A stretch of DNA of 64,000 nt, taken from Candidatus Hodarchaeota archaeon (GTDB taxonomy: Archaea; Asgardarchaeota; Lokiarchaeia; Sigyniarchaeales; SOKP01). How positions within the stretch are numbered: position 1 is the stretch's first letter; every line of letters begins with the position of its first letter. The stretch spans positions 64,001 to 128,000 of the forward strand of contig JBHLKM010000009.1 of assembly GCA_048886685.1 (NCBI GenBank), given 5' to 3'. A program made the position numbers and the translations under genes. This document shows, in pieces, positions 1 to 64,000 of the stretch. The notes beneath the pieces are model-generated. The model was not told where the DNA came from. It worked only from the letters and a program-made list of their open reading frames with translations, and made no database searches.

Positions 1-34
1 AATAATTTTATATTTAGAGAGATCTTAATTGATA

Positions 35-1066
35 TTAATCAAAATCAACAATTACTTTCAATTCATTGTGAGGAGGATTAGCTAATTTATCAAACATTTG
101 AGGTACATCATCGATTTTTATATAGTTTGTGATAACTGACTCACCATTTATCTTACCTTGTTCTAATAAACTTATAGCGGTTTGAAAAATGTCTTGATTA
201 TAACCAAAAACACCTTTTAAAGTTATATTATTCGTTGTAAAAAGCAATGCATTATTAATTTCAAACGAACTTGAATGCATCCCTATTAAAGTAATGCACC
301 CTCCTTTTTTAATAAGTGAGAGAGATGTACTTACTGTAGATGAAAGTCCTACACAATCAAATACATGATCGGGTCCCAATTTATTTGTTAATCTGACTAT
401 TTTATTCCAAGCTTTAGGATCGAAAACCTCATTTGCTCCTAATTCAAGAGCCTTTTTTTGTTTTGATTCCACTGGTTCTAAAACAAAAATACTTTTAGCT
501 CCCGCAGTTTTTAAAACTTGAACTACAAATAATCCAATCGGACCAGCACCTATAACTGCTGCATTATCCCCAATACCAAATCCTGATGTTTGAACTGCGT
601 TTATAGCAATCGATAAAGGTTCTACAATAGCGCCATTTTCATAGGAAACATTATCCGGTAAAATATGGACTCTTTCTGCTTTAACATTAATTAATTCTCT
701 CATAGTTCCATGTTCCGTTACACCAAGAATATTATTTTGTATTTTACACATATTTTCTTGATGATGGATACAATAATAACACTCATGGCAAGGAATTTGA
801 GGATTTGCAGTTACTCTATTCCCGATCTTTATTTTCCTAACCTTCTCTCCAAGTTCAACAATTTCACCTGAAAACTCATGGCCAATGATTTTCATTGGAA
901 AAGATGGCCCCCCAGTTTCATAAGAACCAACATCAGTTCCACATATGCCTACCTTCTTCACTTTAATTAAAACTTCATCTGGATTTATTTCCGGTTTTGT
1001 TAAGTCATCTTTTATTGAAATCTTATGTTTACCTTCAAAAATTACTCCTTTCATAGTAAAACACAT
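35..1066 (-). CDS. Zn-dependent medium-chain alcohol/polyol dehydrogenase (threonine/sorbitol/butanediol DH-like)
   Basis: GICGTD, GHE, structural Zn C-x2-C-x2-C-x7-C, Rossmann GAGPIG; probable start 1054 (MKGVIF). Confidence 0.9.
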   Translation of the reverse strand: MCFTMKGVIFEGKHKISIKDDLTKPEINPDEVLIKVKKVGICGTDVGSYETGGPSFPMKIIGHEFSGEIVELGEKVRKIKIGNRVTANPQIPCHECYYCIHHQENMCKIQNNILGVTEHGTMRELINVKAERVHILPDNVSYENGAIVEPLSIAINAVQTSGFGIGDNAAVIGAGPIGLFVVQVLKTAGAKSIFVLEPVESKQKKALELGANEVFDPKAWNKIVRLTNKLGPDHVFDCVGLSSTVSTSLSLIKKGGCITLIGMHSSSFEINNALLFTTNNITLKGVFGYNQDIFQTAISLLEQGKINGESVITNYIKIDDVPQMFDKLANPPHNELKVIVDFD

Positions 1067-1110
1067 ACATTTGTAATTTTAATTAAAAATAAATAGAAAA
1101 AAGAAAAGAA

Positions 1111-2844
1111 TTATAGAACACCCATAGATAGCAATAATTTTGTACCATCTGGAGTATCATATTTAATTTTTACATCTAATACAGCTGGTTTGTTTGAATT
1201 TTTAGCTCGTTCAAGTGCGGGTTTGATTTCATTTGGATCAGTGATAACTTCACCATAACAACCAAATCCTTCCGCACAAGCAGCATAGTTAAACTCTGGT
1301 AATTCTGTATCTATAAACCGCTTTCCCATTGCTAATTTCTGACCTGATTTAATCATACCCCACGCACTGTTGTTAGCAATCACAAAAATTAGATTTTTAA
1401 GATTTAATCTTACAGCAGTTTCAAGATCTTGGATGTTAATCATGAAGCTGCCATCACCAGACAGAGATATTACTTGTTTATCAGGCTTAGCTAATTTAGC
1501 TCCAATTCCATAAGGAACAGATGTCCCAAGATGCCCCATACCTACTGAATTAAGAACTGAAAGAGGCCCTAGTGGTTTATGAAAATCTATTTGCTCCATA
1601 GCATAACATGTAAGATCTCCCGCATCAATTATTAATATGCCATCCTCATCGATATATTCAAGAACATCTTTAATCAATCTTTGAGGGATGATTGGAATTT
1701 TATCTCTTGAAGCCTTTTTATTATTGGTAATAATCCCATTTTGTCTAGCTTCATAGACTTTATCCAACCATTCTCTTTTTTCAATCTTCTTTGTTTTCTT
1801 TACTTCTTCAAGGATTTGGTTCATGAACATTTTGCAGTCAGCAACAATGCCTAATGTTATGGGTTTCGCTCTTCCAATGATAGTAGGGTCAATATCAACC
1901 TGTATCAACTTTTGTGAGTCTTTCCAAAATGGTTCTTCACCATGTCCTAATACATGTGAAAATCTGACTCCTAGTGCTAAAATCACATCTGCTTCTATTG
2001 TTGTTGAAAGAGCAGGTCCTCCCAATGTAGCCCCTATTAAACACTTGGATTTATTTGAAATTGTACCTAGACCCATGATAGATGTAATAACAGGGATTTG
2101 TAAATACTCAGCAAACTCTGTTAATTCGTCCCAAGCACCTGACCTTGAAACGCCTCCACCCGATATTATTAATGGCTTTTCAGCATTTAGTAAGAGATCT
2201 AAAGCTTCTTTTATTAATTCATCATTAACAGCTGGTTTCCCAATAGCCCTATATCTATCATAAGATAATATTGTGAGCTTCTCTTCTTCAATTTCTTCGA
2301 GAAATGCATCTTCAAAAATTTCTAAAAATACTGGTCTCGGACGCCCACTTGTTGCTTCTCGAAATACCTTCCGAACCGCATCAGGTATCTCTTCAATTTT
2401 ACGGATGCTTTTTTGATATTTTGTAATAGGTTTAAACAAGGTCATTTGATCAAGATTACCTTGTAGAGTTTGGTGATCTTCAAACCTACTATTTACCTGA
2501 GGTACTAGTGCTATAACAGGTATGCTATCAGCCCAGGCAGCCCCAACTCCAGGAATTAAATGGGTTGCGCCAGGACCTACAGTTCCAAAACAGACTCCCG
2601 GAGTGTTAGTAAGTCTTGCCCAAGCATCTGCAGCATGAGCTGCTGCTTGTTCATGTCTGAACAAAATAGTGCTTATACCTTGTTCTTTTCCCCATCGATA
2701 AATAGCATCATATGTAGTAAGGAGTTGCCCACCAGGGATACCAAACATATATTTTACATTTTCTTGTAGAAGACATTTTATTAAAACGTCTCCACCATTC
2801 AACTTTTTCTTTTCTTCTGTCATTTCTTTCACCCAATTTAACAA
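1111..2844 (-). CDS. ThDP-dependent enzyme, acetolactate synthase large subunit-like (paralog 1)
   Basis: FRHEQAAAHAA catalytic Glu, GPG, GDGSF...NN ThDP motif; probable start 2823. Confidence 0.9.
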   Translation of the reverse strand: MLNWVKEMTEEKKKLNGGDVLIKCLLQENVKYMFGIPGGQLLTTYDAIYRWGKEQGISTILFRHEQAAAHAADAWARLTNTPGVCFGTVGPGATHLIPGVGAAWADSIPVIALVPQVNSRFEDHQTLQGNLDQMTLFKPITKYQKSIRKIEEIPDAVRKVFREATSGRPRPVFLEIFEDAFLEEIEEEKLTILSYDRYRAIGKPAVNDELIKEALDLLLNAEKPLIISGGGVSRSGAWDELTEFAEYLQIPVITSIMGLGTISNKSKCLIGATLGGPALSTTIEADVILALGVRFSHVLGHGEEPFWKDSQKLIQVDIDPTIIGRAKPITLGIVADCKMFMNQILEEVKKTKKIEKREWLDKVYEARQNGIITNNKKASRDKIPIIPQRLIKDVLEYIDEDGILIIDAGDLTCYAMEQIDFHKPLGPLSVLNSVGMGHLGTSVPYGIGAKLAKPDKQVISLSGDGSFMINIQDLETAVRLNLKNLIFVIANNSAWGMIKSGQKLAMGKRFIDTELPEFNYAACAEGFGCYGEVITDPNEIKPALERAKNSNKPAVLDVKIKYDTPDGTKLLLSMGVL

Positions 2845-2867
2845 TTCAATTTTAATATTTCTAAAAC

Positions 2868-4592
2868 TTATCTAAAATATATACCCAAAGAAAACAATAA
2901 CATAAGAACATCAGGGGTGGCGTATTTGATTTTAACATCTAGTACTGCTGGTTTACCTGAGCTCTTAGCTCTATTAAGAGCAGGGGTGATTTCATTTGGA
3001 TCAGTTATTACTTCCCCATAGCATCCAAATCCTTCAGCGCATTTTGCAAAATCAAAATCTGGAAAATCTACATCTATATAACGCCTTTGATAGCCATATT
3101 GTTGTCCAACTTTTATCATCCCCCATGCACTGTTATTTCCAATGACATAAATTAGATTTTTCAAACCAAGCCTAACAGCAGTTTCAAGATCATTGATATT
3201 TATCATAAAGGCACCATCACCAGAAATTGAAATTACCTGTTTGTCTGGTTTTGCCAATTTTGCTGCAATACCATACGGTACAGACACGCCAAGATGTCCC
3301 ATTCCAATCGCTTGAAGAGATGAGAGAGGTTTTCTAGGCTTATAGAAATCTATTTGCTCTAGAGCATAAAAAGCAATATTACCGCCGTCAACAATTAATA
3401 TTGCATCTTCATCCATAAATTGAAATACATCTTTAATCATTCTTTGAGGATCTATTGGGATCTTATCATTCGAAGCTACCTTGATCTTTGATTCAATAAC
3501 ACTCTTCCTACTTTCAGTTAGTTTCTCTAACCATTCTCTCTTTTCAATTTTATTAATTTTCTTTACTTCCTCAAGAATTTGTTGTAGAAAAATTTTACAA
3601 TCCCCTTCAATACCTAGTGTAATTGGTTTAGCGCGCCCTATGATTGTCGGGTCAATGTCAACTTGTATCATCTTTTGGGATTTACTCCAGGTCGGTGATT
3701 TACCATGACCCATGGAAAACCCAAATTTGACACCAAGAGCTAAGACCATATCTGATTGACTAGTTGCTTGAAAGATCGCATTATTCATTGCAACACCAAG
3801 ATAGCATTTTGAATCCGATGAAATCGTTCCTGTTCCCATAACTGTAGTAATCACAGGGATCTGTAAATATTCTGCTAATTCACGTAATTCATCCCATCCA
3901 CCTGCTCGTGAAACACCTCCTCCTGACACAATTAATGGTTTTTCTGCCTTTAATAACAGATCTAATGATTTATTAATTAAATCTTTAGGAATTGCTGGCT
4001 TATTTATTGCTCTATATTGTTGTGCTGGCAGAATTTTAAGATCTTCTTCCCTAATTTGCTCCACTAGAGCATCTGGGAAGATTTCTAATAATACAGGCTG
4101 AGGTCGTCCTCCTGTTGCTTCTCGAAATATTTTGTGAACTGCATCCGGAATCTTCTTTAATTCTCTTATGCTTTTTTGGTACTTCGTAATAGGTTTAAAT
4201 AACGCGACTTGATCTAGCATCCCTTGTAACGTAAAAGTATCTTCTAGATCAATATCGACTTGAGGTACAATGGCTATAACAGGAATATTATCTGCCCATG
4301 CTGCTCCTACACCTGGTACAAGATGTGTTGCTCCTGGTCCAACGGTCCCAAAACATACTCCCGGTGTGTTAGTTAATCTTGCCCACGCATCAGCGGCATG
4401 TGCGGCTGCTTGTTCATGACGAAACATTACAGTATCAAGTCCTTTTTCTCTACCCCATCGATACACAGCATCATACATACTTAATAATTGTCCTCCAGGG
4501 ATACCAAACATATATTTAACATTTTCTTCTACAAGACATTTAATTAAAACATCGCCACCATTAATTTTTTTTCCACTTGACATTCTTTTCAC
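2868..4592 (-). CDS. ThDP-dependent enzyme, acetolactate synthase large subunit-like (paralog 2)
   Basis: Same motifs (RHEQ, GDGAF...NN); collinear with neighbours. Confidence 0.9.
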   Translation of the reverse strand: MKRMSSGKKINGGDVLIKCLVEENVKYMFGIPGGQLLSMYDAVYRWGREKGLDTVMFRHEQAAAHAADAWARLTNTPGVCFGTVGPGATHLVPGVGAAWADNIPVIAIVPQVDIDLEDTFTLQGMLDQVALFKPITKYQKSIRELKKIPDAVHKIFREATGGRPQPVLLEIFPDALVEQIREEDLKILPAQQYRAINKPAIPKDLINKSLDLLLKAEKPLIVSGGGVSRAGGWDELRELAEYLQIPVITTVMGTGTISSDSKCYLGVAMNNAIFQATSQSDMVLALGVKFGFSMGHGKSPTWSKSQKMIQVDIDPTIIGRAKPITLGIEGDCKIFLQQILEEVKKINKIEKREWLEKLTESRKSVIESKIKVASNDKIPIDPQRMIKDVFQFMDEDAILIVDGGNIAFYALEQIDFYKPRKPLSSLQAIGMGHLGVSVPYGIAAKLAKPDKQVISISGDGAFMININDLETAVRLGLKNLIYVIGNNSAWGMIKVGQQYGYQRRYIDVDFPDFDFAKCAEGFGCYGEVITDPNEITPALNRAKSSGKPAVLDVKIKYATPDVLMLLFSLGIYFR

Positions 4593-4833
4593 GTCTTAAA
4601 AGATATATAAATTTGAAATAAATCTCAATTTGAACATTTATATAATTAATCAACAAATAATTAAAAAATTATGAATTTACAGAATTGAATAATAGTTTAA
4701 AAGTATAGTGAATTTTTATTAACAGATTTCATTAGAAATAGAAGAAAAAAATATTCTTGAAAATTCTTATTATCCTCACTAAATGAAAAGAAATTAATTA
4801 TTGCTATATAACCTTGTTCTATCTATAATATAT

Positions 4834-6552
4834 TTATAGACCTCCCCTTGCAGCTGCTAACTTCATAAATTCAGGAGTGTCGTATTTGATTTTTACATCT
4901 ATTACTGCTGGTTTACCCGAGTTTTTAGCTCTATTAAGAGCAGGATTAATTTCATTTGGTTCAGTTACAACCTCCCCGTAACAACCGAACGCTTCAGCAC
5001 AACGACCAAAATCAAAATCAGGAAAATCGACATCTATATAACGCTTTTTGTAACGAAATTCCTGTTCAGTTTTTATCATTCCCCAAGTACTATTGTTTCC
5101 AACTACATATATCAGATTTTTTAACCCAAGTCTTGATGCAGTTTCTAAGTCATGGATATTAATCATAAAACTTCCATCACCTGAAATTGAGATCACCTGC
5201 TTGTCTGGTTTAGCTAGTTTAGCTCCGATACCATAAGGAATAGAAGTTCCCAAATGTCCCATCCCTATCGCTTGAAGCGTTGATAGTGGTTTTCGTGTTT
5301 TATAGAAATCTATTTGCTCAAGAGAATAAACTGCAAGATTTCCACCATCAACAATCAAGATAGCATCCTCATCCATGAATTCATAGATGTCCTTAATCAT
5401 TCTTTCAGGTTTTATTGGAATTTCATCACTCTCTGCAACTCTTCTTCTTGATTGAATGATGCTTTTTCTATTATTAGTTAAAGAATCTAACCAGGGTCTC
5501 TTTTCAACTTTCTTAGTTTTCTTAACCTCCTCAAGGATTTGTTCCAAGAATAACTTACAATCGCCTATAATACCTAACGTAATTGGCTTATTACGACCAA
5601 TAATGGTTGGATCTATATCAACATGAATTAATTTTTGTGATTTGTTCCAGATTGGAGGTTTTCCATAACCTAATGTAAAAGAGAACTTACATCCCAAAGC
5701 TAGAACCACATCTGCTTGACTAGCTGCAAACAGGGTAGCCATACTTATTGAAGAGCCAAGAAAAGCTTCGGAGGTATTTGGTATCGTCCCTATTCCTGTT
5801 ATTGTAGTAATTACCGGTATTTTAAGGTATTCAGCAAATTCTTGTAATTCATTCCATCCACCTGAACGTGATACACCACCTCCTGATACAATCAAAGGTT
5901 TCTCCGCTTTTAATAATAAATCTAATGATTCGGTAATTGAATCCTTAGGAATTGCAGGTTTAGATAGTGCCCTATATCGTTCTGTTGCTAAAATTGGAAC
6001 CTCATCTTCTTGTGCTTGTTCATAAAAAGCATCATGATATATCTCAAGTAATACGGGTCGAGGCCGCCCACTCATAGCTTCTCTAAAAACTTTATGAACA
6101 GCGTCAGGAATTTCTTCTAATTTACGTACACTTTTTTGATATTTAGTAATTGGTTTAAACAAGGAAACTTGATCAAGATTTCCTTGCAATGCAAAATTAT
6201 CAGCAACATCGATATCAACTTGAGGTACTATTGCTACAACAGGAATATTATCGCTCCATGCCGCCCCTATTCCAGGAACGAGGTGTGTTGCTCCTGGACC
6301 TACAGTCCCAAAACATATTCCTGGAGTATTAGTAAGTCTTGCCCATGCATCAGCAGCATGAGCAGCAGCTTGTTCATGACGAAACATTACTGTTTGTATT
6401 CCTTTCTCTTTACCCCATCGATAAACAGCATCATACATTCTTAATAATTGTCCACCAACAATACCAAACATATATTTAACATTTTCTTCTAAAAGGCACT
6501 TAACTAATACATCGCCACCATATATTTTTTTACCACTTGACATTTTTTTCAC
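4834..6552 (-). CDS. ThDP-dependent enzyme, acetolactate synthase large subunit-like (paralog 3)
   Basis: Same motifs (RHEQ, GDGSF...NN). Confidence 0.9.
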   Translation of the reverse strand: MKKMSSGKKIYGGDVLVKCLLEENVKYMFGIVGGQLLRMYDAVYRWGKEKGIQTVMFRHEQAAAHAADAWARLTNTPGICFGTVGPGATHLVPGIGAAWSDNIPVVAIVPQVDIDVADNFALQGNLDQVSLFKPITKYQKSVRKLEEIPDAVHKVFREAMSGRPRPVLLEIYHDAFYEQAQEDEVPILATERYRALSKPAIPKDSITESLDLLLKAEKPLIVSGGGVSRSGGWNELQEFAEYLKIPVITTITGIGTIPNTSEAFLGSSISMATLFAASQADVVLALGCKFSFTLGYGKPPIWNKSQKLIHVDIDPTIIGRNKPITLGIIGDCKLFLEQILEEVKKTKKVEKRPWLDSLTNNRKSIIQSRRRVAESDEIPIKPERMIKDIYEFMDEDAILIVDGGNLAVYSLEQIDFYKTRKPLSTLQAIGMGHLGTSIPYGIGAKLAKPDKQVISISGDGSFMINIHDLETASRLGLKNLIYVVGNNSTWGMIKTEQEFRYKKRYIDVDFPDFDFGRCAEAFGCYGEVVTEPNEINPALNRAKNSGKPAVIDVKIKYDTPEFMKLAAARGGL

Positions 6553-6710
6553 ATTTTAAATGGATAAATAGATTGTTATATATTTTAAAATTAAATATCT
6601 ATATAATTAATTAATCAACGAATAATTAAGAAATAAAGAGTTTTCTAATTTAAACTCTTAACTATACTTTTAATTGTAATTTTACTTTTCTTTCTAAAAA
6701 GAAATGAAAA

Positions 6711-6811
6711 TTAGAGAACTAATCCTCCCGCTAATTTCATTGCCAGAGGAGCTTCGAATTTTATTTTAACATCTATTACTTAATTTTTTTACCATTTGTC
6801 ATTATTATCAC
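6711..6811 (-). pseudogene. Internally deleted fourth ThDP-enzyme paralog
   Basis: GTG ATA ATA ATG then TNGKKI (cf. GTG AAA AGA ATG SSGKKI), joined out of frame to VIDVKIKFEAPLAMKLAGGLVL* (cf. VIDVKIKYDTPEFMKLAAARGGL*). Confidence 0.85.
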
Positions 6812-6869
6812 TATATTAAAGAAAATCTTATTGAAATTTTAAATTTAAATAATTTACCAAATCATAAAT

Positions 6870-7856
6870 TTATAGCTTAAAATCTGCTAAAGAATTTATG
6901 AAATCCTTCATTCTTTGAGAAGTGCTTTTAATATTATTATTCTTCAAATTTAAACGCTCAAGCGAATTAAGGGACTTTAATATCTGAGGAATTTCTTGAA
7001 AATGATTATGACTTAAATCTAATTCAGAAAGTAGATTTAAATTTTTTATTGATCCAGGAATACTATTAAGATTATTTCTTGCCAATACTAATTTTTTAAG
7101 GTATATAAGCCTACCAATTGATTCAGGAATCACAGTATGATTAAAATTAAAATTATTATATTTTCTTATCATATTGAGATACATATCTAAATATTTTAGT
7201 TTTGAAAAGGAATTGATTAATTCTTCATTATCCTTAACAAATTTCCAATTGAAAAAATTTAAGTTTAGAACCTCAACATGCTCATTCTTTATCACTAACC
7301 AGGGTTCGGAATCTTTCCAATTATATAGAACTTCAAAATTTTTATAACAGAGGGGATTAATTTCATAATTCCTCTTATCCTTTGCGAAAATGGCCTCCAG
7401 ATCTAAAAAGAACCTCGCTTCTTCATATTGAACTCCCAGATTAGAAGCAAATGTACTTAAAAAATGACTTAAATCTCCTTCAAGTATCTCATATTTCACC
7501 TTCTTATTTCTCTCAAAGATTTTAAAAATTACATTCAGTACTAGGGGAGATTTATCATGCTGAATTGTCCATTTTAAGGGTTCTAATCCTTCTTCTAGAT
7601 GATTTAATATAATGACTTCTGCTGCAGATGCTCTAACATTCGCATTCTCATCAGAAACTAAATGATTTTCAAGAATTTTAAAAATCTTTTCATCTTTATA
7701 TTCTATTTTTCGTAATGCTTCAATGCTTGCTACCCGAACTTTGGCATCCTCGCTTCCATCGATTAATGAGATTAAAAGATCAACACTATCTTCTTTATTT
7801 ATATCTCCATTTAAATAATTTTTATGAATTTTTTCTGGAGTTAATTCTTCCTTCAT
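6870..7856 (-). CDS. HEAT-repeat plus leucine-rich-repeat protein
   Basis: N-terminal D..VR..A..AL HEAT units; C-terminal LxxLxLxxNxL repeats (LKKLVLARNNLNSIP, LSELDLSHNHF, LERLNLKNNNI). Confidence 0.85.
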   Translation of the reverse strand: MKEELTPEKIHKNYLNGDINKEDSVDLLISLIDGSEDAKVRVASIEALRKIEYKDEKIFKILENHLVSDENANVRASAAEVIILNHLEEGLEPLKWTIQHDKSPLVLNVIFKIFERNKKVKYEILEGDLSHFLSTFASNLGVQYEEARFFLDLEAIFAKDKRNYEINPLCYKNFEVLYNWKDSEPWLVIKNEHVEVLNLNFFNWKFVKDNEELINSFSKLKYLDMYLNMIRKYNNFNFNHTVIPESIGRLIYLKKLVLARNNLNSIPGSIKNLNLLSELDLSHNHFQEIPQILKSLNSLERLNLKNNNIKSTSQRMKDFINSLADFKL

Positions 7857-7937
7857 AATCCAAAATCAATTAGATGATTTTGTTATTCAACTCGTTTCCA
7901 AATAATTATATTTTTTAATGAAAACAAGTAAAAATAG

Positions 7938-9266
7938 TTAATTCTTAATACGAGTTTTAAGTTTAATTTCTGCTAATTTTTTTTCTTTTCTTTTTTTAGC
8001 AAATTCATAATGAGGCCGTTCTATTGAGATATCTGGGGGAGTCATTGTCAATATTTTTTTTGCTATTTTTGGATATTCAGCAATGAAAATGAATTCTTCC
8101 TTCACTAAAGGACGTTGTTTATGAACATTTGCATATCTTACCAGTTCTAGGATTTGTCGCGCTTCCTCTTGATTTTTAAAATCAATATTAAAATGATTAT
8201 AACTATGAGTAAACGCAGAAATTCCAGAATATTCTCCTGTCGTTATTTTTCTCCCTGTTTCTATCATTATAGTTTCACCCCGACCTAATTCATTATAATC
8301 ATACAATTCATAGTTTTTTCGATCTTTTAATGCACCATCAGCATGAATTCCAGATTCATGAGCAAAAGCATTATCACCTACTCCAGGCTGATTAATAGGA
8401 ATAGGCACTCCAAATGCATGTGAAGCATATGTAGCAATTTTCCACGCCTTAGATAAATCAATTTTCGGATCAACTATTCCCAAATCTTCAATTTCGGCTC
8501 CATGTTTCAATGCTAAAGTAGTTGATACTAGATCAGCATTACCAGCACGCTCACCCATACTATTTACTGTAGTATTAATAAGAGCATCTTGACCCTCCTC
8601 AATTACACCTTTAGCACCCATTATTGAATTAGCAACTGCCATCCCTAAATCATTATGACAGTGCATTTCGATGGGTAAATCAACTGCCTTTGTAAGATCT
8701 TTCATTCTGAAGTGAATTCGAAAAGGTGTCTCATATCCTAGAGTATCACAATAACGTATACGATGAGCACCTGCCTTTTTTGCTGCTAATGAAAATTTTA
8801 TTAGAAAATCCATGTTAGTTCTGCTAGCGTCTTCTGCATTTACTCCAATAGTCTTTATTCCTAAATCAGATGCTCTTTGAACAGCTGCTACCATCATTTT
8901 AATAATGTCATCGCCTTTGAATTTCCCTTGGAATTTACCATTAATCATTTGACGTGAGGTAGAAATAGATAAATTTACATGTTTTAGCTGTGTAAGCTCA
9001 ACTGCTTTTTCAACATCTGATTCTATAGCACGCATCCATCCTGAGAGTATAATAGGATTAAGTACACCTATATCAGCAAGCTCTACATTTGCATTAATAT
9101 AATTTGTTTCATGTAAAGTTGTAGGAAATCCAATTTCAGATTGATATACTCCCATTCTATTTAATAAAATGTTTAGTACAGTTTTCTCCAATTTGGCTAA
9201 GCCCAAACGACTTGTTTGAACACCATCCCTGTTTGTAACATCTAACAGATATATCCGGTTATCCAT
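7938..9266 (-). CDS. DRE-TIM metallolyase, homocitrate synthase / Re-citrate synthase family
   Basis: DVTNRDGVQ, HCHND, GERAGNA, AHESGIH; no C-terminal LeuA regulatory domain. Confidence 0.85.
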   Translation of the reverse strand: MDNRIYLLDVTNRDGVQTSRLGLAKLEKTVLNILLNRMGVYQSEIGFPTTLHETNYINANVELADIGVLNPIILSGWMRAIESDVEKAVELTQLKHVNLSISTSRQMINGKFQGKFKGDDIIKMMVAAVQRASDLGIKTIGVNAEDASRTNMDFLIKFSLAAKKAGAHRIRYCDTLGYETPFRIHFRMKDLTKAVDLPIEMHCHNDLGMAVANSIMGAKGVIEEGQDALINTTVNSMGERAGNADLVSTTLALKHGAEIEDLGIVDPKIDLSKAWKIATYASHAFGVPIPINQPGVGDNAFAHESGIHADGALKDRKNYELYDYNELGRGETIMIETGRKITTGEYSGISAFTHSYNHFNIDFKNQEEARQILELVRYANVHKQRPLVKEEFIFIAEYPKIAKKILTMTPPDISIERPHYEFAKKRKEKKLAEIKLKTRIKN

Positions 9267-9594
9267 TATTCAAAACTCGAGTTAATAAAAATATTAATAA
9301 TATAATCCATTGTACATTAATAAAACTTTTGAAAAAGTTTTAGTGTTTTTTGGTTTATAATATAAAAATTGTTGATATATTTTATTACTACTAAACAATA
9401 AAGTATGTTTATATCTTTTTCTTATTAAAACGTTTAATATTATCTAGGTTCATTATACTAAAAATGAATGATTATCATAAAAATATGGATTTCATAATAA
9501 AATATCAAACTTTCGTTAAAAGTTAAGTGTTCCAAAGTCTTTTAAGGATAACTAGCTTCTTTTTTTATTATCTTAAAAGTGTGAACCAATAAAA

Positions 9595-11631
9595 ATGCCC
9601 GAATTAGTTCCTAAGGATTTAAGGTATGCTGAAAATTTAAGGCGTGAGGGAAAACTCCAAGAAGCCCTTGAAGTTATAAGTAAAATTGAAAAGAATGGAA
9701 ACCTCATACCAGCTGATCAATTATCTCTACTTATTTCAAAAGGAAAAATATTATCTTTTTTTCAGCGACATGGGGAAGCAATTAGAATTGGGAAATTAGC
9801 ATATCGTTTAAGTAAAAGTTTGAACAGAACCAATGAAACCATTACTTCCCTTCTTTTTAGAGCAAATTGTGTATTCCTCGGACAATATGACAAAGCACTA
9901 AAGGATCTTTTCAAAGCTGAGAAATTACTTTATTCTCTCTCTGACGTTACACCTTCATATCTCACCAGACAAAGAAAAAACATTTTATTTAGAAAATCAT
10001 GGGCTTATAATCTTAAAGGAGATTCAAATCAAGCATTAGAAGCGGGACTTGAGTGTTTAGAATTACAGGAAAAACTTGGAAATAAAACGGACATTGCATA
10101 CACTTTACAGTTGCTAGGAAACATATATACTGCAAAAGGTGAATATGACTTAGCCTTCGATTATACTTCGAGGAGCTTAACGATTTTTGAAGAAATAGGT
10201 GATCAAATAGGAATAGCAAATACTTTATTTTTACTTGGACAAATTTATTCTTTTAAGGGTGAGCTTAATCAGGCATTAAAATATTGTAAGAAGAGTTTAT
10301 CCTCTAAAATGATCAGCACTGGAACCAAACTCGGCAATTTAAATACTCTAGAAGTAATTTATGAGAATCGAGGTGAAATAGATAAAGCCTTAAGGTATTT
10401 AAAGCAGGGAATTGCTTTAGCAGAGAAAGAAAATTTCTATAATTATTTTGTTCAATTTCAATCTAAAATGGGCGTTATATATGCTTTAAAGGGAGAGTAT
10501 GATCTAGCAATAGAATATCTAAATCCTAGTTTATCACTTGCGGAAAAAATGAATGATTTTGAAGCGATTCTCTATTCATCAGTATATCTGGTTAGTGTAA
10601 ATCTTGAGAGAGATGCTATTGAAGAAGCACAAAAATACTTAGAAAGAGTAAAGAAATATGAAGTTCAAAAGGGTAGCACGCTATTGAGTCATACTTATCT
10701 ACTGTTAAAAGCTATGTTTTTATTAAAAACCGGGGGGAGTCGCAATCGAACAGAAGCAGAAACATTGCTAAAACAAGTAGCTAACGAGGAAACTAATGTA
10801 TACGTAAAAACAGGTTCTCTGATCTATCTTTGTGAGTTTTATATCGAGGAATTAAATCTATTTGAAGATATAGAAGTACTGCAAGAGATTAACCCACTAG
10901 TAGCACAATTATATAAAATTTCAAAGGAACAACGAATGTATCGTTTTTTAGCCGAGGTGAAGTTATTACAAGCAAAAGTAGCATTAATTCAAATGAATTT
11001 TGAAGAAGCACAGCGTTTATTGACACAAGCTCAACTTGTAGCCGAATTGTATGGTATTACGTTTACGGCTCAAAGGATTTCAAGTGAACATGATAATTAC
11101 TTAGAAAAATTAAGTGAATGGAAAAGCCTTAAAGAAAGAGAAGCAACGATATCAGAACGCTTAAAATTAGCCTCAGTTGACGAAGTTTTAGAACGCTTGC
11201 AAGGAAAACGCATGGTAAAACCACCAGAATTGGTTGATGAGGAACCTATTGTGCTTTTAATTATGGATAAGAGTGGGATATCATATTTTAATTATCCATT
11301 TCGGAAAGATTGGGATTTTGAGTGGCTTTTTAGTTCATTCATGTCTGCTTTTGACACTTTTAGCTCTGAAGTTTTTTCTGAGTCGATTGATCGTATCAAA
11401 ATCGGGGAAAATTTAATCCTAATCAACCCGATTGAGTCATTTTTAGTGTGTTATGTAATTAAAGGGCAATCTTATCCAGGTTTACATAAGTTAAATCGTT
11501 TCTCAGAAGCTATTAAAGAGGATACTGAGATTTGGAAAGCATTAAACAGAGCAGTTAAAACAGGTGAAATACTGGAATTAGATAAACTAACATCACTTGG
11601 AGCAATAATAAATGAAATTTTTGCTCAGTAA
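9595..11631 (+). CDS. TPR-repeat protein with C-terminal longin/roadblock-like domain
   Basis: Many TPR units (A..L..LG.IY..KGEYD.A); C-terminal IVLLIMDKSGISYF...LFSSFMSAFDTFSSE...IDRIKIGE pattern typical of longin-like folds. Confidence 0.8.
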   Translation: MPELVPKDLRYAENLRREGKLQEALEVISKIEKNGNLIPADQLSLLISKGKILSFFQRHGEAIRIGKLAYRLSKSLNRTNETITSLLFRANCVFLGQYDKALKDLFKAEKLLYSLSDVTPSYLTRQRKNILFRKSWAYNLKGDSNQALEAGLECLELQEKLGNKTDIAYTLQLLGNIYTAKGEYDLAFDYTSRSLTIFEEIGDQIGIANTLFLLGQIYSFKGELNQALKYCKKSLSSKMISTGTKLGNLNTLEVIYENRGEIDKALRYLKQGIALAEKENFYNYFVQFQSKMGVIYALKGEYDLAIEYLNPSLSLAEKMNDFEAILYSSVYLVSVNLERDAIEEAQKYLERVKKYEVQKGSTLLSHTYLLLKAMFLLKTGGSRNRTEAETLLKQVANEETNVYVKTGSLIYLCEFYIEELNLFEDIEVLQEINPLVAQLYKISKEQRMYRFLAEVKLLQAKVALIQMNFEEAQRLLTQAQLVAELYGITFTAQRISSEHDNYLEKLSEWKSLKEREATISERLKLASVDEVLERLQGKRMVKPPELVDEEPIVLLIMDKSGISYFNYPFRKDWDFEWLFSSFMSAFDTFSSEVFSESIDRIKIGENLILINPIESFLVCYVIKGQSYPGLHKLNRFSEAIKEDTEIWKALNRAVKTGEILELDKLTSLGAIINEIFAQ

Positions 11632-11993
11632 ATTTAATTATTGAGATAAAAAAGTATAAAATATATTTTAATACACATCACTACTCATCTTATTAAATGT
11701 AATTAGAAAGCTTCTACTCCTATTCTATAATTTTCAATGTAAAACTCTACATTTTTTTTGCTGTTGGGAATGACTCCAATTAAAAAATAGAAAAATTACC
11801 TTGGGGATTTTGTTTTTTCATTTATTGATGAGAAAGTCTTACTTTATAACGATAATCTATTAACTACTGTAGAAATCCTTTATCGGAGGAAGAAAACGTG
11901 GTTAACTTGAATAGAAGTGAAATTATTAAATTAATCAATAACTTTATTATCTAATAAGAAACTCTTAAAAAATTATCCAACGTTTTAGATTTC

Positions 11994-12911
11994 ATGAGTA
12001 CTTCTAAATACAGAAAGTTAATAATACTATTTTTTATTTATATCGTTTTTTGGATAGTAATAATAAGTATTCTAGAAATATTATTTAGACCAGTTATTCC
12101 AATAACGTTAACTCGTTTTGTACCTTTAGATGATGTGCTTTTGGAACTTGGAATTATATTCATTATTATACTTCCTCTTTCTGCAATAGTTGGATTATTT
12201 ATTGGGGGTTATCTAATAAGTCCGATTATTTTATACTTACACAAAAAATTTTACGGATCAAAAATGCATTATGGCATTCAACTAGAACAACGAACAGAAA
12301 AACTATTTTCTCAAAGCTTTTTTCCAGTACTAATGGCTATTAATCTTTCCTCTATTTTTTTAACACCTACTATAGTTCAATTTATCTTATCTGCAGATGT
12401 AACAAACACTTTTGACAATATTTCTAAAATCCCTATGTTAACTAGATTCTTCGCCGATGCAATTTTATTAATGTTAACTTTTGGATTAGCTTCAATTTTA
12501 TTTTCTTCAGTTTGGTTTTTAAGAGACTCCGGAATAATTTATTCAAATAAGAAAAAAATAGAGAATTCTACAGAACCAATTGTACTACGTTCCGTAGGAG
12601 ATTGGTTTCAGACAATTCTTAGAAGTTACGCTGGTATTGGGGCTATTATTACTTATATTTTAGTTGTAAACGATTTTATTAATAGGTTTATTGCTAATTA
12701 TGGATTACCTGGAAATATTTTTAACATTCCTAGCTTAGTTTTATGGTTGGGAATGCCATTTTATTTGATAGTAGCTTTAGTGCCAACCATTATCATTAAT
12801 GATTTATTAAAGAAAAAGAGTATAAATTATATTAGAAAGATAAGTAAGAAGTTAGGGATTCAAGACACTGCTGTAATCACTTTTGAATTTAAAAAAGAAA
12901 TAGAGTCTTAA
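11994..12911 (+). CDS. Multi-pass membrane protein of unknown function
   Basis: 305 aa with about 6 hydrophobic segments. Confidence 0.7.
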   Translation: MSTSKYRKLIILFFIYIVFWIVIISILEILFRPVIPITLTRFVPLDDVLLELGIIFIIILPLSAIVGLFIGGYLISPIILYLHKKFYGSKMHYGIQLEQRTEKLFSQSFFPVLMAINLSSIFLTPTIVQFILSADVTNTFDNISKIPMLTRFFADAILLMLTFGLASILFSSVWFLRDSGIIYSNKKKIENSTEPIVLRSVGDWFQTILRSYAGIGAIITYILVVNDFINRFIANYGLPGNIFNIPSLVLWLGMPFYLIVALVPTIIINDLLKKKSINYIRKISKKLGIQDTAVITFEFKKEIES

Positions 12912-13022
12912 ACTAACATTTTTGCTTTCTTAATAAACAATATCACAAAATAGAATGCAAATTCTTTCTATGCCAAATTTTTATCAGTCTAACAAATGAG
13001 ATTGATCCATATGAGCAACCTT

Positions 13023-13233
13023 ATCAACCCGATTGAGTCATTTTTTAGTGTGTTATGAAATTAAAGGGCAATTTTATCCCGGTTTACATAAGTTAAATCA
13101 TTTCTCAAAAGCTATCAAACTTAATCCTGAGATTTGAGAAACTTTGAACGGAGCAGTCCAAACAGGCGAAGTATTGGAATTAGATAAGCACGCAGCTCTC
13201 GGGAATTTAGTAAATGAGATCTTTTCTCCTAAA
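13023..13233 (+). pseudogene. Degenerate copy of the 3' end of a TPR/longin-like gene
   Basis: Aligns with 11422-11631 (atcaacccgattgagtcattttt...); 1-nt insertion and TGG->TGA stop; no 5' part. Confidence 0.85.
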
Positions 13234-13306
13234 ATTCTAATAAATAAATAGTTACTTTTGATATCCTGTCAAATAATTTTTTTTAAACTCGGGTATTATT
13301 TTACAT

Positions 13307-14869
13307 ATGAAAACTTTTGAAGAATATCTTGAGTCACTCTACTCAATGAAAAAGAATATTTGGATAGGTGACGAACTTGTTGGTCGGGATGATCCTCGAA
13401 TAAGAGGGGGGATTAATATCCTGCGCGAAACATACGACCTTGCTCACGATAAGAAATTTGAAGATCTATGTACGGCAACTTCTCACTTAACCGGAGAAAA
13501 AATTAATAGATTTTGCCATATCCACCAGAGTAAAGAGGATTTATTCAAAAAGCAAAGAATGACCAGAGTTTTATGTCACAGAGTTTCGGGTTGTATTCAA
13601 AGATGCATGGGAATAGATGCCCTTAATGCTCTTTCTGTTATTACTTATGAATGCGATCAAGCATTAGGTACGAATTATTATGACAATTTCGAAAAATTCC
13701 TAAAATACTTCCAAGAAAATGACTTAGCGGGTTCTTGTGCATCGACCGATGTTAAGGGTGATCGTTTGAAACGCCCATATCAACAGGAAAATCCAGATGC
13801 ATATTTACGGATTGTTGAAACACGAGATGATGGAATTATAGTACGCGGTGCAAAATGCTGTATCACTAATACACCTTATGTGCATGAGATAATCGCGGTT
13901 CCCTGTAGAATGATGATGCCAGATGATCATGATTATGCCGTTGCTTTTGCAATCCCAGCCGATTGGGACGGTGTGAAATTACTTGTAAGGCCTGCATATT
14001 TTCATCAACCTAAGAATGTTCCCGAGAGTATGAAACCTGCAGCTTTAGCTCTTGGTGACAGTGAAACTTTTATAATATTTGATGATGTGTTCATCCCAAA
14101 GGAGCGAGTCTTTTTAAATGGTCATGCGGATCATAAACAAACACCTTTTGCAGGATTTTTAGCATTAATGTTTGCTCATTATCATCGCCACTCTTATACA
14201 GGTTGTAAAGCAGCAATGTCAGAAGTATTAGCAAGTGCTGCCGCTTTAGTTGCAGAGTATAATGGAATTCAAGACACATCCCATGTAAGAGATAAGATTT
14301 CACATATTTTAGGAACAGCAGAATTAGTTTTTGCCGCAGGTGAATCAAGTGCGCTGCATTCTGAAAGAGCCCCTTCTGGTACTCAAGTTCCAGATGAAAT
14401 TCTCACCAATGCAGGACGTAGACTTGCAGGGGAGCAAATATATGAAGAATACAAGATCTTAGCAGATTTAGCAGGGGGATTAATGGCAACATTACCATTT
14501 CTCGATACCTTCTATAATAAAGAAGTAGGTCCATTAGCAATGAAATATATGCAAAGAAATCCAAGAGTGCCCCCAGAGAATGTTTTGAAATGTTTTAAAG
14601 GAATTGAATGCATCGGATGTTCTGATATTGCAGGTCTTTTGCAGGTTGCAGGTCTTCATGGGGGTGGATCACCCCAGATGGAAACGATTGCAATGATGGG
14701 AAGATATCCATTAGAGAAACTTAAAGATATCGCTAAATATTTGTTCGGGATTAAGAAAAGCTTAAAAAGATTTGAACGACAAGAAGATTATAAGGTAACC
14801 CCAAGGACAATGCTTGAAAAGTTTAGAAAAGCTTTAATAGCAAAACAAAAAAGGGAACAAAAAGCGTAA
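13307..14869 (+). CDS. abfD: 4-hydroxybutyryl-CoA dehydratase family (FAD, 4Fe-4S)
   Basis: GCIQRC (C-x3-C) and HRHSYTGC (H-x6-C) cluster ligands; TDVKGDR; HGGGSP. Confidence 0.8.
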   Translation: MKTFEEYLESLYSMKKNIWIGDELVGRDDPRIRGGINILRETYDLAHDKKFEDLCTATSHLTGEKINRFCHIHQSKEDLFKKQRMTRVLCHRVSGCIQRCMGIDALNALSVITYECDQALGTNYYDNFEKFLKYFQENDLAGSCASTDVKGDRLKRPYQQENPDAYLRIVETRDDGIIVRGAKCCITNTPYVHEIIAVPCRMMMPDDHDYAVAFAIPADWDGVKLLVRPAYFHQPKNVPESMKPAALALGDSETFIIFDDVFIPKERVFLNGHADHKQTPFAGFLALMFAHYHRHSYTGCKAAMSEVLASAAALVAEYNGIQDTSHVRDKISHILGTAELVFAAGESSALHSERAPSGTQVPDEILTNAGRRLAGEQIYEEYKILADLAGGLMATLPFLDTFYNKEVGPLAMKYMQRNPRVPPENVLKCFKGIECIGCSDIAGLLQVAGLHGGGSPQMETIAMMGRYPLEKLKDIAKYLFGIKKSLKRFERQEDYKVTPRTMLEKFRKALIAKQKREQKA

Positions 14870-14889
14870 TATTTCTCTCAGTTATTACC

Positions 14890-15852
14890 TTACAATATAC
14901 ATAAAACGAAAGATTGTGTTTCGGTAAACGATTCCATATGTAGACTTTTATCTTTTTTCAAAAAATCTTCAATAGTAATTCCAGTTTTAAGTATTTCATT
15001 AAATTTTGTTTCGAAGATCTGATAAATATTTCTATTTCGAGAGATATATGATCCAATTAAAATATTTGTTGGATCAAAACTTGGTTGAATAAGTTCACTA
15101 TCTGTAAGGCTAAAATTGCTAAAGCTTTCGTCTGTCACATAAATTTTAAGATTCTTAAATTCAATATTCATGGGATCAACATGTTTAGTAAGAAGTTTAA
15201 ATTCTTCACTATTTACAAGGTCTTTTACAACCTCAGAATGAAAAATAATTTGGACGTTAATAGTTTTAAGATTTTCTTTGATTCTATTCATTCCTGCTTT
15301 CATAGGTCCAGCTATTTCTTCTGGAATATTATTAAGACCATATTCTTGAATCAAATCAATTAAAGGATTGTGATATCTGATACCAATCGCAATTTTACAT
15401 TCTTTTTCAGCTAAAAATGAAGAGTAGCTCTCATCAAAATTTTTCACATCATAATTGATAAATTCAACGGGTTCTTGAGCAACTTGTTCTTCCAAATTGA
15501 AGTTTTTAATAAATGTCGCTAATGAGTTTTCACACTTATCTCTCTTTTCATCAAATTCATTTTGGAGATTCTCTATTCTTTTATTCACGAGATTTTGCCA
15601 TAATCCTAAAATAGGATTTGCGAGATGAATTTTCATTGGTCTATCATATATCTGAACAAGTTCTAAATCGCTGAGCACTGAACAGATTTTGTATCCTCGT
15701 TTTAAAGAGAGACTAAATTGATTACACACATCCTTTAAATTATCAATTCTTTTGTTGATTAGGAGATAATGGTAAATTCTTTCAATACCCTTTTCAATAA
15801 CGCCAACGGAATCAAATAATTGGCTCAGAGATAAATATTTGGTATCTTCCAT
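14890..15852 (-). CDS. TrmB-like transcriptional regulator (N-terminal wHTH)
   Basis: IYHYLL...LKDVCNQFSLSLKRGYKICSVLSDLELV then coiled coil and a C-terminal domain; 4 nt downstream of the GTPase gene. Confidence 0.6.
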   Translation of the reverse strand: MEDTKYLSLSQLFDSVGVIEKGIERIYHYLLINKRIDNLKDVCNQFSLSLKRGYKICSVLSDLELVQIYDRPMKIHLANPILGLWQNLVNKRIENLQNEFDEKRDKCENSLATFIKNFNLEEQVAQEPVEFINYDVKNFDESYSSFLAEKECKIAIGIRYHNPLIDLIQEYGLNNIPEEIAGPMKAGMNRIKENLKTINVQIIFHSEVVKDLVNSEEFKLLTKHVDPMNIEFKNLKIYVTDESFSNFSLTDSELIQPSFDPTNILIGSYISRNRNIYQIFETKFNEILKTGITIEDFLKKDKSLHMESFTETQSFVLCIL

Positions 15853-15856
15853 TAAA

Positions 15857-16387
15857 TCACCTACTATTAATCTTTTCTAATGTCAGTTCGGTAAGGACTT
15901 TAAACGCTTCATTAACATTTAAGTTTTCTTTGGCTGATATTTCAACAAAACTTGCCATTTTATTTTTTTCAGCGATCTGAATGCCATATTCTCTCGGGAC
16001 CTGCCGAGAGGTTTTAGAAAGATCAATTTTAGAACCTACTAGCATTATTGGTATAGTTCCGCCTTTTTGCCTAACAATAGTCATCCATTCTGAAATATTA
16101 TCTAGAGTAGAAGGCCGTGTTATGTCATAAAGTAGAAATGCAGCGTTTGCACCTAAGCAATATGTCGGTAAAAGGAATCTAAAGCGTTCTTCCCCTCCGA
16201 CGTCCCATATTTGAAGTTTTACTTTAGTATTATTCAACTCAATTGTTTTAACATGGAAGTCAACACCAATAGTTAATCTTTCACTAGGGTTGAAAATGTT
16301 ATAACAATAGCGTTTTGTGAATGAAGTTTTTCCAACGGATGCATCTCCAAGGAGAAGAATCTTAAAAGTGTAATCATAATGAGACAT
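15857..16387 (-). CDS. Rab-like small GTPase
   Basis: GDASVGKT, TIGVDF, WDVGGE, SKID, ISAK; no C-terminal Cys tail. Confidence 0.92.
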   Translation of the reverse strand: MSHYDYTFKILLLGDASVGKTSFTKRYCYNIFNPSERLTIGVDFHVKTIELNNTKVKLQIWDVGGEERFRFLLPTYCLGANAAFLLYDITRPSTLDNISEWMTIVRQKGGTIPIMLVGSKIDLSKTSRQVPREYGIQIAEKNKMASFVEISAKENLNVNEAFKVLTELTLEKINSR

Positions 16388-16722
16388 TTTTATGAATCCT
16401 AATTATAATTAGATATATTAATTATTATTTGATCTAATAAATTTTTATAATATTATACCGCTCGATAATTATAATTTTAATGGAAATGAAATCTTATAAA
16501 TGTAGTCTGATTTTCTTTTTGTATAAATCATCAGTACAAACATCCTTTATTAATTCATCAGAGAACAGATTAAAATCGAGTTTTACCATATAAATTAACT
16601 ATTTTTAGAAAGAATAATTAGAACATTTTGCGTGAGAAAAATTGATATATCGAAATTTATAAGTACTTTATATTAAAATAAAAATAATTTAATTTAATAA
16701 AAGCTTTAATAGTCATGAGGCA

Positions 16723-17292
16723 TTAAGCTTTTTTAAAAACTTCTTTAGCTTTTTCTTTAATAACATAATTCGATTCTTTTTCTATAAAACATTTAATTTC
16801 TTTACAAACTAAAGGATTTTTCACCATATTAAAGGTATCCAAGAACCGTAAAACTGCCCACCGAACTGAATCGTCAGGATCATTTAGTAGTGGTAAAATA
16901 TATTTTAAATACTTTTTATCTCCAACCTGTTCGATTTTAAATATTGTTCGTGCTCTAGTAATGAAATCAGGATCATATAAGTATGGAACTAATAGATCTT
17001 CAATCTTATTACTTTTAATAAAATCTAACATAAAATTAAAAATATCTATCTTAAAGTTATGAATTTCATTCGTTTCTTTAATATAGGAATTAATTATATT
17101 TTGAGCTTTTTTACCAATTTTCAGTAGACTCTCAAAGGATATGAAAAAATTATCTGATAATTCTGATTTATCCAATTTCAAGTTATCAAGTAAATATCTA
17201 ATAATTTTGTCGTCAACTTTCGATATTTCTATAATATCCCAATTTAGATCTTCTTCTTCTTCCCAGATTTTATTGTCCCCTAAATAACTCAC
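16723..17292 (-). CDS. HEAT-repeat protein
   Basis: LLNDPDDSVRWAVLRFL and related units. Confidence 0.75.
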   Translation of the reverse strand: MSYLGDNKIWEEEEDLNWDIIEISKVDDKIIRYLLDNLKLDKSELSDNFFISFESLLKIGKKAQNIINSYIKETNEIHNFKIDIFNFMLDFIKSNKIEDLLVPYLYDPDFITRARTIFKIEQVGDKKYLKYILPLLNDPDDSVRWAVLRFLDTFNMVKNPLVCKEIKCFIEKESNYVIKEKAKEVFKKA

Positions 17293-17561
17293 TTAATCAT
17301 CCTACGAAGTTTTTTCTTAATAATTAAAAAAAAATAGGATTTCTCTTTTAATTGATTTATTATTAAAATAGAAATAAATGATTGAATTTGATTTAATTAT
17401 CTCAAATTTTAATAATAAGTTGATAAGAAATTAAATGGTTAATAATATCTATATTCTAGAAAAATTTTTGAATTAAATTTAATTAATAGAATAATAGTTT
17501 ACAAAAAACTAAAAAAGTTTGTAAAATTGAGATTATTCAAAGGTTGGGGTATAAGAGAATT

Positions 17562-17759
17562 CTAAGTTTTCCTTTCCAGAAGATTTTTAACATTATTATA
17601 AAAAATATCTTGTTTTATTTCATGCGAGACTCTCGGTAAAGTTAGAATTTTATCGATTTCTAAGGGTAATGGAGATGCTGTAGGTGAATCTGATCCAAAC
17701 AAGATTTTTTTGTGACCAATAGTCTTTATTAGATTGTAAATGCCAAATGAAACAGAATA
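17562..17759 (-). pseudogene. C-terminal remnant of an amidohydrolase-2 family protein
   Basis: Frame lacking an initiation codon at its 5' end: ...IGHKKILFGSDSP...KQDIFYNNVKNLL..*, matching the family's terminal FGSDxP and I.x.N..ll motifs. Confidence 0.7.
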
Positions 17760-17779
17760 TTAAAAAAAGAATAAAAACT

Positions 17780-18064
17780 CTATAAATTTTTAATTTTTTC
17801 GAGAATCTCTTTTCGATTTCTCTCCCAGTATTTATCAACTCTTCTCTTTACAATCTTTTTTGTTACCTTTTTAACAACGGTTCTCTTCGTCAAAATCCCT
17901 AAAATATTCATAACTTTCTCAACGATAAGAGCCTTTATTATACCTTCAATAGGTTCACCTTTAGATATTCTATCAAGCCATTTTTCAAAGACTTTACCAA
18001 TATTTTGGTCAATTTTCTCTCTTAGCTCTGATGAGACTTCTTCTCCTTGTTCTTCTTCTGCCAA
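17780..18064 (-). CDS. Small hypothetical protein (acidic N-terminus, basic C-terminus)
   Basis: 94-aa ORF, TTG start, protein-like composition. Confidence 0.6.
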   Translation of the reverse strand: MAEEEQGEEVSSELREKIDQNIGKVFEKWLDRISKGEPIEGIIKALIVEKVMNILGILTKRTVVKKVTKKIVKRRVDKYWERNRKEILEKIKNL

Positions 18065-18395
18065 ATTTTATCACTATTGTAGTTTTAATTTAATGATAAT
18101 ATTCACATCATTTAAAATTATAGAACTACTAAATGAATTTATCTTTTGAAATGAAAATCATGTCATTGATTTTTGGATATTCATCAAGAACAATCTTGGT
18201 TTTTCTCCTCTAATCTTTCAAACTCTTCTTCTTGAAAAATATATAAAAGAAAAAAAAAATTATTGTATCGGTCTTTCTTCATATTAGTATATGATTCTTT
18301 CATTTCCTACAGTTATAATATCTTAAAAGAATTTTTATTTACGCAAAAATTATTCATTTTATGTTCTATTCCATATATGAAGAGGTTAGATTTAA

Positions 18396-19829
18396 TTGAC
18401 TGATTTATTCTCAGAAATTGATGATATCTTCCATTCAAAGTCTCTTGCAATTTATGGTGTGAGTAGGAAAGGTGGTTTGGGGAATATTTTATTACAGGGA
18501 TTTATTGATCAAGAATTTCCCAAAATATTTATCGTCAACCCTAGAATAACTGAATCTAATGTTAAAATTATGGGAATCTCTGTTTTTTCAGATTTGAAAT
18601 CCATCGGGGAGCCTATTGATCTGGTTATATGCTCCACTCATCCTAAATTCGTTCAAGAGATCATTACTGAATGTGGTGAAAATGGAGTAAAGACAGTAAT
18701 AATTTTTTCAGCTGGATTTGGGGAAAAAAATGAAGAAGGTAAAAAAGCTGAAAAAGAATTGTTAAAAATTGCTCGAAAATATCAAATGAGGTTAATTGGA
18801 CCTAATTGTATGGGGTTATATTGTCCTAGTTCAAAACTCTCATTCTTTCCATCCTTACCAACAGAATCAGGTTCATTAGGCTTAATTAGCCAAAGTGGTT
18901 CAATTGCCAATATTATGGCATTTGTTTCAATGCTAAAGGGAACATACTTCTCAAAAGCAATAAGTTATGGCAATGGTATTGATTTAGGTTTTAATGATTT
19001 TTTAGAATATTTAGCAGATGACCCTGATACTAAAATAATAGCATGTTACTTGGAAGGCGTTGATGATGGAAGAAGATTCATCGAATTGGTAAAAAAAATT
19101 AAAAAACCTATAATTATTTGGAAGGTGGGGGTGACCTCTGGAGGATCAAGAGCTGCTCATTCACATACAGGGTCTATATGTGGAAATAATGAGTTATGGA
19201 ATACGGTATTTGACCAATATGGAGTGATCAGAGTATATAATTTGGAAGAAATGGTTAGTATGATCCAAGCATTCATTAATCCTATTCCAGTGAGAAATTG
19301 TAGAGTTGCCATTCTTTCAGGACCTGGAGGACCTGCTGTATCTTCAGCTGATGCATGTGAGATGAATAATCTAAAATTGGCAGAATTGACCAATGATTCA
19401 AAATTGAAGCTTGAAAAGGTTATCCCTGAATTCGGCTCAAGTATTTCAAACCCTATAGATTTAAGTCTTCAGGTAGTATTTGATCCAATGTTAGAAAAAA
19501 CCGCATATGAAATAGTTGGGATGGATTCGAATGTTGATATGATGCTTATTTGGCAATCGATGTTAAATCCTCGATATAAGGATTTGATTATGTTGCAAGA
19601 AAAGATTTCTAAGCCAATCGTAATTATTTCTGCCATAGATGTGAATGTTTCGGCAGATTCTTTTAGCAGTACGGCTAAACGATCATTTATACAGATAAGA
19701 GCCAAAAAAGTTCCTAGTTTAATAAAAAATTTGAATCAGAGCGGGATTTCAGTACATCCGAATGAACATTTAGCCGCTAAGGCTTTATATAATATTTATC
19801 AGTTTTATAACAAATCTAAGAAATATTAA
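18396..19829 (+). CDS. ADP-forming acyl-CoA synthetase alpha subunit
   Basis: CoA-binding domain, IGPNCMG, SQSG, phospho-His SHTGS, NPIDL. Confidence 0.85.
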   Translation: MTDLFSEIDDIFHSKSLAIYGVSRKGGLGNILLQGFIDQEFPKIFIVNPRITESNVKIMGISVFSDLKSIGEPIDLVICSTHPKFVQEIITECGENGVKTVIIFSAGFGEKNEEGKKAEKELLKIARKYQMRLIGPNCMGLYCPSSKLSFFPSLPTESGSLGLISQSGSIANIMAFVSMLKGTYFSKAISYGNGIDLGFNDFLEYLADDPDTKIIACYLEGVDDGRRFIELVKKIKKPIIIWKVGVTSGGSRAAHSHTGSICGNNELWNTVFDQYGVIRVYNLEEMVSMIQAFINPIPVRNCRVAILSGPGGPAVSSADACEMNNLKLAELTNDSKLKLEKVIPEFGSSISNPIDLSLQVVFDPMLEKTAYEIVGMDSNVDMMLIWQSMLNPRYKDLIMLQEKISKPIVIISAIDVNVSADSFSSTAKRSFIQIRAKKVPSLIKNLNQSGISVHPNEHLAAKALYNIYQFYNKSKKY

Positions 19830-19872
19830 GGAATAAAATTAGTAATAATGATATAAAATACAGATAGATAAT

Positions 19873-20730
19873 TTATTTGTGTTTAATAAATGTTCCATTC
19901 TGATATTCTTGAAAAGCTACTCTTAATTCTTCTTCAGTATTCATAACGATTGGTCCACGCCAAGCCACAGGTTCTTTTAGTGGTTTACCAGAGACAAGCA
20001 AAAAGCGTATATTTTGGTCATTAGTTGTGATTTTTACAGCATCTCCATCTCTATAGATTATTAATGTTTCTTTTTTCACTAGTTCCTCTTTCTTATCATC
20101 AAAATATCCTTCACCCTCAATTGTATAAGCAAAAACATTATGTCCAGATTTAACAGGATGAATATATTCTGAATTTGGATTAATATAAATATCTAAATAT
20201 TCGGGTTCAGTAATTATATCATGAACTGGTCCTTTAACTCCATTAATTACACCACAAATAATCTTTATTTTTACATTCTCACCAACTGATACTTCGGGAA
20301 TATCCTCACTTTTTATTTCCTGATAACGAGGGTCCATCATTTTATGAGATGCAGGTAAATTGGCCCATAACTGGAAACCTTTCATCAATGGGTCATTCCC
20401 TTGGAATTTAGGCATTTCTTGATGGATTATACCACTCCCTGCTGTCATCCATTGAACATCACCAGGTTCAAGCACTCCTTTATTCCCTAAACTATCCTCA
20501 TGTTCGCCTTTACCGTGTAGTACATAAGTGATCGTTTCTATTCCACGATGAGGATGCCAAGGAAATCCTGCCATATAATCACTAGGATTATCTGAACCGA
20601 AATCATCAAAAAGCAGAAAAGGATCAAGTGAATCATCAACATAACCAAATGCTCGTTTTAGTCTAACACCAGCACCTTCCATGGTTGGTCTACTTTTTAA
20701 GGTTAGTTTTATCTTTCGAATCGTATTCAT
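19873..20730 (-). CDS. Pirin family protein
   Basis: DPFLLFD, GFPWHPHRGIET, WMTAGSGIIHQE, GPIVMN; start taken at MNTIRK. Confidence 0.92.
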   Translation of the reverse strand: MNTIRKIKLTLKSRPTMEGAGVRLKRAFGYVDDSLDPFLLFDDFGSDNPSDYMAGFPWHPHRGIETITYVLHGKGEHEDSLGNKGVLEPGDVQWMTAGSGIIHQEMPKFQGNDPLMKGFQLWANLPASHKMMDPRYQEIKSEDIPEVSVGENVKIKIICGVINGVKGPVHDIITEPEYLDIYINPNSEYIHPVKSGHNVFAYTIEGEGYFDDKKEELVKKETLIIYRDGDAVKITTNDQNIRFLLVSGKPLKEPVAWRGPIVMNTEEELRVAFQEYQNGTFIKHK

Positions 20731-20886
20731 AGTATTTAACAGTCGAGTCAAACAGATAATTCTTTGCCTTATAATAATTAAATTCATTTCAATGTAAGTA
20801 AATAAATCATAAATCTCCACCTAACACTATTTATTTCTTGGAGATTTATATGAAAGTAAAAAGAAATACAAAATTAAGGTATTATT

Positions 20887-21387
20887 ATGATAAAAAGGAT
20901 TATACATTTTAATGTAGTTTGTTCAGACTTAGAAAAATCACTGGAATTTTATGTTGACTTTTTAGGAGGACATCTACTTGGGAATAGAAAGAAAGAGGAT
21001 ATTATTGGAAGAAAAACTGAAAGTGAAGGCGTTGGAATTGCTCTTGGATTGGGTGATACAGCGGAATATAAAGGCTGGCTTATCCGATGGGGTTACGATA
21101 AAAGTGCAACAGTACTCGATCTACTTCAATGGACTAAACCCCCTTCTACGGGAAAACCTTATGATAGAATAAACAATGTGGGAATCACTCGGATCTCCCT
21201 TGAAGTGGATGAAGTTGATAAAATGTACCGCGAACTGAAATCGAAGGGCGTTGAGTTTATTAGCCCTCCTCAAGTTGCAGACCTAACTCCTGAAACACCG
21301 GGAAGAAATCTAATAAAACTAGCTACGGCTAAGGATCCGGATGGGATTTTTGTCAATCTCGAAGAATTTATCCAGAGTCAAGACTAA
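20887..21387 (+). CDS. VOC/glyoxalase family protein
   Basis: HFNVVCSDLEKSLEFY...KDPDG..LE. Confidence 0.85.
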   Translation: MIKRIIHFNVVCSDLEKSLEFYVDFLGGHLLGNRKKEDIIGRKTESEGVGIALGLGDTAEYKGWLIRWGYDKSATVLDLLQWTKPPSTGKPYDRINNVGITRISLEVDEVDKMYRELKSKGVEFISPPQVADLTPETPGRNLIKLATAKDPDGIFVNLEEFIQSQD

Positions 21388-21444
21388 ATAAATCATAACC
21401 AATTAATAACTACACTTATTTTAACATAAATATTAATCAAATCT

Positions 21445-22632
21445 ATGTTAAATCACAGGTTAATAAATCCACCTAGAGAACCTAAGAAATTTGTTAAGGA
21501 AGCAATTAAATTCTTGAATAAGCATGCTCATGGTAAGAAAGTTTTTTGTGCTTTATCAGGAGGAATTGATAGCTCAACTGCATACCTTTTACTCAAAAAA
21601 GCAAAAATTGATACGATTCCTGTCTTTATTGATCACGGGTTAATGAGAGTTATAAGAGGTGTAGAAGAGAGAGAATATATTAAAAATTTCTTTCCTAATG
21701 TAATTATTTTAGATATTCGGGACCAATTTCTTCCCAAAATATTAGGTGAAGGAGATGCTGAAAAGAAGAGACAATTATTCAAGGATGCATATTCAAGTAC
21801 AATTAGTAAAGTTATAAAAGAGGAAAAATGTGATCTTCTTGCAGATGGAACAATTCTTCCTGATATAGAAGAGAGTTTTGGTGTAAGAATTAATGATTTA
21901 AAAGAATCTATGACGATCGATGAGGAACTTGCCTTAAAAAATACATATATGAAAGGTTTTGTAAAAAGCCAACATAATGTAGAAATTGAGTACGATGTCG
22001 AAGCAACAATTCAACCAGTTGCGAGTTTAACTAAACATGAAGTACGTAAGGTGCTTGAATATCTAAGAATGCCAGAAGACCTAATCTTTAGGAAGGCATT
22101 TCCAGGACCAGCCTTATCAGCTCGAATTATTGGTCCTGTCACGCTTGAAAATTTGGAATTTGAGAAAAAAGTTCATGACCTTGTTGAATCTCAGGTTGAG
22201 GATTTTTATAAAAATAAATACGGAAAGCCGATGATTATAAATAATGCTGAAGAACAAGAACCATTCCAAATTTTTGCTGCAATAGGCGAAGATGTTATTA
22301 ATAAGCAAGTAACTGGATTGGTTAATGGAAGTAGAACTTATCAAACTCCTAAAATTGAAAAAGGTGACTGGGATTATAACAATCTTGTTAATAGAGCTAC
22401 AGAAATTAAAGGATTCTCTCGGATTTTATTTGAATTAGGTAATAATCCTACAGGTCAATATGATGTAATTATTAGATGCATCAATAGTAAGGATGCCAGA
22501 ACCGCAACAGTCACAAATTTACCATTAGAGCTGTTAAAGCAGCTAATGCAGGCACTTCTTGAGATTCCTAAAACAAAATTTGTATATTTCGATGTAACCC
22601 CAAAACCTCCCGCAACAATAGAGTATGTATAA
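21445..22632 (+). CDS. guaAb: GMP synthase ATP-pyrophosphatase subunit B (archaeal split type)
   Basis: SGGIDSS PP-loop, KSQHN, FPGP, DVTPKPPATIEY; no glutaminase domain. Confidence 0.85.
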   Translation: MLNHRLINPPREPKKFVKEAIKFLNKHAHGKKVFCALSGGIDSSTAYLLLKKAKIDTIPVFIDHGLMRVIRGVEEREYIKNFFPNVIILDIRDQFLPKILGEGDAEKKRQLFKDAYSSTISKVIKEEKCDLLADGTILPDIEESFGVRINDLKESMTIDEELALKNTYMKGFVKSQHNVEIEYDVEATIQPVASLTKHEVRKVLEYLRMPEDLIFRKAFPGPALSARIIGPVTLENLEFEKKVHDLVESQVEDFYKNKYGKPMIINNAEEQEPFQIFAAIGEDVINKQVTGLVNGSRTYQTPKIEKGDWDYNNLVNRATEIKGFSRILFELGNNPTGQYDVIIRCINSKDARTATVTNLPLELLKQLMQALLEIPKTKFVYFDVTPKPPATIEYV

Positions 22633-22655
22633 ATTTTTTTAATAAAATTCCTTTA

Positions 22656-23471
22656 TTGAATATAATTATGAGAGAAAACCGAAAAATAATAATAACCGCC
22701 ACTACGGCAAATTCTTTAGTATATCCTGATGTAAAAAATTGGGCAGAAACAAATGAACAACTAATCGAAGATGTAGTCGAATGTTATGAAGCTGGTGCTG
22801 CAGTTGCTCATGTTCACTTACCTCGAGGAGAGGAAGTTGAAATAGTTAAGAGAATACGAGAAAGATGTGATATAATTATTCAGGCGGGAGTTTCTAGTGA
22901 GGCGATCCAACAAAGAAAAGGAGATTTTGAATCTAAACCAGAAATGATGTCAGTGATGCTAAATCATGACGCGGAGTATTTTGAACACATTAAATTAGAC
23001 ATTCTTCATCCAATAGAAGAATTGGAAGAATACTGTGTTAAATTGAAGAAATATAATATAAAACCTGAATGGGAAATGTGGCACACGGGATCTTCCTGGA
23101 ATTTAAGTTATTTAATCGATAAAGGTTTATTAGATTGGTCAAATCCGCATGTTATAACTTTATTCTTCAATTGGCCTGGGGGAATGTGGAGCCCCCCAAA
23201 TTATCAAGAATATATGTATAGAAAAAAATTCATGCCAGAAAACACGATTCATAGTGTAAGTGTAATGGGAGAAGATCAAATGAAGCTTTTAGTTTTTGTT
23301 CTTACTCATGGGGGAAATATAAGGGTTGGTACGGAAGATTACCCGTTCATTAAAAAAGAAATACCGGCGAAAAACAATGCGGAAATTGTAAAAAATTATG
23401 TCGACATTTGCAAACATGTTCGTCGGGAAGTTGCAGATCCATCAGAAGCAAGAAATATATTAGGATTATAA
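22656..23471 (+). CDS. Beta-keto acid cleavage enzyme (BKACE / Kce family)
   Basis: KIIIT, AGAAVAHVH, RVGTED, A.P.EAR.ILGL; ATG at 22668. Confidence 0.85.
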   Translation: MNIIMRENRKIIITATTANSLVYPDVKNWAETNEQLIEDVVECYEAGAAVAHVHLPRGEEVEIVKRIRERCDIIIQAGVSSEAIQQRKGDFESKPEMMSVMLNHDAEYFEHIKLDILHPIEELEEYCVKLKKYNIKPEWEMWHTGSSWNLSYLIDKGLLDWSNPHVITLFFNWPGGMWSPPNYQEYMYRKKFMPENTIHSVSVMGEDQMKLLVFVLTHGGNIRVGTEDYPFIKKEIPAKNNAEIVKNYVDICKHVRREVADPSEARNILGL

Positions 23472-23571
23472 TAATAATGTTTGAAGGAAGCAAAAGATTA
23501 ATTAGAATTAATTGTAAAAAATTAAGAGAATAGAAATTAATAAAAAATATGATATTAAAGAGGTCTTAAAT

Positions 23572-24261
23572 TTGGTAAAACATATTGGAATTGTTGCTTG
23601 TAGTGCAGAAGGGGCTGCTTTATGTTATACTACTATATGCATAGAAGCGCAGGAAAAATTGTTTAAGTATAGACATCCTGAGATCACTATGCATACACCA
23701 CCTTTTTCGGATTATATGCAATACATTTGGAATGGGAATTGGGAAAAAGTAGCAGAACTAATGCTCGCCTCTACAGAAATTGTAGCAAAAGCAGGAGCGG
23801 ACTTTGCAATTTGCCCGGATAATACAATCCACCAAGCATATGGTTTAATGATATCCAAATCACCCATCCCGTGGCTACATATTGCAGAAGTAGTAGGAGA
23901 GGAAGCAAAAAATAAAAAATTTAAACATTTAGGTATATTAGGGACAAAATATCTTGTCTCATCTCAAGTTTATCCCGAATCTCTGAAGAAATTTCGGATA
24001 ACTTGTGAACTTCCGCAAGAAAGGGATCGAGAAAAAATAGATCGGATTATTTTTGAAGAACTAGTAAATGGCATTTTTTCAGAGGAATCTAGAAATGAGT
24101 TAAATAAAATAATTCAAAAGTTAGCTAAAAATGGATGTGATGCTGTCGTTCTGGGGTGTACAGAACTCCCCTTAATTATAGATCCTAATGATTGTCCTCT
24201 ACCTACTTTAGATTCTACTAGATTGCTAGCAAGAGCAGCAATTAATAAAGCTTTAGAATAG
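23572..24261 (+). CDS. Aspartate/glutamate racemase family protein
   Basis: CPDNTIH, LGT, VLGCTELP. Confidence 0.85.
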   Translation: MVKHIGIVACSAEGAALCYTTICIEAQEKLFKYRHPEITMHTPPFSDYMQYIWNGNWEKVAELMLASTEIVAKAGADFAICPDNTIHQAYGLMISKSPIPWLHIAEVVGEEAKNKKFKHLGILGTKYLVSSQVYPESLKKFRITCELPQERDREKIDRIIFEELVNGIFSEESRNELNKIIQKLAKNGCDAVVLGCTELPLIIDPNDCPLPTLDSTRLLARAAINKALE

Positions 24262-24272
24262 GGGATGAAATC

Positions 24273-25115
24273 ATGGAAATTAAATTGAAAAACCTAACAA
24301 TTTATTATGAGTTACATGGCAAAGGGTATCCTATTTTAATGATTCATGGATTTATGCCTGACCATCGTTTAATGAAAGGATGTATGGAACCTATTTTTAA
24401 AAACAAAAATAATTACAAACGAATTTATTTCGATTTACCTGGAATGGGAAAAACTGCTGGATCAAGTTGGTTAAAGAATTCAGATGAAATTGTTGACATT
24501 GTTTTAGAATTCATTGATGAAATCATTCCTCATGAAAGATTTATAATTGCTAGTGAATCGTATGGATGCTATTTAGCAAGAGGTATTATTTTAAAAAGAC
24601 CTGATTTTGTAGATGGTATCTTATTTATTTGTCCTCTTATAGCCCCGTTACCAGAAGATCGAGATTTACCAAAAGATATTAGAGTATTTGTAAAAGATAC
24701 TAATTTTATTAAAAGTTTAAATCCATTGGAGGTTGAAGAATTAGAAGAATCGTTGATAGTTCAAACTAAAGAAGTATGGGAAAGATTTCGAGATGAAGTT
24801 TTGTCTGGAATAAGAGTAGCAGATGAAAATTTTATTAATAAAATATTTCCAGCTAATTATTCATTTTCTTTTGAAGTTGACCACCTCTTAAAATTATATG
24901 ATAAACCCTCATTATTTCTTTTGGGGAGACAAGATAATACAGTGGGATATCGTGATGCTTGGAAAATTATTGAAAACTACCCAAGAGCTACTTTTGCAAT
25001 TCTCGATCAGGCAGGTCATAATCTACAAATTGAAAAAGCAAATCTGTTTAATTCTTTGGTATCAGAATGGTTAGAAAGAGTAGAAGAATATATTTCAGTC
25101 AAAAATAAGAATTAA
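24273..25115 (+). CDS. Alpha/beta hydrolase
   Basis: IHG, DLPGMG, SESYG elbow, GRQD, AGH. Confidence 0.85.
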   Translation: MEIKLKNLTIYYELHGKGYPILMIHGFMPDHRLMKGCMEPIFKNKNNYKRIYFDLPGMGKTAGSSWLKNSDEIVDIVLEFIDEIIPHERFIIASESYGCYLARGIILKRPDFVDGILFICPLIAPLPEDRDLPKDIRVFVKDTNFIKSLNPLEVEELEESLIVQTKEVWERFRDEVLSGIRVADENFINKIFPANYSFSFEVDHLLKLYDKPSLFLLGRQDNTVGYRDAWKIIENYPRATFAILDQAGHNLQIEKANLFNSLVSEWLERVEEYISVKNKN

Positions 25116-25136
25116 AAATAAAACCTTTTAATGGAT

Positions 25137-26204
25137 TTAATTAATCTCTTTTGGCTCTTCTCTTGGTAATCTCTCTTTTACAGTTAAAATTGGATTAAAC
25201 ATCTTGTGAGGTTCTTTCTGATACCAGTATGCCGTTGATGACCAGTCATCTGAACGTTGATTTGCATGTCCGTGTTCAATTTTAACTTTTATATTTTTAT
25301 GAAAGTAGATTGGATCTTCAATATGATACCTATAATATGATATCTTACCACTCCAATTTTTCCCACCAGGTAATGTAACACCAAAATAAGGTGAGCAATA
25401 AAATTCAGTGGGACACCATGAGCCACAGAAATAATCTTCTGTTCCTGTTCCATAAAGAATTATTTCACCATCATCAATTTCGATATAATCATCTCCTTCT
25501 CCAGGCCAATTAAATCTTTCAGTATCGAATAAATTGTGTATATCTAAATGACATCCGACATAATGGCCTTCTCCCTCTGCTTCTAAAATTAAGTAATCTT
25601 CTTCATGATCGATATTACTTTTGCTGAACATTTCTGATTTCCATCCCTCTTCCTTTAAGATTTTATAGTCTTGACCTCTACAAGGATTTTCTCTATTCCA
25701 AATTACATGAAATCTACCATAAGATTCATCGATTTCTGTATATTCTTCATAATCAACATAGTAATAAACAACAAGTTCTTCTGCTGTTTCATTTTCAATC
25801 TCAATTTTCGCTTTTTTTGAAAACGGCATAGGAAACCAGCAATTAAACCCTCTACCATCATTAGGACCCATAGACAGAGGTAAACTCCAAAAATTAACTG
25901 ATTTTCCATGACCAACTCCAAAAAAATCACCAATTGGACATTCGACAGAAGGATTTGGTTCATCATCCCACCACATTCTAATCAGTATCTTTCTTAAGTA
26001 GTGAATATCCTCCGAAGCGAGAGTCATCCATACATGTTTGATAATCCCAGAACCTTCTATATTACAAAGCTCAAATTTATCATTTTTTTCTATTCTTACA
26101 AAATCTGCATTTGCCCCTTCTTTATCATAGCTAGATATTCTCTTTCTCTTTGCTTCTTTATTAATTCTTGCTAAATTCGAGAGTGAATTAAAACCAAAAT
26201 CCAT
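25137..26204 (-). CDS. DUF2961 / GH172 glycoside hydrolase family protein
   Basis: GSG.I.H.WMT, WDDE..PSVE.PIGDFFG, GEGD, GTGTEDYF, YR.HI.DPI.F, SSTAYWYQ. Confidence 0.85.
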   Translation of the reverse strand: MDFGFNSLSNLARINKEAKRKRISSYDKEGANADFVRIEKNDKFELCNIEGSGIIKHVWMTLASEDIHYLRKILIRMWWDDEPNPSVECPIGDFFGVGHGKSVNFWSLPLSMGPNDGRGFNCWFPMPFSKKAKIEIENETAEELVVYYYVDYEEYTEIDESYGRFHVIWNRENPCRGQDYKILKEEGWKSEMFSKSNIDHEEDYLILEAEGEGHYVGCHLDIHNLFDTERFNWPGEGDDYIEIDDGEIILYGTGTEDYFCGSWCPTEFYCSPYFGVTLPGGKNWSGKISYYRYHIEDPIYFHKNIKVKIEHGHANQRSDDWSSTAYWYQKEPHKMFNPILTVKERLPREEPKEIN

Positions 26205-26296
26205 TTAAATTCCCTATCTTGAAATAGTATCAAATTAAATTCTTAAAATGAATTAACCTTTATTAATAATTATACCAATCTTGAAATTAATTTAAA

Positions 26297-26713
26297 TTAT
26301 TGACCTTGTACTTGAACAAAAACTCTTCTATTTCGAGGCCCATCATATTCGGCAAACATAATACCTTGCCATGTTCCAAGCATTAATCTTTTTTCATGAA
26401 TTATTATTTCAACGGAATGTCCGGTTAAAGTACATTTGATGTGAGCATCTGAATTCCCTTCTCCATGCTTATATGAGTACCCTAATCCCCCACCTTTAGG
26501 GATTACTTTTCCTAAGAAATTGGAAATATCTTTTTTTACAGAAGGATCGGCATTTTCATTAATCGTTATTCCTGCGGTTGTATGAGGTATGAATATTCGA
26601 CATACCCCCTCTTGGATGTTAGCATCTCTTACGATTTTATGCACTTCATTAGTTATATCTAGAAGGATTTCTCTCTCTGGAGTTTTAAGCCTAAATTCTG
26701 CAAATTTAATCAT
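26297..26713 (-). CDS. yjbQ: YjbQ / UPF0047 family protein
   Basis: HTTAGITINENADP, H.EGNSDAHIK, LGTWQ..FAEYDGPR. Confidence 0.9.
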   Translation of the reverse strand: MIKFAEFRLKTPEREILLDITNEVHKIVRDANIQEGVCRIFIPHTTAGITINENADPSVKKDISNFLGKVIPKGGGLGYSYKHGEGNSDAHIKCTLTGHSVEIIIHEKRLMLGTWQGIMFAEYDGPRNRRVFVQVQGQ

Positions 26714-26758
26714 AACACCACCATTTATTATTTAATTTGAAAATACATAAATTAATTT

Positions 26759-27526
26759 CTATTTATCAAAAGAACCATGCTTTCCTTTTCCTTGAATGAA
26801 TGCTTTACTTCCTATTAAGTGTTCTCCAGTTTCTAATGTTTTTAACCCATATTCAAATTCTTTTTCCATTGCTTTTTTAATGTCTAATCCAAACTGAATA
26901 TAAGTTGATAACCGATCATTTCTCATACAACTCTGAGGAAAATTTGCAATTTCTCGTGCCAATTTCTCAGCTTCTTGTCTTGATTGACCGTTATCAACAA
27001 TTCGGTTAGCAAGTCCCCATTTAAAAGCTTCTTCCGCATTTACAGGTCGTCCTGTAAGAATCATATCCAGAGCTCTACTTAATCCAATAAGTCTTGGAAG
27101 CCGTACAGTGCCACCATCAATCAAAGGAACACCAAATCTGCGACAAAAAACACCAAATATGGCATCTCTTTCAACGACACGTATATCACACCATAAAGCA
27201 AGTTCAAGACCTCCCGCAACCGCATATCCAGCTACTGCAGCTATAACAGGTTTGGATAATTGTAATCTAGATGGACCCATTGGACCATCTCCATCTTTTT
27301 CTTTTCGATTCCCTTGTCCATTAGCTATATTTTTCAAGTTTGCTCCTGAACAAAAAGTGCCATTTGCTCCCCAGAGAACAGCAACTAATGCCTTATTATC
27401 TTTTTCAAATTCTCTAAATGCATTAGCAAGCTTATCCGCTGACTGTCTATCTACAGCATTTTTAACTTCAGGATTATTAATTATGACTGTATAGACAGGA
27501 TAGTCTATTTCAATATTAATTGGCAT
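26759..27526 (-). CDS. Enoyl-CoA hydratase/isomerase (crotonase) family
   Basis: FCSGANL, AVAGGLELALWCD, CRRFGVPLIDGG. Confidence 0.9.
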   Translation of the reverse strand: MPINIEIDYPVYTVIINNPEVKNAVDRQSADKLANAFREFEKDNKALVAVLWGANGTFCSGANLKNIANGQGNRKEKDGDGPMGPSRLQLSKPVIAAVAGYAVAGGLELALWCDIRVVERDAIFGVFCRRFGVPLIDGGTVRLPRLIGLSRALDMILTGRPVNAEEAFKWGLANRIVDNGQSRQEAEKLAREIANFPQSCMRNDRLSTYIQFGLDIKKAMEKEFEYGLKTLETGEHLIGSKAFIQGKGKHGSFDK

Positions 27527-27568
27527 AAAAGAAAATAGGAATAAAAGAATTAAAAAATTTAGAAAAAT

Positions 27569-28657
27569 TTATTTCTGATTTTTTAGATATACATTCATAT
27601 CAACCATAGTACTTGTTCTAATTAAGGCAGCTTTAAGAAATTGGAATCCAATATCATATGTGGATCCATCACCCCCTATATGAATGACGTAGGGAACTTC
27701 ACCATCAAATTGACCTTTACTTTTACGGATTTTATAAGCTGTACTTATTGCTTCGGCTATCGTTGCTCCTGATTCAAATAGATGATGAACCCAAGGAACT
27801 CTCCAAGATGTTACATTATCTTTTGATGTGGACACCTCTGTACAAGAGGTATTATTTACATAAACTATATTATGGCCAGCTACCGCTTGGGCCGCTGTAG
27901 CTAATTGATTTAAAACCATTCCAGCACCACATCCTGGGCAGAGACCATGTCCGGGGAATAAGTGCGTTTGAGGTTCTAAAGTTTTACGATTTACTCTGTA
28001 AACATCAATAGGTTTTTCTGCTCCAAAAGTTCGAATTAATCCTTTTAATTTTTCATTTCTTTGCTCTGTATAATAGATTATCTCATCGATTTCTTTCTCC
28101 ATAAATTTTGGTTTAAATAAATGCCGAAATCGTCCCATTGATCTCAAATACTCTACAAATTTGTCTTTATCAATATCTAATCCTCGATAATAAGAGAAAG
28201 TTGGAATACCATCTTTCACACGTATGGTGTATAAGGGCCAATAACCACAATCAGTAGCTAGCTTTGATATTTTCACAGCATCTTCAGAAGCATGTCGCCA
28301 ACCTCTCATACAATCCGAATAAGCTTGAACGAAAGCAGATCCGCTTGTTTTTAATGCTTCAATTATTTTTCCCATAAAATCATTAGGATACGCTGGGTTA
28401 ACAGTTGCTAAAAATAATGAATTTGAACCATAAAAACCAAAAGGAGTTACAAGGTCTTGCTTTACTCCAACCTTCCCAGGAATTTTTTCTCCTGCGGGAC
28501 CAGTTGTAGTTGATGCATACGGAGGAGTTCCCCCGCTTTCTTGGATACCAGTATTCATGAATGCCTCATTATCATAATTCAAAAACAAAACATTGCTTTT
28601 TCCTTCTCTTGATAAAATATCTTCTATTTTAATAACATTTCTCTCTGGTTGCGACAT
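27569..28657 (-). CDS. porB: 2-oxoacid:ferredoxin oxidoreductase beta subunit, circularly permuted
   Basis: DNEAFMNTG.Q.S at residues 29-41, but GHGLCPGCG and GGDG in the C-terminal third. Confidence 0.8.
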   Translation of the reverse strand: MSQPERNVIKIEDILSREGKSNVLFLNYDNEAFMNTGIQESGGTPPYASTTTGPAGEKIPGKVGVKQDLVTPFGFYGSNSLFLATVNPAYPNDFMGKIIEALKTSGSAFVQAYSDCMRGWRHASEDAVKISKLATDCGYWPLYTIRVKDGIPTFSYYRGLDIDKDKFVEYLRSMGRFRHLFKPKFMEKEIDEIIYYTEQRNEKLKGLIRTFGAEKPIDVYRVNRKTLEPQTHLFPGHGLCPGCGAGMVLNQLATAAQAVAGHNIVYVNNTSCTEVSTSKDNVTSWRVPWVHHLFESGATIAEAISTAYKIRKSKGQFDGEVPYVIHIGGDGSTYDIGFQFLKAALIRTSTMVDMNVYLKNQK

Positions 28658-28658
28658 C

Positions 28659-29888
28659 TTACATCTCCACCCCCAAAATTTTTGATTTTGTTTCCCTTAC
28701 ACCGAGATACATATAGAGCCTCCCTTTCATATCTGTTACTGATTCTATCTTCTTCTTAGCAATATCAAATTCATCTCTTGTAACATCACGTCCTCCAAGA
28801 CCAACAATAAAACTCCTAAATATGGTTCCGAGAGGATATAATGCCGTAGCAATTGACATTGAAAATGGAGGTAAGAGCCCATTTAATGAATCTGACTTTT
28901 CCAAAATTATAAGCTTCTCAATATTGTATTCCTCAACAATTTCCCGTAGCTGTTCATGAGGAAATGGGCGATATGCACGTATTTTAATAAGACCAATATC
29001 TCTATTTTTTGTCATCCAACTAATAATATTACCACACATAGAGCCCATTGTTAGAAAAGCTGTTTTTGAAGAATTATCTAAATTGAATGTTTCAATTAAA
29101 CCGTATTTTCTTCCTGTTGCTTTAGCAAATTCTTCAAATGAATTTTTCATAATACCTAAGACTGGTTCTTTTTCCTCATCAAGTCTCTTCCTACCTTCCA
29201 TAAAGTAATCAGGGGTCACAATTCCACCCCACGTTCCTGGTCTCTCAGGAGTAATGTAGTGTCTTGGCTTCTTTGGAGTTAGCTGCCTGACAATCTCATC
29301 GGGAATTAATGTTAATTTTTGTACAGAATGCGAAATAATAAAGCCGTCATGAACAAACATCGTGGGGAAAAGAGAATCTTCTGAAATCATTACAGATAAA
29401 ATTGCTGCATCGTATGTTTCTTGTACGTTTTCCGATACAAAACAATTCCATCCTAGCTCTGAATTAGTTTGGGTAAATTCCCAACTGTTCCAAATTGATA
29501 GATTTGGTGAATTAAATGCTCGAGCACTTATCAGCATTGTTAAAGGAACTCGCCATCCCACCGCCATGGGTAAAGCTTCTGTCATCAATAAATAACCTTG
29601 AGATGCCGTAGCTGTAAAAGTTCTAGCTCCAGCAGCGCAAGCCGCAGTTGAATAACTTATTGCAGCCAATTCTGATTCTACATTTATAAATGCTGCCTTG
29701 AGTCTCCCATGATGAACTACATCAGATAATCCTTCAACTGATTGAGTTTGCGGCGTTATCGGAAAAGCACATATGACATCAGGATCTGTTTGAGTTACTC
29801 CTCCTGCCGCAGCATAATTACCTATCATTGTAGTCTCTATAGGTTCTTTAATTTCTTTAAAAAATATCCTCATAGGTTCAATACTCAT
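28659..29888 (-). CDS. porA: 2-oxoacid:ferredoxin oxidoreductase alpha subunit
   Basis: AFPITPQT, VESE, TATASQG, GLGGRD; GGAGGG upstream of ATG 29888. Confidence 0.88.
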   Translation of the reverse strand: MSIEPMRIFFKEIKEPIETTMIGNYAAAGGVTQTDPDVICAFPITPQTQSVEGLSDVVHHGRLKAAFINVESELAAISYSTAACAAGARTFTATASQGYLLMTEALPMAVGWRVPLTMLISARAFNSPNLSIWNSWEFTQTNSELGWNCFVSENVQETYDAAILSVMISEDSLFPTMFVHDGFIISHSVQKLTLIPDEIVRQLTPKKPRHYITPERPGTWGGIVTPDYFMEGRKRLDEEKEPVLGIMKNSFEEFAKATGRKYGLIETFNLDNSSKTAFLTMGSMCGNIISWMTKNRDIGLIKIRAYRPFPHEQLREIVEEYNIEKLIILEKSDSLNGLLPPFSMSIATALYPLGTIFRSFIVGLGGRDVTRDEFDIAKKKIESVTDMKGRLYMYLGVRETKSKILGVEM

Positions 29889-29901
29889 ACATTTCCCTCC
29901 A

Positions 29902-30900
29902 TTACTCTTCAGGCACAGCACATGATGCTGGACCTTGTTTTAATTGTTTACTTATGGCCTCTACAGGGCAAATATTTAAGCAATTCTGACAAGACTTACA
30001 ATGAAAGCTATCTATTCCTGACATATGCCATAAACCATCTTCACCTTTCTCTCTAATTATTGCAAAATCTGGACAAATGTACCAACATTGAGCACAATCT
30101 GTACACTTTTCTTCATCCCATATAATTTCCCATTCTCCCCAGGTTCCTGTCATTACTTGAGAACTTCCTACTTCAATTACATCTTCATCCCGATACCAAA
30201 CTCCCGCCTTATCTAGCTCTTTATAACCTGGAAGCCCTGGTTTTACCTGTTGCCAAGGTACTTTTGTATCTATTGAAAAATCCATTTCAATTCCAAGATC
30301 ATATACACATGTTTCTTCTATTGCTTGTTTAATTGCTTGGATATTTTTTCCTGCGAGTTCTCCTTTAAATCTTCTCATAATAGCTTCTGATAATTCATCG
30401 ACAGTAAAAATATGTGAAATCCGAATTAAGGCACCTAAGATAATTGTGTTTGTTATGTTTCTGCCTAATACATCTAAAGCTATTCTAGTTGCGTCAATCG
30501 TTGCAACATTAATATCTTTTCTATTAACAATATCTTGAATATCTTGTTGATTTAAAGAGGTGTTTACTATTAACCACCCGCCTTTAGGCATCCCTGCTAT
30601 AACATCAATTTCTCCCAGTAATGAAGGATCTAATACAGATACGAAATGTGGGCTATATACTTGTTCATTAGACCTTACCAAATCTTCATTTGCAGAAAGT
30701 CTTACATAACTTTCAGTAGGAGACCCCATTCTCTCTGCTCCAAAAAGGGGTTGGCAAACACCATAACCATAAAAAGCTTCCACGCATAAATTTGAGGCAG
30801 TCACACCTCCTTGACCTCCTCTCGCATGAAATCGAAGGTTTATAACGTGATCCTTTAACACTTCTTTTACTTGTTCTGGAGTTAACATTTTAAATAACAA
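29902..30900 (-). CDS. 2-oxoacid:ferredoxin oxidoreductase fused gamma + delta subunit
   Basis: ARGGQG, FGAERMGSP; C-terminal CTDCAQC..ICP and CKSCQNC..ICP ferredoxin motifs. Confidence 0.88.
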   Translation of the reverse strand: MLFKMLTPEQVKEVLKDHVINLRFHARGGQGGVTASNLCVEAFYGYGVCQPLFGAERMGSPTESYVRLSANEDLVRSNEQVYSPHFVSVLDPSLLGEIDVIAGMPKGGWLIVNTSLNQQDIQDIVNRKDINVATIDATRIALDVLGRNITNTIILGALIRISHIFTVDELSEAIMRRFKGELAGKNIQAIKQAIEETCVYDLGIEMDFSIDTKVPWQQVKPGLPGYKELDKAGVWYRDEDVIEVGSSQVMTGTWGEWEIIWDEEKCTDCAQCWYICPDFAIIREKGEDGLWHMSGIDSFHCKSCQNCLNICPVEAISKQLKQGPASCAVPEE

Positions 30901-31018
30901 GTTTTTTATTTTAAATGAATATTTATAAAGTAAATCTTAGAAAGTAATTTAAGTTTTATACAATATTTTAAAGGTTTAGCTTAATAAATATGATGAAAAT
31001 TGACTAAAAATCAGATTA

Positions 31019-32215
31019 TTAACTAAACTCGAGATCCAATTTCTTAACAACATCAACACATAAAGTAAGAATATTCTTAATTCCTTCTTTGGTTACTAAG
31101 TCCATACTATCTCTTCTTGTATGAACATGTTTTAAACCAGGTTGAGAACCTAGCCAACAGGCTTCAAATCCTTCTTGTACAATCGGCATGAAATCAGACC
31201 ATGAACCTGTAGGTGAATATATGTCCCTCATTTTTATTTGATTCTCTCTAGCGCTTTCTTTAAATAGAGCATTCAACTTCTTGGAAGAAACTTTTCGTGG
31301 AATTCCATAAGAACTTGTTAATCTAATTACTTCTGAACCCCCAATTAAATCCAAATTAATAAAAAAAGTTGTACTTTTATTTAAATCTTTTTTACCTTTT
31401 TCGATAAAACGAATTGCTCCCCCTAGGTTTAACTCTTCAGAACTAGGACTTAAAAATGTTAAGCTAACATTATGGGGGGGACTTATCTTATAGTATCTTG
31501 CAAGTTCTATGATTGATCCTACACCTGCAGCATTATCAAATGCTCCTGGAGATTCGTTTCCGGTTTTATTAAAATAATTGAGTGCTCCAATTATCGCGAT
31601 AAAAAGACAAAAATCTAATAAAATATTATTTATAATAGGTATATTAAAATTAATAAAAATTTTAATTAGGCTAAAAATGAAGAATATCAAATATAAAAAT
31701 AGAGAACCAAAAGTAAATATTAAAAATATCATGACCCTTGTTGTTGAAGGAAAAGATTGAGATTTTGAGTCCCAATGTGCCATAAAAATAACTTTACATT
31801 TGGGATTTCTGTTTATTAAATCAACCCAAATATTTTCTGTTTCATAATTTTTATTTTTATATTTACTCAATTTCATTTTGGTAGATGTAGCAGTCTTAAG
31901 GGCTTTAAATGAAAAGAAGAGCGCTAACCCAATTAAGCCCAAAGTTAAAAAAGGATTTATGTAAAGTGATAAGCTTAACAGTATTAAACCTGATCCTAGT
32001 ATTAGAAAAATATATCTTGAGTAAATAAAATTATGAAAAGAAGTCATAAATTTTTGGCGATTTATTGAAGCATACCCCGCCTTTTTAAACTCCTCCACTA
32101 TTATTTCAATTGCTTTCACTTCACCCTCAGAACCAATAAGTCGAGGAAATGCTAACTTTTCTGTGATTTTGTATGCGTTATCTATATCAATCAATTCATC
32201 ATAACCTTTTTTCAC
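31019..32215 (-). CDS. M28 family peptidase with transmembrane insertions
   Basis: AHWDS, GAFDNAAG, SEE, NLD, SD, HT..D; hydrophobic helices. Confidence 0.85.
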   Translation of the reverse strand: MKKGYDELIDIDNAYKITEKLAFPRLIGSEGEVKAIEIIVEEFKKAGYASINRQKFMTSFHNFIYSRYIFLILGSGLILLSLSLYINPFLTLGLIGLALFFSFKALKTATSTKMKLSKYKNKNYETENIWVDLINRNPKCKVIFMAHWDSKSQSFPSTTRVMIFLIFTFGSLFLYLIFFIFSLIKIFINFNIPIINNILLDFCLFIAIIGALNYFNKTGNESPGAFDNAAGVGSIIELARYYKISPPHNVSLTFLSPSSEELNLGGAIRFIEKGKKDLNKSTTFFINLDLIGGSEVIRLTSSYGIPRKVSSKKLNALFKESARENQIKMRDIYSPTGSWSDFMPIVQEGFEACWLGSQPGLKHVHTRRDSMDLVTKEGIKNILTLCVDVVKKLDLEFS

Positions 32216-32313
32216 AATCGAGATCTTGTTTTAATTAATTTTCCTTTACTTCTAAATTAGGAATCATATTCCTTTATCATATACAAAATATTTAAACCAC
32301 TCGAGAGTGAATT

Positions 32314-33156
32314 TCAATTATTCCATCCATGGGTAGCGTTAAGAGGGGCGTTGGTCATATAGGCATCGATATCCCGGATCAAACCATCTTCGATTTTAAA
32401 GATCTCATGAAGCAATAAACACCGCGGTTTAACACGCAATTCATGTTGTACAGAACCTTGGGGTAATTGCCTATCTTTTACATTTGTACCCGGTATGTCA
32501 AAAACAACTATCCCCCAAACCAAACCTCTATTGATATCTACAATAGGATATCGTCGCTCCCGAACCTTCGTTATATAATCCAAACGATAAATTCCGGCTT
32601 GGGTGCTGAAATTTAGTAAATCGGGATTGTTTGTTGTTTTAATACCGTTTTCTTTACGTTGGCAATCCGGATGAAAATTGACAATGGATCCATCCGATTT
32701 TTCAATCCCTTCAAAATAGCTGTCCGCAATACTAATAAGTTCCTCTCGTGTTAATCGATCCGATTCCGGGATTGGCGTGTCCCAAAGTGGATTGTTTCGT
32801 GCTGTATCCGGGCTGAACAAGGGATGACATCCTTTTCTCGAGAGCAAGGTTTCGATTTCAGTAATCTGATTGTCGATGATTTTTAGGCGAAGTACAAACA
32901 GGGCTTTCTCACCTCCTTTCTCTTCCAAAACACCCCAAAAACCTCCCTGATTTTCTGAAGCATCTACAAAAGATTTTCGTAATACGATAGTTCGAACCGT
33001 CTGCCAGATCCCTTCACCTAAAATCAATGGATCACCGTTTTCAGTAGCCTTGTAATTTTCTGCCAACTTTAACTGAGTGTGATCGTGGTCTAAGAGTGCT
33101 TCGAGGTAGTCATTGATAAATCGTAAAAGGATTTTTCTATTGGATTTGATATTCAT
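32314..33156 (-). CDS. Hypothetical protein with two NTF2/SnoaL-like repeats
   Basis: Repeated Y.E.L...TENG and YFEGI...RKENG halves; E.FKI.DG.I end; higher GC than flanks. Confidence 0.6.
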   Translation of the reverse strand: MNIKSNRKILLRFINDYLEALLDHDHTQLKLAENYKATENGDPLILGEGIWQTVRTIVLRKSFVDASENQGGFWGVLEEKGGEKALFVLRLKIIDNQITEIETLLSRKGCHPLFSPDTARNNPLWDTPIPESDRLTREELISIADSYFEGIEKSDGSIVNFHPDCQRKENGIKTTNNPDLLNFSTQAGIYRLDYITKVRERRYPIVDINRGLVWGIVVFDIPGTNVKDRQLPQGSVQHELRVKPRCLLLHEIFKIEDGLIRDIDAYMTNAPLNATHGWNN

Positions 33157-33165
33157 ACAATCTCC

Positions 33166-35139
33166 TTATCTAACCGGTATTAATGGGGGTATACCTTTCG
33201 GTGGTGGTTCATAGTGCTCGGCAATACCTGTTTCCATCCGCAGGGGGACCTCATCATCACTTATAAGGAGAAAATTGTCTTTAGCACTGTCGTAAGGGGT
33301 CCATGTGGTCTCATCAGCTATTTTTCCTTGGATATTGGGATCACCAGTTTTGGCAAATTGGACCCACATGTCCATCATCTTATTAGATATCTGATCATCC
33401 AGTTCATCAATACCTGGATCAGGCTGTTTAGCACCTCCAGTTCGAGAAAGGTTCAACATGACACTGGACTTCAGACCTTCTTGAACATCACCAAAAACAT
33501 ATGGAATTTCGAGTCCATGAAATGCCACAACACCTTCCTTTCGCCATCGTGTGGGAACATGTCCAAAAAGGTATGCGAATATATTTGATTGACTGTTTTC
33601 ACTTATTAAAATGGACCAATCCTTAACGCCCTCTATCATCCCGCGAACCATGTCTGTGCGATTGGCGCCAATAATTATAGGTATATCGTTATGCAGTTTC
33701 TTTTCAAACACGGATGTTGCTTCTTCCAACAGATACCAGTTGTCGATTGTAATTAGACGTATATTGTTAAACCGAATCTCTTGACTGGCCTTAACTATAT
33801 CCTGCCAAGATTTCTCCCTCATTTCTTTGAGCATATCTTTGCTGTCTTTAATACCCAATTTTTCCATGAGAGCCACCCCTCGGGTTTCAGCCTCTTTTAG
33901 ACGTGGGGTATGCCGTTCACCTATTGAAAATACCCCACTTTGGATAATCGCTCGATGAAATAGTCCTTTGGCAAGTGGAGAAATGATCAAATTAAAGGTT
34001 TTGCCCCCACCGCCAGATTCCCCAAAAATTGTTACACAATCAGCATCCCCCCCAAATACAGAAATATTTTCTTGAATCCATTTTAAAGCAGCAATCAAAT
34101 CCAGCTGACCGTAGTTCCCGGAAACTCCTTTCTCGGATTCCGCACTCAATGCCGGATGAGCCATATAACCTAGTGGACCAAGTCGATGATTCACAGTGAC
34201 AATGATGGCGCCTTTGGCAGGAAGAGCGGTGTTATTATAACTCGTTCTATTAGCTGACATAGCATGAAATCCTCCCCCATGAAACCAGACCATCACCGGG
34301 AGCTTCTTGTCGTCTGTATTTTTAGGTGCAATGATATTCAGATTCAGGCAGTTTTCGCTTAAATTCCCATGACTAGCTGGTCCTAACTCTCCTTGACCAC
34401 ATTGATCTCCCCATTGAGTACAATCGCGAACTCCTTCCCACGCTGTTAATAATTGTGGTGGTTTCCAACGCAGGTCTCCTAATGGGGGTTCAGTATAAGG
34501 AATTCCACGCCAAGTATATGTATTGTTGTTAGTTGCATAACCAACAATTCTACCTGATGATATTTCTACAATTTTATGACAGTCTGATTCCAGACGATTC
34601 GGATCCAAACTTACTTCAAAACTTGCTTGAGCTGCTGAAGCGTCTCGTATGGGGCGCATACCGAAATTGCCAGTATCCGGAAATAATTTCTCGGAATTCA
34701 ACTTTCCTATTAAGGATTTCAATACAGGATCAGACCGAAATTGCTCAGGAGGTTGATTAAAATTAAGTTGTCCACTATATCCCGAAACAATTGTTGCTAT
34801 CTTTCCCGAAATTCGGATTCCATTTTTTATATTACCATCCTCATCCAACGTTTGTAATAATATACATAAATTTATAATACGTTGATCACTGGAGTTCTCT
34901 GCTCCCGAGACGATGTCGATCAGGGATATCCTCTCTTTACCAACAGTCTCTCCGATGATCAGTTTACCAATGGAGAATACCACAGATTCTCCTGCAATAT
35001 AACGAAATTGACCTTTTATATCCGTAATTCCTGAAAATGTGGCTGATTGATAAGATAAGCCTTCAATGGGAATCCCTTGAAACGCACCAACCATTTCCTT
35101 TTTCGTGAGTCCTTCACCGCTTTTAGTTTGATTTTTCAT
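33166..35139 (-). CDS. Type B carboxylesterase with extra N-terminal domain
   Basis: GIPY..PP.G.LRW, SE.CL.LN, HGGG, GESGG nucleophile, FHGLE; about 185-aa N-terminal extension. Confidence 0.9.
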   Translation of the reverse strand: MKNQTKSGEGLTKKEMVGAFQGIPIEGLSYQSATFSGITDIKGQFRYIAGESVVFSIGKLIIGETVGKERISLIDIVSGAENSSDQRIINLCILLQTLDEDGNIKNGIRISGKIATIVSGYSGQLNFNQPPEQFRSDPVLKSLIGKLNSEKLFPDTGNFGMRPIRDASAAQASFEVSLDPNRLESDCHKIVEISSGRIVGYATNNNTYTWRGIPYTEPPLGDLRWKPPQLLTAWEGVRDCTQWGDQCGQGELGPASHGNLSENCLNLNIIAPKNTDDKKLPVMVWFHGGGFHAMSANRTSYNNTALPAKGAIIVTVNHRLGPLGYMAHPALSAESEKGVSGNYGQLDLIAALKWIQENISVFGGDADCVTIFGESGGGGKTFNLIISPLAKGLFHRAIIQSGVFSIGERHTPRLKEAETRGVALMEKLGIKDSKDMLKEMREKSWQDIVKASQEIRFNNIRLITIDNWYLLEEATSVFEKKLHNDIPIIIGANRTDMVRGMIEGVKDWSILISENSQSNIFAYLFGHVPTRWRKEGVVAFHGLEIPYVFGDVQEGLKSSVMLNLSRTGGAKQPDPGIDELDDQISNKMMDMWVQFAKTGDPNIQGKIADETTWTPYDSAKDNFLLISDDEVPLRMETGIAEHYEPPPKGIPPLIPVR

Positions 35140-35215
35140 GCGTTACTTATAATGGAAGGTGATATATAAAGTCAATAGAATACGGTTTTGGACAAAATTG
35201 GATTTGTTCTTTAGC

Positions 35216-36181
35216 TTAGATGGATGATTCTTTTTCATTTAAAAAAAATCTAAACCACTTGATTGGAAGCAGATTTTTCACTCTTTCCAGAAATTCTGGA
35301 ATACTCATAATTCCTAAATCTGAAATTATCCCTGAAATATATTCTGAGGGGATTATATCAAAATAATAATTCAAAACATCTATTTTCGCATCTTTTTCTA
35401 TATCAAATACTTCACTACTCAATTTTTTTTCAATTAAAATCTCATGACCATAATGGCTTCTAAGGTTGTACTTATAAGAATCTCCTATTGCATATACATC
35501 AATATTATTTAACTTAGCTAATGCAACTAAAGGATAAGTACCAATTTTATTAATAATCGCGCCATCTCTCAAAATACTATCTATTCCTACAAAAACCAAA
35601 TCAACTTCTTCAATGAATTTTCCCATCGCAGCATCAATTATTAAATTTGTTTTAAAATGTTTCGACAGAAGTTTAGCAGTAGTACGTCCTTCAAAGAGAG
35701 GTCTTGATTCTAATACAAATATCTCTAATTCAAAATCTTTATTTTTCTTTAAAACATTGAGAACTGTTGAACTATATGATATCAACATAATTTTCTTCAG
35801 TTTCTTCTCTCTCTCTTTTAAAAATTGACGAAATTTATATTCGAGAGCTTTTTCTTTCTCGATTTCCTTATAAAAAAATTGCTCAATTTTTTTTTCTAAA
35901 GCTGTCTTGTTAATAATAGTTAAATCATGCAGGATAAAACCAGCAAAGTTAATTAAAGGTGCCATAGTTGGTCTAGAATCAATAATCTCCTTAAATAATG
36001 AATGAATTTCTTTAGTTATATCCAGATTTCGATCTTCAAGCAGATCTAATTGAAATTTTACAATTTCAAGAGCATCTTCGATAAATTCACTGGCTCCTGA
36101 GGATTTATTTTTCCTGAGAGCTTTTAATAAAAATTCTATATTACTCCTATTCATTTTAACCACATTATTTGGATTAATCAA
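35216..36181 (-). CDS. eIF2B alpha/beta/delta-like protein (R15P isomerase/MtnA superfamily)
   Basis: RPTMA, S.SSTV, ESRP..EG, VG.DSI...G..INKIGT, N.YFD.IP. Confidence 0.8.
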   Translation of the reverse strand: MINPNNVVKMNRSNIEFLLKALRKNKSSGASEFIEDALEIVKFQLDLLEDRNLDITKEIHSLFKEIIDSRPTMAPLINFAGFILHDLTIINKTALEKKIEQFFYKEIEKEKALEYKFRQFLKEREKKLKKIMLISYSSTVLNVLKKNKDFELEIFVLESRPLFEGRTTAKLLSKHFKTNLIIDAAMGKFIEEVDLVFVGIDSILRDGAIINKIGTYPLVALAKLNNIDVYAIGDSYKYNLRSHYGHEILIEKKLSSEVFDIEKDAKIDVLNYYFDIIPSEYISGIISDLGIMSIPEFLERVKNLLPIKWFRFFLNEKESSI

Positions 36182-37149
36182 GAAAAATAATTCTTAAATA
36201 TTTTACAAACTGATAGAGCAACCCAGAAAGTGAGATCTTTATCTTTTGTTCTCAATAATTTCAGATCCCAAAGGCCATTATCTAACTGTCGATCTCTTAG
36301 AAAATTTAGACTTTCCTTAATTTGAGGGTAGTTGTAGTTAAAACCAAGGTAAAAAAGAGTATCAAGAGATGAGACTATATCTGTAAACCAAAAAGGAAAT
36401 GAAACTTTTGTCCAGAAATCTCTCGTTCGGCGATCAGGATATTTATCTGGTTTGAAAAATCTGGATGCTAATAACTCTCCAGCAATCTTCGCTTCCTTAT
36501 ATTTTTGATATTCTGGGTGGGCTGCAAATGCTCGTAAGATTACGCCAGTTACCATATGAGAAAATGGTTTGGATCTATTTGGTTGTAAAGTTTCTTCACT
36601 ATTCATAACTCCATCCCATTTTGCATTATTAGTTCTTATCGGTATTGCCCATCCACCATCGTCTTGACGACATGATAATAACCATTTAAATCCCTTTTCT
36701 ATTCGAGGATCATCTGTATATCCTGCTTTTACTAAAATTTCTATTATTGCAGCAGTATAATTTGGGGAATATTGATTACCATAGATACCTCTTATGTCTC
36801 CCTCTTCAGTTTGAAATGAAAATAAAAACTCCGCAGCATTTTCTATAAAGTAATGTCTATTTGTTAAACCATATTTTTCTATTAATTCTCCTAATTGCCT
36901 AAAAGTCTCAATTTGGTTATAATTTTCTTGAACCCGAAAATCTTCTTTACTACTTGGATATTTCCATGAACCATCTTGTTGTTGTTTTTTAAATATTTTT
37001 TCTACTTCTGGAAGATTCCATAAGTTTTCTACAGATTCTACTTTCTTCTCTAAGAGATCTCGATTGACAAAATAAAGAATTGCTGAATTTTTTACTGAGC
37101 ATAGAGGTGTTAATGGATCAAATTTCAAATTATCTTTCCAATCTTTCAT
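36178..37149 (-). CDS. Prenyltransferase/terpene-cyclase (QW)-repeat alpha/alpha-barrel protein
   Basis: QQQDGSW, QTEEG, RQDDGGW, QLDNGLW repeats; no DxDD. Confidence 0.7.
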   Translation of the reverse strand: MKDWKDNLKFDPLTPLCSVKNSAILYFVNRDLLEKKVESVENLWNLPEVEKIFKKQQQDGSWKYPSSKEDFRVQENYNQIETFRQLGELIEKYGLTNRHYFIENAAEFLFSFQTEEGDIRGIYGNQYSPNYTAAIIEILVKAGYTDDPRIEKGFKWLLSCRQDDGGWAIPIRTNNAKWDGVMNSEETLQPNRSKPFSHMVTGVILRAFAAHPEYQKYKEAKIAGELLASRFFKPDKYPDRRTRDFWTKVSFPFWFTDIVSSLDTLFYLGFNYNYPQIKESLNFLRDRQLDNGLWDLKLLRTKDKDLTFWVALSVCKIFKNYFS

Positions 37150-37174
37150 AGTCCAATAATAGTGAAATCAATAA

Positions 37175-37675
37175 TTATTCAGATATTTCATCTGCCTTTT
37201 TAATGTAATCCGGAATAAAATGGGTTTTAAATAGATTAGAATTTCCAGTAGATATTAAATTTCCCTCCAGATCATAAATCTCGCCTATTGCGTGAATTAT
37301 ATTCTTCCCTTCTCTCACAATTTTTCCAATTACTCTAACTTTTTCTCCAACTTTCACTTTTCCTAAATAATCGACATGAAAATCTATACTAATAGGAAAT
37401 CCCTCAAATCCCAAAGTAGCTGTAGTCATCCCTATAGTATCATCCATTAAAGCGCACTGCATACCTCCATGTAAAAGCCCAGTTGGATTCGCCATTTCAG
37501 GTCTCACTTCGAATTCCAATTCAATTATGCCATATTCTGCTTTAATTATCTTTCCATCTAACCATTTTGAAAAAGGAGGTACTGGAAAATCTTTTAAATT
37601 TTTATCTTTGAATGTGTTAAATAATCTTACCATTTGCTCTGATCTTTTCATAATTTTATCTTTGTCTTCTACCAT
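37175..37675 (-). CDS. PaaI-family hotdog thioesterase
   Basis: NPTGLLHGG....LMD. Confidence 0.9.
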   Translation of the reverse strand: MVEDKDKIMKRSEQMVRLFNTFKDKNLKDFPVPPFSKWLDGKIIKAEYGIIELEFEVRPEMANPTGLLHGGMQCALMDDTIGMTTATLGFEGFPISIDFHVDYLGKVKVGEKVRVIGKIVREGKNIIHAIGEIYDLEGNLISTGNSNLFKTHFIPDYIKKADEISE

Positions 37676-38030
37676 AAAATCCTAACCTGTTCTTGAAATT
37701 ATAAAATAACTTTCTTAAGCATTAATTATATTTACATTCTTAATAATACTTAATATCATAAAATATGATATTGAAATCCATGAGTAAAAATAATGAAAAA
37801 AAAAAAGAGAGTTGATAAAAAAAATAAGAAAATCATTACAATAATAGTCTTCGCTTTTTTAAAGGCTACTATGATCTTATCAATTTTAATTAGAGACATT
37901 ATCTTCTTTCGTAAATTTTCTTTATGTTCTAAAAATTTTAATGCCTAATATCAAATAAAACTAGAATATAGGAAATTTATTAGTAATTAAAAAAAAAATT
38001 ATTTAAAATATGATGAATTCGTAACTAAAA

Positions 38031-40175
38031 CTATTTCTTACTTCCTTTCCATGTAAAGTGTTCAACACCAATTAAATAATTACTAGTCAGGATATGATCA
38101 GCACGGTTACTAACGATTGCCATATAGAAGTAATCACCTCTAGATTTTGTAACCCACATTCTTCCGGTTTGAGTACCATATCGAACATGCATGCGACGAG
38201 CCCACTTCATATGCATAGCTGGCCACTCTCCATATTTAACATTTATTACTGTGACTTCCCAATCGTTATAAAGTATGCCATCGGTTACATACCATCCAGT
38301 GGTAGCCCATCCATCTTCACCGGCTTCAACATCATCAAGTGGAAATACTCCATTTGTAATTTCGATATCATCAACATACATATTTTGTAAAGTAAATGCA
38401 CCATCTTGCCATAAACGGAAGTGAATTTCAATTTGATGACCTTTAAAAGCGCTCAAATCCATACTTATAGGTATCCATCCGCCACTAAGTCCTGTAAATC
38501 CAAACCATGTACCATCTGTCTCATAAGTTGTTGGTTCCTGTTCATCAGGAGTATTTGGATTATCTTGCGGCTGATCAACAAAAGTTCGCATAGGTACATA
38601 CTCATAAGCATGAAGGGTCAGATTATAAACATACATACGAGCATTAGGATCATTTAATGTAACCCATACATCATCTGTTAAATCATGGACCTCAACATAG
38701 CCATAATCCCAATCATCTTCGATTTCAAAATATGTCATAAAGTTTAAAGTCGCACCGTCTTCAGGGATAGTAAATGTTTGAGAGAAGCTCCTCCATGCCC
38801 AAGCATTAGCACCTGAATACCACTCTAAAGTACCACTATATGCTGTTACACCAGAAAAAATGTCCCCTTCCATATATACTTTAGCGAAGGTATCAGTTGT
38901 AAATCTATAGTAATGTGCGGTATAAGGTTGTGGAGTACCCCACCAACCAGTTAGCTCCCAATCTCCAGAAAAGATAGGTTCTCCATATCCATAGGTTAAG
39001 ATGTCATCAAGTGTCCAAAACCAAGTATCTGGACCACCCATTTCTAATGTTTCATAACCATATTTGCCTCCCCATCTTGAAGTATCATCAAGATAATTTG
39101 CTATTGTCCACCTGTCAAATATTCTATCAAAGGAGATACAATATCCATGAGCATAAAGAGTCTTTTGAATTCCCTCTATCCCATTAGCTTGTTCTTGAAC
39201 TAAATCTACGATAAAATCTGCTCCACCAAAATGTTCAAATAGATAGAGTATAAAAAGATAACTAGCCCCGTAATCTTCCAATCCATTACCCCAGAATATA
39301 AGAGATGTGAACCAGTGATATGCAAGATAATTCCATATGTGGCTAGCCCAATGACCGTAACCACATAAATAAATCGCCAGGTCAGCAAGACCTTCATCCA
39401 CCCATGAAGGTTCATCTGGATCTTGATCAAAGTGTACTAAATGTTCAAATTCATGGGCAAAAGCGCCCTCCATTGTTCTATCTGAGCCTGGACCAGCATT
39501 ATTTTCCCAATCATATGTATCACAATGAAAAATATTTTTGTTATATTCTGCGCTAGTGCTGGCAGAGAAATAACCTACTGCATAAGATGTTTGTGAGTCA
39601 TCATAGTAGGACTCGTCTCGAATATTGAATATTAAAATCCAAACTTTCTGTCCTTCATCACCTCGAGGAAGAGGTTCTCCAAAAACACCAGTTACAGTTG
39701 GATAGATATTTGTATCAAATTCCGTCATCAATCCTTCGAGTTGAGCGTCTGTGATTAAATCTCCATATCTACCCCATGTCCCATAAGGATTAGAAAAATT
39801 ATAGTAAGTTCCATCAAAACTATCGTAGGCATCTTGTGTAATAAGAATAAGACTATGTACTCCTTTCATTAAAACTATAAAGTCTTCATCATATCCTCCA
39901 TAATAATCATCAGATAATTCAAATGTAAAAGGATCACCTATTTCTGCGGCTTCTCCTATCGGAGAAGCTTGAGTTGCACTTGCTGATCCAAATTTTGCTG
40001 CTTCCCTTCTAATTGCTAGCTCTTCTTCACCAAGCATGTCAGGTGTGAAGTCCATTGGAACTCGATCTTTAATTATTCTAGAAGTACCACTAGCGGTTGT
40101 TGACGGAATAAAAGCCATGAAAGAACCACCGAGAAAGCTCAATATGACTAGCATTATTAATATTTTTTTTCTCAT
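38031..40175 (-). CDS. Secreted zinc metallopeptidase (M30/M6 immune inhibitor A-like)
   Basis: Signal peptide MRKKILIMLVIL..., HEFEH...WVDEGLA, InhA-like IEDDWDYGYVEV and DLSAFKG. Confidence 0.8.
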   Translation of the reverse strand: MRKKILIMLVILSFLGGSFMAFIPSTTASGTSRIIKDRVPMDFTPDMLGEEELAIRREAAKFGSASATQASPIGEAAEIGDPFTFELSDDYYGGYDEDFIVLMKGVHSLILITQDAYDSFDGTYYNFSNPYGTWGRYGDLITDAQLEGLMTEFDTNIYPTVTGVFGEPLPRGDEGQKVWILIFNIRDESYYDDSQTSYAVGYFSASTSAEYNKNIFHCDTYDWENNAGPGSDRTMEGAFAHEFEHLVHFDQDPDEPSWVDEGLADLAIYLCGYGHWASHIWNYLAYHWFTSLIFWGNGLEDYGASYLFILYLFEHFGGADFIVDLVQEQANGIEGIQKTLYAHGYCISFDRIFDRWTIANYLDDTSRWGGKYGYETLEMGGPDTWFWTLDDILTYGYGEPIFSGDWELTGWWGTPQPYTAHYYRFTTDTFAKVYMEGDIFSGVTAYSGTLEWYSGANAWAWRSFSQTFTIPEDGATLNFMTYFEIEDDWDYGYVEVHDLTDDVWVTLNDPNARMYVYNLTLHAYEYVPMRTFVDQPQDNPNTPDEQEPTTYETDGTWFGFTGLSGGWIPISMDLSAFKGHQIEIHFRLWQDGAFTLQNMYVDDIEITNGVFPLDDVEAGEDGWATTGWYVTDGILYNDWEVTVINVKYGEWPAMHMKWARRMHVRYGTQTGRMWVTKSRGDYFYMAIVSNRADHILTSNYLIGVEHFTWKGSKK

Positions 40176-40427
40176 TTTTTATCAACTCATTTTTTTTTGT
40201 AAATGTTAGGTTCTAAGTTCTTAAAAATTCATTATTTTCCGCTAGGAAAGAATGAAATATTTTGAACATTTCTGTAAAGACTCGAAATTTAAAAATAAAT
40301 TCAAGGCTTCGATGGTTGAAATATTTGCAGCCTTGTTATTTAAAATTTTCCCTTTTATCTTTTAACAAAAGTGAAAAAATCGTGGGTATGTTATCCCATT
40401 ATATTTAATTTCAATTTTAGACATCTA

Positions 40428-40487
40428 TGTAGAAGATTTACCAATCTTGGACAATTCTGTAGAAGAGTTACCAATTTTGGACAACTT
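40428..40487. repeat. Tandem 30-bp repeat, two copies
   Basis: tgtagaagatttaccaatcttggacaattc / tgtagaagagttaccaattttggacaactt (26/30); each holds ccaa-N2-ttgg. Confidence 0.85.
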
Positions 40488-40530
40488 TGGAAAAAAACCC
40501 CCAATTAAATAGTTCTTTTTTTTCTATTTA

Positions 40531-40640
40531 ATGACTAAAAAAAGCTGTTCTCAGTTAAATGCTAAAGATTTTTCATTCATTAATAATGTCAAATACGTAG
40601 TGGTTATAAGCTCATGAAAAGAAAGGAATTTCTATTTTTA
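40531..40640 (+). pseudogene. Truncated duplicate of the 5' end of the downstream acyl-CoA ligase gene
   Basis: MTKKSCSQLNAKDFSFINNVKYVVVISS*KERNFYF vs MTEHSSSQLNIKDISFINNIKSIAVIGPSKKRNYYF; upstream 40367-40408 also repeats at 40680-40720. Confidence 0.85.
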
Positions 40641-40791
40641 TAAGGAATATGTATATCTAATCTCCATTTTATGGGAAAAAAAAGTGAAAAAATGTAAGGA
40701 TGTTATCCAATTACATTTAAACTATATTATGGATAATTTCGGAAATAATTAAATCTCAAAAAATTAATTATCTGTTTTATTTTATTAGTTA

Positions 40792-42231
40792 ATGACTGAG
40801 CACAGCAGTTCTCAATTAAATATTAAGGATATTTCATTCATTAATAATATTAAATCTATTGCAGTAATAGGACCATCAAAAAAAAGGAATTATTATTTTT
40901 TGAGAAATCACGCTGCAGATTTTAGGGGAAATGTATATGCTGTACATCCTTCAGCCAAAGAAATTCCTGATTATGATCCAAATAAGATCTTCTCTTCTTT
41001 AAGAGAAATTCCTGAAAATATTGATTATGTCTGGGTTTCAGTAGCCCGTTCTCAGATCCTAGGTGTAATAGATGATTGCGTAGATAAAGGGGTAAAGCTT
41101 ATTACTATTTTTGCTTCTGAGTTTTCTGATTCTGGAACAGAAGAAGGGATAGAATTAGAGAGAGAGGTATTAAAAAGAGCTCAGAATAAAGTAAGAATTC
41201 TAGGACCAAATGGGATGGGTTTATTTTATCCAAAAATAGGAATTGCTTGGCGTCCAGGATTCCCTACTACAGCAGGAACCATTGGTTTCATCGCTCAATC
41301 AGGAGGGATGTGTAATATTGCAATATATGGAGCAAATGCATTAGGAATTAACTATTCTAAGGTATTTTCTTTTGGAAATGGAGCTGATCTCGATATTGTC
41401 GATCTTCTATATTTTTTAAGTAAAGATCCTGAGACAAGTATTATTTTATGTTATTTAGAAGGAATAAAAGAGAATAGAATAGATGATTTAAAAGTAGTAC
41501 TTAAGCAAAATGCAAAACCTGTAATTATACTTAAGGGAGGTAAGTCAAAATCTGGCTCAATTGCTGCTAAAACTCATACTGCTTCAATTTCAGGAGATAA
41601 TCAACTGTGGACATCCTTCTTTAAACAAAATAATATAATTGAAGTGGATTCTTTAGAGCAACTATTAAATACAGCTCGATTAGTTGATTATTATGGCGTT
41701 TTTAAGCTTAACAATGTGGCAGTTTGCAGTGTAAGTGGAGGATATGGAGTAGTTTTAGTAGATTTATTAGAAAGATATGGAATAAAGGTTCCTTCTTTTA
41801 GTTCAAATACTCAAGAAAAGCTAAAATCAAAATTTTTCATGCCTGGAACAAGTCCAAAGAATCCATTAGATTTAGCAGCACATTTCTTTTTTGAAAATTT
41901 CGTTCATGATGTCGTAGAGATTGTTTTATCAGATAGTATTATAGATGGATTAATCTTAGATATGCCAAGTTTTTATTTAACACCATTTTTTTCGAGATCC
42001 AGATATAATCAATCTTTTGAATTAAAAATGATTGAGATTTTTAGTTTGGGACATAAATATAATAAGCCTATCATTCCAATTATTCAGCGATTGAATCGTC
42101 CAAAAGACAGAGAGAGAGTTTATGGTAAGTTGGTGAAGAAAAAAGTCCCGATGTTTGGAGATCCTTTAGAATTTATCCCTCTCCTGCAAAAAATTTCAGA
42201 ATATAAAAGAAAACAAAGAAAATATAATTAA
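40792..42231 (+). CDS. ADP-forming acyl-CoA synthetase alpha subunit
   Basis: ILGPNGMG, AQSGG, THTAS phospho-His, NPLD. Confidence 0.85.
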   Translation: MTEHSSSQLNIKDISFINNIKSIAVIGPSKKRNYYFLRNHAADFRGNVYAVHPSAKEIPDYDPNKIFSSLREIPENIDYVWVSVARSQILGVIDDCVDKGVKLITIFASEFSDSGTEEGIELEREVLKRAQNKVRILGPNGMGLFYPKIGIAWRPGFPTTAGTIGFIAQSGGMCNIAIYGANALGINYSKVFSFGNGADLDIVDLLYFLSKDPETSIILCYLEGIKENRIDDLKVVLKQNAKPVIILKGGKSKSGSIAAKTHTASISGDNQLWTSFFKQNNIIEVDSLEQLLNTARLVDYYGVFKLNNVAVCSVSGGYGVVLVDLLERYGIKVPSFSSNTQEKLKSKFFMPGTSPKNPLDLAAHFFFENFVHDVVEIVLSDSIIDGLILDMPSFYLTPFFSRSRYNQSFELKMIEIFSLGHKYNKPIIPIIQRLNRPKDRERVYGKLVKKKVPMFGDPLEFIPLLQKISEYKRKQRKYN

Positions 42232-42256
42232 CTATTATCTTTAATTTAAATAATTT

Positions 42257-43429
42257 CTAGGCCCCATTTTGTAATAATTTCATGAGGACTACATTAAAAT
42301 CCAAAACATCTATTGCTAAGTTATGTTTATTAGTCACTTCACGGAATTGATACTCACAAAATGGACATGAAGTAAGTAAGGTACGTCCTCCTAACTCCTC
42401 TATTTCCTTTAATCTTTTTAAGGTAGTTATCTCCGCTAATTCTGGAAAGGCAGAGCGTACACCTGAACCTGAACCGCAACAATTAGTGTCTTGACGGTTT
42501 TGTTTGAATTCCAAAAAAGGTATATTAAGTGTATTTAAAATAGTTCGCGGTTCTTCATATATCTCGAGACCTCGAGCCAAATGACATGGATCATGCCAAA
42601 TAATTGGACTCTTAATTTTATTGCTTAGTAAAGTTTTAACCTTTTGTTCAAGGTCCCCTAATTTCGAGATTTTATCAAGTAGATATTGAGTAAAGTGTAA
42701 TAACTTTGTAGTTCCAAATTTCTCTCCTAATTGTGATTTGAAAATCTCTTTAAAGGAAGTTAAGCATCCAGGGCAAGTAAAAATAATTTGTTTGGGTGGT
42801 TTTTTATGCAATTCATCAAACATTGGTTTAAGAATTTCTGCTAATTCTTCAGTATGACCAATCCTGTATAAAATCCCTGAACAACATGTTTCATCTTTTA
42901 ATACTCTTATCTCCTCTCCTAAAATTTTACATAATTTTATACTATTTAACGCAATTTCAGGAGTTCGATAAATTGCCATACATCCTGGAAAATAAACAGT
43001 TTCAGCATCAACATTATTTCTCAAATCTTCCCATTCTTGAGCTCTAGGTGCTTTTTCTCCAAAAGGATTACCATATTTTTTAATATTTTCAACAATTTTT
43101 ACGTGCGGTTTGGGGTAATTGTCAGCATCTACTAATAATTTCTTACCAGTGTAAATGATTTCTGGTACATTGACGCCAGATGGACAAATATAATAACAAT
43201 GAGCACATCCTGTACAAGAAAAAAGCCTCTCCTTCGCTAACTCACTATTTTGAAATCTTAGATGGGGATTTTTGATCATACCATGCACAATACTCAGTTT
43301 TCCTCGAGCATAAGAGCTTTCCCAGCGTCCATCGTCATCAAATGCAGGGCATTCAAGATCTTTAGGACAGAAACCACATAAGCTACATTTCCAGACTATC
43401 CCCATAATATCTTCTTCATTCATCTTCAA
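42257..43429 (-). CDS. Fe-S oxidoreductase with 4Fe-4S and CCG domains (GlcF/HdrD-like)
   Basis: CSLCGFC, CTGCAHC..ICP, FPGC, CCS, CPGC, HDPC, CCG, CPFC. Confidence 0.85.
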   Translation of the reverse strand: MKMNEEDIMGIVWKCSLCGFCPKDLECPAFDDDGRWESSYARGKLSIVHGMIKNPHLRFQNSELAKERLFSCTGCAHCYYICPSGVNVPEIIYTGKKLLVDADNYPKPHVKIVENIKKYGNPFGEKAPRAQEWEDLRNNVDAETVYFPGCMAIYRTPEIALNSIKLCKILGEEIRVLKDETCCSGILYRIGHTEELAEILKPMFDELHKKPPKQIIFTCPGCLTSFKEIFKSQLGEKFGTTKLLHFTQYLLDKISKLGDLEQKVKTLLSNKIKSPIIWHDPCHLARGLEIYEEPRTILNTLNIPFLEFKQNRQDTNCCGSGSGVRSAFPELAEITTLKRLKEIEELGGRTLLTSCPFCEYQFREVTNKHNLAIDVLDFNVVLMKLLQNGA

Positions 43430-44913
43430 GCATCCTCCAAATTATCTAAAAAATTTAAAAGTTTTTTAGGGAATGAATACAACTTACCGGGATTTAAGAT
43501 ATTGTTTGGATCAAATATTTTTTTTATCTTTCTCATAATATCAATGGCATCTGTTCCATGTTCTAGGGGTAAATAAGGAGCTTTCCACACTCCACAACCA
43601 TGTTCAGCTGTCACCGAACCACCTAATGAAATTGCAAATTTTACTAATTCATTTTGTATTGAACTTAGTTTCTTTATATCATCATTAGATGTAATAGGAA
43701 TAGAACAGATTAAATGAACATTGCCATCACCTAAATGACCCATTCTAATACTTCCCAATTTATTCGCTTCCATAATCTTACCATATTTTTGCATTAATTC
43801 ATTGATCTTGCTAAATGGGACTGAAAAGTCTAAACTTGCGGGTAAATAAGTGCCTACATTTTGCACCGAAGGAGAAAGACGACCTATCGCAGGACCAGCA
43901 CCGTTTCTGGCGTTCCATAGGTATTCATGTTTAACACCTTCAAAAATTTCAGTGTTCGATGAAGATTTATCTTGTAAAAGTAACTCACTAATTTTATTGG
44001 CTTGAGTAGAAGTTATTTCATTATTCCCATCAAGTCTGATAAGAAGTGTTGCCTCTGCGTTTTTTAATGAAATTTTAGGTGTCAATCTTGCTAAATATGC
44101 ATTCATTCCCATGAGAGTTATTCGATCTACGAGTTCAAGGGACATAGGAGTTAATACTTCTTTAATTTTCTTGGCTGAGTTGACTGCCATTTCGATAGAA
44201 TCAAAAGACCCAATTACAGTCTTGAAACTCTCGGGAAGAGCTAGAAATTGAAGTGTAGCTTCGGTTATTATCCCTAAAGTTCCTTCAGACCCAACAAATA
44301 AGTTAAGTAAATCTAATCCAGAGACGGATTTTTTTACTAGCGTTCCAAACTGAAGGCTTTGTCCTGTTCCTAAAATAGCTTTTAGATTTAAAACATAATC
44401 CTTTGTTGTTCCGTACTTTATAACAGATTCACCAGAAGCATCATTTGCAATCATTCCTCCAATAGTACATACATCGGCAGATCCGGGATTACAAGGGATC
44501 CAATAACCTTTTTCAGTATTCTGTAACTTTTTACCAAGATCTATATAAAGTACTCCAGGTTCTACAACCGCATAATTATCGTCTGTATTTATTTCTAATA
44601 TTTTATTCATTCGAGTAAAATCTAAGATCAAACCGCCCTCTATTGGTAAGAATTGACCCCCAAAACTGGTTCCCGCACCACGTGGTATTATCTTTAGATG
44701 TTCTACATTGGCTAAATCTACTATTTCTTTAATTTGATCAGCATTTTGGGGTTTTATAACCATATCTGCCTTTAATTCATAATCTTCTTTAACCCAACTT
44801 AGAGCCCGGCTAAAACTATCATGAGAGTAACAATAAATTTCTACAGGATCATCTGTTATGTATTTTTCTCCAACAATACTTTTTAACTTTGATTTGACTG
44901 AATTATCTAACAT
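43426..44913 (-). CDS. FAD-linked oxidoreductase (GlcD / D-lactate dehydrogenase-like)
   Basis: PRGAGT, GSEGTLG, HLGDGNVH, AEHG.G, FDPNNILNPGK; overlaps the Fe-S gene by 4 nt. Confidence 0.88.
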   Translation of the reverse strand: MLDNSVKSKLKSIVGEKYITDDPVEIYCYSHDSFSRALSWVKEDYELKADMVIKPQNADQIKEIVDLANVEHLKIIPRGAGTSFGGQFLPIEGGLILDFTRMNKILEINTDDNYAVVEPGVLYIDLGKKLQNTEKGYWIPCNPGSADVCTIGGMIANDASGESVIKYGTTKDYVLNLKAILGTGQSLQFGTLVKKSVSGLDLLNLFVGSEGTLGIITEATLQFLALPESFKTVIGSFDSIEMAVNSAKKIKEVLTPMSLELVDRITLMGMNAYLARLTPKISLKNAEATLLIRLDGNNEITSTQANKISELLLQDKSSSNTEIFEGVKHEYLWNARNGAGPAIGRLSPSVQNVGTYLPASLDFSVPFSKINELMQKYGKIMEANKLGSIRMGHLGDGNVHLICSIPITSNDDIKKLSSIQNELVKFAISLGGSVTAEHGCGVWKAPYLPLEHGTDAIDIMRKIKKIFDPNNILNPGKLYSFPKKLLNFLDNLEDA

Positions 44914-45291
44914 AAATCTTCAATTTGAGTTTTAATTCCAATTAATTTAAGTAAGAAAGTATTATAAAAAAAATCAAGTATTATTTTTACCTTTTTTTAT
45001 CTCTTAATCTCCCCATTTATCATCACTATCGTCAAAAGCTTTCTTTTAGCTTTCACTAAACCTCTTTTTCATGAAATCTTCTGAATGTTTTTGATACCAC
45101 GCAAAAATTGCATTAAACCTGTTTAAAACATTTTTAATACTTTTTAGTCAAATTAGTGGAAATACTTTATTAACAAAATAAAAAACTTTAATTTCATTAA
45201 ACCTTAAACACAATTACTTAGTAGGTTTCGATTTAAAAACCTTAAATCACTGCAGATAAAATAAATTTAAGTAAATTTAGGGTAATAGAAT

Positions 45292-45744
45292 TTGCCAGTA
45301 TTTAGAGCTGATTTATATCTGAGAATCAAAATTTCAGATTTTGATTTAGTAAATTCAAGTGAAAAATTCTTAGAGATTTTAGAAAAATCATCTTGGTTGC
45401 GCAATATTCAAATGACAAAAGTCAGACAAGACAAAGAATTGCATGGAAGAATGGCAATTAATGAATGGTATGAAATTTCCGGTTCTATAGATGTCCCTGA
45501 GGGGAGTAAATCTTTCTGGGTTCTTTCAAAACAATTCTCTCAAGATGAGCCCTATAATTTTTTTGTGAGAATAGATCGGAATATTGAAGCGGAGGATTAT
45601 GATAGGGCTCAAAAAAAAGCTGCTGACTGGATAAAGGAGATATTAATTGAATCTATAAAAAAGGAATTTCTCGTTGATAATATTGAGGTTGAACCACCAA
45701 TAAATTTAAGAAAACAAGTATATCTAATGAGGGAATCAAAATGA
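45292..45744 (+). CDS. Hypothetical protein coupled to tfrA
   Basis: 150 aa, ATGA overlap with the next gene. Confidence 0.65.
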   Translation: MPVFRADLYLRIKISDFDLVNSSEKFLEILEKSSWLRNIQMTKVRQDKELHGRMAINEWYEISGSIDVPEGSKSFWVLSKQFSQDEPYNFFVRIDRNIEAEDYDRAQKKAADWIKEILIESIKKEFLVDNIEVEPPINLRKQVYLMRESK

Positions 45745-47450
45745 ATTTTGAAATTATAGATACGGATGTTTTAATTGTAGGTGCAGGAGGTGCAGGATGT
45801 CGAGCAGCAATTGCAGCTTCAGAATTAAATCAAGATGTTCTTATCATAACGAAAGATATTTTAGGTAAAGCCCATACAGTTATGGCGGAGGGTGGATACA
45901 ATGCTGCTTTAGCAAACCTAGATCCTGATGATTCATGGGAAATACATGTACGCGATACATTAAATGCAGGAGCTTTTCTTAATGATCAGGAACTTGTTGA
46001 AACTCTCGCAAAAAAGGCTCCAGATCGGGTCTTTGATCTTGAAAGTTTTGGAGGAATATTTTCTCGTACACCAGATGGATTAATTATGCAACGTCCTTTT
46101 GGACATCAAACTTATCGAAGAACTTGTTATGCAGGAGATAGAACTGGTCATGAAATGTTAGGAACACTTACTGACGAATTAAGAAAAAGGGAAATCACGA
46201 TAATAGATGAAGTTTATGCAACATCACTTCTATGGGATAATAACCATGTAGCAGGAGTCACAATTATAGATATTAAATCAGGGATTTTTAAAGTAATTAG
46301 AGCATCTTCTGTTGTTATGGCAGCAGGAGGTGCGGGTAGAATTTATGAAACTACAACTAATGCTCAAGCTGATGTAGGGAGCGGTTATTCAATTGCTTAT
46401 AGAGCTGGTGTAGAGCTTATTGATATGGAACAGTTTCAATTCCATCCTACAGGAGTAGCTGTACCTCCCTCAGCCAGGGGTCGTCTTGTCACTGAAGGTG
46501 TTAGAGGTGAAGGAGGGATACTCTTAAATAAAGATGGTGAGCGATTTATGAAAATATATAATCCTAAATCAATGGAATTGGCTGGTCGGGATGAAGTCGC
46601 CAGATCCATCGCAACCGAGATTCGAGAAGGACGTGGAACCGAGAATGGGGCTGTATATCTAGATATTTCATTTATACCGTCTAAAATTATAGAAGAAAGA
46701 CTCCCTACAATGTTAGAGGATTTTCTCGATATTGGTTTAGATATTAGAGATGAACCAATGGAGGTTACTCCCACTGCACACCATATGATGGGGGGAATTA
46801 AAATTAATAAAAATACAGAGACAAATCTTAAAGGATTATATGCTGCGGGTGAAGTTGTTGGTTGTGTACATGGAGGTAATCGTCTTGGGGGAAATGCTCT
46901 TGCCGATACCCAAGTATTTGGACAAATAGCAGGAAATGTTGCTTCGATACATGCTAAAAGTGTCTCACCACCCAAACTTAATAGAAAAATTATAGATCAA
47001 GAATATTCTCGAGTTATAGCTCCTTTAGATCGAGAAGAGGGTATTGAAACTCCAAATGAAAAATCACAGCTCCAAAAATGCATGTGGGATAATGCAGGAA
47101 TATTCAGAAATGAAAAAGATCTTAAAGATGCTCTAAAATTCATAGAAAAACAACGAGAGCGAGTTATAACTCAGTTAATGGTGAAAAATAAAGCAACTAG
47201 ATATAATACAGAATGGGTAAGTTCTTTAGAATTATATGATATGTTAGATGTATGCGAAATGCTTGTTCGTTCAGCAATTATGCGTAAAGAATCACGTGGG
47301 GCTCATTATCGAACTGATTATCCTACAGCAGATCATAAACAATGGCTCGCAAATATTATAATCAAAAATCAAAATCAACAGATGATATTAGAAAAGAGAC
47401 CTGTTATAATAACAAAATGGAAACCACCATGGATTGGCAATTCCATATGA
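45741..47450 (+). CDS. tfrA: Fumarate reductase flavoprotein, thiol:fumarate reductase A type
   Basis: GAGGAG, AHTVMAEGG, QFHPT, TEGVRGEG, HHMMGG, HGGNRLG, ESRGAH. Confidence 0.85.
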   Translation: MNFEIIDTDVLIVGAGGAGCRAAIAASELNQDVLIITKDILGKAHTVMAEGGYNAALANLDPDDSWEIHVRDTLNAGAFLNDQELVETLAKKAPDRVFDLESFGGIFSRTPDGLIMQRPFGHQTYRRTCYAGDRTGHEMLGTLTDELRKREITIIDEVYATSLLWDNNHVAGVTIIDIKSGIFKVIRASSVVMAAGGAGRIYETTTNAQADVGSGYSIAYRAGVELIDMEQFQFHPTGVAVPPSARGRLVTEGVRGEGGILLNKDGERFMKIYNPKSMELAGRDEVARSIATEIREGRGTENGAVYLDISFIPSKIIEERLPTMLEDFLDIGLDIRDEPMEVTPTAHHMMGGIKINKNTETNLKGLYAAGEVVGCVHGGNRLGGNALADTQVFGQIAGNVASIHAKSVSPPKLNRKIIDQEYSRVIAPLDREEGIETPNEKSQLQKCMWDNAGIFRNEKDLKDALKFIEKQRERVITQLMVKNKATRYNTEWVSSLELYDMLDVCEMLVRSAIMRKESRGAHYRTDYPTADHKQWLANIIIKNQNQQMILEKRPVIITKWKPPWIGNSI

Positions 47451-47453
47451 GGA

Positions 47454-49031
47454 GTGATAACAATGGTAGAAAAGCAAATTGTAAAGTTTAAAATTCTTCG
47501 GTATAATCCTGATGTTGACGATGAACCTTATTTCGTGAAATATGATATTCCCTATACTGGAACATTAGCTATTTTGGATGTCCTACAATATATATTTCAC
47601 AATATCGATTCTACTTTAGCTTATCGTTGGAATTGTAGGACTGGACAATGCGGTTCATGTGCTATTAATATTAATGGGATTCCAGGACTTGCCTGTCGAA
47701 CGGTTGTAAATCCCGCAACTAACTATGTTTTAGAACCTTTGTCTAACTTTCCAGTTATAAGGGATCTTGTTGTAGATCTCGGACCTGGTTTTAAACGTTT
47801 AGCAAAATTACGTCCATATTTAGAACGAACATCAGTACCTGATCTTCCAGAAAAACTTACAAGAGAGCAGATTTCGACATCTATGGATCTCAGATCTTGT
47901 ATTGAATGTTTTTCATGTTATGCTGCCTGTCCAGCGGTAGAATCTGCTAGACAAGAATTTTCAGGACCGATTTCCATGCGTGAATTGGCAAGTTTCGAAT
48001 TTGATCCTCGTGATGAAGGTGATCGTGTCCAAATAGCTGTGAGCAGTGGGATTTATGATTGTACTAGTTGTGGTTTATGTAAAGAAGTGTGTATTCCAAA
48101 GCATATCGATACTCGAAGGAAGGCAATAGAAGGTCTACGAGCTCGAGCGGTAGAACGTGGTATGGGTCCATTACAGGGGCATCAGAATTTTATTGACCAG
48201 ATTAAAAGCACAGGATATGCAATCGATGTAATTGATAAGCCTTTTACCGAACAAGTTCCAGATGTTATTAAGGTTGACAATCCTATTGATGAATTAATTT
48301 TTTTTCCAGGATGTTTAATAAACTTAAGACTTCAGCAGATAGGCCATAATATTATAGAAGTTCTAAAACGAAATCATATTCAAGTACATATACCAAAAGA
48401 TTTTGTTTGTTGCACTAGTGTAGCTTTTCGTACAGGTTCGCGAACTATAGCATATGATATGGTATTAAAGAATGTAGAATATTTTAGAAAGCTAGGAGTA
48501 ACCAAACTTGTAGGGCTCTGTCCGGGCTGTATGTCGACTATAAAACAAGATTGGCCCATTGTTCTACATGAACAGGGCAAAAAAGAGTATCAATTTGAAC
48601 CCTTTGATATTAATGAATATTTAATTAGAGAAATTGGTACTGAAAATTTAAATATCCAAGATTTGAAACCTCTTGAAATAAAAGTAACGTATCATGATCC
48701 ATGTCATTTAAATCGACATCAAGAAATCACTGAAGAGCCTCGTAAGTTATTGAGGTTAATCCCTGGAATTGAGTTTATAGACGTTGAGCAGAGTGATAGA
48801 TGTTGTGGAGCAGGAGGAGGTGTACGGGCGGGTCGAAGAGAACTTTCAGAGGAAATTTCAAGGATTAAATTAGATATACTAACTGAACCAAATCCAGATA
48901 TTATAGCAACTTCTTGTTCTTTTTGTTTCATTCAAATAGCAGATGCAATTAAACGCGCAGGCTCAAACACCAAGGTTATGAATGTTATAGACTTACTTGC
49001 TGCTTCTTATCGTGGTGAGAAATTGAAATAA
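47454..49031 (+). CDS. tfrB: Thiol:fumarate reductase subunit B (FrdB-like Fe-S domain fused to CCG domains)
   Basis: CRTGQCGSC, CIECFSC..ACP, CTSCGLC..VC, then FPGC/CC/CPGC and HDPC/CCG/CSFC. Confidence 0.85.
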   Translation: MITMVEKQIVKFKILRYNPDVDDEPYFVKYDIPYTGTLAILDVLQYIFHNIDSTLAYRWNCRTGQCGSCAININGIPGLACRTVVNPATNYVLEPLSNFPVIRDLVVDLGPGFKRLAKLRPYLERTSVPDLPEKLTREQISTSMDLRSCIECFSCYAACPAVESARQEFSGPISMRELASFEFDPRDEGDRVQIAVSSGIYDCTSCGLCKEVCIPKHIDTRRKAIEGLRARAVERGMGPLQGHQNFIDQIKSTGYAIDVIDKPFTEQVPDVIKVDNPIDELIFFPGCLINLRLQQIGHNIIEVLKRNHIQVHIPKDFVCCTSVAFRTGSRTIAYDMVLKNVEYFRKLGVTKLVGLCPGCMSTIKQDWPIVLHEQGKKEYQFEPFDINEYLIREIGTENLNIQDLKPLEIKVTYHDPCHLNRHQEITEEPRKLLRLIPGIEFIDVEQSDRCCGAGGGVRAGRRELSEEISRIKLDILTEPNPDIIATSCSFCFIQIADAIKRAGSNTKVMNVIDLLAASYRGEKLK

Positions 49032-49036
49032 AATTA

Positions 49037-49633
49037 TTAAATTCCTAATTTTTCATATATCTCTTTTTGGTTCTTTTCAACATCAATCTTCACTTGTTCA
49101 TATAAATTAGAACCATGAGAATCTATTGCGATTATCAAAGGGCCAAAACGTTTAACTTCCATAATCCATAATGCTTCAGGCATACCAAGATCTAACCAAG
49201 AAACCTCTAAAATTTTGTGTACCGCTTTTGCAGCTAATACTGCGGCTCCACCAATATAGGCTCCGTAAACAGCACCAACCTTTTGCATAGTTGCAGTCGT
49301 CTTGGGACCCATTCCTCCTTTTCCAATAATTACACGAGGTTTAAATGCTTCAAGAAACTCAGATTCAAACATTTCCATGCGAGTGCTTGTGGTTGGCCCT
49401 GCAGCGACAATTTCCCATATCCCCTCGACCTTACGAACAATAGGACCACAATGAAAAACAGCTAAACCAGATGGGTCTATTGGTAATAATTTCCCTTCTT
49501 TAAACCATTTTAATGCTCTCTCGTGTGCTTCATCCCTAGCAGTAAAAATAGTACCAGTAATATAGAGGATATCATTTGTATGTAATTTGCGAATATCCTC
49601 TTCAGATATTGGTGTAGTTAATTCATATTCCAT
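49037..49633 (-). CDS. Class I fumarate hydratase beta subunit
   Basis: TARD.AH, HCGP, GPTTS.RM, IGKGG, LGMPEA. Confidence 0.9.
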   Translation of the reverse strand: MEYELTTPISEEDIRKLHTNDILYITGTIFTARDEAHERALKWFKEGKLLPIDPSGLAVFHCGPIVRKVEGIWEIVAAGPTTSTRMEMFESEFLEAFKPRVIIGKGGMGPKTTATMQKVGAVYGAYIGGAAVLAAKAVHKILEVSWLDLGMPEALWIMEVKRFGPLIIAIDSHGSNLYEQVKIDVEKNQKEIYEKLGI

Positions 49634-49636
49634 AAT

Positions 49637-50515
49637 TTAATTCACCTCATGAGATGTAATAATTGTTTTTCCCTCTTTTGTAATAGTTGCTGATGCCCTT
49701 CTTGCTGCCCAACATTGAATTGCAAGCCCTACTGGAAATGAAGCAGGATGTCTCATGGTAGTCTCAATGTGGACATCTAAAACGGTTGTATCTCCACCTA
49801 AGCCCATAGGTCCTATCCCAGTTTGATTTAAAGCATCTAATAATTCTACTTCAATTTCTGCTATCCTTTCATTCGGATTACGTTGACCGATAGGGCGGAA
49901 AAGTTGTTCTTTTGCAATTTTCATACAAATATCAGCTCCACCACCAAGTCCTATCCCTATTATTGTAGGAGGACAAGGTTTTGCTCCTGCTTCAACAACT
50001 GCATCGATTACAAAACGCTTCATCCCTTTTATTCCTTGACCCGGTGTAAGCATTGTCAATTGAGACATGTTTTCAGATCCACCCCCCTTAGGAAAAACGG
50101 TAATTTCTAAATCAGTTCCATTATTAACCTTCCAATTAATCCATGGGATGCTTAAACCATCATTATCTCCAGGATTCTCATTCGTTAATGGATTTACTGT
50201 ATTAGGTCTTAAAGGAATCTCCTCTGTAGCTCTTCTAACTGAATTTCTAATAATTTCAGGTATTTGATCAATGAGAGGAAATTGTGCTCCAACGTTAACG
50301 TAAAAAATTTGAATTCCTGTATCCTGACAGATTGGTATTAAATGATTTTTAGCAAGTTTTACATTTTTTAGAATTGCTTCTAATTGATTTTTAGCCGTTA
50401 TGTTTCTTTCATTGTTAAAGGCTGTTTCAAGACTCTTAACAACATCATGAGGCAATTCTGTTACAGCTAGCCGCAAAAGTGATATTATTATTTCTTCTAA
50501 TTTGATAGCTTTCAT
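49637..50515 (-). CDS. Class I fumarate hydratase alpha subunit
   Basis: CQDTG, KGGGSEN, CPP, GIGPMGLGG, QCWA.R. Confidence 0.9.
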   Translation of the reverse strand: MKAIKLEEIIISLLRLAVTELPHDVVKSLETAFNNERNITAKNQLEAILKNVKLAKNHLIPICQDTGIQIFYVNVGAQFPLIDQIPEIIRNSVRRATEEIPLRPNTVNPLTNENPGDNDGLSIPWINWKVNNGTDLEITVFPKGGGSENMSQLTMLTPGQGIKGMKRFVIDAVVEAGAKPCPPTIIGIGLGGGADICMKIAKEQLFRPIGQRNPNERIAEIEVELLDALNQTGIGPMGLGGDTTVLDVHIETTMRHPASFPVGLAIQCWAARRASATITKEGKTIITSHEVN

Positions 50516-50567
50516 CTCTATATTCTCCTTTTAAATTACTTAATTTAAATTAAAATATATAATAATT

Positions 50568-52244
50568 TTAAAATATTTGGGGAGATTGATATTCTCCAAA
50601 TACTTCTCGTAGTACATCACAAATTTCTTGTATAGTAGCGTATGTTTTGACGGTTTCAATCATAATTGGCATAATATTTTCAGAGGAATAAGCAACTTTT
50701 TTTAGTTGATTCAACTTTTCTTTAACGAGACTTTCATTTCGATTTTTCTTTAAATCTTTAAGAGATTCAATTATTCTGTTCTCAAAATCTTTATCGTGTT
50801 TGAATGTTTCTATTTTATGTTCCTCATCAATACGAAAACTATTTACTCCGATTACTTTATCGATACCTTTATCGATTCTGATTTGTTCCAAATATGCGTT
50901 ATTTAGAAGTTCTTGTTGAATGAATGCATTTTCAATAGCTGCTGGCATACCACCCATTTTATCTATTTTTTCAATATATTCCATAGCTTTTTCTTCTAGT
51001 TTATTTGTTAAATATTCGAGATAATAAGAACCACCTAATGGATCAGCAACATCGGCTACACCTGTCTCATATGCAAGCACTTGTTGTGTTCTTATTGATA
51101 ATCTAGCTGAATCCTCAGTTGGCAGTGATAACGCTTCGTCTGCTCCACAGGTATGAAGAGATTGAGTACCTCCCAAAATTGCCGCTAAACCTTGGAGTGC
51201 AACTCGAACAATATTAACTTGAGGTTGTTGGACTGTAAGTGACATTCCTGCTGTGTGTACATGAAATCTTAATCTAAGAGAATTAGGTTTCTTAGCGCCA
51301 AACCGATTTTTCATAACTTTAGCCCATATTCTCCTCGCAGCTCTTAATTTCGCAATTTCCTCAAAAAAGTTGTTATGCGTAGTGAAAAAGAATGATAATC
51401 TTGGAGCAAACTCATCAACATCTATCCCCCTTTTAAGAACCTCATCAACATAAGAAATACCATCAGCCATAGTAAACGCAATCTCTTGGATAGCATTACT
51501 TCCGGCTGCACGCATATGATAACCACATATACTGATTGTATTAAATAGTGGTAGATGCTTAGAACAATATTCTATTATATCTGCTACTAATCTTAAGGAT
51601 GGTTTTGGAGGAAATATATAAGCACCCCTTGCTACAAATTCTTTCAAAATATCATTTTGAACTGTACCCATTAGCTTTTTTGAATCAATTCCCTGTTTTT
51701 CACCAACAGCAATATACATTGCTAAAATAACAGCGGTTGGGGCATTTATAGTCATGCTAGTAGAGACTTCATCTAAAGGTATCCCGTCAAAAACTCTTTC
51801 AAAATCCTTTAAAGAATTTACAGTGACCCCAATTCTCCCTATTTCCCCAATACATATATTATTATCAGAATCATAGCCCATCTGCGTAGGAAGGTCAAAT
51901 GCGACAGAGAGTCCCTTTTGTCCTTGAGATATCAAAAATTTAAATCTATCATTTGTTTTCTCGGCATCAGCAAACCCTCCATACTGTCTCATTGTCCAAA
52001 TTCTACCGCGATACATATTTGGATATACTCCTCGAGTAAAGGGTGGAGTTCCTGGAAACCCTAAATCTTCAATGAAGTCTAAACTTTCAATATCCTCTGG
52101 ACTATAAACTTGTTTTAAGGGTATTCCTGAGGGTGTTTCAAATTTGTCCTTACGTTCACCTCTATCTGTAAATTTAGATAAATTATTTTCTTCCCACTCC
52201 AATCTCTTGTTTTTTATTTTTTCAAGTTCTTTTCTAGAGAACAT
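50568..52244 (-). CDS. Methylmalonyl-CoA mutase, substrate-binding (large) subunit
   Basis: WTMRQY (Tyr specificity residue), QNDILKE..ARG (Arg), GYH, DPLGGSY; no B12-binding domain. Confidence 0.9.
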   Translation of the reverse strand: MFSRKELEKIKNKRLEWEENNLSKFTDRGERKDKFETPSGIPLKQVYSPEDIESLDFIEDLGFPGTPPFTRGVYPNMYRGRIWTMRQYGGFADAEKTNDRFKFLISQGQKGLSVAFDLPTQMGYDSDNNICIGEIGRIGVTVNSLKDFERVFDGIPLDEVSTSMTINAPTAVILAMYIAVGEKQGIDSKKLMGTVQNDILKEFVARGAYIFPPKPSLRLVADIIEYCSKHLPLFNTISICGYHMRAAGSNAIQEIAFTMADGISYVDEVLKRGIDVDEFAPRLSFFFTTHNNFFEEIAKLRAARRIWAKVMKNRFGAKKPNSLRLRFHVHTAGMSLTVQQPQVNIVRVALQGLAAILGGTQSLHTCGADEALSLPTEDSARLSIRTQQVLAYETGVADVADPLGGSYYLEYLTNKLEEKAMEYIEKIDKMGGMPAAIENAFIQQELLNNAYLEQIRIDKGIDKVIGVNSFRIDEEHKIETFKHDKDFENRIIESLKDLKKNRNESLVKEKLNQLKKVAYSSENIMPIMIETVKTYATIQEICDVLREVFGEYQSPQIF

Positions 52245-52269
52245 ATTCTCATTTCCTCCTTAAATTTAA

Positions 52270-52623
52270 TCAATTTGGTGAAAAAACATAATTATATATT
52301 TCTTTCCCATCTAGATCATCACAAATTTTAGTATAGATGGGTTTTAGTTCCATTCCAGTTTTTAAATTTTCTTGAATTGTCAATTGGCCAAGAGCTTTTA
52401 CTCCGTTTTCAAATTCAACAACTCCTAAGGCATATGAAGAATTTTTCCTAAATTCAGCAGGAGGTGCTTTTAAGATTGTAAAAGTAAGGAGTTTACATGT
52501 TCCTGAAGCATTTATATTTTCAAATGTACTATTTTTACATTTCAAACATCTTATATGAGATTTATGCTGTAAATACCCACAGTTTTTACATTTTATCCAT
52601 GTTTCTTTTTCTACTTTTTCCAT
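52270..52623 (-). CDS. DUF35 / ChsH2-like Zn-ribbon OB-fold protein
   Basis: CKNCG...CLKC followed by an OB fold. Confidence 0.85.
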   Translation of the reverse strand: MEKVEKETWIKCKNCGYLQHKSHIRCLKCKNSTFENINASGTCKLLTFTILKAPPAEFRKNSSYALGVVEFENGVKALGQLTIQENLKTGMELKPIYTKICDDLDGKEIYNYVFSPN

Positions 52624-52714
52624 TGTTGATTCATCTTTTCAAAGAAAAATTATTGTAAAATTCTTATTAATAATAATATAAACTCAATAAAATTCATTTC
52701 GGAGAACTTAGTTT

Positions 52715-53266
52715 TTATAATTCTGCTGATAGAGTTTTGAATTTTTTATACAAGGCCTCAATAATTGCGTTAAATGCCTCAATAACGCCATTCCCCGTTT
52801 TAGCTGACGTTATATAATACCCAAGAAAATTATATTTACTTACTATTTCTTGGATATCAGAATCATCAATGTTATCTTCATCAACTAAATCTACTTTATT
52901 TGCGAACAATACAATAGGAATATTTCCACAATATTTTAAAATTTCTTTATACCAATCAGGAATATGATTGAAACTCTCTTCACCAAGTTTGTTTTCTTCT
53001 AGACTATATACAATTATGGCTGCTTCACTTCTCTTATAAAAAGAAGGTCGTAAGAAATGAAAGGTATCTTGTCCTGCTATATCCCAAAATTGTAATTTAA
53101 TTTTGTCCCCATCTATTTCTTTAACATACGTTGATAGTTGAGCCCCAATTGTCTTAATATATTCCTTTTCAAAGTAACTATGTGTAAATTTTTGAATTAA
53201 TGAAGTTTTACCTACCTGCCCGTCACCAATCACGGTGATTTTGAAAATAAAGCTTATATCATTCAT
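52715..53266 (-). CDS. Rab-like small GTPase (cluster paralog 1)
   Basis: GDGQVGKT, TIGAQ, WDIAGQ, NKVD, TSAK. Confidence 0.92.
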   Translation of the reverse strand: MNDISFIFKITVIGDGQVGKTSLIQKFTHSYFEKEYIKTIGAQLSTYVKEIDGDKIKLQFWDIAGQDTFHFLRPSFYKRSEAAIIVYSLEENKLGEESFNHIPDWYKEILKYCGNIPIVLFANKVDLVDEDNIDDSDIQEIVSKYNFLGYYITSAKTGNGVIEAFNAIIEALYKKFKTLSAEL

Positions 53267-53445
53267 AGAATTTTGAATAAAGATCAGAATAATAAGTTAA
53301 ATAAATCTTATATGATGTAAGATTAGATTTATTATGTTATAAAATTTTTGAATATTCTCGTCAATAACCTAAAAGAATCTAGAACAATCAATAATTATCA
53401 AAGCTCAGTAATTCTTCTTTAAACTGAATAATCAATCTTTTAATT

Positions 53446-54003
53446 CTACAGATTATCAGATAATGATTTAAACTTATCATATAACTCATCTATCAATGTA
53501 TTAAATGCTGTAAGTACGCCCTTCCCTGTTTTTGCTGATGTTAAGTAGTACCCCATAAAATTATTCTCTTCAACTATTTTTTTGATAGCTGAATGGTCTA
53601 TAGTATCTTCGTCAACCAGATCAACTTTATTTGCAAATACAACTATCGGAACATCTCCACAATGTTTTACAATTTCCTCATGCCAAGTTGATATGGATTT
53701 AAAACTCTCGTCCCCAAGTTCAGTTTCCTCAAGACTATATACAATAATAGCAGCTTTACTGTTTTTAAAAAAAGAGGGACGTAAAAAGTGAAAAGTATCC
53801 TGCCCCGCTATGTCCCAAAATAATAGTCTGATTTTATCTCCTTTTATTTCCTTATTATACACTGAAAACTGTGCTCCTATTGTCTTAACATAATCCTTCT
53901 TAAATGATCCTTGAGTGAACTTCTTAATAAGGGAAGTTTTTCCAACCATTCCATCACCGATAACCGTTACTTTGAATCGAAACCTACGTCCTTCCTCACT
54001 CAT
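53446..54003 (-). CDS. Rab-like small GTPase (cluster paralog 2)
   Basis: GDGMVGKT, TIGAQF, WDIAGQ, NKVD, TSAK. Confidence 0.92.
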   Translation of the reverse strand: MSEEGRRFRFKVTVIGDGMVGKTSLIKKFTQGSFKKDYVKTIGAQFSVYNKEIKGDKIRLLFWDIAGQDTFHFLRPSFFKNSKAAIIVYSLEETELGDESFKSISTWHEEIVKHCGDVPIVVFANKVDLVDEDTIDHSAIKKIVEENNFMGYYLTSAKTGKGVLTAFNTLIDELYDKFKSLSDNL

Positions 54004-54156
54004 AGAATCTTAAAAGAAATAATTTGTGTATTTATTCTAGTTAAAAAATTATATTTAAACTAAGATCAGTTATTTTTTAATATAAAATTTTGGTTTCTGA
54101 TTAAAATAAACTGAAAAATAGACAATTTTATATTTAAATTAAAAAAAATTAAAAAA

Positions 54157-54192
54157 AAGTTTGGATTATTTGAGATCTTTTAATCCAAACTT
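54157..54192 (-). terminator. 12-bp perfect hairpin followed by U-tracts
   Basis: aagtttggatta-N12-taatccaaactt; A-runs to the left give poly-U on the minus strand. Confidence 0.6.
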
Positions 54193-54273
54193 GAATTTTT
54201 TTGGATTTAAAAGATAATCTCCTATCGAATATTTCCAATCATCTTTTTTCTTCTTTTTCTTCGTTTTTTTCAA
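54166..54273 (-). CDS. Putative Lys-rich micropeptide (35 aa from TTG; start uncertain)
   Basis: MKKTKKKKKKDDWKYSIGDYLLNPKKFKFGLKDLK*; GGAGGT overlaps the TTG and lies 7 nt before an in-frame ACG. Confidence 0.4.
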   Translation of the reverse strand: MKKTKKKKKKDDWKYSIGDYLLNPKKFKFGLKDLK

Positions 54274-54299
54274 CCTCCATTAAATTTTTTGATAACTAA

Positions 54300-54392
54300 T
54301 TATTTTATTATACGATTAATAAACTCCTTATGTTCTTCTAAACCGTTCTTTATCTTAATCCTCTCAATTCTCTCTAATTTTTTGTTTTTCAT
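54300..54392 (-). CDS. Putative micropeptide (30 aa)
   Basis: MKNKKLERIERIKIKNGLEEHKEFINRIIK* with GGGGAGGG 9 nt upstream. Confidence 0.5.
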   Translation of the reverse strand: MKNKKLERIERIKIKNGLEEHKEFINRIIK

Positions 54393-54437
54393 TATTTTTC
54401 GCCCTCCCCTTATCATTTAGATATATATCAAAAAAAT

Positions 54438-54464
54438 GGAGGGGGAAAATTTAGGTCCCCCTCC
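54438..54464 (-). terminator. GC-rich 9-bp hairpin followed by a U-tract
   Basis: ggaggggga-N9-tccccctcc, then ATTTTTTT on the minus strand. Confidence 0.6.
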
Positions 54465-54544
54465 CCCTGATTTTATTTCTCCCTGACTTTTCTACTTCGG
54501 TTTGTCGGATGAATTGAATCAGCGTGAAGATGACAGAATTAATT

Positions 54545-54790
54545 TTAATAATTTCCGAAATTCCTGTAATTTATACTTCTTCTGATGTTCTCTATAGGAA
54601 TTTGTTCTTCTAAATACTTAGGATTATATTTAGCTTTCTTCAATAATTTCAATAAAGCTTTTTTAACTGGTTTCTCCTCTGCTTTTACTCGAACTATTGT
54701 ATAATCTTCTTCAATAGCAGGGAGCTCTTCTAATATAATTACATCTTCTAATACCTCTAGTTCCTTTTTCTTAATTAAAACTTGGACCAT
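54545..54790 (-). CDS. NPxYxEExI-family microprotein A (81 aa)
   Basis: GGAGGTG upstream of ATG 54790; MVQVLI...YNPKYLEEQIPIE. Confidence 0.75.
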   Translation of the reverse strand: MVQVLIKKKELEVLEDVIILEELPAIEEDYTIVRVKAEEKPVKKALLKLLKKAKYNPKYLEEQIPIENIRRSINYRNFGNY

Positions 54791-54832
54791 TTTATAAACC
54801 ACCTCCAATTCATGTTTCTAAACTATTGTAAA

Positions 54833-55087
54833 TTAAAAAACCCTAAAAATATTGAATTTGGAATTAGCAATTATATCTGAGGTATATAATTTTTCTTTTG
54901 TATCTTTTAGTGGAATTACTTCTTCGAAGTATCTAGGATTTTGATTCTTGAATAATTCAAATAGTTCAATTTGTTTTTTAATTTGCTCAATATCTTTTTG
55001 TTCTTCTTTAGAAGTTTTTCCCGAAAGAACTATATATAGATCTTTAAGTTCAATAATGGTATCTTCATTTACTATTACTTGTCTCAT
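54833..55087 (-). CDS. NPxYxEExI-family microprotein B (84 aa)
   Basis: MRQVIV...QNPRYFEEVIPLKD...SKFNIFRVF*. Confidence 0.75.
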   Translation of the reverse strand: MRQVIVNEDTIIELKDLYIVLSGKTSKEEQKDIEQIKKQIELFELFKNQNPRYFEEVIPLKDTKEKLYTSDIIANSKFNIFRVF

Positions 55088-55155
55088 TTTTTTCACACTC
55101 TTTTTTTCCTATAAGATTACTTAGATCAAGGTTTAATTAATAGTTTGATTTCGCA

Positions 55156-55171
55156 AAGTTCAAATGGAATT
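55156..55171. promoter_or_regulatory. Degenerate AACTYY-N4-RRAGTT box
   Basis: AAGTTC-AAAT-GGAATT, 13 nt upstream of a minus-strand TATTAATTAAA. Confidence 0.55.
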
Positions 55172-55313
55172 TAAGACTTGTTTTAGACTTTTATCAACTT
55201 TTCTTAAAAAAAATCTCTGTTTAATATGAGTTTAAATCTAGGTAGTTGCTATAGATTTTAGAGCCTATGAGTAGAATGGTCTAGCAATCGGTAAAGGTTC
55301 AACTCATTAGGTT

Positions 55314-55634
55314 TTAAAAATTTCTTGACCAATATTCCTCGTAAGTTAAATTGTTGGGTATATCTCTATTACCCCTATAAATTCGAGGAACAGCTTTAGA
55401 ATCTATTAATATCTTGATGAATTTATAGTTAGCTAAATGATCGAGAGCATCCTTAAATTGATAATAAGACTTATAATCTTGTACTTTACCCGTGATATCT
55501 ATCAAATCATAATCAAAGAGTAATTGATCAATATTCGGAAATTGATCCTGAAGCCAATTGTCTCTACAATCTTCAATAATTTTTATAGCATATTCAAAGT
55601 TGCTAGAGTGAGTTTTTGAAGAAAAACTTGTCAT
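55314..55634 (-). CDS. Hypothetical protein (106 aa from ATG 55634)
   Basis: MTSFSSKTH...FKDALDHLANYKFIKI...; possible winged-helix pattern. Confidence 0.6.
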   Translation of the reverse strand: MTSFSSKTHSSNFEYAIKIIEDCRDNWLQDQFPNIDQLLFDYDLIDITGKVQDYKSYYQFKDALDHLANYKFIKILIDSKAVPRIYRGNRDIPNNLTYEEYWSRNF

Positions 55635-55778
55635 ATTCGCATAAATGATAAAATACTTTGTTTTTAAGGATTTCAAAAACAGAAAATTTTTATATGAATT
55701 AGTCGAATTACGAAAAGTAAATCTAATCACTAAAATAAATACATAAAAATGAGAGATTAAAAAAATTATTTTATACTT

Positions 55779-55955
55779 CTAAAAAACACTAAAGAGATCA
55801 TATTTAGATCCTACACAAGCATGAATTTGGTCTTTCGCTTCTTTTAGATGGATAGCTTCCTCAAAATATCTTGGGTTTAAATCTCCAAGAAGTGCTTGAT
55901 TTTCTTCAACTTTAGGTCGTTTCATTATCATTATTTTTTGATAAGTTTGGGTCAT
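55779..55955 (-). CDS. NPxYxEExI-family microprotein C (58 aa, not in the ORF track)
   Basis: MTQTYQKIMIMKRPKVEENQALLGDLNPRYFEEAIHLKEAKDQIHACVGSKYDLFSVF*; homologous to B, with a homologous promoter. Confidence 0.8.
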   Translation of the reverse strand: MTQTYQKIMIMKRPKVEENQALLGDLNPRYFEEAIHLKEAKDQIHACVGSKYDLFSVF

Positions 55956-56029
55956 TTTTTATAAACACTTTTTCGGTTTTTTTATTAAGAATAATTAGAG
56001 CAAGGTTTAATATATAGTTTAATTCTATG

Positions 56030-56045
56030 AACTCTGAGTGGAGTC
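56030..56045. promoter_or_regulatory. AACTYY-N4-RRAGTT box
   Basis: AACTCT-GAGT-GGAGTC, 13 nt upstream of a minus-strand TATATATTAAA. Confidence 0.65.
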
Positions 56046-56121
56046 TTAGATTCTATTTAGATCATCCCTTAATTCTCCAGAATTTTACATTTTATACGTC
56101 CAGATATAATGTTCATTTTTG

Positions 56122-56137
56122 AACTCTAATTAGAGTT
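56122..56137. promoter_or_regulatory. AACTYY-N4-RRAGTT box (perfect 16-bp palindrome)
   Basis: AACTCTAATTAGAGTT, 10 nt upstream of the plus-strand TATATAAA of the 56211 gene. Confidence 0.7.
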
Positions 56138-56210
56138 TGGATCAAAATATATAAATAAACCCTTTTCATATTATTATTATAAGTAATATTTATTGGTAAT
56201 TGGATGAATT

Positions 56211-58733
56211 TTGGTTCCATCTTGTAATTATCCCCCTGACGAGATTTTAAATCCTGTAATTGGTAAGCCTAATTATGAGTATATTATTCTGTGGATATTG
56301 AGTAATAATGAAATATGCTCATGGGCAGATTTAAAAGAAAAAGTGAATAGATCAACGCTTTCTAATTATTTACGTGACCTTAAGCGTAATGGATATGTTT
56401 TAAAAAGTGATTTCAATCAATATAAAATCACATCTAAAGGAAGGGAAAGATATTACGAATTAGGACAAGCCAAGAAGGGAGGAAGGAACTTAAGTTTTCC
56501 TCCTAAGGTAATTCTCGAAAAAAGGAATTATGACCATACGATCCTTTGGATGACCTATAACAATAATTACTGTAAGTGGGCAGATTTTCTTGAAGAACCT
56601 CTTTCTATTAATCAATCTTCCTTATCAAAGAATATGAATAAATTAATGGAAAAAAATTTTGTAATAAAAGAAGAAAAGGAATATAGAATTACTCGATTGG
56701 GAAAATCGGAATATTCTAAAATGCTAACCTATTATGATCTAGACAGACAGTCGATTTTAGAAGAAGAAAGCAAAAGAATTTCTGATTTAACACAAAAAAC
56801 ACTAAATTTCTTCGCAAAATTTGAAATTATTGAAAGAGATATTCAATTTCGATTCCTAAATAGTGTTCTAAGGTTAGATTATGAAAAAATTAAAACCGTT
56901 TTAAGAGAGGAGGAGGATTTTCATAAAATACTGCTGTTCCTTTCAATTAATCATCCAAATGATTATCCTAAATATGTATCACCTGAAGAATTCTCTGAAA
57001 AATATGGAATTAAAAAAACTACTCTTGATTATTATATTGATGAAATTGTAGAGAATCAAATTTTTCCAATAAAATTTTTTAAATTGGTGGTGCTCCCAAA
57101 TAAATTCTATTATTTCCAATCAGATGAAAAAGTCGAGATGATGCTTAGGATTATTACAGAGGAGCATATTACAAAGTTTACCTATCTAAATAAGCTTTTT
57201 GAGGGCAAATCAGATTTAATTCTCCCTCTGAATATGAGTTCTACGGTAAACGCTATTTTAGAAGAAGCTTGCCAAAATGTATTTGATGAAGGATTAAAAA
57301 ATTCATTAAGAAAATTATTACCTGAATATATCAATTACTTAGCATACAAAATCGAAAAAGAAAAGAAGTTGGTTGGTGTTTCTGATAAATTGGAAGGAAT
57401 TATTTGGCAGAACATTCCTGAAATAATTCAATCAGACATTTACAAAACTTCTCAATATCAATTTATAAGTGAGAGTGAAATGAATTATTATTTAGATACC
57501 TCAATATTAGAAATATTACAGCCTTACCTAGCTTTCTGGTTTAAGCAGGAAGAGTTAAATTTAAAAATCCAAGAGTACTTAAAATCGAAAGAATATGATA
57601 AGGCTTTAAAATTGGATGAATTAGGTAAGGTTTTTACTTATTCTAAATCGAAGATAAAGAATTTGGATCTCATTATTGTTAAAGGGATTATTCTTTGCCA
57701 TTTGAATAGAAATAGAGAATCGATAGATTTTCTAATGGATAATGTAGATTTATCTATTATTAATAAAGAAGATGAGATATATGCACCATATCTTTTTGTG
57801 TTAGCTTTTTCATATATGACTCTTGGAGATATTAAAAACGCTCTGAATATGGCATATAAAGCAATAGAAATATTTCCTAAAATACCTCTTTCTCATATTT
57901 TAAAGGGACTTGTACTTGGTTATAATAGTATTTATAATTTCGATGCAGAAAAGGCAGATAAAGAAAATGGGATAAGTGATATAGATAAAGCTATTAATTT
58001 AGAATCAAATAAATTCAACAAAGCAAGATATTATCAGTTAAAGAGCCAAATCTTATTAGAATTGAATAACTATGAAAATGCTTTAGAATCGATTGATAAC
58101 GCACTTGAATTAAATCCTAAAACTCTAGATTTGTATAATTCTAAATTTAGGATTTTGAATTATTTTGATAAGTTCTATGAAATAATAGCTATATTGGATA
58201 AATTACTAATTGATTTTCCTGAGTGGGAAAAGAATCTTAAAATTAAAAAAATATACATGCTCAAAGAAATGAAAAATATTGAAGAAGGCCTAGAGATTAT
58301 CAATGAATTAATCGAAAAATATCCTGAAGATAATAATCTTCTTCTTAATAAGATATATTGGTTACAATATTTAGATGAAAAAGAAGAGGTAATAACAACT
58401 ATAGAGAAGCTTATACAAGAAAATCCCAAGGTAGGAATATACCGTGATACTTATGGAGAGATTTTAATGAATTTTGAGGAATATGAAAAAGCCATAAAGG
58501 AATTCTTAAAAACGATAGAATTAGCTAGTGATGATTGGTATATTAATCAAACCTATATAAAGTTGGGAATATGTTATAAGGAACTTGAAGACTATGATTT
58601 AGCAACTGAATATCTTATGAAAGGTCAAGAATATACAAACAAATGCTTTTGTGATCTTGAAACAAAAAGAAGATGGATGGCAATTGTTAGTCTCTATTTG
58701 GCAGAAATTGAACAACTAGAAGCCGATTTTTAA
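56211..58733 (+). CDS. Tandem winged-HTH / TPR-repeat regulator (long form)
   Basis: Two repeats PP..I...NY..IILW...NN..C.WAD...STLS..L..L...G.V......Y.IT..G; third HTH-like segment; C-terminal TPRs (DTYGEIL...EEYEKAI, IKLGICY). Confidence 0.8.
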   Translation: MVPSCNYPPDEILNPVIGKPNYEYIILWILSNNEICSWADLKEKVNRSTLSNYLRDLKRNGYVLKSDFNQYKITSKGRERYYELGQAKKGGRNLSFPPKVILEKRNYDHTILWMTYNNNYCKWADFLEEPLSINQSSLSKNMNKLMEKNFVIKEEKEYRITRLGKSEYSKMLTYYDLDRQSILEEESKRISDLTQKTLNFFAKFEIIERDIQFRFLNSVLRLDYEKIKTVLREEEDFHKILLFLSINHPNDYPKYVSPEEFSEKYGIKKTTLDYYIDEIVENQIFPIKFFKLVVLPNKFYYFQSDEKVEMMLRIITEEHITKFTYLNKLFEGKSDLILPLNMSSTVNAILEEACQNVFDEGLKNSLRKLLPEYINYLAYKIEKEKKLVGVSDKLEGIIWQNIPEIIQSDIYKTSQYQFISESEMNYYLDTSILEILQPYLAFWFKQEELNLKIQEYLKSKEYDKALKLDELGKVFTYSKSKIKNLDLIIVKGIILCHLNRNRESIDFLMDNVDLSIINKEDEIYAPYLFVLAFSYMTLGDIKNALNMAYKAIEIFPKIPLSHILKGLVLGYNSIYNFDAEKADKENGISDIDKAINLESNKFNKARYYQLKSQILLELNNYENALESIDNALELNPKTLDLYNSKFRILNYFDKFYEIIAILDKLLIDFPEWEKNLKIKKIYMLKEMKNIEEGLEIINELIEKYPEDNNLLLNKIYWLQYLDEKEEVITTIEKLIQENPKVGIYRDTYGEILMNFEEYEKAIKEFLKTIELASDDWYINQTYIKLGICYKELEDYDLATEYLMKGQEYTNKCFCDLETKRRWMAIVSLYLAEIEQLEADF

Positions 58734-58741
58734 AAAAACAC

Positions 58742-59284
58742 TTAGGTTAAAACCTTGGATTTATTATACAATTCATTAATAATAATATTAAAAGCCTCAT
58801 GAACACCTTGCCCTGTTTTTGCTGAAGTTAAGTAATATCCTAAAAAACCTTGTTCTTCAACAATTTTTTGAATCGGAGTATCATCCAAATTATCTTCATC
58901 AATTAAGTCGACTTTATTAGCAAAAAGAATTATTGGGATTTCTCCACAGAATTTTTTAATATTCTCATACCAATTGGTTATATGCTCAAAACTTCGTTTA
59001 CCTAACTCATTTTCCTCAAGACTATAAACAATAATTGCTGCTCCGCTTTCCTTATAAAATGAAGGTCGTAGAAATAGGAAATCATCTTGACCGGCTATAT
59101 CCCAGAAGATCAATCGAATCTCATCTCCCTCTATTTCTTTTTCATATTTAGAGAATTGGGCACCTATGGTCTTAACATAATCTTTCTCAAATGAACTCTG
59201 AGTAAACTGTTTAATCAATGAAGTTTTACCTACTTGTCCATCTCCTATGACGGAAATTTTAAATCGAAATTGTGCAGCAGTCAT
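58742..59284 (-). CDS. Rab-like small GTPase (cluster paralog 3)
   Basis: GDGQVGKT, TIGAQF, WDIAGQ, NKVD, TSAK. Confidence 0.92.
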   Translation of the reverse strand: MTAAQFRFKISVIGDGQVGKTSLIKQFTQSSFEKDYVKTIGAQFSKYEKEIEGDEIRLIFWDIAGQDDFLFLRPSFYKESGAAIIVYSLEENELGKRSFEHITNWYENIKKFCGEIPIILFANKVDLIDEDNLDDTPIQKIVEEQGFLGYYLTSAKTGQGVHEAFNIIINELYNKSKVLT

Positions 59285-59507
59285 TTACTTTTTTGGAGAA
59301 ATCACTATTTCATGTTTTATTTAATAGTAGATTAGGTTTTTTGTAATTTAAAATTTTAGTTATTAAAAAAAACCTAGTTGATACAAATTTAGTGATTAAA
59401 TATTAAAAGATTTGAATTTCATTTAATGAAATTAGTTAAATATCAACTAAAATACAATTAAAATTAAAGATTTGATAAAAATTAAAAAAGAAGAATAAAA
59501 AAAGAAT

Positions 59508-59588
59508 TTATTTACGTAAATCCTTAAAAGCCCAATTTTGGAAATGATTATTTATATTTATTAATCCTTTATTCGCATTTTTTCTCAT
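59508..59588 (-). CDS. Putative micropeptide (26 aa, not in the ORF track)
   Basis: MRKNANKGLININNHFQNWAFKDLRK*; GAGGG 7 nt upstream; box-associated promoter. Confidence 0.6.
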   Translation of the reverse strand: MRKNANKGLININNHFQNWAFKDLRK

Positions 59589-59660
59589 TTTTTTTCCCTC
59601 AATAATAGGTTCTTATTAATTTTAATATAGATTGACAACTATATTTAGTTTAACTTCGTA

Positions 59661-59676
59661 AACTCCATGTGAAGTT
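59661..59676. promoter_or_regulatory. AACTYY-N4-RRAGTT box
   Basis: AACTCC-ATGT-GAAGTT, 13 nt upstream of a minus-strand TAAATATA. Confidence 0.65.
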
Positions 59677-59841
59677 CGAATTTAACGCGAAGGGCTTCTC
59701 AGTTTTGTCAGAATTATTTAAAATGAATATGTATTAATATCTTAAAGCTCTTTAATTTTAATCTTGTTGAATGAAGTATCCATACCTTTTTCCCCAATTC
59801 ATCCAATTCCTCTTCACTAAGTATTTAGTTTTTACTGCATG

Positions 59842-59857
59842 AACTTTAACCAAAGTT
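59842..59857. promoter_or_regulatory. AACTYY-N4-RRAGTT box
   Basis: AACTTT-AACC-AAAGTT, about 90 nt before the 59945 gene. Confidence 0.6.
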
Positions 59858-59944
59858 ATATAGTATTAAAAACTATTATACTATAAGAAGACTATAAGAA
59901 TTTAGTATGCTAAACATTAAGAAAACTCTTTCAAAAATGATATC

Positions 59945-61849
59945 ATGAGTCATATAAATTATCCACCTAAAGAAATTTATAATCCTCCCGTATTAGAGAA
60001 AAAAAATTTTGAGCTTATCATTCTTTGGATGCTATATAATAATGAAGAATGCGAGTGGGCTAATTTTACTCAAGAACCCCTTGAACTTCGGTTATCTACT
60101 CTCTCAAAATATCTTTCATTATTAAAGGGGAAGGGATATGCAGAGAATATTTCAAGAGGGCTTTATAAAATTACTTCAGAAGGCAAAAAGAGATATCTTG
60201 AATTATCACAGGCAAAGGAAAAAGAAAGAACTCTAAGCTATCCCCCTGCTATCATTACAAGAAGAAGAAATTATGATCATTGGATTCTTTGGATGGTTTA
60301 TAACAATAACTACTGCAAATGGTCGGATTTTATTGAAGAAAATTCACCTGTAAGAATTAATCAATCATCCTTATCTAAAAATATGAATATATTAATCGAT
60401 AAAGGATTTATAGAAAAAGAAGAGAAGAAATATAGAATCACCCGATCAGGTAAAGTGGAGTATTCTAGAGTATTACAAGAATATGATTTAGATAGACAAT
60501 CAATTTTGGAGGAAGAAAGTAAGCGAATTGAAGAGATTACAATGAAGACTATAAAATTTTTCAATAAATATGAAATTGAAAATAAGGACATACAATTTAG
60601 ATTACTCAACAATATGCTGAAATTGGATTATACCAGGGTTGAAGCAATGCTCACAGATGAACAAGATTTTAACAAAATCTTACTTTTTATCTCAATTAAT
60701 CATCCAAGTCAATATCCTAATTATATTTCTGTAGATGGTTTCTCGAAAATTTATGGAATTAAAGATTCAAAATTGGATTATTATGTTGATGAAATTATTG
60801 AAAATGAGATTTTTCCCGTTAAATTTTTTAAAATAATTGTACAACCAGATGTCCATTATTATTTCCAAGAGAATGAAAGATTAGAAATAATGCTTCGAGC
60901 AATCACAGAAGATCATATCACCAAATTCACATATTTAAATAAATTATTTTCGAGACCATTTGACATAAGAAGTACAGTGGATGATATATTAGAAGATATT
61001 TGTGAGGTATTATTTCACGAGGATTTAAAAGAATCCTTACACAAATTTTTACCAAAATATATTAATTATTTAGCCTATAAAATTGAAGCTAAAGTTGAGC
61101 TGAAAGAGACTTATGATAAATTAGAAGGAATTATTTGGCACAATATGATAGACATATTTGAAACAAGAAATATTGAAGAATTACAAGAAGATTACAGAGT
61201 AGAAATCAAGAAAATTGATAAAAAGATTGAGTCAAATCCAGAGGACCTTGATTTATATAACTTAAAGATAAGAATTTTGATTTATTACAATCAATTCGAT
61301 GAGGTACTGAGCTTATTAGATGAAATGTTAGAAATTTTCCCGAAAGATGAATTAGATGTAAAGATGAAAAAGGCATCTGTATTGAGAAGGATGCAAGATG
61401 TAAGTAAGGGTTTAGAAATAATTAATGAGTTAATTGAAAAATACCCTAAAAACAATGACCTTGTGAGTTATAAAGCTTATTGGCTTCAATATTTAGATCG
61501 AAAGGAAGAATCTCTCAGCATAATTCATGATCTTGTTGAACTTATTCCTGAAAATGGAATGTACCATGACACTTATGGAGAAATTCTAATGTATTTTGAG
61601 GAAAATGAAAAAGCTATAAATGAATTCCTTAAAGCGATAGAATTAGCGGGTGATGAATGGTATATTCATCAAACCTATATTAAGCTAGGAATCTGTTATA
61701 AAGAAGTTCAACAATTGGAACGTGCGCTTGAGTACCTAACTAAAGGGAAGAAATTAACAGAAAAGATTTCAATTGACGCCGAAACTAAACAAAAATGGAT
61801 CACAATTGCGAATCTCTTTCTTTTAGAATTAGAGCAATTAGAAGAATAA
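59945..61849 (+). CDS. Tandem winged-HTH / TPR-repeat regulator (short form)
   Basis: Collinear paralog of 56211-58733 lacking about 200 aa of the TPR region. Confidence 0.8.
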   Translation: MSHINYPPKEIYNPPVLEKKNFELIILWMLYNNEECEWANFTQEPLELRLSTLSKYLSLLKGKGYAENISRGLYKITSEGKKRYLELSQAKEKERTLSYPPAIITRRRNYDHWILWMVYNNNYCKWSDFIEENSPVRINQSSLSKNMNILIDKGFIEKEEKKYRITRSGKVEYSRVLQEYDLDRQSILEEESKRIEEITMKTIKFFNKYEIENKDIQFRLLNNMLKLDYTRVEAMLTDEQDFNKILLFISINHPSQYPNYISVDGFSKIYGIKDSKLDYYVDEIIENEIFPVKFFKIIVQPDVHYYFQENERLEIMLRAITEDHITKFTYLNKLFSRPFDIRSTVDDILEDICEVLFHEDLKESLHKFLPKYINYLAYKIEAKVELKETYDKLEGIIWHNMIDIFETRNIEELQEDYRVEIKKIDKKIESNPEDLDLYNLKIRILIYYNQFDEVLSLLDEMLEIFPKDELDVKMKKASVLRRMQDVSKGLEIINELIEKYPKNNDLVSYKAYWLQYLDRKEESLSIIHDLVELIPENGMYHDTYGEILMYFEENEKAINEFLKAIELAGDEWYIHQTYIKLGICYKEVQQLERALEYLTKGKKLTEKISIDAETKQKWITIANLFLLELEQLEE

Positions 61850-61915
61850 AGCACAAGGATTTTTGGTAACTTAACAGTAAACTTATCAAAATAATATAAA
61901 AAAAGGATAGAGACC

Positions 61916-63706
61916 CTAACTTTTTTCTACTAATTGTTCTAACTCTTCGATTTTGTCAGATAGATAATTAATTCCTTTTTGCCAGAATGAAGCATCCTTT
62001 AAGTTGATACCAATTTCAGATAATATTTCTTCAGGTGTTAATGAACCTCCAACAGAAAGGAGTTTAATAAATTTTGGGACAAATTTTTCTTTTTGCTCAA
62101 GATATAATTGATATATTGAGATTACCAACAGATTAGACATGTTATATGCATACACATAGAAAGGTACTTGTAAAAAATGGTGCACAACAAAACAGTAATT
62201 GGCGTAATCTTCTCTAATGTTACTAATAGAGTTGCCAAACATTAATTCCATTTCTCTAACAAAAGTATCTTTAATTTCTTCTGTTGAGGGTAATTTCTCC
62301 TCCAGTAAATTATGAATACTTTTTTCAAACCTATAGAAAGCATTTTGTCTATGGGAAGTACTGAACTTTGATTCAATGAAATTACTTAACAAAGAAATCT
62401 TTTCTTCTCTCGATAAATTTGTATTCATTAAATGGTCAAAAATTAAAATTTCATTGAAAATTGAGGCAATTTCAGCCATAACCAAAGAAATTCCTATATT
62501 TATGAAGTTTTGATTTTTTAAATTATAATATGCGTGAAATGCATGGCCAAGTTCATGAGATAATGTTCTTAATGAATCGATTGTACCAGTAAAATTTACA
62601 AATACGAACGGATAATGCTTCAGTTTCCCATTGGAACAAAAGGCACCACGATTTTTTCCAATTCTGGGAGTGACATCAATATGATTAGATAAAACCATTC
62701 TTTCTATTATCTCTTTAAATTCTGGAAAAAATCTTTCATCAGCATCTTTAATAAGTTCTAAATTTTCCTTATAGGAATAATTTTTTGTTATTTGACCAAT
62801 CGGGACATAAATATCCGACATATGGAGTTCAGGGAGATTTAAGATTTTTTTCTTTAAGTTGTAATATTTCTCCACGATAGAATAACTTTTTGTGGTTACT
62901 TCTCCTAAAATTTCAACACTCTCATCACTAACTTCATTTTCGAGATTTCTTCGTGATATCGGTGTATTGAAATTCTTTTTTTTGCATTCTAAATCCCAGC
63001 TTTTCAAGGTATTATTAAAAGTATGAGTGAAAATCATTTCATACTCCTTATATTTGGAAACAATTGCACTTAAGGCTCTAAATCGAAGATCTTTATCCTG
63101 GTGGTACATAAAAGAAAAGACCTCTGCTTCAGTTAACTTCCTCATTTTTCCTTCTACTTCAAAATCGAAAATAAAACTGCTTTTTAATTCATTATAAAGT
63201 TTTATGAATGCTTTAGCACCTGTAATATCTTTCATTAAAACTATTTGTTCTTCTTCTTCCGAAAGTTGATGTTTTTTTTTCAATCTGTTAAATTTGAGAG
63301 CATGAGAATAATTGATAAGTTCTGGAGCATTTTTTAACTCGTTAAATTTGTGTTCTGAAATCAAATTCAATTCTAAATTAAAAAACAATAATTTTTCCTG
63401 AAATTTAGCTTTATAATCTTCTATCTTTGAGCGAAATGATTTTACATCATCATTTAATGAGTTAATTGAATATTCCAAACTTGAATAACGATCTAAGTAA
63501 TATATTTGTTCAGATATTTGTTCATATTCCTTATACCATTCTAATAATTGCTTTGGAGTAAGTAAAGGATCCCTTATCTTTCCTTTGACTTTCTTATAAA
63601 AATTTTCGACTGACTTTTCTAATTCTTTAAGATCCTTATCAATTGAAGGATCATCAATGCTTTCGTAGAAGTCGGTTAAATCCCATTTAATGATTTCTTC
63701 TGCCAT
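61916..63706 (-). CDS. pepF: Oligoendopeptidase F (M3B)
   Basis: WDLTD.Y, GK.RGAF, HELGHAFH, AEIASIFNE, HF...FYVYAY. Confidence 0.9.
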   Translation of the reverse strand: MAEEIIKWDLTDFYESIDDPSIDKDLKELEKSVENFYKKVKGKIRDPLLTPKQLLEWYKEYEQISEQIYYLDRYSSLEYSINSLNDDVKSFRSKIEDYKAKFQEKLLFFNLELNLISEHKFNELKNAPELINYSHALKFNRLKKKHQLSEEEEQIVLMKDITGAKAFIKLYNELKSSFIFDFEVEGKMRKLTEAEVFSFMYHQDKDLRFRALSAIVSKYKEYEMIFTHTFNNTLKSWDLECKKKNFNTPISRRNLENEVSDESVEILGEVTTKSYSIVEKYYNLKKKILNLPELHMSDIYVPIGQITKNYSYKENLELIKDADERFFPEFKEIIERMVLSNHIDVTPRIGKNRGAFCSNGKLKHYPFVFVNFTGTIDSLRTLSHELGHAFHAYYNLKNQNFINIGISLVMAEIASIFNEILIFDHLMNTNLSREEKISLLSNFIESKFSTSHRQNAFYRFEKSIHNLLEEKLPSTEEIKDTFVREMELMFGNSISNIREDYANYCFVVHHFLQVPFYVYAYNMSNLLVISIYQLYLEQKEKFVPKFIKLLSVGGSLTPEEILSEIGINLKDASFWQKGINYLSDKIEELEQLVEKS

Positions 63707-63869
63707 ATAACAGAAAATAAGAAATTATTATATGAAGTTTTCTAATTACTTACTGAATCCTACTCTCGAGCAATACTGAAATATTAAAAAAAATTATACT
63801 TTTTAATAAAACACTTGTTTATTTAATTAATAGCATAGTTATAATAATTAACTTTCATTATTGCATTGT

Positions 63870-64000
63870 ATGATCAAATCTGTCTTAATTGCAAATCGTG
63901 GAGAGATTGCAGTTAGGGTCATTCGAGCCTGCCGGTCAAAAGACATTCAATCAATTGCGGTTTTTTCTGACACAGACAAAAATTCTCTCCATGTAAAAAT
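63870..64000 (+). CDS. Biotin carboxylase subunit (5' part, runs off the window)
   Basis: [21 protein letters not shown]...AVFSDTD..SLHV. Confidence 0.9.

Follow-up and report, generated by a model that had tools for sequence, protein, structure and literature searches.

Two neighbouring sets of Rab-like GTPase genes, very short ORFs and large divergent regulators raise the question of whether they form one regulatory system and, if so, what the short products and the GTPases do in it. An earlier note on the window (the whole 64,000-nucleotide stretch of DNA that was analysed) had described the order GTPase(s), small ORF(s) and divergent regulator as occurring twice, and both the coordinates and the Pfam families agreed with this. 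The features were as follows:

52715-53266, minus strand: GTPase 1, Rab/Ras-like, 183 aa, of the regulator-linked clade (Pfam Ras, E 1.7e-42; tree), with its own box-free promoter
53446-54003, minus strand: GTPase 2, Rab/Ras-like, 185 aa, of the same clade as GTPase 1 (Pfam Ras, promoter, tree)
54166-54264, minus strand: D-type micropeptide gene of 32 codons, C-terminus FGLKDLK (profile match E 1e-10; T-run 3')
54300-54392, minus strand: basic micropeptide, 30 aa, E-type-like, with a strong RBS
54545-54790, minus strand: C-type microprotein, 81 aa, RBS-like leader; the regulator family's oldest partner
54833-55087, minus strand: B-type microprotein, 84 aa, NPRYFEE motif, RBS-like leader
55136-55171, minus strand: degenerate clade-I operator (55156-55171; 28.7 bits) and BRE/TATA (55136-55146), heading the B-C unit
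55314-55634, minus strand: conserved 106-aa ORF with no family assigned, in the same place in 5 close relatives
55779-55955, minus strand: A-type microprotein, 58 aa, LGDLNPRYFEE motif, RBS-like leader; same-promoter paralogues on three other contigs
56010-56045, minus strand: predicted clade-I operator (56030-56045; 44.8 bits) and BRE/TATA (56010-56020) of the A gene, spacing 9 nt
56122-56137, unstranded: perfect palindromic box just 5' of the putative BRE/TATA of regulator 1, identical in 6 orthologous loci
56211-58733, plus strand: regulator 1, 840 aa, clade I, with three winged helices, a helical linker and a long TPR region (wHTH and TPR families)
58742-59284, minus strand: GTPase 3, Rab/Ras-like, 180 aa, G1-G5 intact, without C-terminal cysteine (Pfam Ras, alignment, tree)
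59508-59588, minus strand: 26-aa micropeptide of the E type, preceded by an RBS and followed by a T-run; several genomes have an orthologue and another contig (C2) carries a paralogue
59641-59676, minus strand: predicted clade-II operator (59661-59676; 36.8 bits) and BRE/TATA (59641-59651) of the E peptide, spacing 9 nt
59842-59857, unstranded: second clade-II-type box, beside the promoter of regulator 2; relatives have a conserved peptide 3' of it, which is missing here
59945-61849, plus strand: regulator 2, 634 aa, clade II, with wHTHs at 20-90, 106-180 and 239-310, a linker and TPRs at 414-633 (predicted structure, pLDDT 82)
61916-63706, minus strand: PepF-like M3B oligoendopeptidase, HELGH intact (Peptidase_M3 and M3_N domains)

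The reported small ORFs with RBS-like leaders were recovered (55779-55955, 54833-55087, 54545-54790, 54300-54392 and 59508-59588, as well as the ACG-start ORF 54166-54264). The 106-aa ORF and the PepF gene recur with the module in relatives. The Rfam search of 52000-62000 gave no match, and the hairpin near 54430-54470 therefore corresponds to no known RNA. The two halves had been called a duplicated module and they are indeed paralogous, but regulators 1 and 2 share 45% identity over their shared part, and on this comparison the halves are old paralogues rather than a recent duplication.

We found the regulators to be a multi-copy family present in 100 of 124 genomes of one Lokiarchaeia family, undetected in the 13 searched genomes of the sister family and nearly absent from everything else searched; because of this restriction it has little direct bearing on the eukaryote ancestor. 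The wHTH-wHTH-TPR architecture proposed earlier had to be revised, as the predicted structure of regulator 2 contains three winged helices instead of two. TPR families were matched in all 61 members, whereas the DNA-binding part matched HTH_34, HTH_45 and MarR in Pfam, with HTH_3 missing among the 25 commonest families. Only generic TPR proteins, and no Rap, Rgg, NprR, PlcR, PrgX or AimR, were among the matches listed (56 PDB sequence matches, the best 50 of Foldseek, and NCBIfam), and with its different DNA-binding fold the family is, as had been suggested, an analogue and not a homologue of RRNPP. In the ESM Atlas neither the N-part of the regulator nor the C protein had a match above 0.82; the C protein is predicted at low confidence to have a disordered N-half and a helical C-half. 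A catalogued defence system was rejected, as PADLOC returned only weak winged-helix matches for the window regulators. In quick IQ-TREE and FastTree trees of regulators and GTPases, whose root depends on one long branch, the GTPase-linked regulators formed one branch (support 99). TPR residues D542 and E546, which we take from consensus numbering to face the groove, are conserved even in the GTPase-free outgroups. Homologues elsewhere, examined as the earlier note had proposed, carry the box together with small ORFs, and those of clades I-III have the GTPase as well, so the outcome that the note had named as refuting its idea did not occur; clade III regulators face secreted proteins of 240-280 aa, not peptides.

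Each divergent gap contains two boxes (56030-56045 and 56122-56137; 59661-59676 and 59842-59857), where shuffles of each gap led us to expect 0.02 (P ≤ 0.0003). The palindrome has the consensus AACTYY-N4-RRAGTT and lies 9 nt upstream of BRE/TATA. The claim of two copies of one palindrome per gap was thus correct in number, but the four boxes represent two clade-specific variants; a fifth box, degenerate in sequence (55156-55171), lies ahead of 54833-55087. A position weight matrix built from the sites of other genomes gave 12 matches of ≥ 22 bits in this genome, 8 of them before ORFs of 24-84 aa, and nothing of ≥ 17 bits on shuffled sequence, while the exact pattern was counted 54 times across 26 genomes, against 0 for the reversed control. 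Each of three regulator clades has its own operator variant in its own divergent promoter, and the clades differ at residues 55/56 of the wHTH1 recognition helix, whereas the wHTH2 helix is invariant; judged by these alignments, operator variants track regulator clades and the first recognition helix. The predicted regulon also takes in one ubiquitin-like and one histidine-kinase-like gene, together with secreted proteins. The location immediately upstream of BRE is that of an activator in archaea. Archaeal activators work by recruiting TBP/TFB (PMC11705074).

Matrix matches, exact-pattern counts, clade operator variants and helix residues together make it very probable that the boxes are bound by the regulators, which thereby drive the microprotein genes, as had been proposed. 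Comparative support is strong for this step as a whole, and we hold it to be highly likely that wHTH3-TPR regulators would activate the adjoining BRE/TATA of short genes, both nearby and genome-wide, with the second box controlling the regulator's own promoter; wHTH2 would presumably read the shared core and wHTH1 the clade-specific flank; box 56122-56137 is the likely autoregulation site of regulator 1.

We asked of 51 ORFs, chosen by promoter position alone without amino-acid selection, whether they behave as coding sequence. Reading frames stayed open in 47 (background 22%), mismatches were biased to the third codon position (62/68/124) and a T-run followed 36 of 42. The motif hydrophobic-[NH]-P-x-x-[YF] occurred in 27 of 68 promoter-selected ORFs vs 0.7% of background. 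In-frame pN/pS was 0.30-0.62 by family, a partly circular figure since family membership had been decided on amino-acid pattern, and for the F family the value did not stand apart from shifted frames. By the promoter-chosen test, the micropeptide ORFs are real genes, and at least 8 families of 22-92 aa genes, mostly missed by gene callers, were uncovered. Their products are almost certainly genuine cytoplasmic microproteins, many with the above motif and with conserved C-termini. Among 52 short ORFs the median best 9-residue hydropathy was 0.56 and 5 exceeded 1.6, none of these being from conserved families except one borderline case; the earlier statement that the peptides lack a hydrophobic signal core therefore holds for 47 of the 52. 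Several products are 58-92 aa long with an acidic N-half. The K-G that comes behind the basic start pointed to a class III (prepilin-type) signal peptide, which was discarded for want of a hydrophobic stretch after it.

Next to 15 of 22 additional regulator genes, for the most part long forms that are GTPase-free, the first divergent gene encodes a C-type or C-like microprotein, whose sequence type varies from one regulator subgroup to another. One-to-one pairing of receptor and peptide fails for the 22-30 aa peptides: a single regulator clade is predicted to drive at least 5 peptide families, many of them at a distance from every regulator, and regulators of 95% identity can have unlike peptides in an equivalent slot, so these do not form receptor/pheromone pairs. 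From such comparisons the older unit is a regulator with a 70-92 aa microprotein, to which the GTPase clade, PepF and the 22-30 aa peptides were added later.

Motifs G1-G5, including the switch I Thr and switch II Gln, are conserved in 59 aligned GTPase members, and C-terminal cysteines, the eukaryotic Rab prenylation sites, are absent in all three window GTPases. This GTPase clade, one among about 75 GTPases, lay ≤ 6 kb from a regulator in 39 of 56 loci (~0.02 by chance), other small GTPases being present in only 3. Its copy number followed regulator number (rho 0.87), with 0-1 copy in 45 of 47 regulator-less genomes and expansion only where regulators are present; the genomes counted are kin and these counts are not independent. 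Pairing was kept in divergent, convergent and co-oriented geometries. A conserved promoter of their own, with no box, precedes the GTPase genes, and outgroup regulators have no GTPase nearby, so the GTPase is not essential to the fold's function. We rejected attenuator leaders of GTPase genes as an explanation for the peptides, given this promoter and the many peptide genes without a downstream GTPase. The PepF-like protein scored below the pepF equivalog cut-off (closest NCBIfam: M3_fam_3); its clade occurred in 36 genomes, all regulator-positive among those searched, at least 22 times beside a regulator, a link which may be inherited gene order.

We propose that regulator, microproteins and GTPase form a lineage-specific transcription circuit, for which we see about an even chance. 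Its trigger is probably stress or a state change, because distant relatives face nuclease-HerA operons. Binding of peptides or GTPase to the TPR is inferred. Microproteins could bind the TPR groove and tune the regulator in an intracellular feedback loop, with PepF clearing the short ones, which we rate slightly short of an even prospect. The Rab-like GTPase dedicated to the regulators would have joined them later, duplicated along with them and served as their nucleotide-dependent input; a functional link is likely, while direct contact is put forward tentatively. The full version, in which the GTPase directly switches the transcription factor and the factor is restrained by its own short-lived, peptidase-cleared microproteins, is rather unlikely; if true, it would be a three-part intracellular circuit without described counterpart, with a eukaryote-like GTPase wired directly to gene expression.

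The regulator may instead be an ordinary activator whose microproteins act on another target (an enzyme, ribosome, GTPase, replication or ubiquitin-system protein) while the TPR responds to a different signal, possibly the GTPase, a reading we consider possible, if doubtful. The many peptide families per clade, their scattered copies with strong RBS and terminators, and the wider regulon are in keeping with it. The short peptides are very diverse and are swapped beside near-identical regulators, which speaks against feedback and fits a role as outputs more readily than one as specific ligands. The D/J motif is likewise reused, closing a 296-aa protein and also proteins from box-less genes, several of which lie next to an AbrB-like regulator, but it is found only in regulator-rich genera (65 of 66 genomes positive), and the C-type gene keeps its first divergent place across the whole regulator tree, changing type with the subgroup. 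Export, re-import and TPR sensing of the peptides, with PepF resetting the signal, would resemble RRNPP-like or leaderless cell-to-cell signalling, and several features fit: the HTH-type domain joined to a TPR, small regulated genes in divergent orientation, N-termini that are basic and C-termini that are conserved, the linked oligopeptidase and the existence of leaderless signal peptides in Firmicutes (PMC10518010). This is nonetheless improbable given the scarcity of hydrophobic cores, the lengths and acidic N-halves of several products, the loose receptor-peptide pairing and the lack of a transporter among recurrent neighbours; the at least 5 families per clade and the slot swaps also disfavour a strict RRNPP-like reading. 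Passive co-duplication, with GTPase and PepF adjoining regulators by history and functionally unconnected, would account for box-free GTPase promoters, gene order common to kin genomes and outgroup regulators that manage without either gene, but we think it quite unlikely, since pairing persists through all three geometries, one GTPase clade expands only alongside regulators and another small GTPase is so rare at these loci.

MglA-SgmX of Myxococcus and Rac-p67phox are small GTPase-TPR effector pairs whose TPR partner is no transcription factor. In the proposed circuit, too, a Ras-family GTPase is linked through its genes to a TPR protein. RRNPPA regulators have a single, XRE-type N-terminal HTH and/or a three-helix bundle, and RopB-type leaderless peptides are hydrophobic and about 8-10 aa long. 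Like RRNPPA of Bacillota (Rgg/SHP, PlcR/PapR, NprR/NprX, Rap/Phr, AimR/AimP; PMC9765709), the present family combines an N-terminal DNA-binding part with a C-terminal TPR, adjacent genes (20-120 aa in RRNPPA, often receptor-controlled), multi-copy repertoires and an oligopeptidase link; it differs in having three winged helices vs one HTH, no sequence or fold relative among the matches listed, no export signal, many peptide families per clade including distant ones, a dedicated small GTPase and archaeal BRE/TATA promoters. RopB-type systems (PMC10518010) also place a signal-sequence-free small peptide beside an HTH-TPR regulator, but those peptides act between cells, whereas ours are charged, 22-92 aa and without sign of export. 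Ptr2 and TFB-RF1 (cited in PMC11705074) share winged-helix binding and an operator placed upstream of BRE/TATA with short, constant spacing, whereas our regulator is much larger, with tandem wHTH and TPR, and its regulon is mostly microproteins. The role of Asgard Rab-like GTPases (Thor-Rab) is stated as unknown, with membrane roles proposed (PMC10933270); ours share the Ras/Rab fold motifs and lack of C-terminal cysteines, but in the window their link is with a transcription regulator and not with roadblock/longin genes. A literature search, with subscription journals mostly outside its reach, found nothing relevant for such a system.

A transcription-factor family with an operator code is thereby defined in Lokiarchaeia, and one Asgard Rab-like GTPase clade gains a specific context, with a candidate job in gene control. 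If the peptides bind the TPR, archaea would have evolved peptide-controlled TPR regulators independently of Bacillota. As the proteins are soluble, the operator is defined and the peptides are of synthetic size, in vitro work is possible without culturing the host. The N-half of the D peptide is weakly PCNA-box-like, with no Gln, and is not its best-conserved part. The D-type gene 54166-54264 is possibly decaying, because ACG replaces the ATG start codon of its orthologues.

In a comparison of the window's assembly, a Lokiarchaeia (Promethearchaeia) genome of 4.4 Mb in which the window lies on contig C9 (JBHLKM010000009.1), with related Promethearchaeota MAGs (e.g. Loki_b31, Loki_b32), we found every gene that an earlier note had named in its repeated order of GTPase, small ORF and divergent regulator. 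The annotated larger genes are:
52715-53266, minus strand, Rab/Ras-like GTPase
53446-54003, minus strand, Rab/Ras-like GTPase
56211-58733, plus strand, regulator 1 (840 aa, group I)
58742-59284, minus strand, Rab/Ras-like GTPase
59945-61849, plus strand, regulator 2 (634 aa, group II)
61916-63706, minus strand, PepF-like M3 peptidase
Regulators 1 and 2 are 45% identical and represent old paralogues. Their proposed wHTH-wHTH-TPR architecture held for the winged helices and the TPR region but not for the number of the former, as the AlphaFold2 model of regulator 2 (pLDDT 82, pTM 0.42) has three winged helices (residues 20-90, 106-180 and 239-310), which a helical linker connects to the TPR region (414-633). 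Each divergent gap does hold two palindromic boxes, as had been claimed, of the form AACTYY-N4-RRAGTT, vs a shuffle expectation of 0.02 per gap.

On the minus strand, three window boxes precede a BRE/TATA element by 9 nt, and the identical box and spacing occur ahead of regulator-distant A-microprotein paralogues on contigs C7, C10 and C11 of this genome. Using a box matrix trained on other genomes only, we found 12 sites of ≥ 22 bits in the window's genome, 8 of which precede ORFs of 24-84 aa, including one ubiquitin-like gene; a shuffled genome scanned with this matrix contained no site of 17 bits. The exact 35-nt promoter pattern occurred 54 times, in 26 of the 119 family genomes, and the reversed pattern was found 0 times in the same 119. 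Approximately 19 of 30 inspected promoters with this pattern were followed by an ORF of 22-30 aa (9 of these without a regulator within 1.5 kb), others by a ubiquitin-like gene, a histidine-kinase-like gene or genes of 70-90 aa. The module is real and conserved; judged from sequence, a regulon of regulator, operator and microproteins, with putative DNA binding, is very probable. A position just upstream of the BRE, such as that of the box, suits activation. Recruitment of TBP or TFB is the mode of known archaeal activators (PMC11705074). A box also heads a unit of two small genes (70-93 aa and 57-62 aa), often accompanied by a short peptide, at loci L087, L104, L105 and L115 in relatives; the copy at 78500-78900 of contig C7 apparently lacks a normal start codon.

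When ORFs were taken by promoter position alone, from the first ATG, 47 of 51 were open for 22 codons vs a background of 22%, and 42 of the 51 gave products of 22-30 aa, 36 of these 42 being followed by a T-run. Mismatches among similar copies numbered 62, 68 and 124 at codon positions 1, 2 and 3. These tiny ORFs are genes. Families A, B and C encode 58-92 aa, families D, E, F, G and H 22-30 aa, and family J 56-99 aa with a D-like ending; the window D gene has ACG in place of ATG. The short products are basic and, as previously stated, without a hydrophobic core, and a hydrophobic-[NH]-P-x-x-[YF] motif was present in 27 of 68 promoter-selected ORFs vs 0.7% of random small ORFs. The C protein was predicted, with low confidence, to have an unfolded N-half and a helical C-half. 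The D/J motif also ends box-less proteins and one 296-aa protein, a CxxC protein at L128/L129; at L132-L138 and L142, J-type microproteins adjoin a 296-aa AbrB/MazE-like regulator, with the box absent. GC-rich hairpins without an Rfam match lie between microprotein genes (window 54430-54470; L001, L003, L004, L043), followed in the window by T-runs.

The GTPase-linked regulators form three groups, and the divergent promoter of each shows a distinct flank:
group I (regulator 1), TCYAAGACT
group II (regulator 2), TTCGAACTT
group III, TCGGAAYT
Between these groups the first recognition helix varies at residues 55/56 and the wing varies too, but the second recognition helix is invariant, from which we infer that the flank would be read by wHTH1 and the shared core by wHTH2. 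Group III, which comprised two sister-level branches in a further tree, is divergent from genes for secreted proteins. These partners (L010, L011, L017, L024; C11:8919-9659 and C4:2803-3438 in the window's genome) have 210-280 aa, carry signal-like hydrophobic stretches at the N-terminus and match no Pfam family.

Within the window's family, 100 of 124 genomes carried the regulator, as did 1 of 24 other Lokiarchaeia searched; in a phylum sample the figures were 30 of 39 for the family and 1 of 160 for other genomes, the latter matching in the TPR part only. Longer regulators (840-1010 aa), among them those of other genera and a paralogue on contig C5 here, have no GTPase of the linked clade nearby, and in 15 of the 22 additional regulator genes inspected the first divergent gene was a C-type or C-like microprotein. 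GTPase-linked regulators are a single branch inside the longer forms (support 99 in a FastTree phylogeny whose root rests on one long branch). On this basis, the pair of regulator and C microprotein appears to be the older unit. More distant relatives face an operon of PIN/NYN RNase and HerA-nuclease, a hint that the origin may lie in stress response or defence. Such wHTH-TPR relatives lie opposite a PIN/NYN-type RNase and HerA (DUF87) ATPase operon at L117, L121, L124 and L155, in one case with a fusion to a PD-(D/E)xK nuclease; this operon is possibly an undescribed defence or mobile-element module. At C11:1-2800, L112, L130 and L131, a regulator-like ORF lies directly 5' of a gene for a ubiquitin-like protein with a C-terminal GG; a clade-II-like box separates the two, and E2, E1 and JAB genes lie downstream. 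The C11 ORF is cut by the contig end; in relatives it has ~460 aa, the TPR end apparently missing. J-type microproteins also adjoin such E1/E2/JAB genes.

With about 75 small GTPases in the window's genome, a GTPase beside a regulator requires a control for chance. A GTPase of the linked clade lay within 6 kb of the regulator at 39 of 56 loci vs ~0.02 expected, and any other small GTPase at only 3 of 56. Regulator-less genomes held 0-1 copies of this clade in 45 of 47 cases, and copy numbers of GTPase and regulator were correlated (rho 0.87; 0.74 within regulator-positive genomes), the counts from kin genomes being non-independent. A single-copy GTPase encoded at another place in the genome is the sister of the linked GTPases. 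The latter have intact catalytic motifs and conserved promoters in which the box is absent, and those transcribed divergently from group I and from group II regulators fall on separate branches (moderate support, 84 and 94). A functional tie is likely; direct contact with the regulator is putative and somewhat less likely than not. The sister GTPase is clustered at C12:101954-104916 with TBP, another GTPase, V4R-like and thioredoxin-like genes, named, GTPases excepted, by sequence appearance. The PepF clade occurred in 36 of 149 genomes, every one regulator-positive, and by coordinates adjoins a regulator in at least 22 of the 36, beside group I as well as group II genes. It could clear peptides, or its neighbourhood could be inherited gene order.

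The peptides may be ligands of the regulator or outputs of the regulon. Binding of at least one family to the TPR region would agree with the constant pairing of C microprotein and regulator, the common motif, and the conservation, GTPase-free regulators included, of D542 and E546, which we take from TPR consensus numbering to be groove-facing. However, the same slot holds an E or a D peptide beside regulators that are 95% identical, five or more peptide families are driven by one regulator group, the D/J ending also occurs in box-less proteins and a 296-aa protein, and group III faces secreted proteins, all of which favour outputs. The confinement of the D/J motif to the two genera richest in regulators is neutral. 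We consider putative TPR binding of at least one family to fall slightly short of an even chance, and putative feedback through the TPR likewise; cell-to-cell signalling by the peptides is very unlikely.

RRNPPA receptors (Rap/Rgg/NprR/PlcR/PrgX/AimR) join a TPR region to an HTH or three-helix bundle at the N-terminus, and the gene beside them encodes a propeptide that is exported (PMC9765709). The wHTH-TPR family resembles them in its TPR region and adjacent small gene but differs in DNA-binding fold, shows no export signal and had no RRNPPA protein among its listed sequence and fold matches, and is not a member, which bears out the earlier view of an analogue rather than a homologue. It may work like an RRNPPA receptor, but intracellularly. 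Our literature searches found no paper on this regulator/GTPase/microprotein system.

A family of 600-690 aa TPR proteins recurred near regulators at 21 of 56 loci (L014, L016, L018, L020-L023, L025, L026 and others), and window 9595-11631 appears to belong to this widely expanded type. The window also contains three tandem thiamine-diphosphate (acetolactate-synthase-like) paralogues of ~575 aa each (1111-6552) and, consecutively at 13307-16387, a 4-hydroxybutyryl-CoA-dehydratase-like gene, a TrmB-like gene and an unrelated small GTPase, a block which adjoins a regulator module at L140.

Follow-up and report, generated by a model that had tools for sequence, protein, structure and literature searches.

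Within a 64,000-nucleotide stretch of a contig from a Loki-type Asgard archaeon (JBHLKM010000009.1, Candidatus Hodarchaeota archaeon; hereafter the window), three small genes lie on the minus strand. Microprotein A (ORF 54548-54790; 54545..54790 with its stop codon) comprises 81 aa from an ATG and begins MVQ, microprotein B (ORF 54836-55087; 54833..55087 with stop) comprises 84 aa and begins MRQ, and microprotein C (ORF 55782-55955; 55779..55955 with stop) comprises 58 aa and begins MTQ. As a preliminary description of this DNA had reported, all three start with M-x-Q and carry N-P-[RK]-Y-[FL]-E-E. In their alignment, M1, Q3, N-P-x-Y-x-E-E and the following I are invariant, an aromatic C-terminus is common to all three, and the terminal SK[FY][ND][IL]FxVF that had been noted in B and C was found as well. 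In A, a basic amphipathic helix is followed by NPKYLEE and a tail ending in YRNFGNY. The same description held that one member had been missed by the ORF track, which is plausible only insofar as C, at 58 aa, falls below a 60-aa cut-off; all are already predicted proteins in public collections, where they are unnamed.

Longer TTG or GTG starts are listed for the ORFs and are judged unlikely; the orthologs, like A, B and C, begin with M-x-Q. The alternative start of A, a TTG that would give 87 aa, is unlikely because it overlaps the Shine-Dalgarno (SD) site GGAGGTGG (54799-54806), which precedes the ATG by 8 nt and is fully complementary to the 3' end of this genome's 16S rRNA. SD-like sites complementary to the 16S 3' end precede all three genes. 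Since B lies 42 nt upstream of A, the gap between them holds no promoter, and A is followed by a G/C hairpin and a T run (54433..54461, minus strand; the hairpin is kept in five species), B and A are probably expressed as one transcript. The promoter of this unit (55130..55190, minus strand), found through the alignment of regions upstream of B orthologs, consists of a BRE/TATA-like box preceded by an element that is related to its C-type counterpart, with the operator degenerate. C is a separate, stand-alone cassette with its own promoter and a T-rich terminator, and the stretch separating it from B contains a further ORF of 138 codons (55314-55730).

Downstream of the microprotein genes is a gene for a Ras-family small GTPase (53446..54003, minus strand; Pfam Ras, E 5e-41), and a second GTPase gene is found at 52715-53266. 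A further micro-ORF of 35 aa, termed X-type (54166..54273, minus strand; tail LLNPxKFxFGLKDLK), represents a second microprotein family of the locus; it is present in 22 of the 23 species of the genus and lies directly upstream of A1, the form of A found at this locus, in most of them. Homology between the NPxYxEE family and the LNPxKF family of X was rejected (hhalign probability 0.1). On the other side, divergent from C, an 840-aa protein is encoded on the plus strand (56211..58733; Pfam HTH_45, HTH_34 and TPR_1/2/12) in which two winged-helix domains are followed by a C-terminal TPR array. This double-wHTH/TPR protein is the candidate regulator and partner of the microproteins, and a 634-aa paralog is encoded at 59945-61849.

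A lineage-specific family of microproteins

A profile built from the three ORFs, as the preliminary description had proposed, retrieved three more paralogs on other contigs of the same assembly (E 6e-9 to 8e-7), and a subtype profile retrieved a seventh (E 9e-13), which brings the total for this genome, whose assembly carries 8% contamination, to seven; the pattern is not a matter of chance. Translating the 4.4 Mb genome in all six frames yields six instances of N[PA][RK]Y[FLY]E[EN], all of them within family members, and mimicry of a larger protein's motif was ruled out on the grounds that the motif is confined to the family in this genome. Relatives of B with 68-71% identity are found in metagenomes. 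A 30-sequence profile searched against 1.84 billion public representatives recovered 103 clusters at E values up to 1e-3, made up of proteins of about 40-130 aa apart from one spurious phage tail-fibre repeat and two chimeric gene calls. Fusions as a hint of function were set aside, these being the only long matches.

A comparison of dN/dS among orthologs had likewise been suggested beforehand. Pairwise values for A were 0.1-0.3, those for B 0.2-0.5 and those for C about 0.25-0.6 (0.27-0.56), which amounts to purifying selection; the ratio rises towards 1 among the dispersed C-type paralogs. Between the C-type paralogs we had expected the flanks to be far better conserved than the coding sequences, and found the two to be about equally conserved. 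An RNA element in place of a protein was considered and rejected: no Rfam match was obtained in 52000-62000, and selection at the codon level argues for a protein. A, B and C are thus genes rather than chance ORFs, coding and under purifying selection.

These genes belong to a previously unnamed, lineage-specific family of 57-90 residues. Across 130 distinct sequences, its core reads [LY]-N-[PA]-[RK]-Y-[FL]-E-E-x-I-[PST]-[LI], with alanine in place of the motif's proline in 39 of 126 sequences; 105 of the 130 have Y or F as their final residue, and 90 start with M-x-Q. Three subtypes, to which A, B and C respectively belong, can be distinguished. In the A type (about 84 aa), a strand-like N-terminus is followed by a basic amphipathic helix; the motif, with either P or A, comes next, and the tail ends in Y-R-N-Y-G-x-[YF]. 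Two groups make up this type: A1 is found in the GTPase locus, and A2, which has a C-x-x-x-x-C pair, is the immediate divergent neighbour of an 850-aa regulator. The B type is also about 84 aa long, and the C type (57-75 aa) has an acidic N-terminal half and LLGDL before the motif. A tail of the form S-K-F-N-x-F-x-x-[FY] is common to the B and C types. "A conserved motif in a variable scaffold", as the family had been characterized at the outset, agrees with the family alignment, the dN/dS values and the structure predictions below.

Searches of Pfam, NCBIfam, PHROGs, PADLOC and PDB sequences with all members gave no significant match; a PDB row for Caprin-2 (E 0.64) was dismissed as noise. 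In the ESM Atlas nothing rose above noise (scores of at most 0.78), and ACT-like structural rows obtained there were discarded, as they rest on a poor model. AlphaFold2 predicted no globular fold, with a mean pLDDT of 57 for B (30 sequences) and 65 for A (56 sequences). In the model of A, residues 41-73 alone are confident (pLDDT 78-87), forming two helices joined by the NPKYLEE loop, while the first 40 residues were not modelled; Foldseek with this model returned no match. No DNA-binding fold (RHH, AbrB, HTH or Phd) was recognized in the microproteins by Pfam or NCBIfam, the AlphaFold2 models consisting of two helices around the motif. The Roadblock fold (about 100-120 aa, alpha/beta), longin and other known GTPase-regulator folds were likewise sought, with no Pfam match, no beta-sheet in the AlphaFold2 models and no Foldseek result. 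None of the 130 sequences carries a signal peptide or a hydrophobic or membrane segment (15-residue hydropathy at most 1.8, median 0.72). Given this, and given that only the core is modelled with confidence, the proteins look cytoplasmic and largely disordered: chains that, on the predicted models, would present a single docking element and an aromatic C-terminus, both conserved.

The wHTH-TPR proteins and a common operator

To determine the phyletic range, we searched an even sample of 300 Asgard genomes of the phylum, of which 67 belong to the window's family and 233 to 29 other families; the genomes compared are close relatives and mostly fragmented MAGs. The A-type profile matched 38 of the 67 genomes of the window's Promethearchaeia family, in four genera, and none of the 233 elsewhere, counts that depend on the sensitivity of a profile for very short proteins. 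One further A-type match was obtained in a small sister family, and the B and C types are narrower, being confined to part of one genus. The N-terminal 410 residues of the regulator gave a similar picture, with matches in 55 of the 67 genomes and in 1 of the 233 others (a weak match). The regulator is present in all 39 microprotein-positive genomes, and 18 regulator-positive genomes have no detectable A-type gene. As these genomes are all close kin, the counts are not independent.

In this sample, the regulator gene lies within 4 kb of the A-type gene, divergent and on the opposite strand, for at least 39 of the 61 A-type matches, and in 22 of these the two genes are 160-255 bp apart; the counts are minimum figures, as they draw on the 150 of the 202 regulator matches listed and many contigs are short. 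The same divergent arrangement recurs in the sister family and at a second locus of this genome, where an A2 gene lies 256 bp from the gene for the 850-aa paralog. The pairing is not one to one, as this genome has four regulators and seven microproteins. Some regulator paralogs have neither an adjoining microprotein gene nor an operator, and no clear rule connects the length class of the regulator with the subtype of the microprotein.

Microprotein and regulator genes alike carry a palindrome, RACTYY-N4-RRAGTT, 6-10 bp upstream of the TATA box. At C (56004..56063, minus strand), a BRE/TATA-like box (56004-56020) is preceded, 9 nt upstream, by the operator GACTCC-N4-AGAGTT (56030-45) and then by two TCTAAR direct repeats. 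This layout, in which two TCTAAR repeats, the imperfect GACTCC-N4-AGAGTT palindrome, 8-10 nt, a strong BRE/TATA-like box and about 62 nt lead up to the ATG, recurs in 12 C-type genes of 8 genomes. Both regulator genes have perfect palindromes 6-9 nt upstream of their own TATA boxes: AACTCT-AATT-AGAGTT (56122..56137, plus strand), 6 nt from the box of the first gene and conserved in genome G017, and AACTTT-N4-AAAGTT (59842..59857, plus strand) before the second. A2-type genes carry one copy or two in tandem. The second regulator gene has a module of its own, in which a Y-type micro-ORF of 26 aa (59508..59588, minus strand; paralog at G000 C2) shows the same operator-TATA layout, with its operator at 59661-59676, and a gene for an M3 oligoendopeptidase is a conserved neighbour.

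In the window, RACTYY-N4-RRAGTY matches six times against 0.39 expected, and four of the six matches fall in the two divergent intergenic regions. The remaining matches, at 9324 and 17628, are followed by neither a TATA box nor a family micro-ORF and were treated as chance. Genome-wide, the palindrome combined with a TATA box at the right distance is found at only nine sites, four of which lead into C-type genes, two are both strands of one regulator gene's palindrome, and three lead into other micro-ORFs. Comparison of orthologous intergenic regions shows conserved half-sites around a variable 4-nt spacer. The window's GTPase genes have their own promoters, which lack the operator. Archaeal activators usually bind directly upstream of the BRE/TATA element, and from the adjacency of the genes and the presence of the site before the regulators' own genes we infer that the wHTH-TPR proteins are the binders of the palindrome.

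Possible roles of the microproteins

Collectively, these findings are best read as a gene-regulatory pair formed by the microprotein family and a wHTH-TPR family of the same lineage. All of the evidence is comparative, and the claims built on it differ in strength. We consider it likely that A, B and C are real proteins that fall within the regulon of the wHTH-TPR regulators. The fuller proposal, that they are operator-controlled targets and probably also intracellular ligands or antagonists of these regulators, is tentative, and we give the mechanism in its entirety slightly less than an even chance. According to this model, a wHTH-TPR protein would bind the palindrome upstream of the BRE/TATA element and, once bound, would drive its own gene and the microprotein genes, the dispersed C-type copies included. 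The microprotein would then fold onto the regulator, most likely onto its TPR superhelix, through the helix-NPxYxEE-helix core, the aromatic C-terminus or both, and modulate it. Such modulation would close a feedback loop, either as an intracellular counterpart of a peptide/TPR-receptor circuit or as a pair of activator and anti-activator. Short linear motifs and C-termini are common ligands of TPR domains, and the build of the microproteins, with a short confident core and a Y or F at the end of most sequences, is ligand-like. The helix that precedes the motif differs in charge between subtypes, being basic in the A type but acidic in the C type, so that no one mode of docking suggests itself. 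A plain regulator-target pair, in which the microprotein does not bind back to the regulator, would account for the co-occurrence and adjacency just as well.

One alternative to this proposal is that the microproteins are outputs of a regulon switched on by the wHTH-TPR proteins and act elsewhere, as modulators of ribosomes, membranes or enzymes, without binding the regulator. The operator and the adjacency demand no more than a relation between regulator and target; the dispersed C-type copies stand in unrelated metabolic contexts, one genome has 11 matches, and the same operator drives several other micro-ORF families. We nonetheless regard this explanation as unlikely: a TPR sensor domain requires some protein or peptide to bind, for which no other candidate is apparent; divergent pairing as close as 200 bp, kept across genera and at two paralogous loci, is more what cognate partners than ordinary regulon members would show; and nothing points to a particular target. 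Quite unlikely, in our judgement, is a role as regulators or effectors of the adjacent Ras-family GTPases (GDI-, GAP- or GEF-like, or effector peptides), with the wHTH-TPR protein as a transcriptional arm. An effector role had been raised in the preliminary description, and the main A1 locus speaks for it, in that 8 of the 10 main-locus examples preserve the gene order regulator, C, B, (X), A1, Ras-like GTPase(s), and A1 directly follows a GTPase gene in some species. Against it, no GTPase gene is found near the A2-type loci, the sister-family locus or the dispersed C-type copies, the synteny is confined to one family of close relatives, the microproteins have no known GTPase-regulator fold, and the promoters of the window's GTPase genes are operator-free.

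Two further roles were suggested when the family was first noticed, as processed precursors and as antitoxins, and neither is supported by the data. Precursors of secreted signalling peptides, re-imported and sensed by the TPR regulators, would amount to RRNPP-type quorum sensing in an archaeon, and the combination of an HTH and TPR receptor, a divergent small gene, a palindrome between the two and conserved C-terminal ends does resemble the layout of Rgg/SHP and PlcR/PapR; the M3 oligoendopeptidase gene conserved beside the second regulator would also suit it. We hold this to be very improbable in view of the absence of export signals and hydrophobic stretches from all 130 sequences, the absence of exporter or Opp genes from the locus, and conservation that, in proteins of 57-90 aa, extends over an internal core of 35 residues as opposed to a short tail. 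A toxin or antitoxin component of a toxin-antitoxin or defence module is extremely improbable. The genes are indeed small, fast-evolving and multi-copy, with C-type paralogs reaching dN/dS near 1, but no conserved partner gene of toxin size was found: the neighbours are other microproteins, the regulator and GTPases, of which the large regulator is the sole consistent one. PADLOC, PHROGs and Pfam gave no match, and no RHH, AbrB or HTH fold was detected.

The role of ligands or anti-activators for the TPR proteins, also among the options first proposed, is therefore the one that comparative genomics favours, through the same narrow range, the tight divergent adjacency in four genera and the sister family, and the common operator; the ligand role itself stays putative. 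An extended version, in which the microproteins are intracellular ligands of an expanded family of wHTH-TPR receptors that also read the state of the neighbouring Ras-like GTPases, with small G proteins, receptors and encoded peptide ligands jointly setting transcription in an Asgard-specific signalling circuit, strikes us as rather unlikely. Eukaryote-like small GTPases and solenoid proteins are numerous in Asgard archaea; next to nothing is known of their partners or their regulation, and the majority of Asgard lineages cannot be grown. The present locus offers a compact, testable system with a defined operator, large wHTH-TPR regulators and several families of tiny proteins as constant neighbours, and E. 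coli can serve as the expression host for all of its components in studies of binding, footprints and structure. Should the microproteins turn out to be ligands, the locus would represent a genetically encoded, peptide-sensing transcription circuit in archaea and would provide a handle on the role of one clade of Asgard Ras-like GTPases; if they act together with the GTPase state, no peptide/TPR-receptor transcription circuit would have been described from archaea before it. For annotation, even the minimal reading is of consequence: real genes here span 26-90 codons, come with strong regulatory signals and go unnamed in public records.

Relation to known systems

A search of the accessible literature found no description of the present module. 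The literal N-P-x-Y string, in an Asgard archaeon, recalls the NPxY and NPF signals that PTB and EH domains recognize in eukaryotic sorting. Those motifs reside in the tails of membrane proteins, whereas the microproteins are soluble and replace the proline with alanine in nearly a third of sequences. PTB and EH domains (PF00640 and PF12763) had no match in this genome, a weak test in that control genomes likewise gave none. The similarity to eukaryotic sorting signals is a resemblance only.

Prokaryotic small-GTPase modules, such as the actinobacterial conservons (CvnA-D) and MglA/MglB, similarly encode a Ras-like GTPase together with small accessory proteins and a helix-turn-helix-type component. 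In contrast to these, the present locus has no Roadblock/LC7 protein and no sensor kinase, the microproteins do not have the Roadblock fold, and the family also occurs with no GTPase as a neighbour. Small-protein antagonists of transcription factors, namely the phage paratox protein Prx, which acts on ComR, and TraM, which acts on TraR, are comparable as cytoplasmic proteins of about 60-80 aa, and the direct binding of a transcription factor would be a further likeness if it occurs here as proposed. They share no similarity in sequence or fold with the microproteins, whose gene, unlike theirs, is a conserved chromosomal partner that carries the regulator's operator.

In its gene layout, the module works like the RRNPP systems of Firmicutes and their phages (Rgg/SHP, PlcR/PapR, NprR/NprX, ComR/ComS and AimR/AimP). 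The domain logic is alike in both, with a TPR array placed C-terminal to a DNA-binding domain; a small gene lies beside the receptor gene, often divergently (as in the window and in at least 39 of the 61 A-type cases), a palindromic operator in the common intergenic region controls the small gene, and the small proteins diversify quickly around a conserved part. The two also differ. The regulators described here carry two winged helices (HTH_45 and HTH_34) instead of an XRE-type HTH and have no sequence match to RRNPP families, and the microproteins are hydrophilic proteins with an internal conserved core and no export signal; RRNPP propeptides carry such a signal or a hydrophobic leader and are cut to mature peptides of 5-10 residues. 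The host is an archaeon with BRE/TATA promoters, and the locus includes no Opp or exporter genes. With no export signal, another class of HTH and no sequence relation, the module is a member of neither the RRNPP nor the paratox-type systems.

X-type and Y-type micro-ORFs

A second microprotein family, designated X type (31-90 aa), was observed in addition to the NPxYxEE microproteins, with ORFs at window positions 54166-54273 (-), at approximately 80594-80683 on contig C2 of the same genome (G000) and at L013:1223-1423, among others. Its members share an invariant C-terminus, W-K-x-S ... L-[NH]-P-x-K-[FY]-x-F-G-[LI]-[KR]-[DN]-L-K, and the family was present in 22 of the 23 species of the genus and in none outside it. 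In most species, the X-type gene lies approximately 24 nt upstream of the gene for A1, an A-subtype member of the NPxYxEE family, and short X-type versions are found divergent to the orthologs of the second wHTH-TPR regulator. Profile comparison revealed no homology between the X type and the NPxYxEE family.

Two further micro-ORFs of 26 aa each, designated Y type, are located at window positions 59508-59588 (-) and near 80780 (-) on G000 C2. Both start with M-[KR]-K, end with [FY]-[KR]-D-L-x-K and are preceded by a perfect operator-TATA unit, in which the palindrome RACTYY-N4-RRAGTT stands upstream of a TATA box. Downstream of the copy on C2 lies a short X-type ORF, and the Y type may represent deletion derivatives of the X type. 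A further such unit (G000 C5, approximately 253501-253680 (+)) drives an ORF of 24 aa, which carries G-Y-N-P and belongs to no recognised family.

Variable C-type cassettes and the surrounding genes

The copy number of C-type cassettes is strongly variable, with 11 family matches distributed over several contigs of the related genome G011. The dispersed C-type paralog E immediately follows a gene encoding a 438-aa protein (L005:1818-3134 (-)), which combines a MalT-like TPR region with an uncharacterised C-terminal domain. In another related genome, G017, the gene next to the cassette of paralog D (L004) has its best match on C209, and no D cassette was detected next to this copy; orthology of this multi-copy neighbour is uncertain. 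The variable copy number, together with the absence of D at this site, suggests that whole promoter-ORF-terminator units are gained and lost.

Between C and B, an ORF of 138 (or approximately 106) codons (window positions 55314-55730 (-)) had no family match and is found only in the window's genome and its closest relative (83% identity), possibly representing a recent insertion into the locus. An M3 oligoendopeptidase F gene (61916-63706 (-)) and the second wHTH-TPR gene are convergent neighbours, a pairing kept in at least four other species.

The 3' region of A

The region following A (window positions 54425-54547 (-)) is conserved in five species, and its G/C content is unusual compared with the 31% GC genome. 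Here, an invariant GGGGGAGGGGG run pairs with a CCCTCC arm ahead of a T run, and CTGATT...AATCAG forms an outer stem. The region looks like a terminator, yet its conservation exceeds what a terminator would need.
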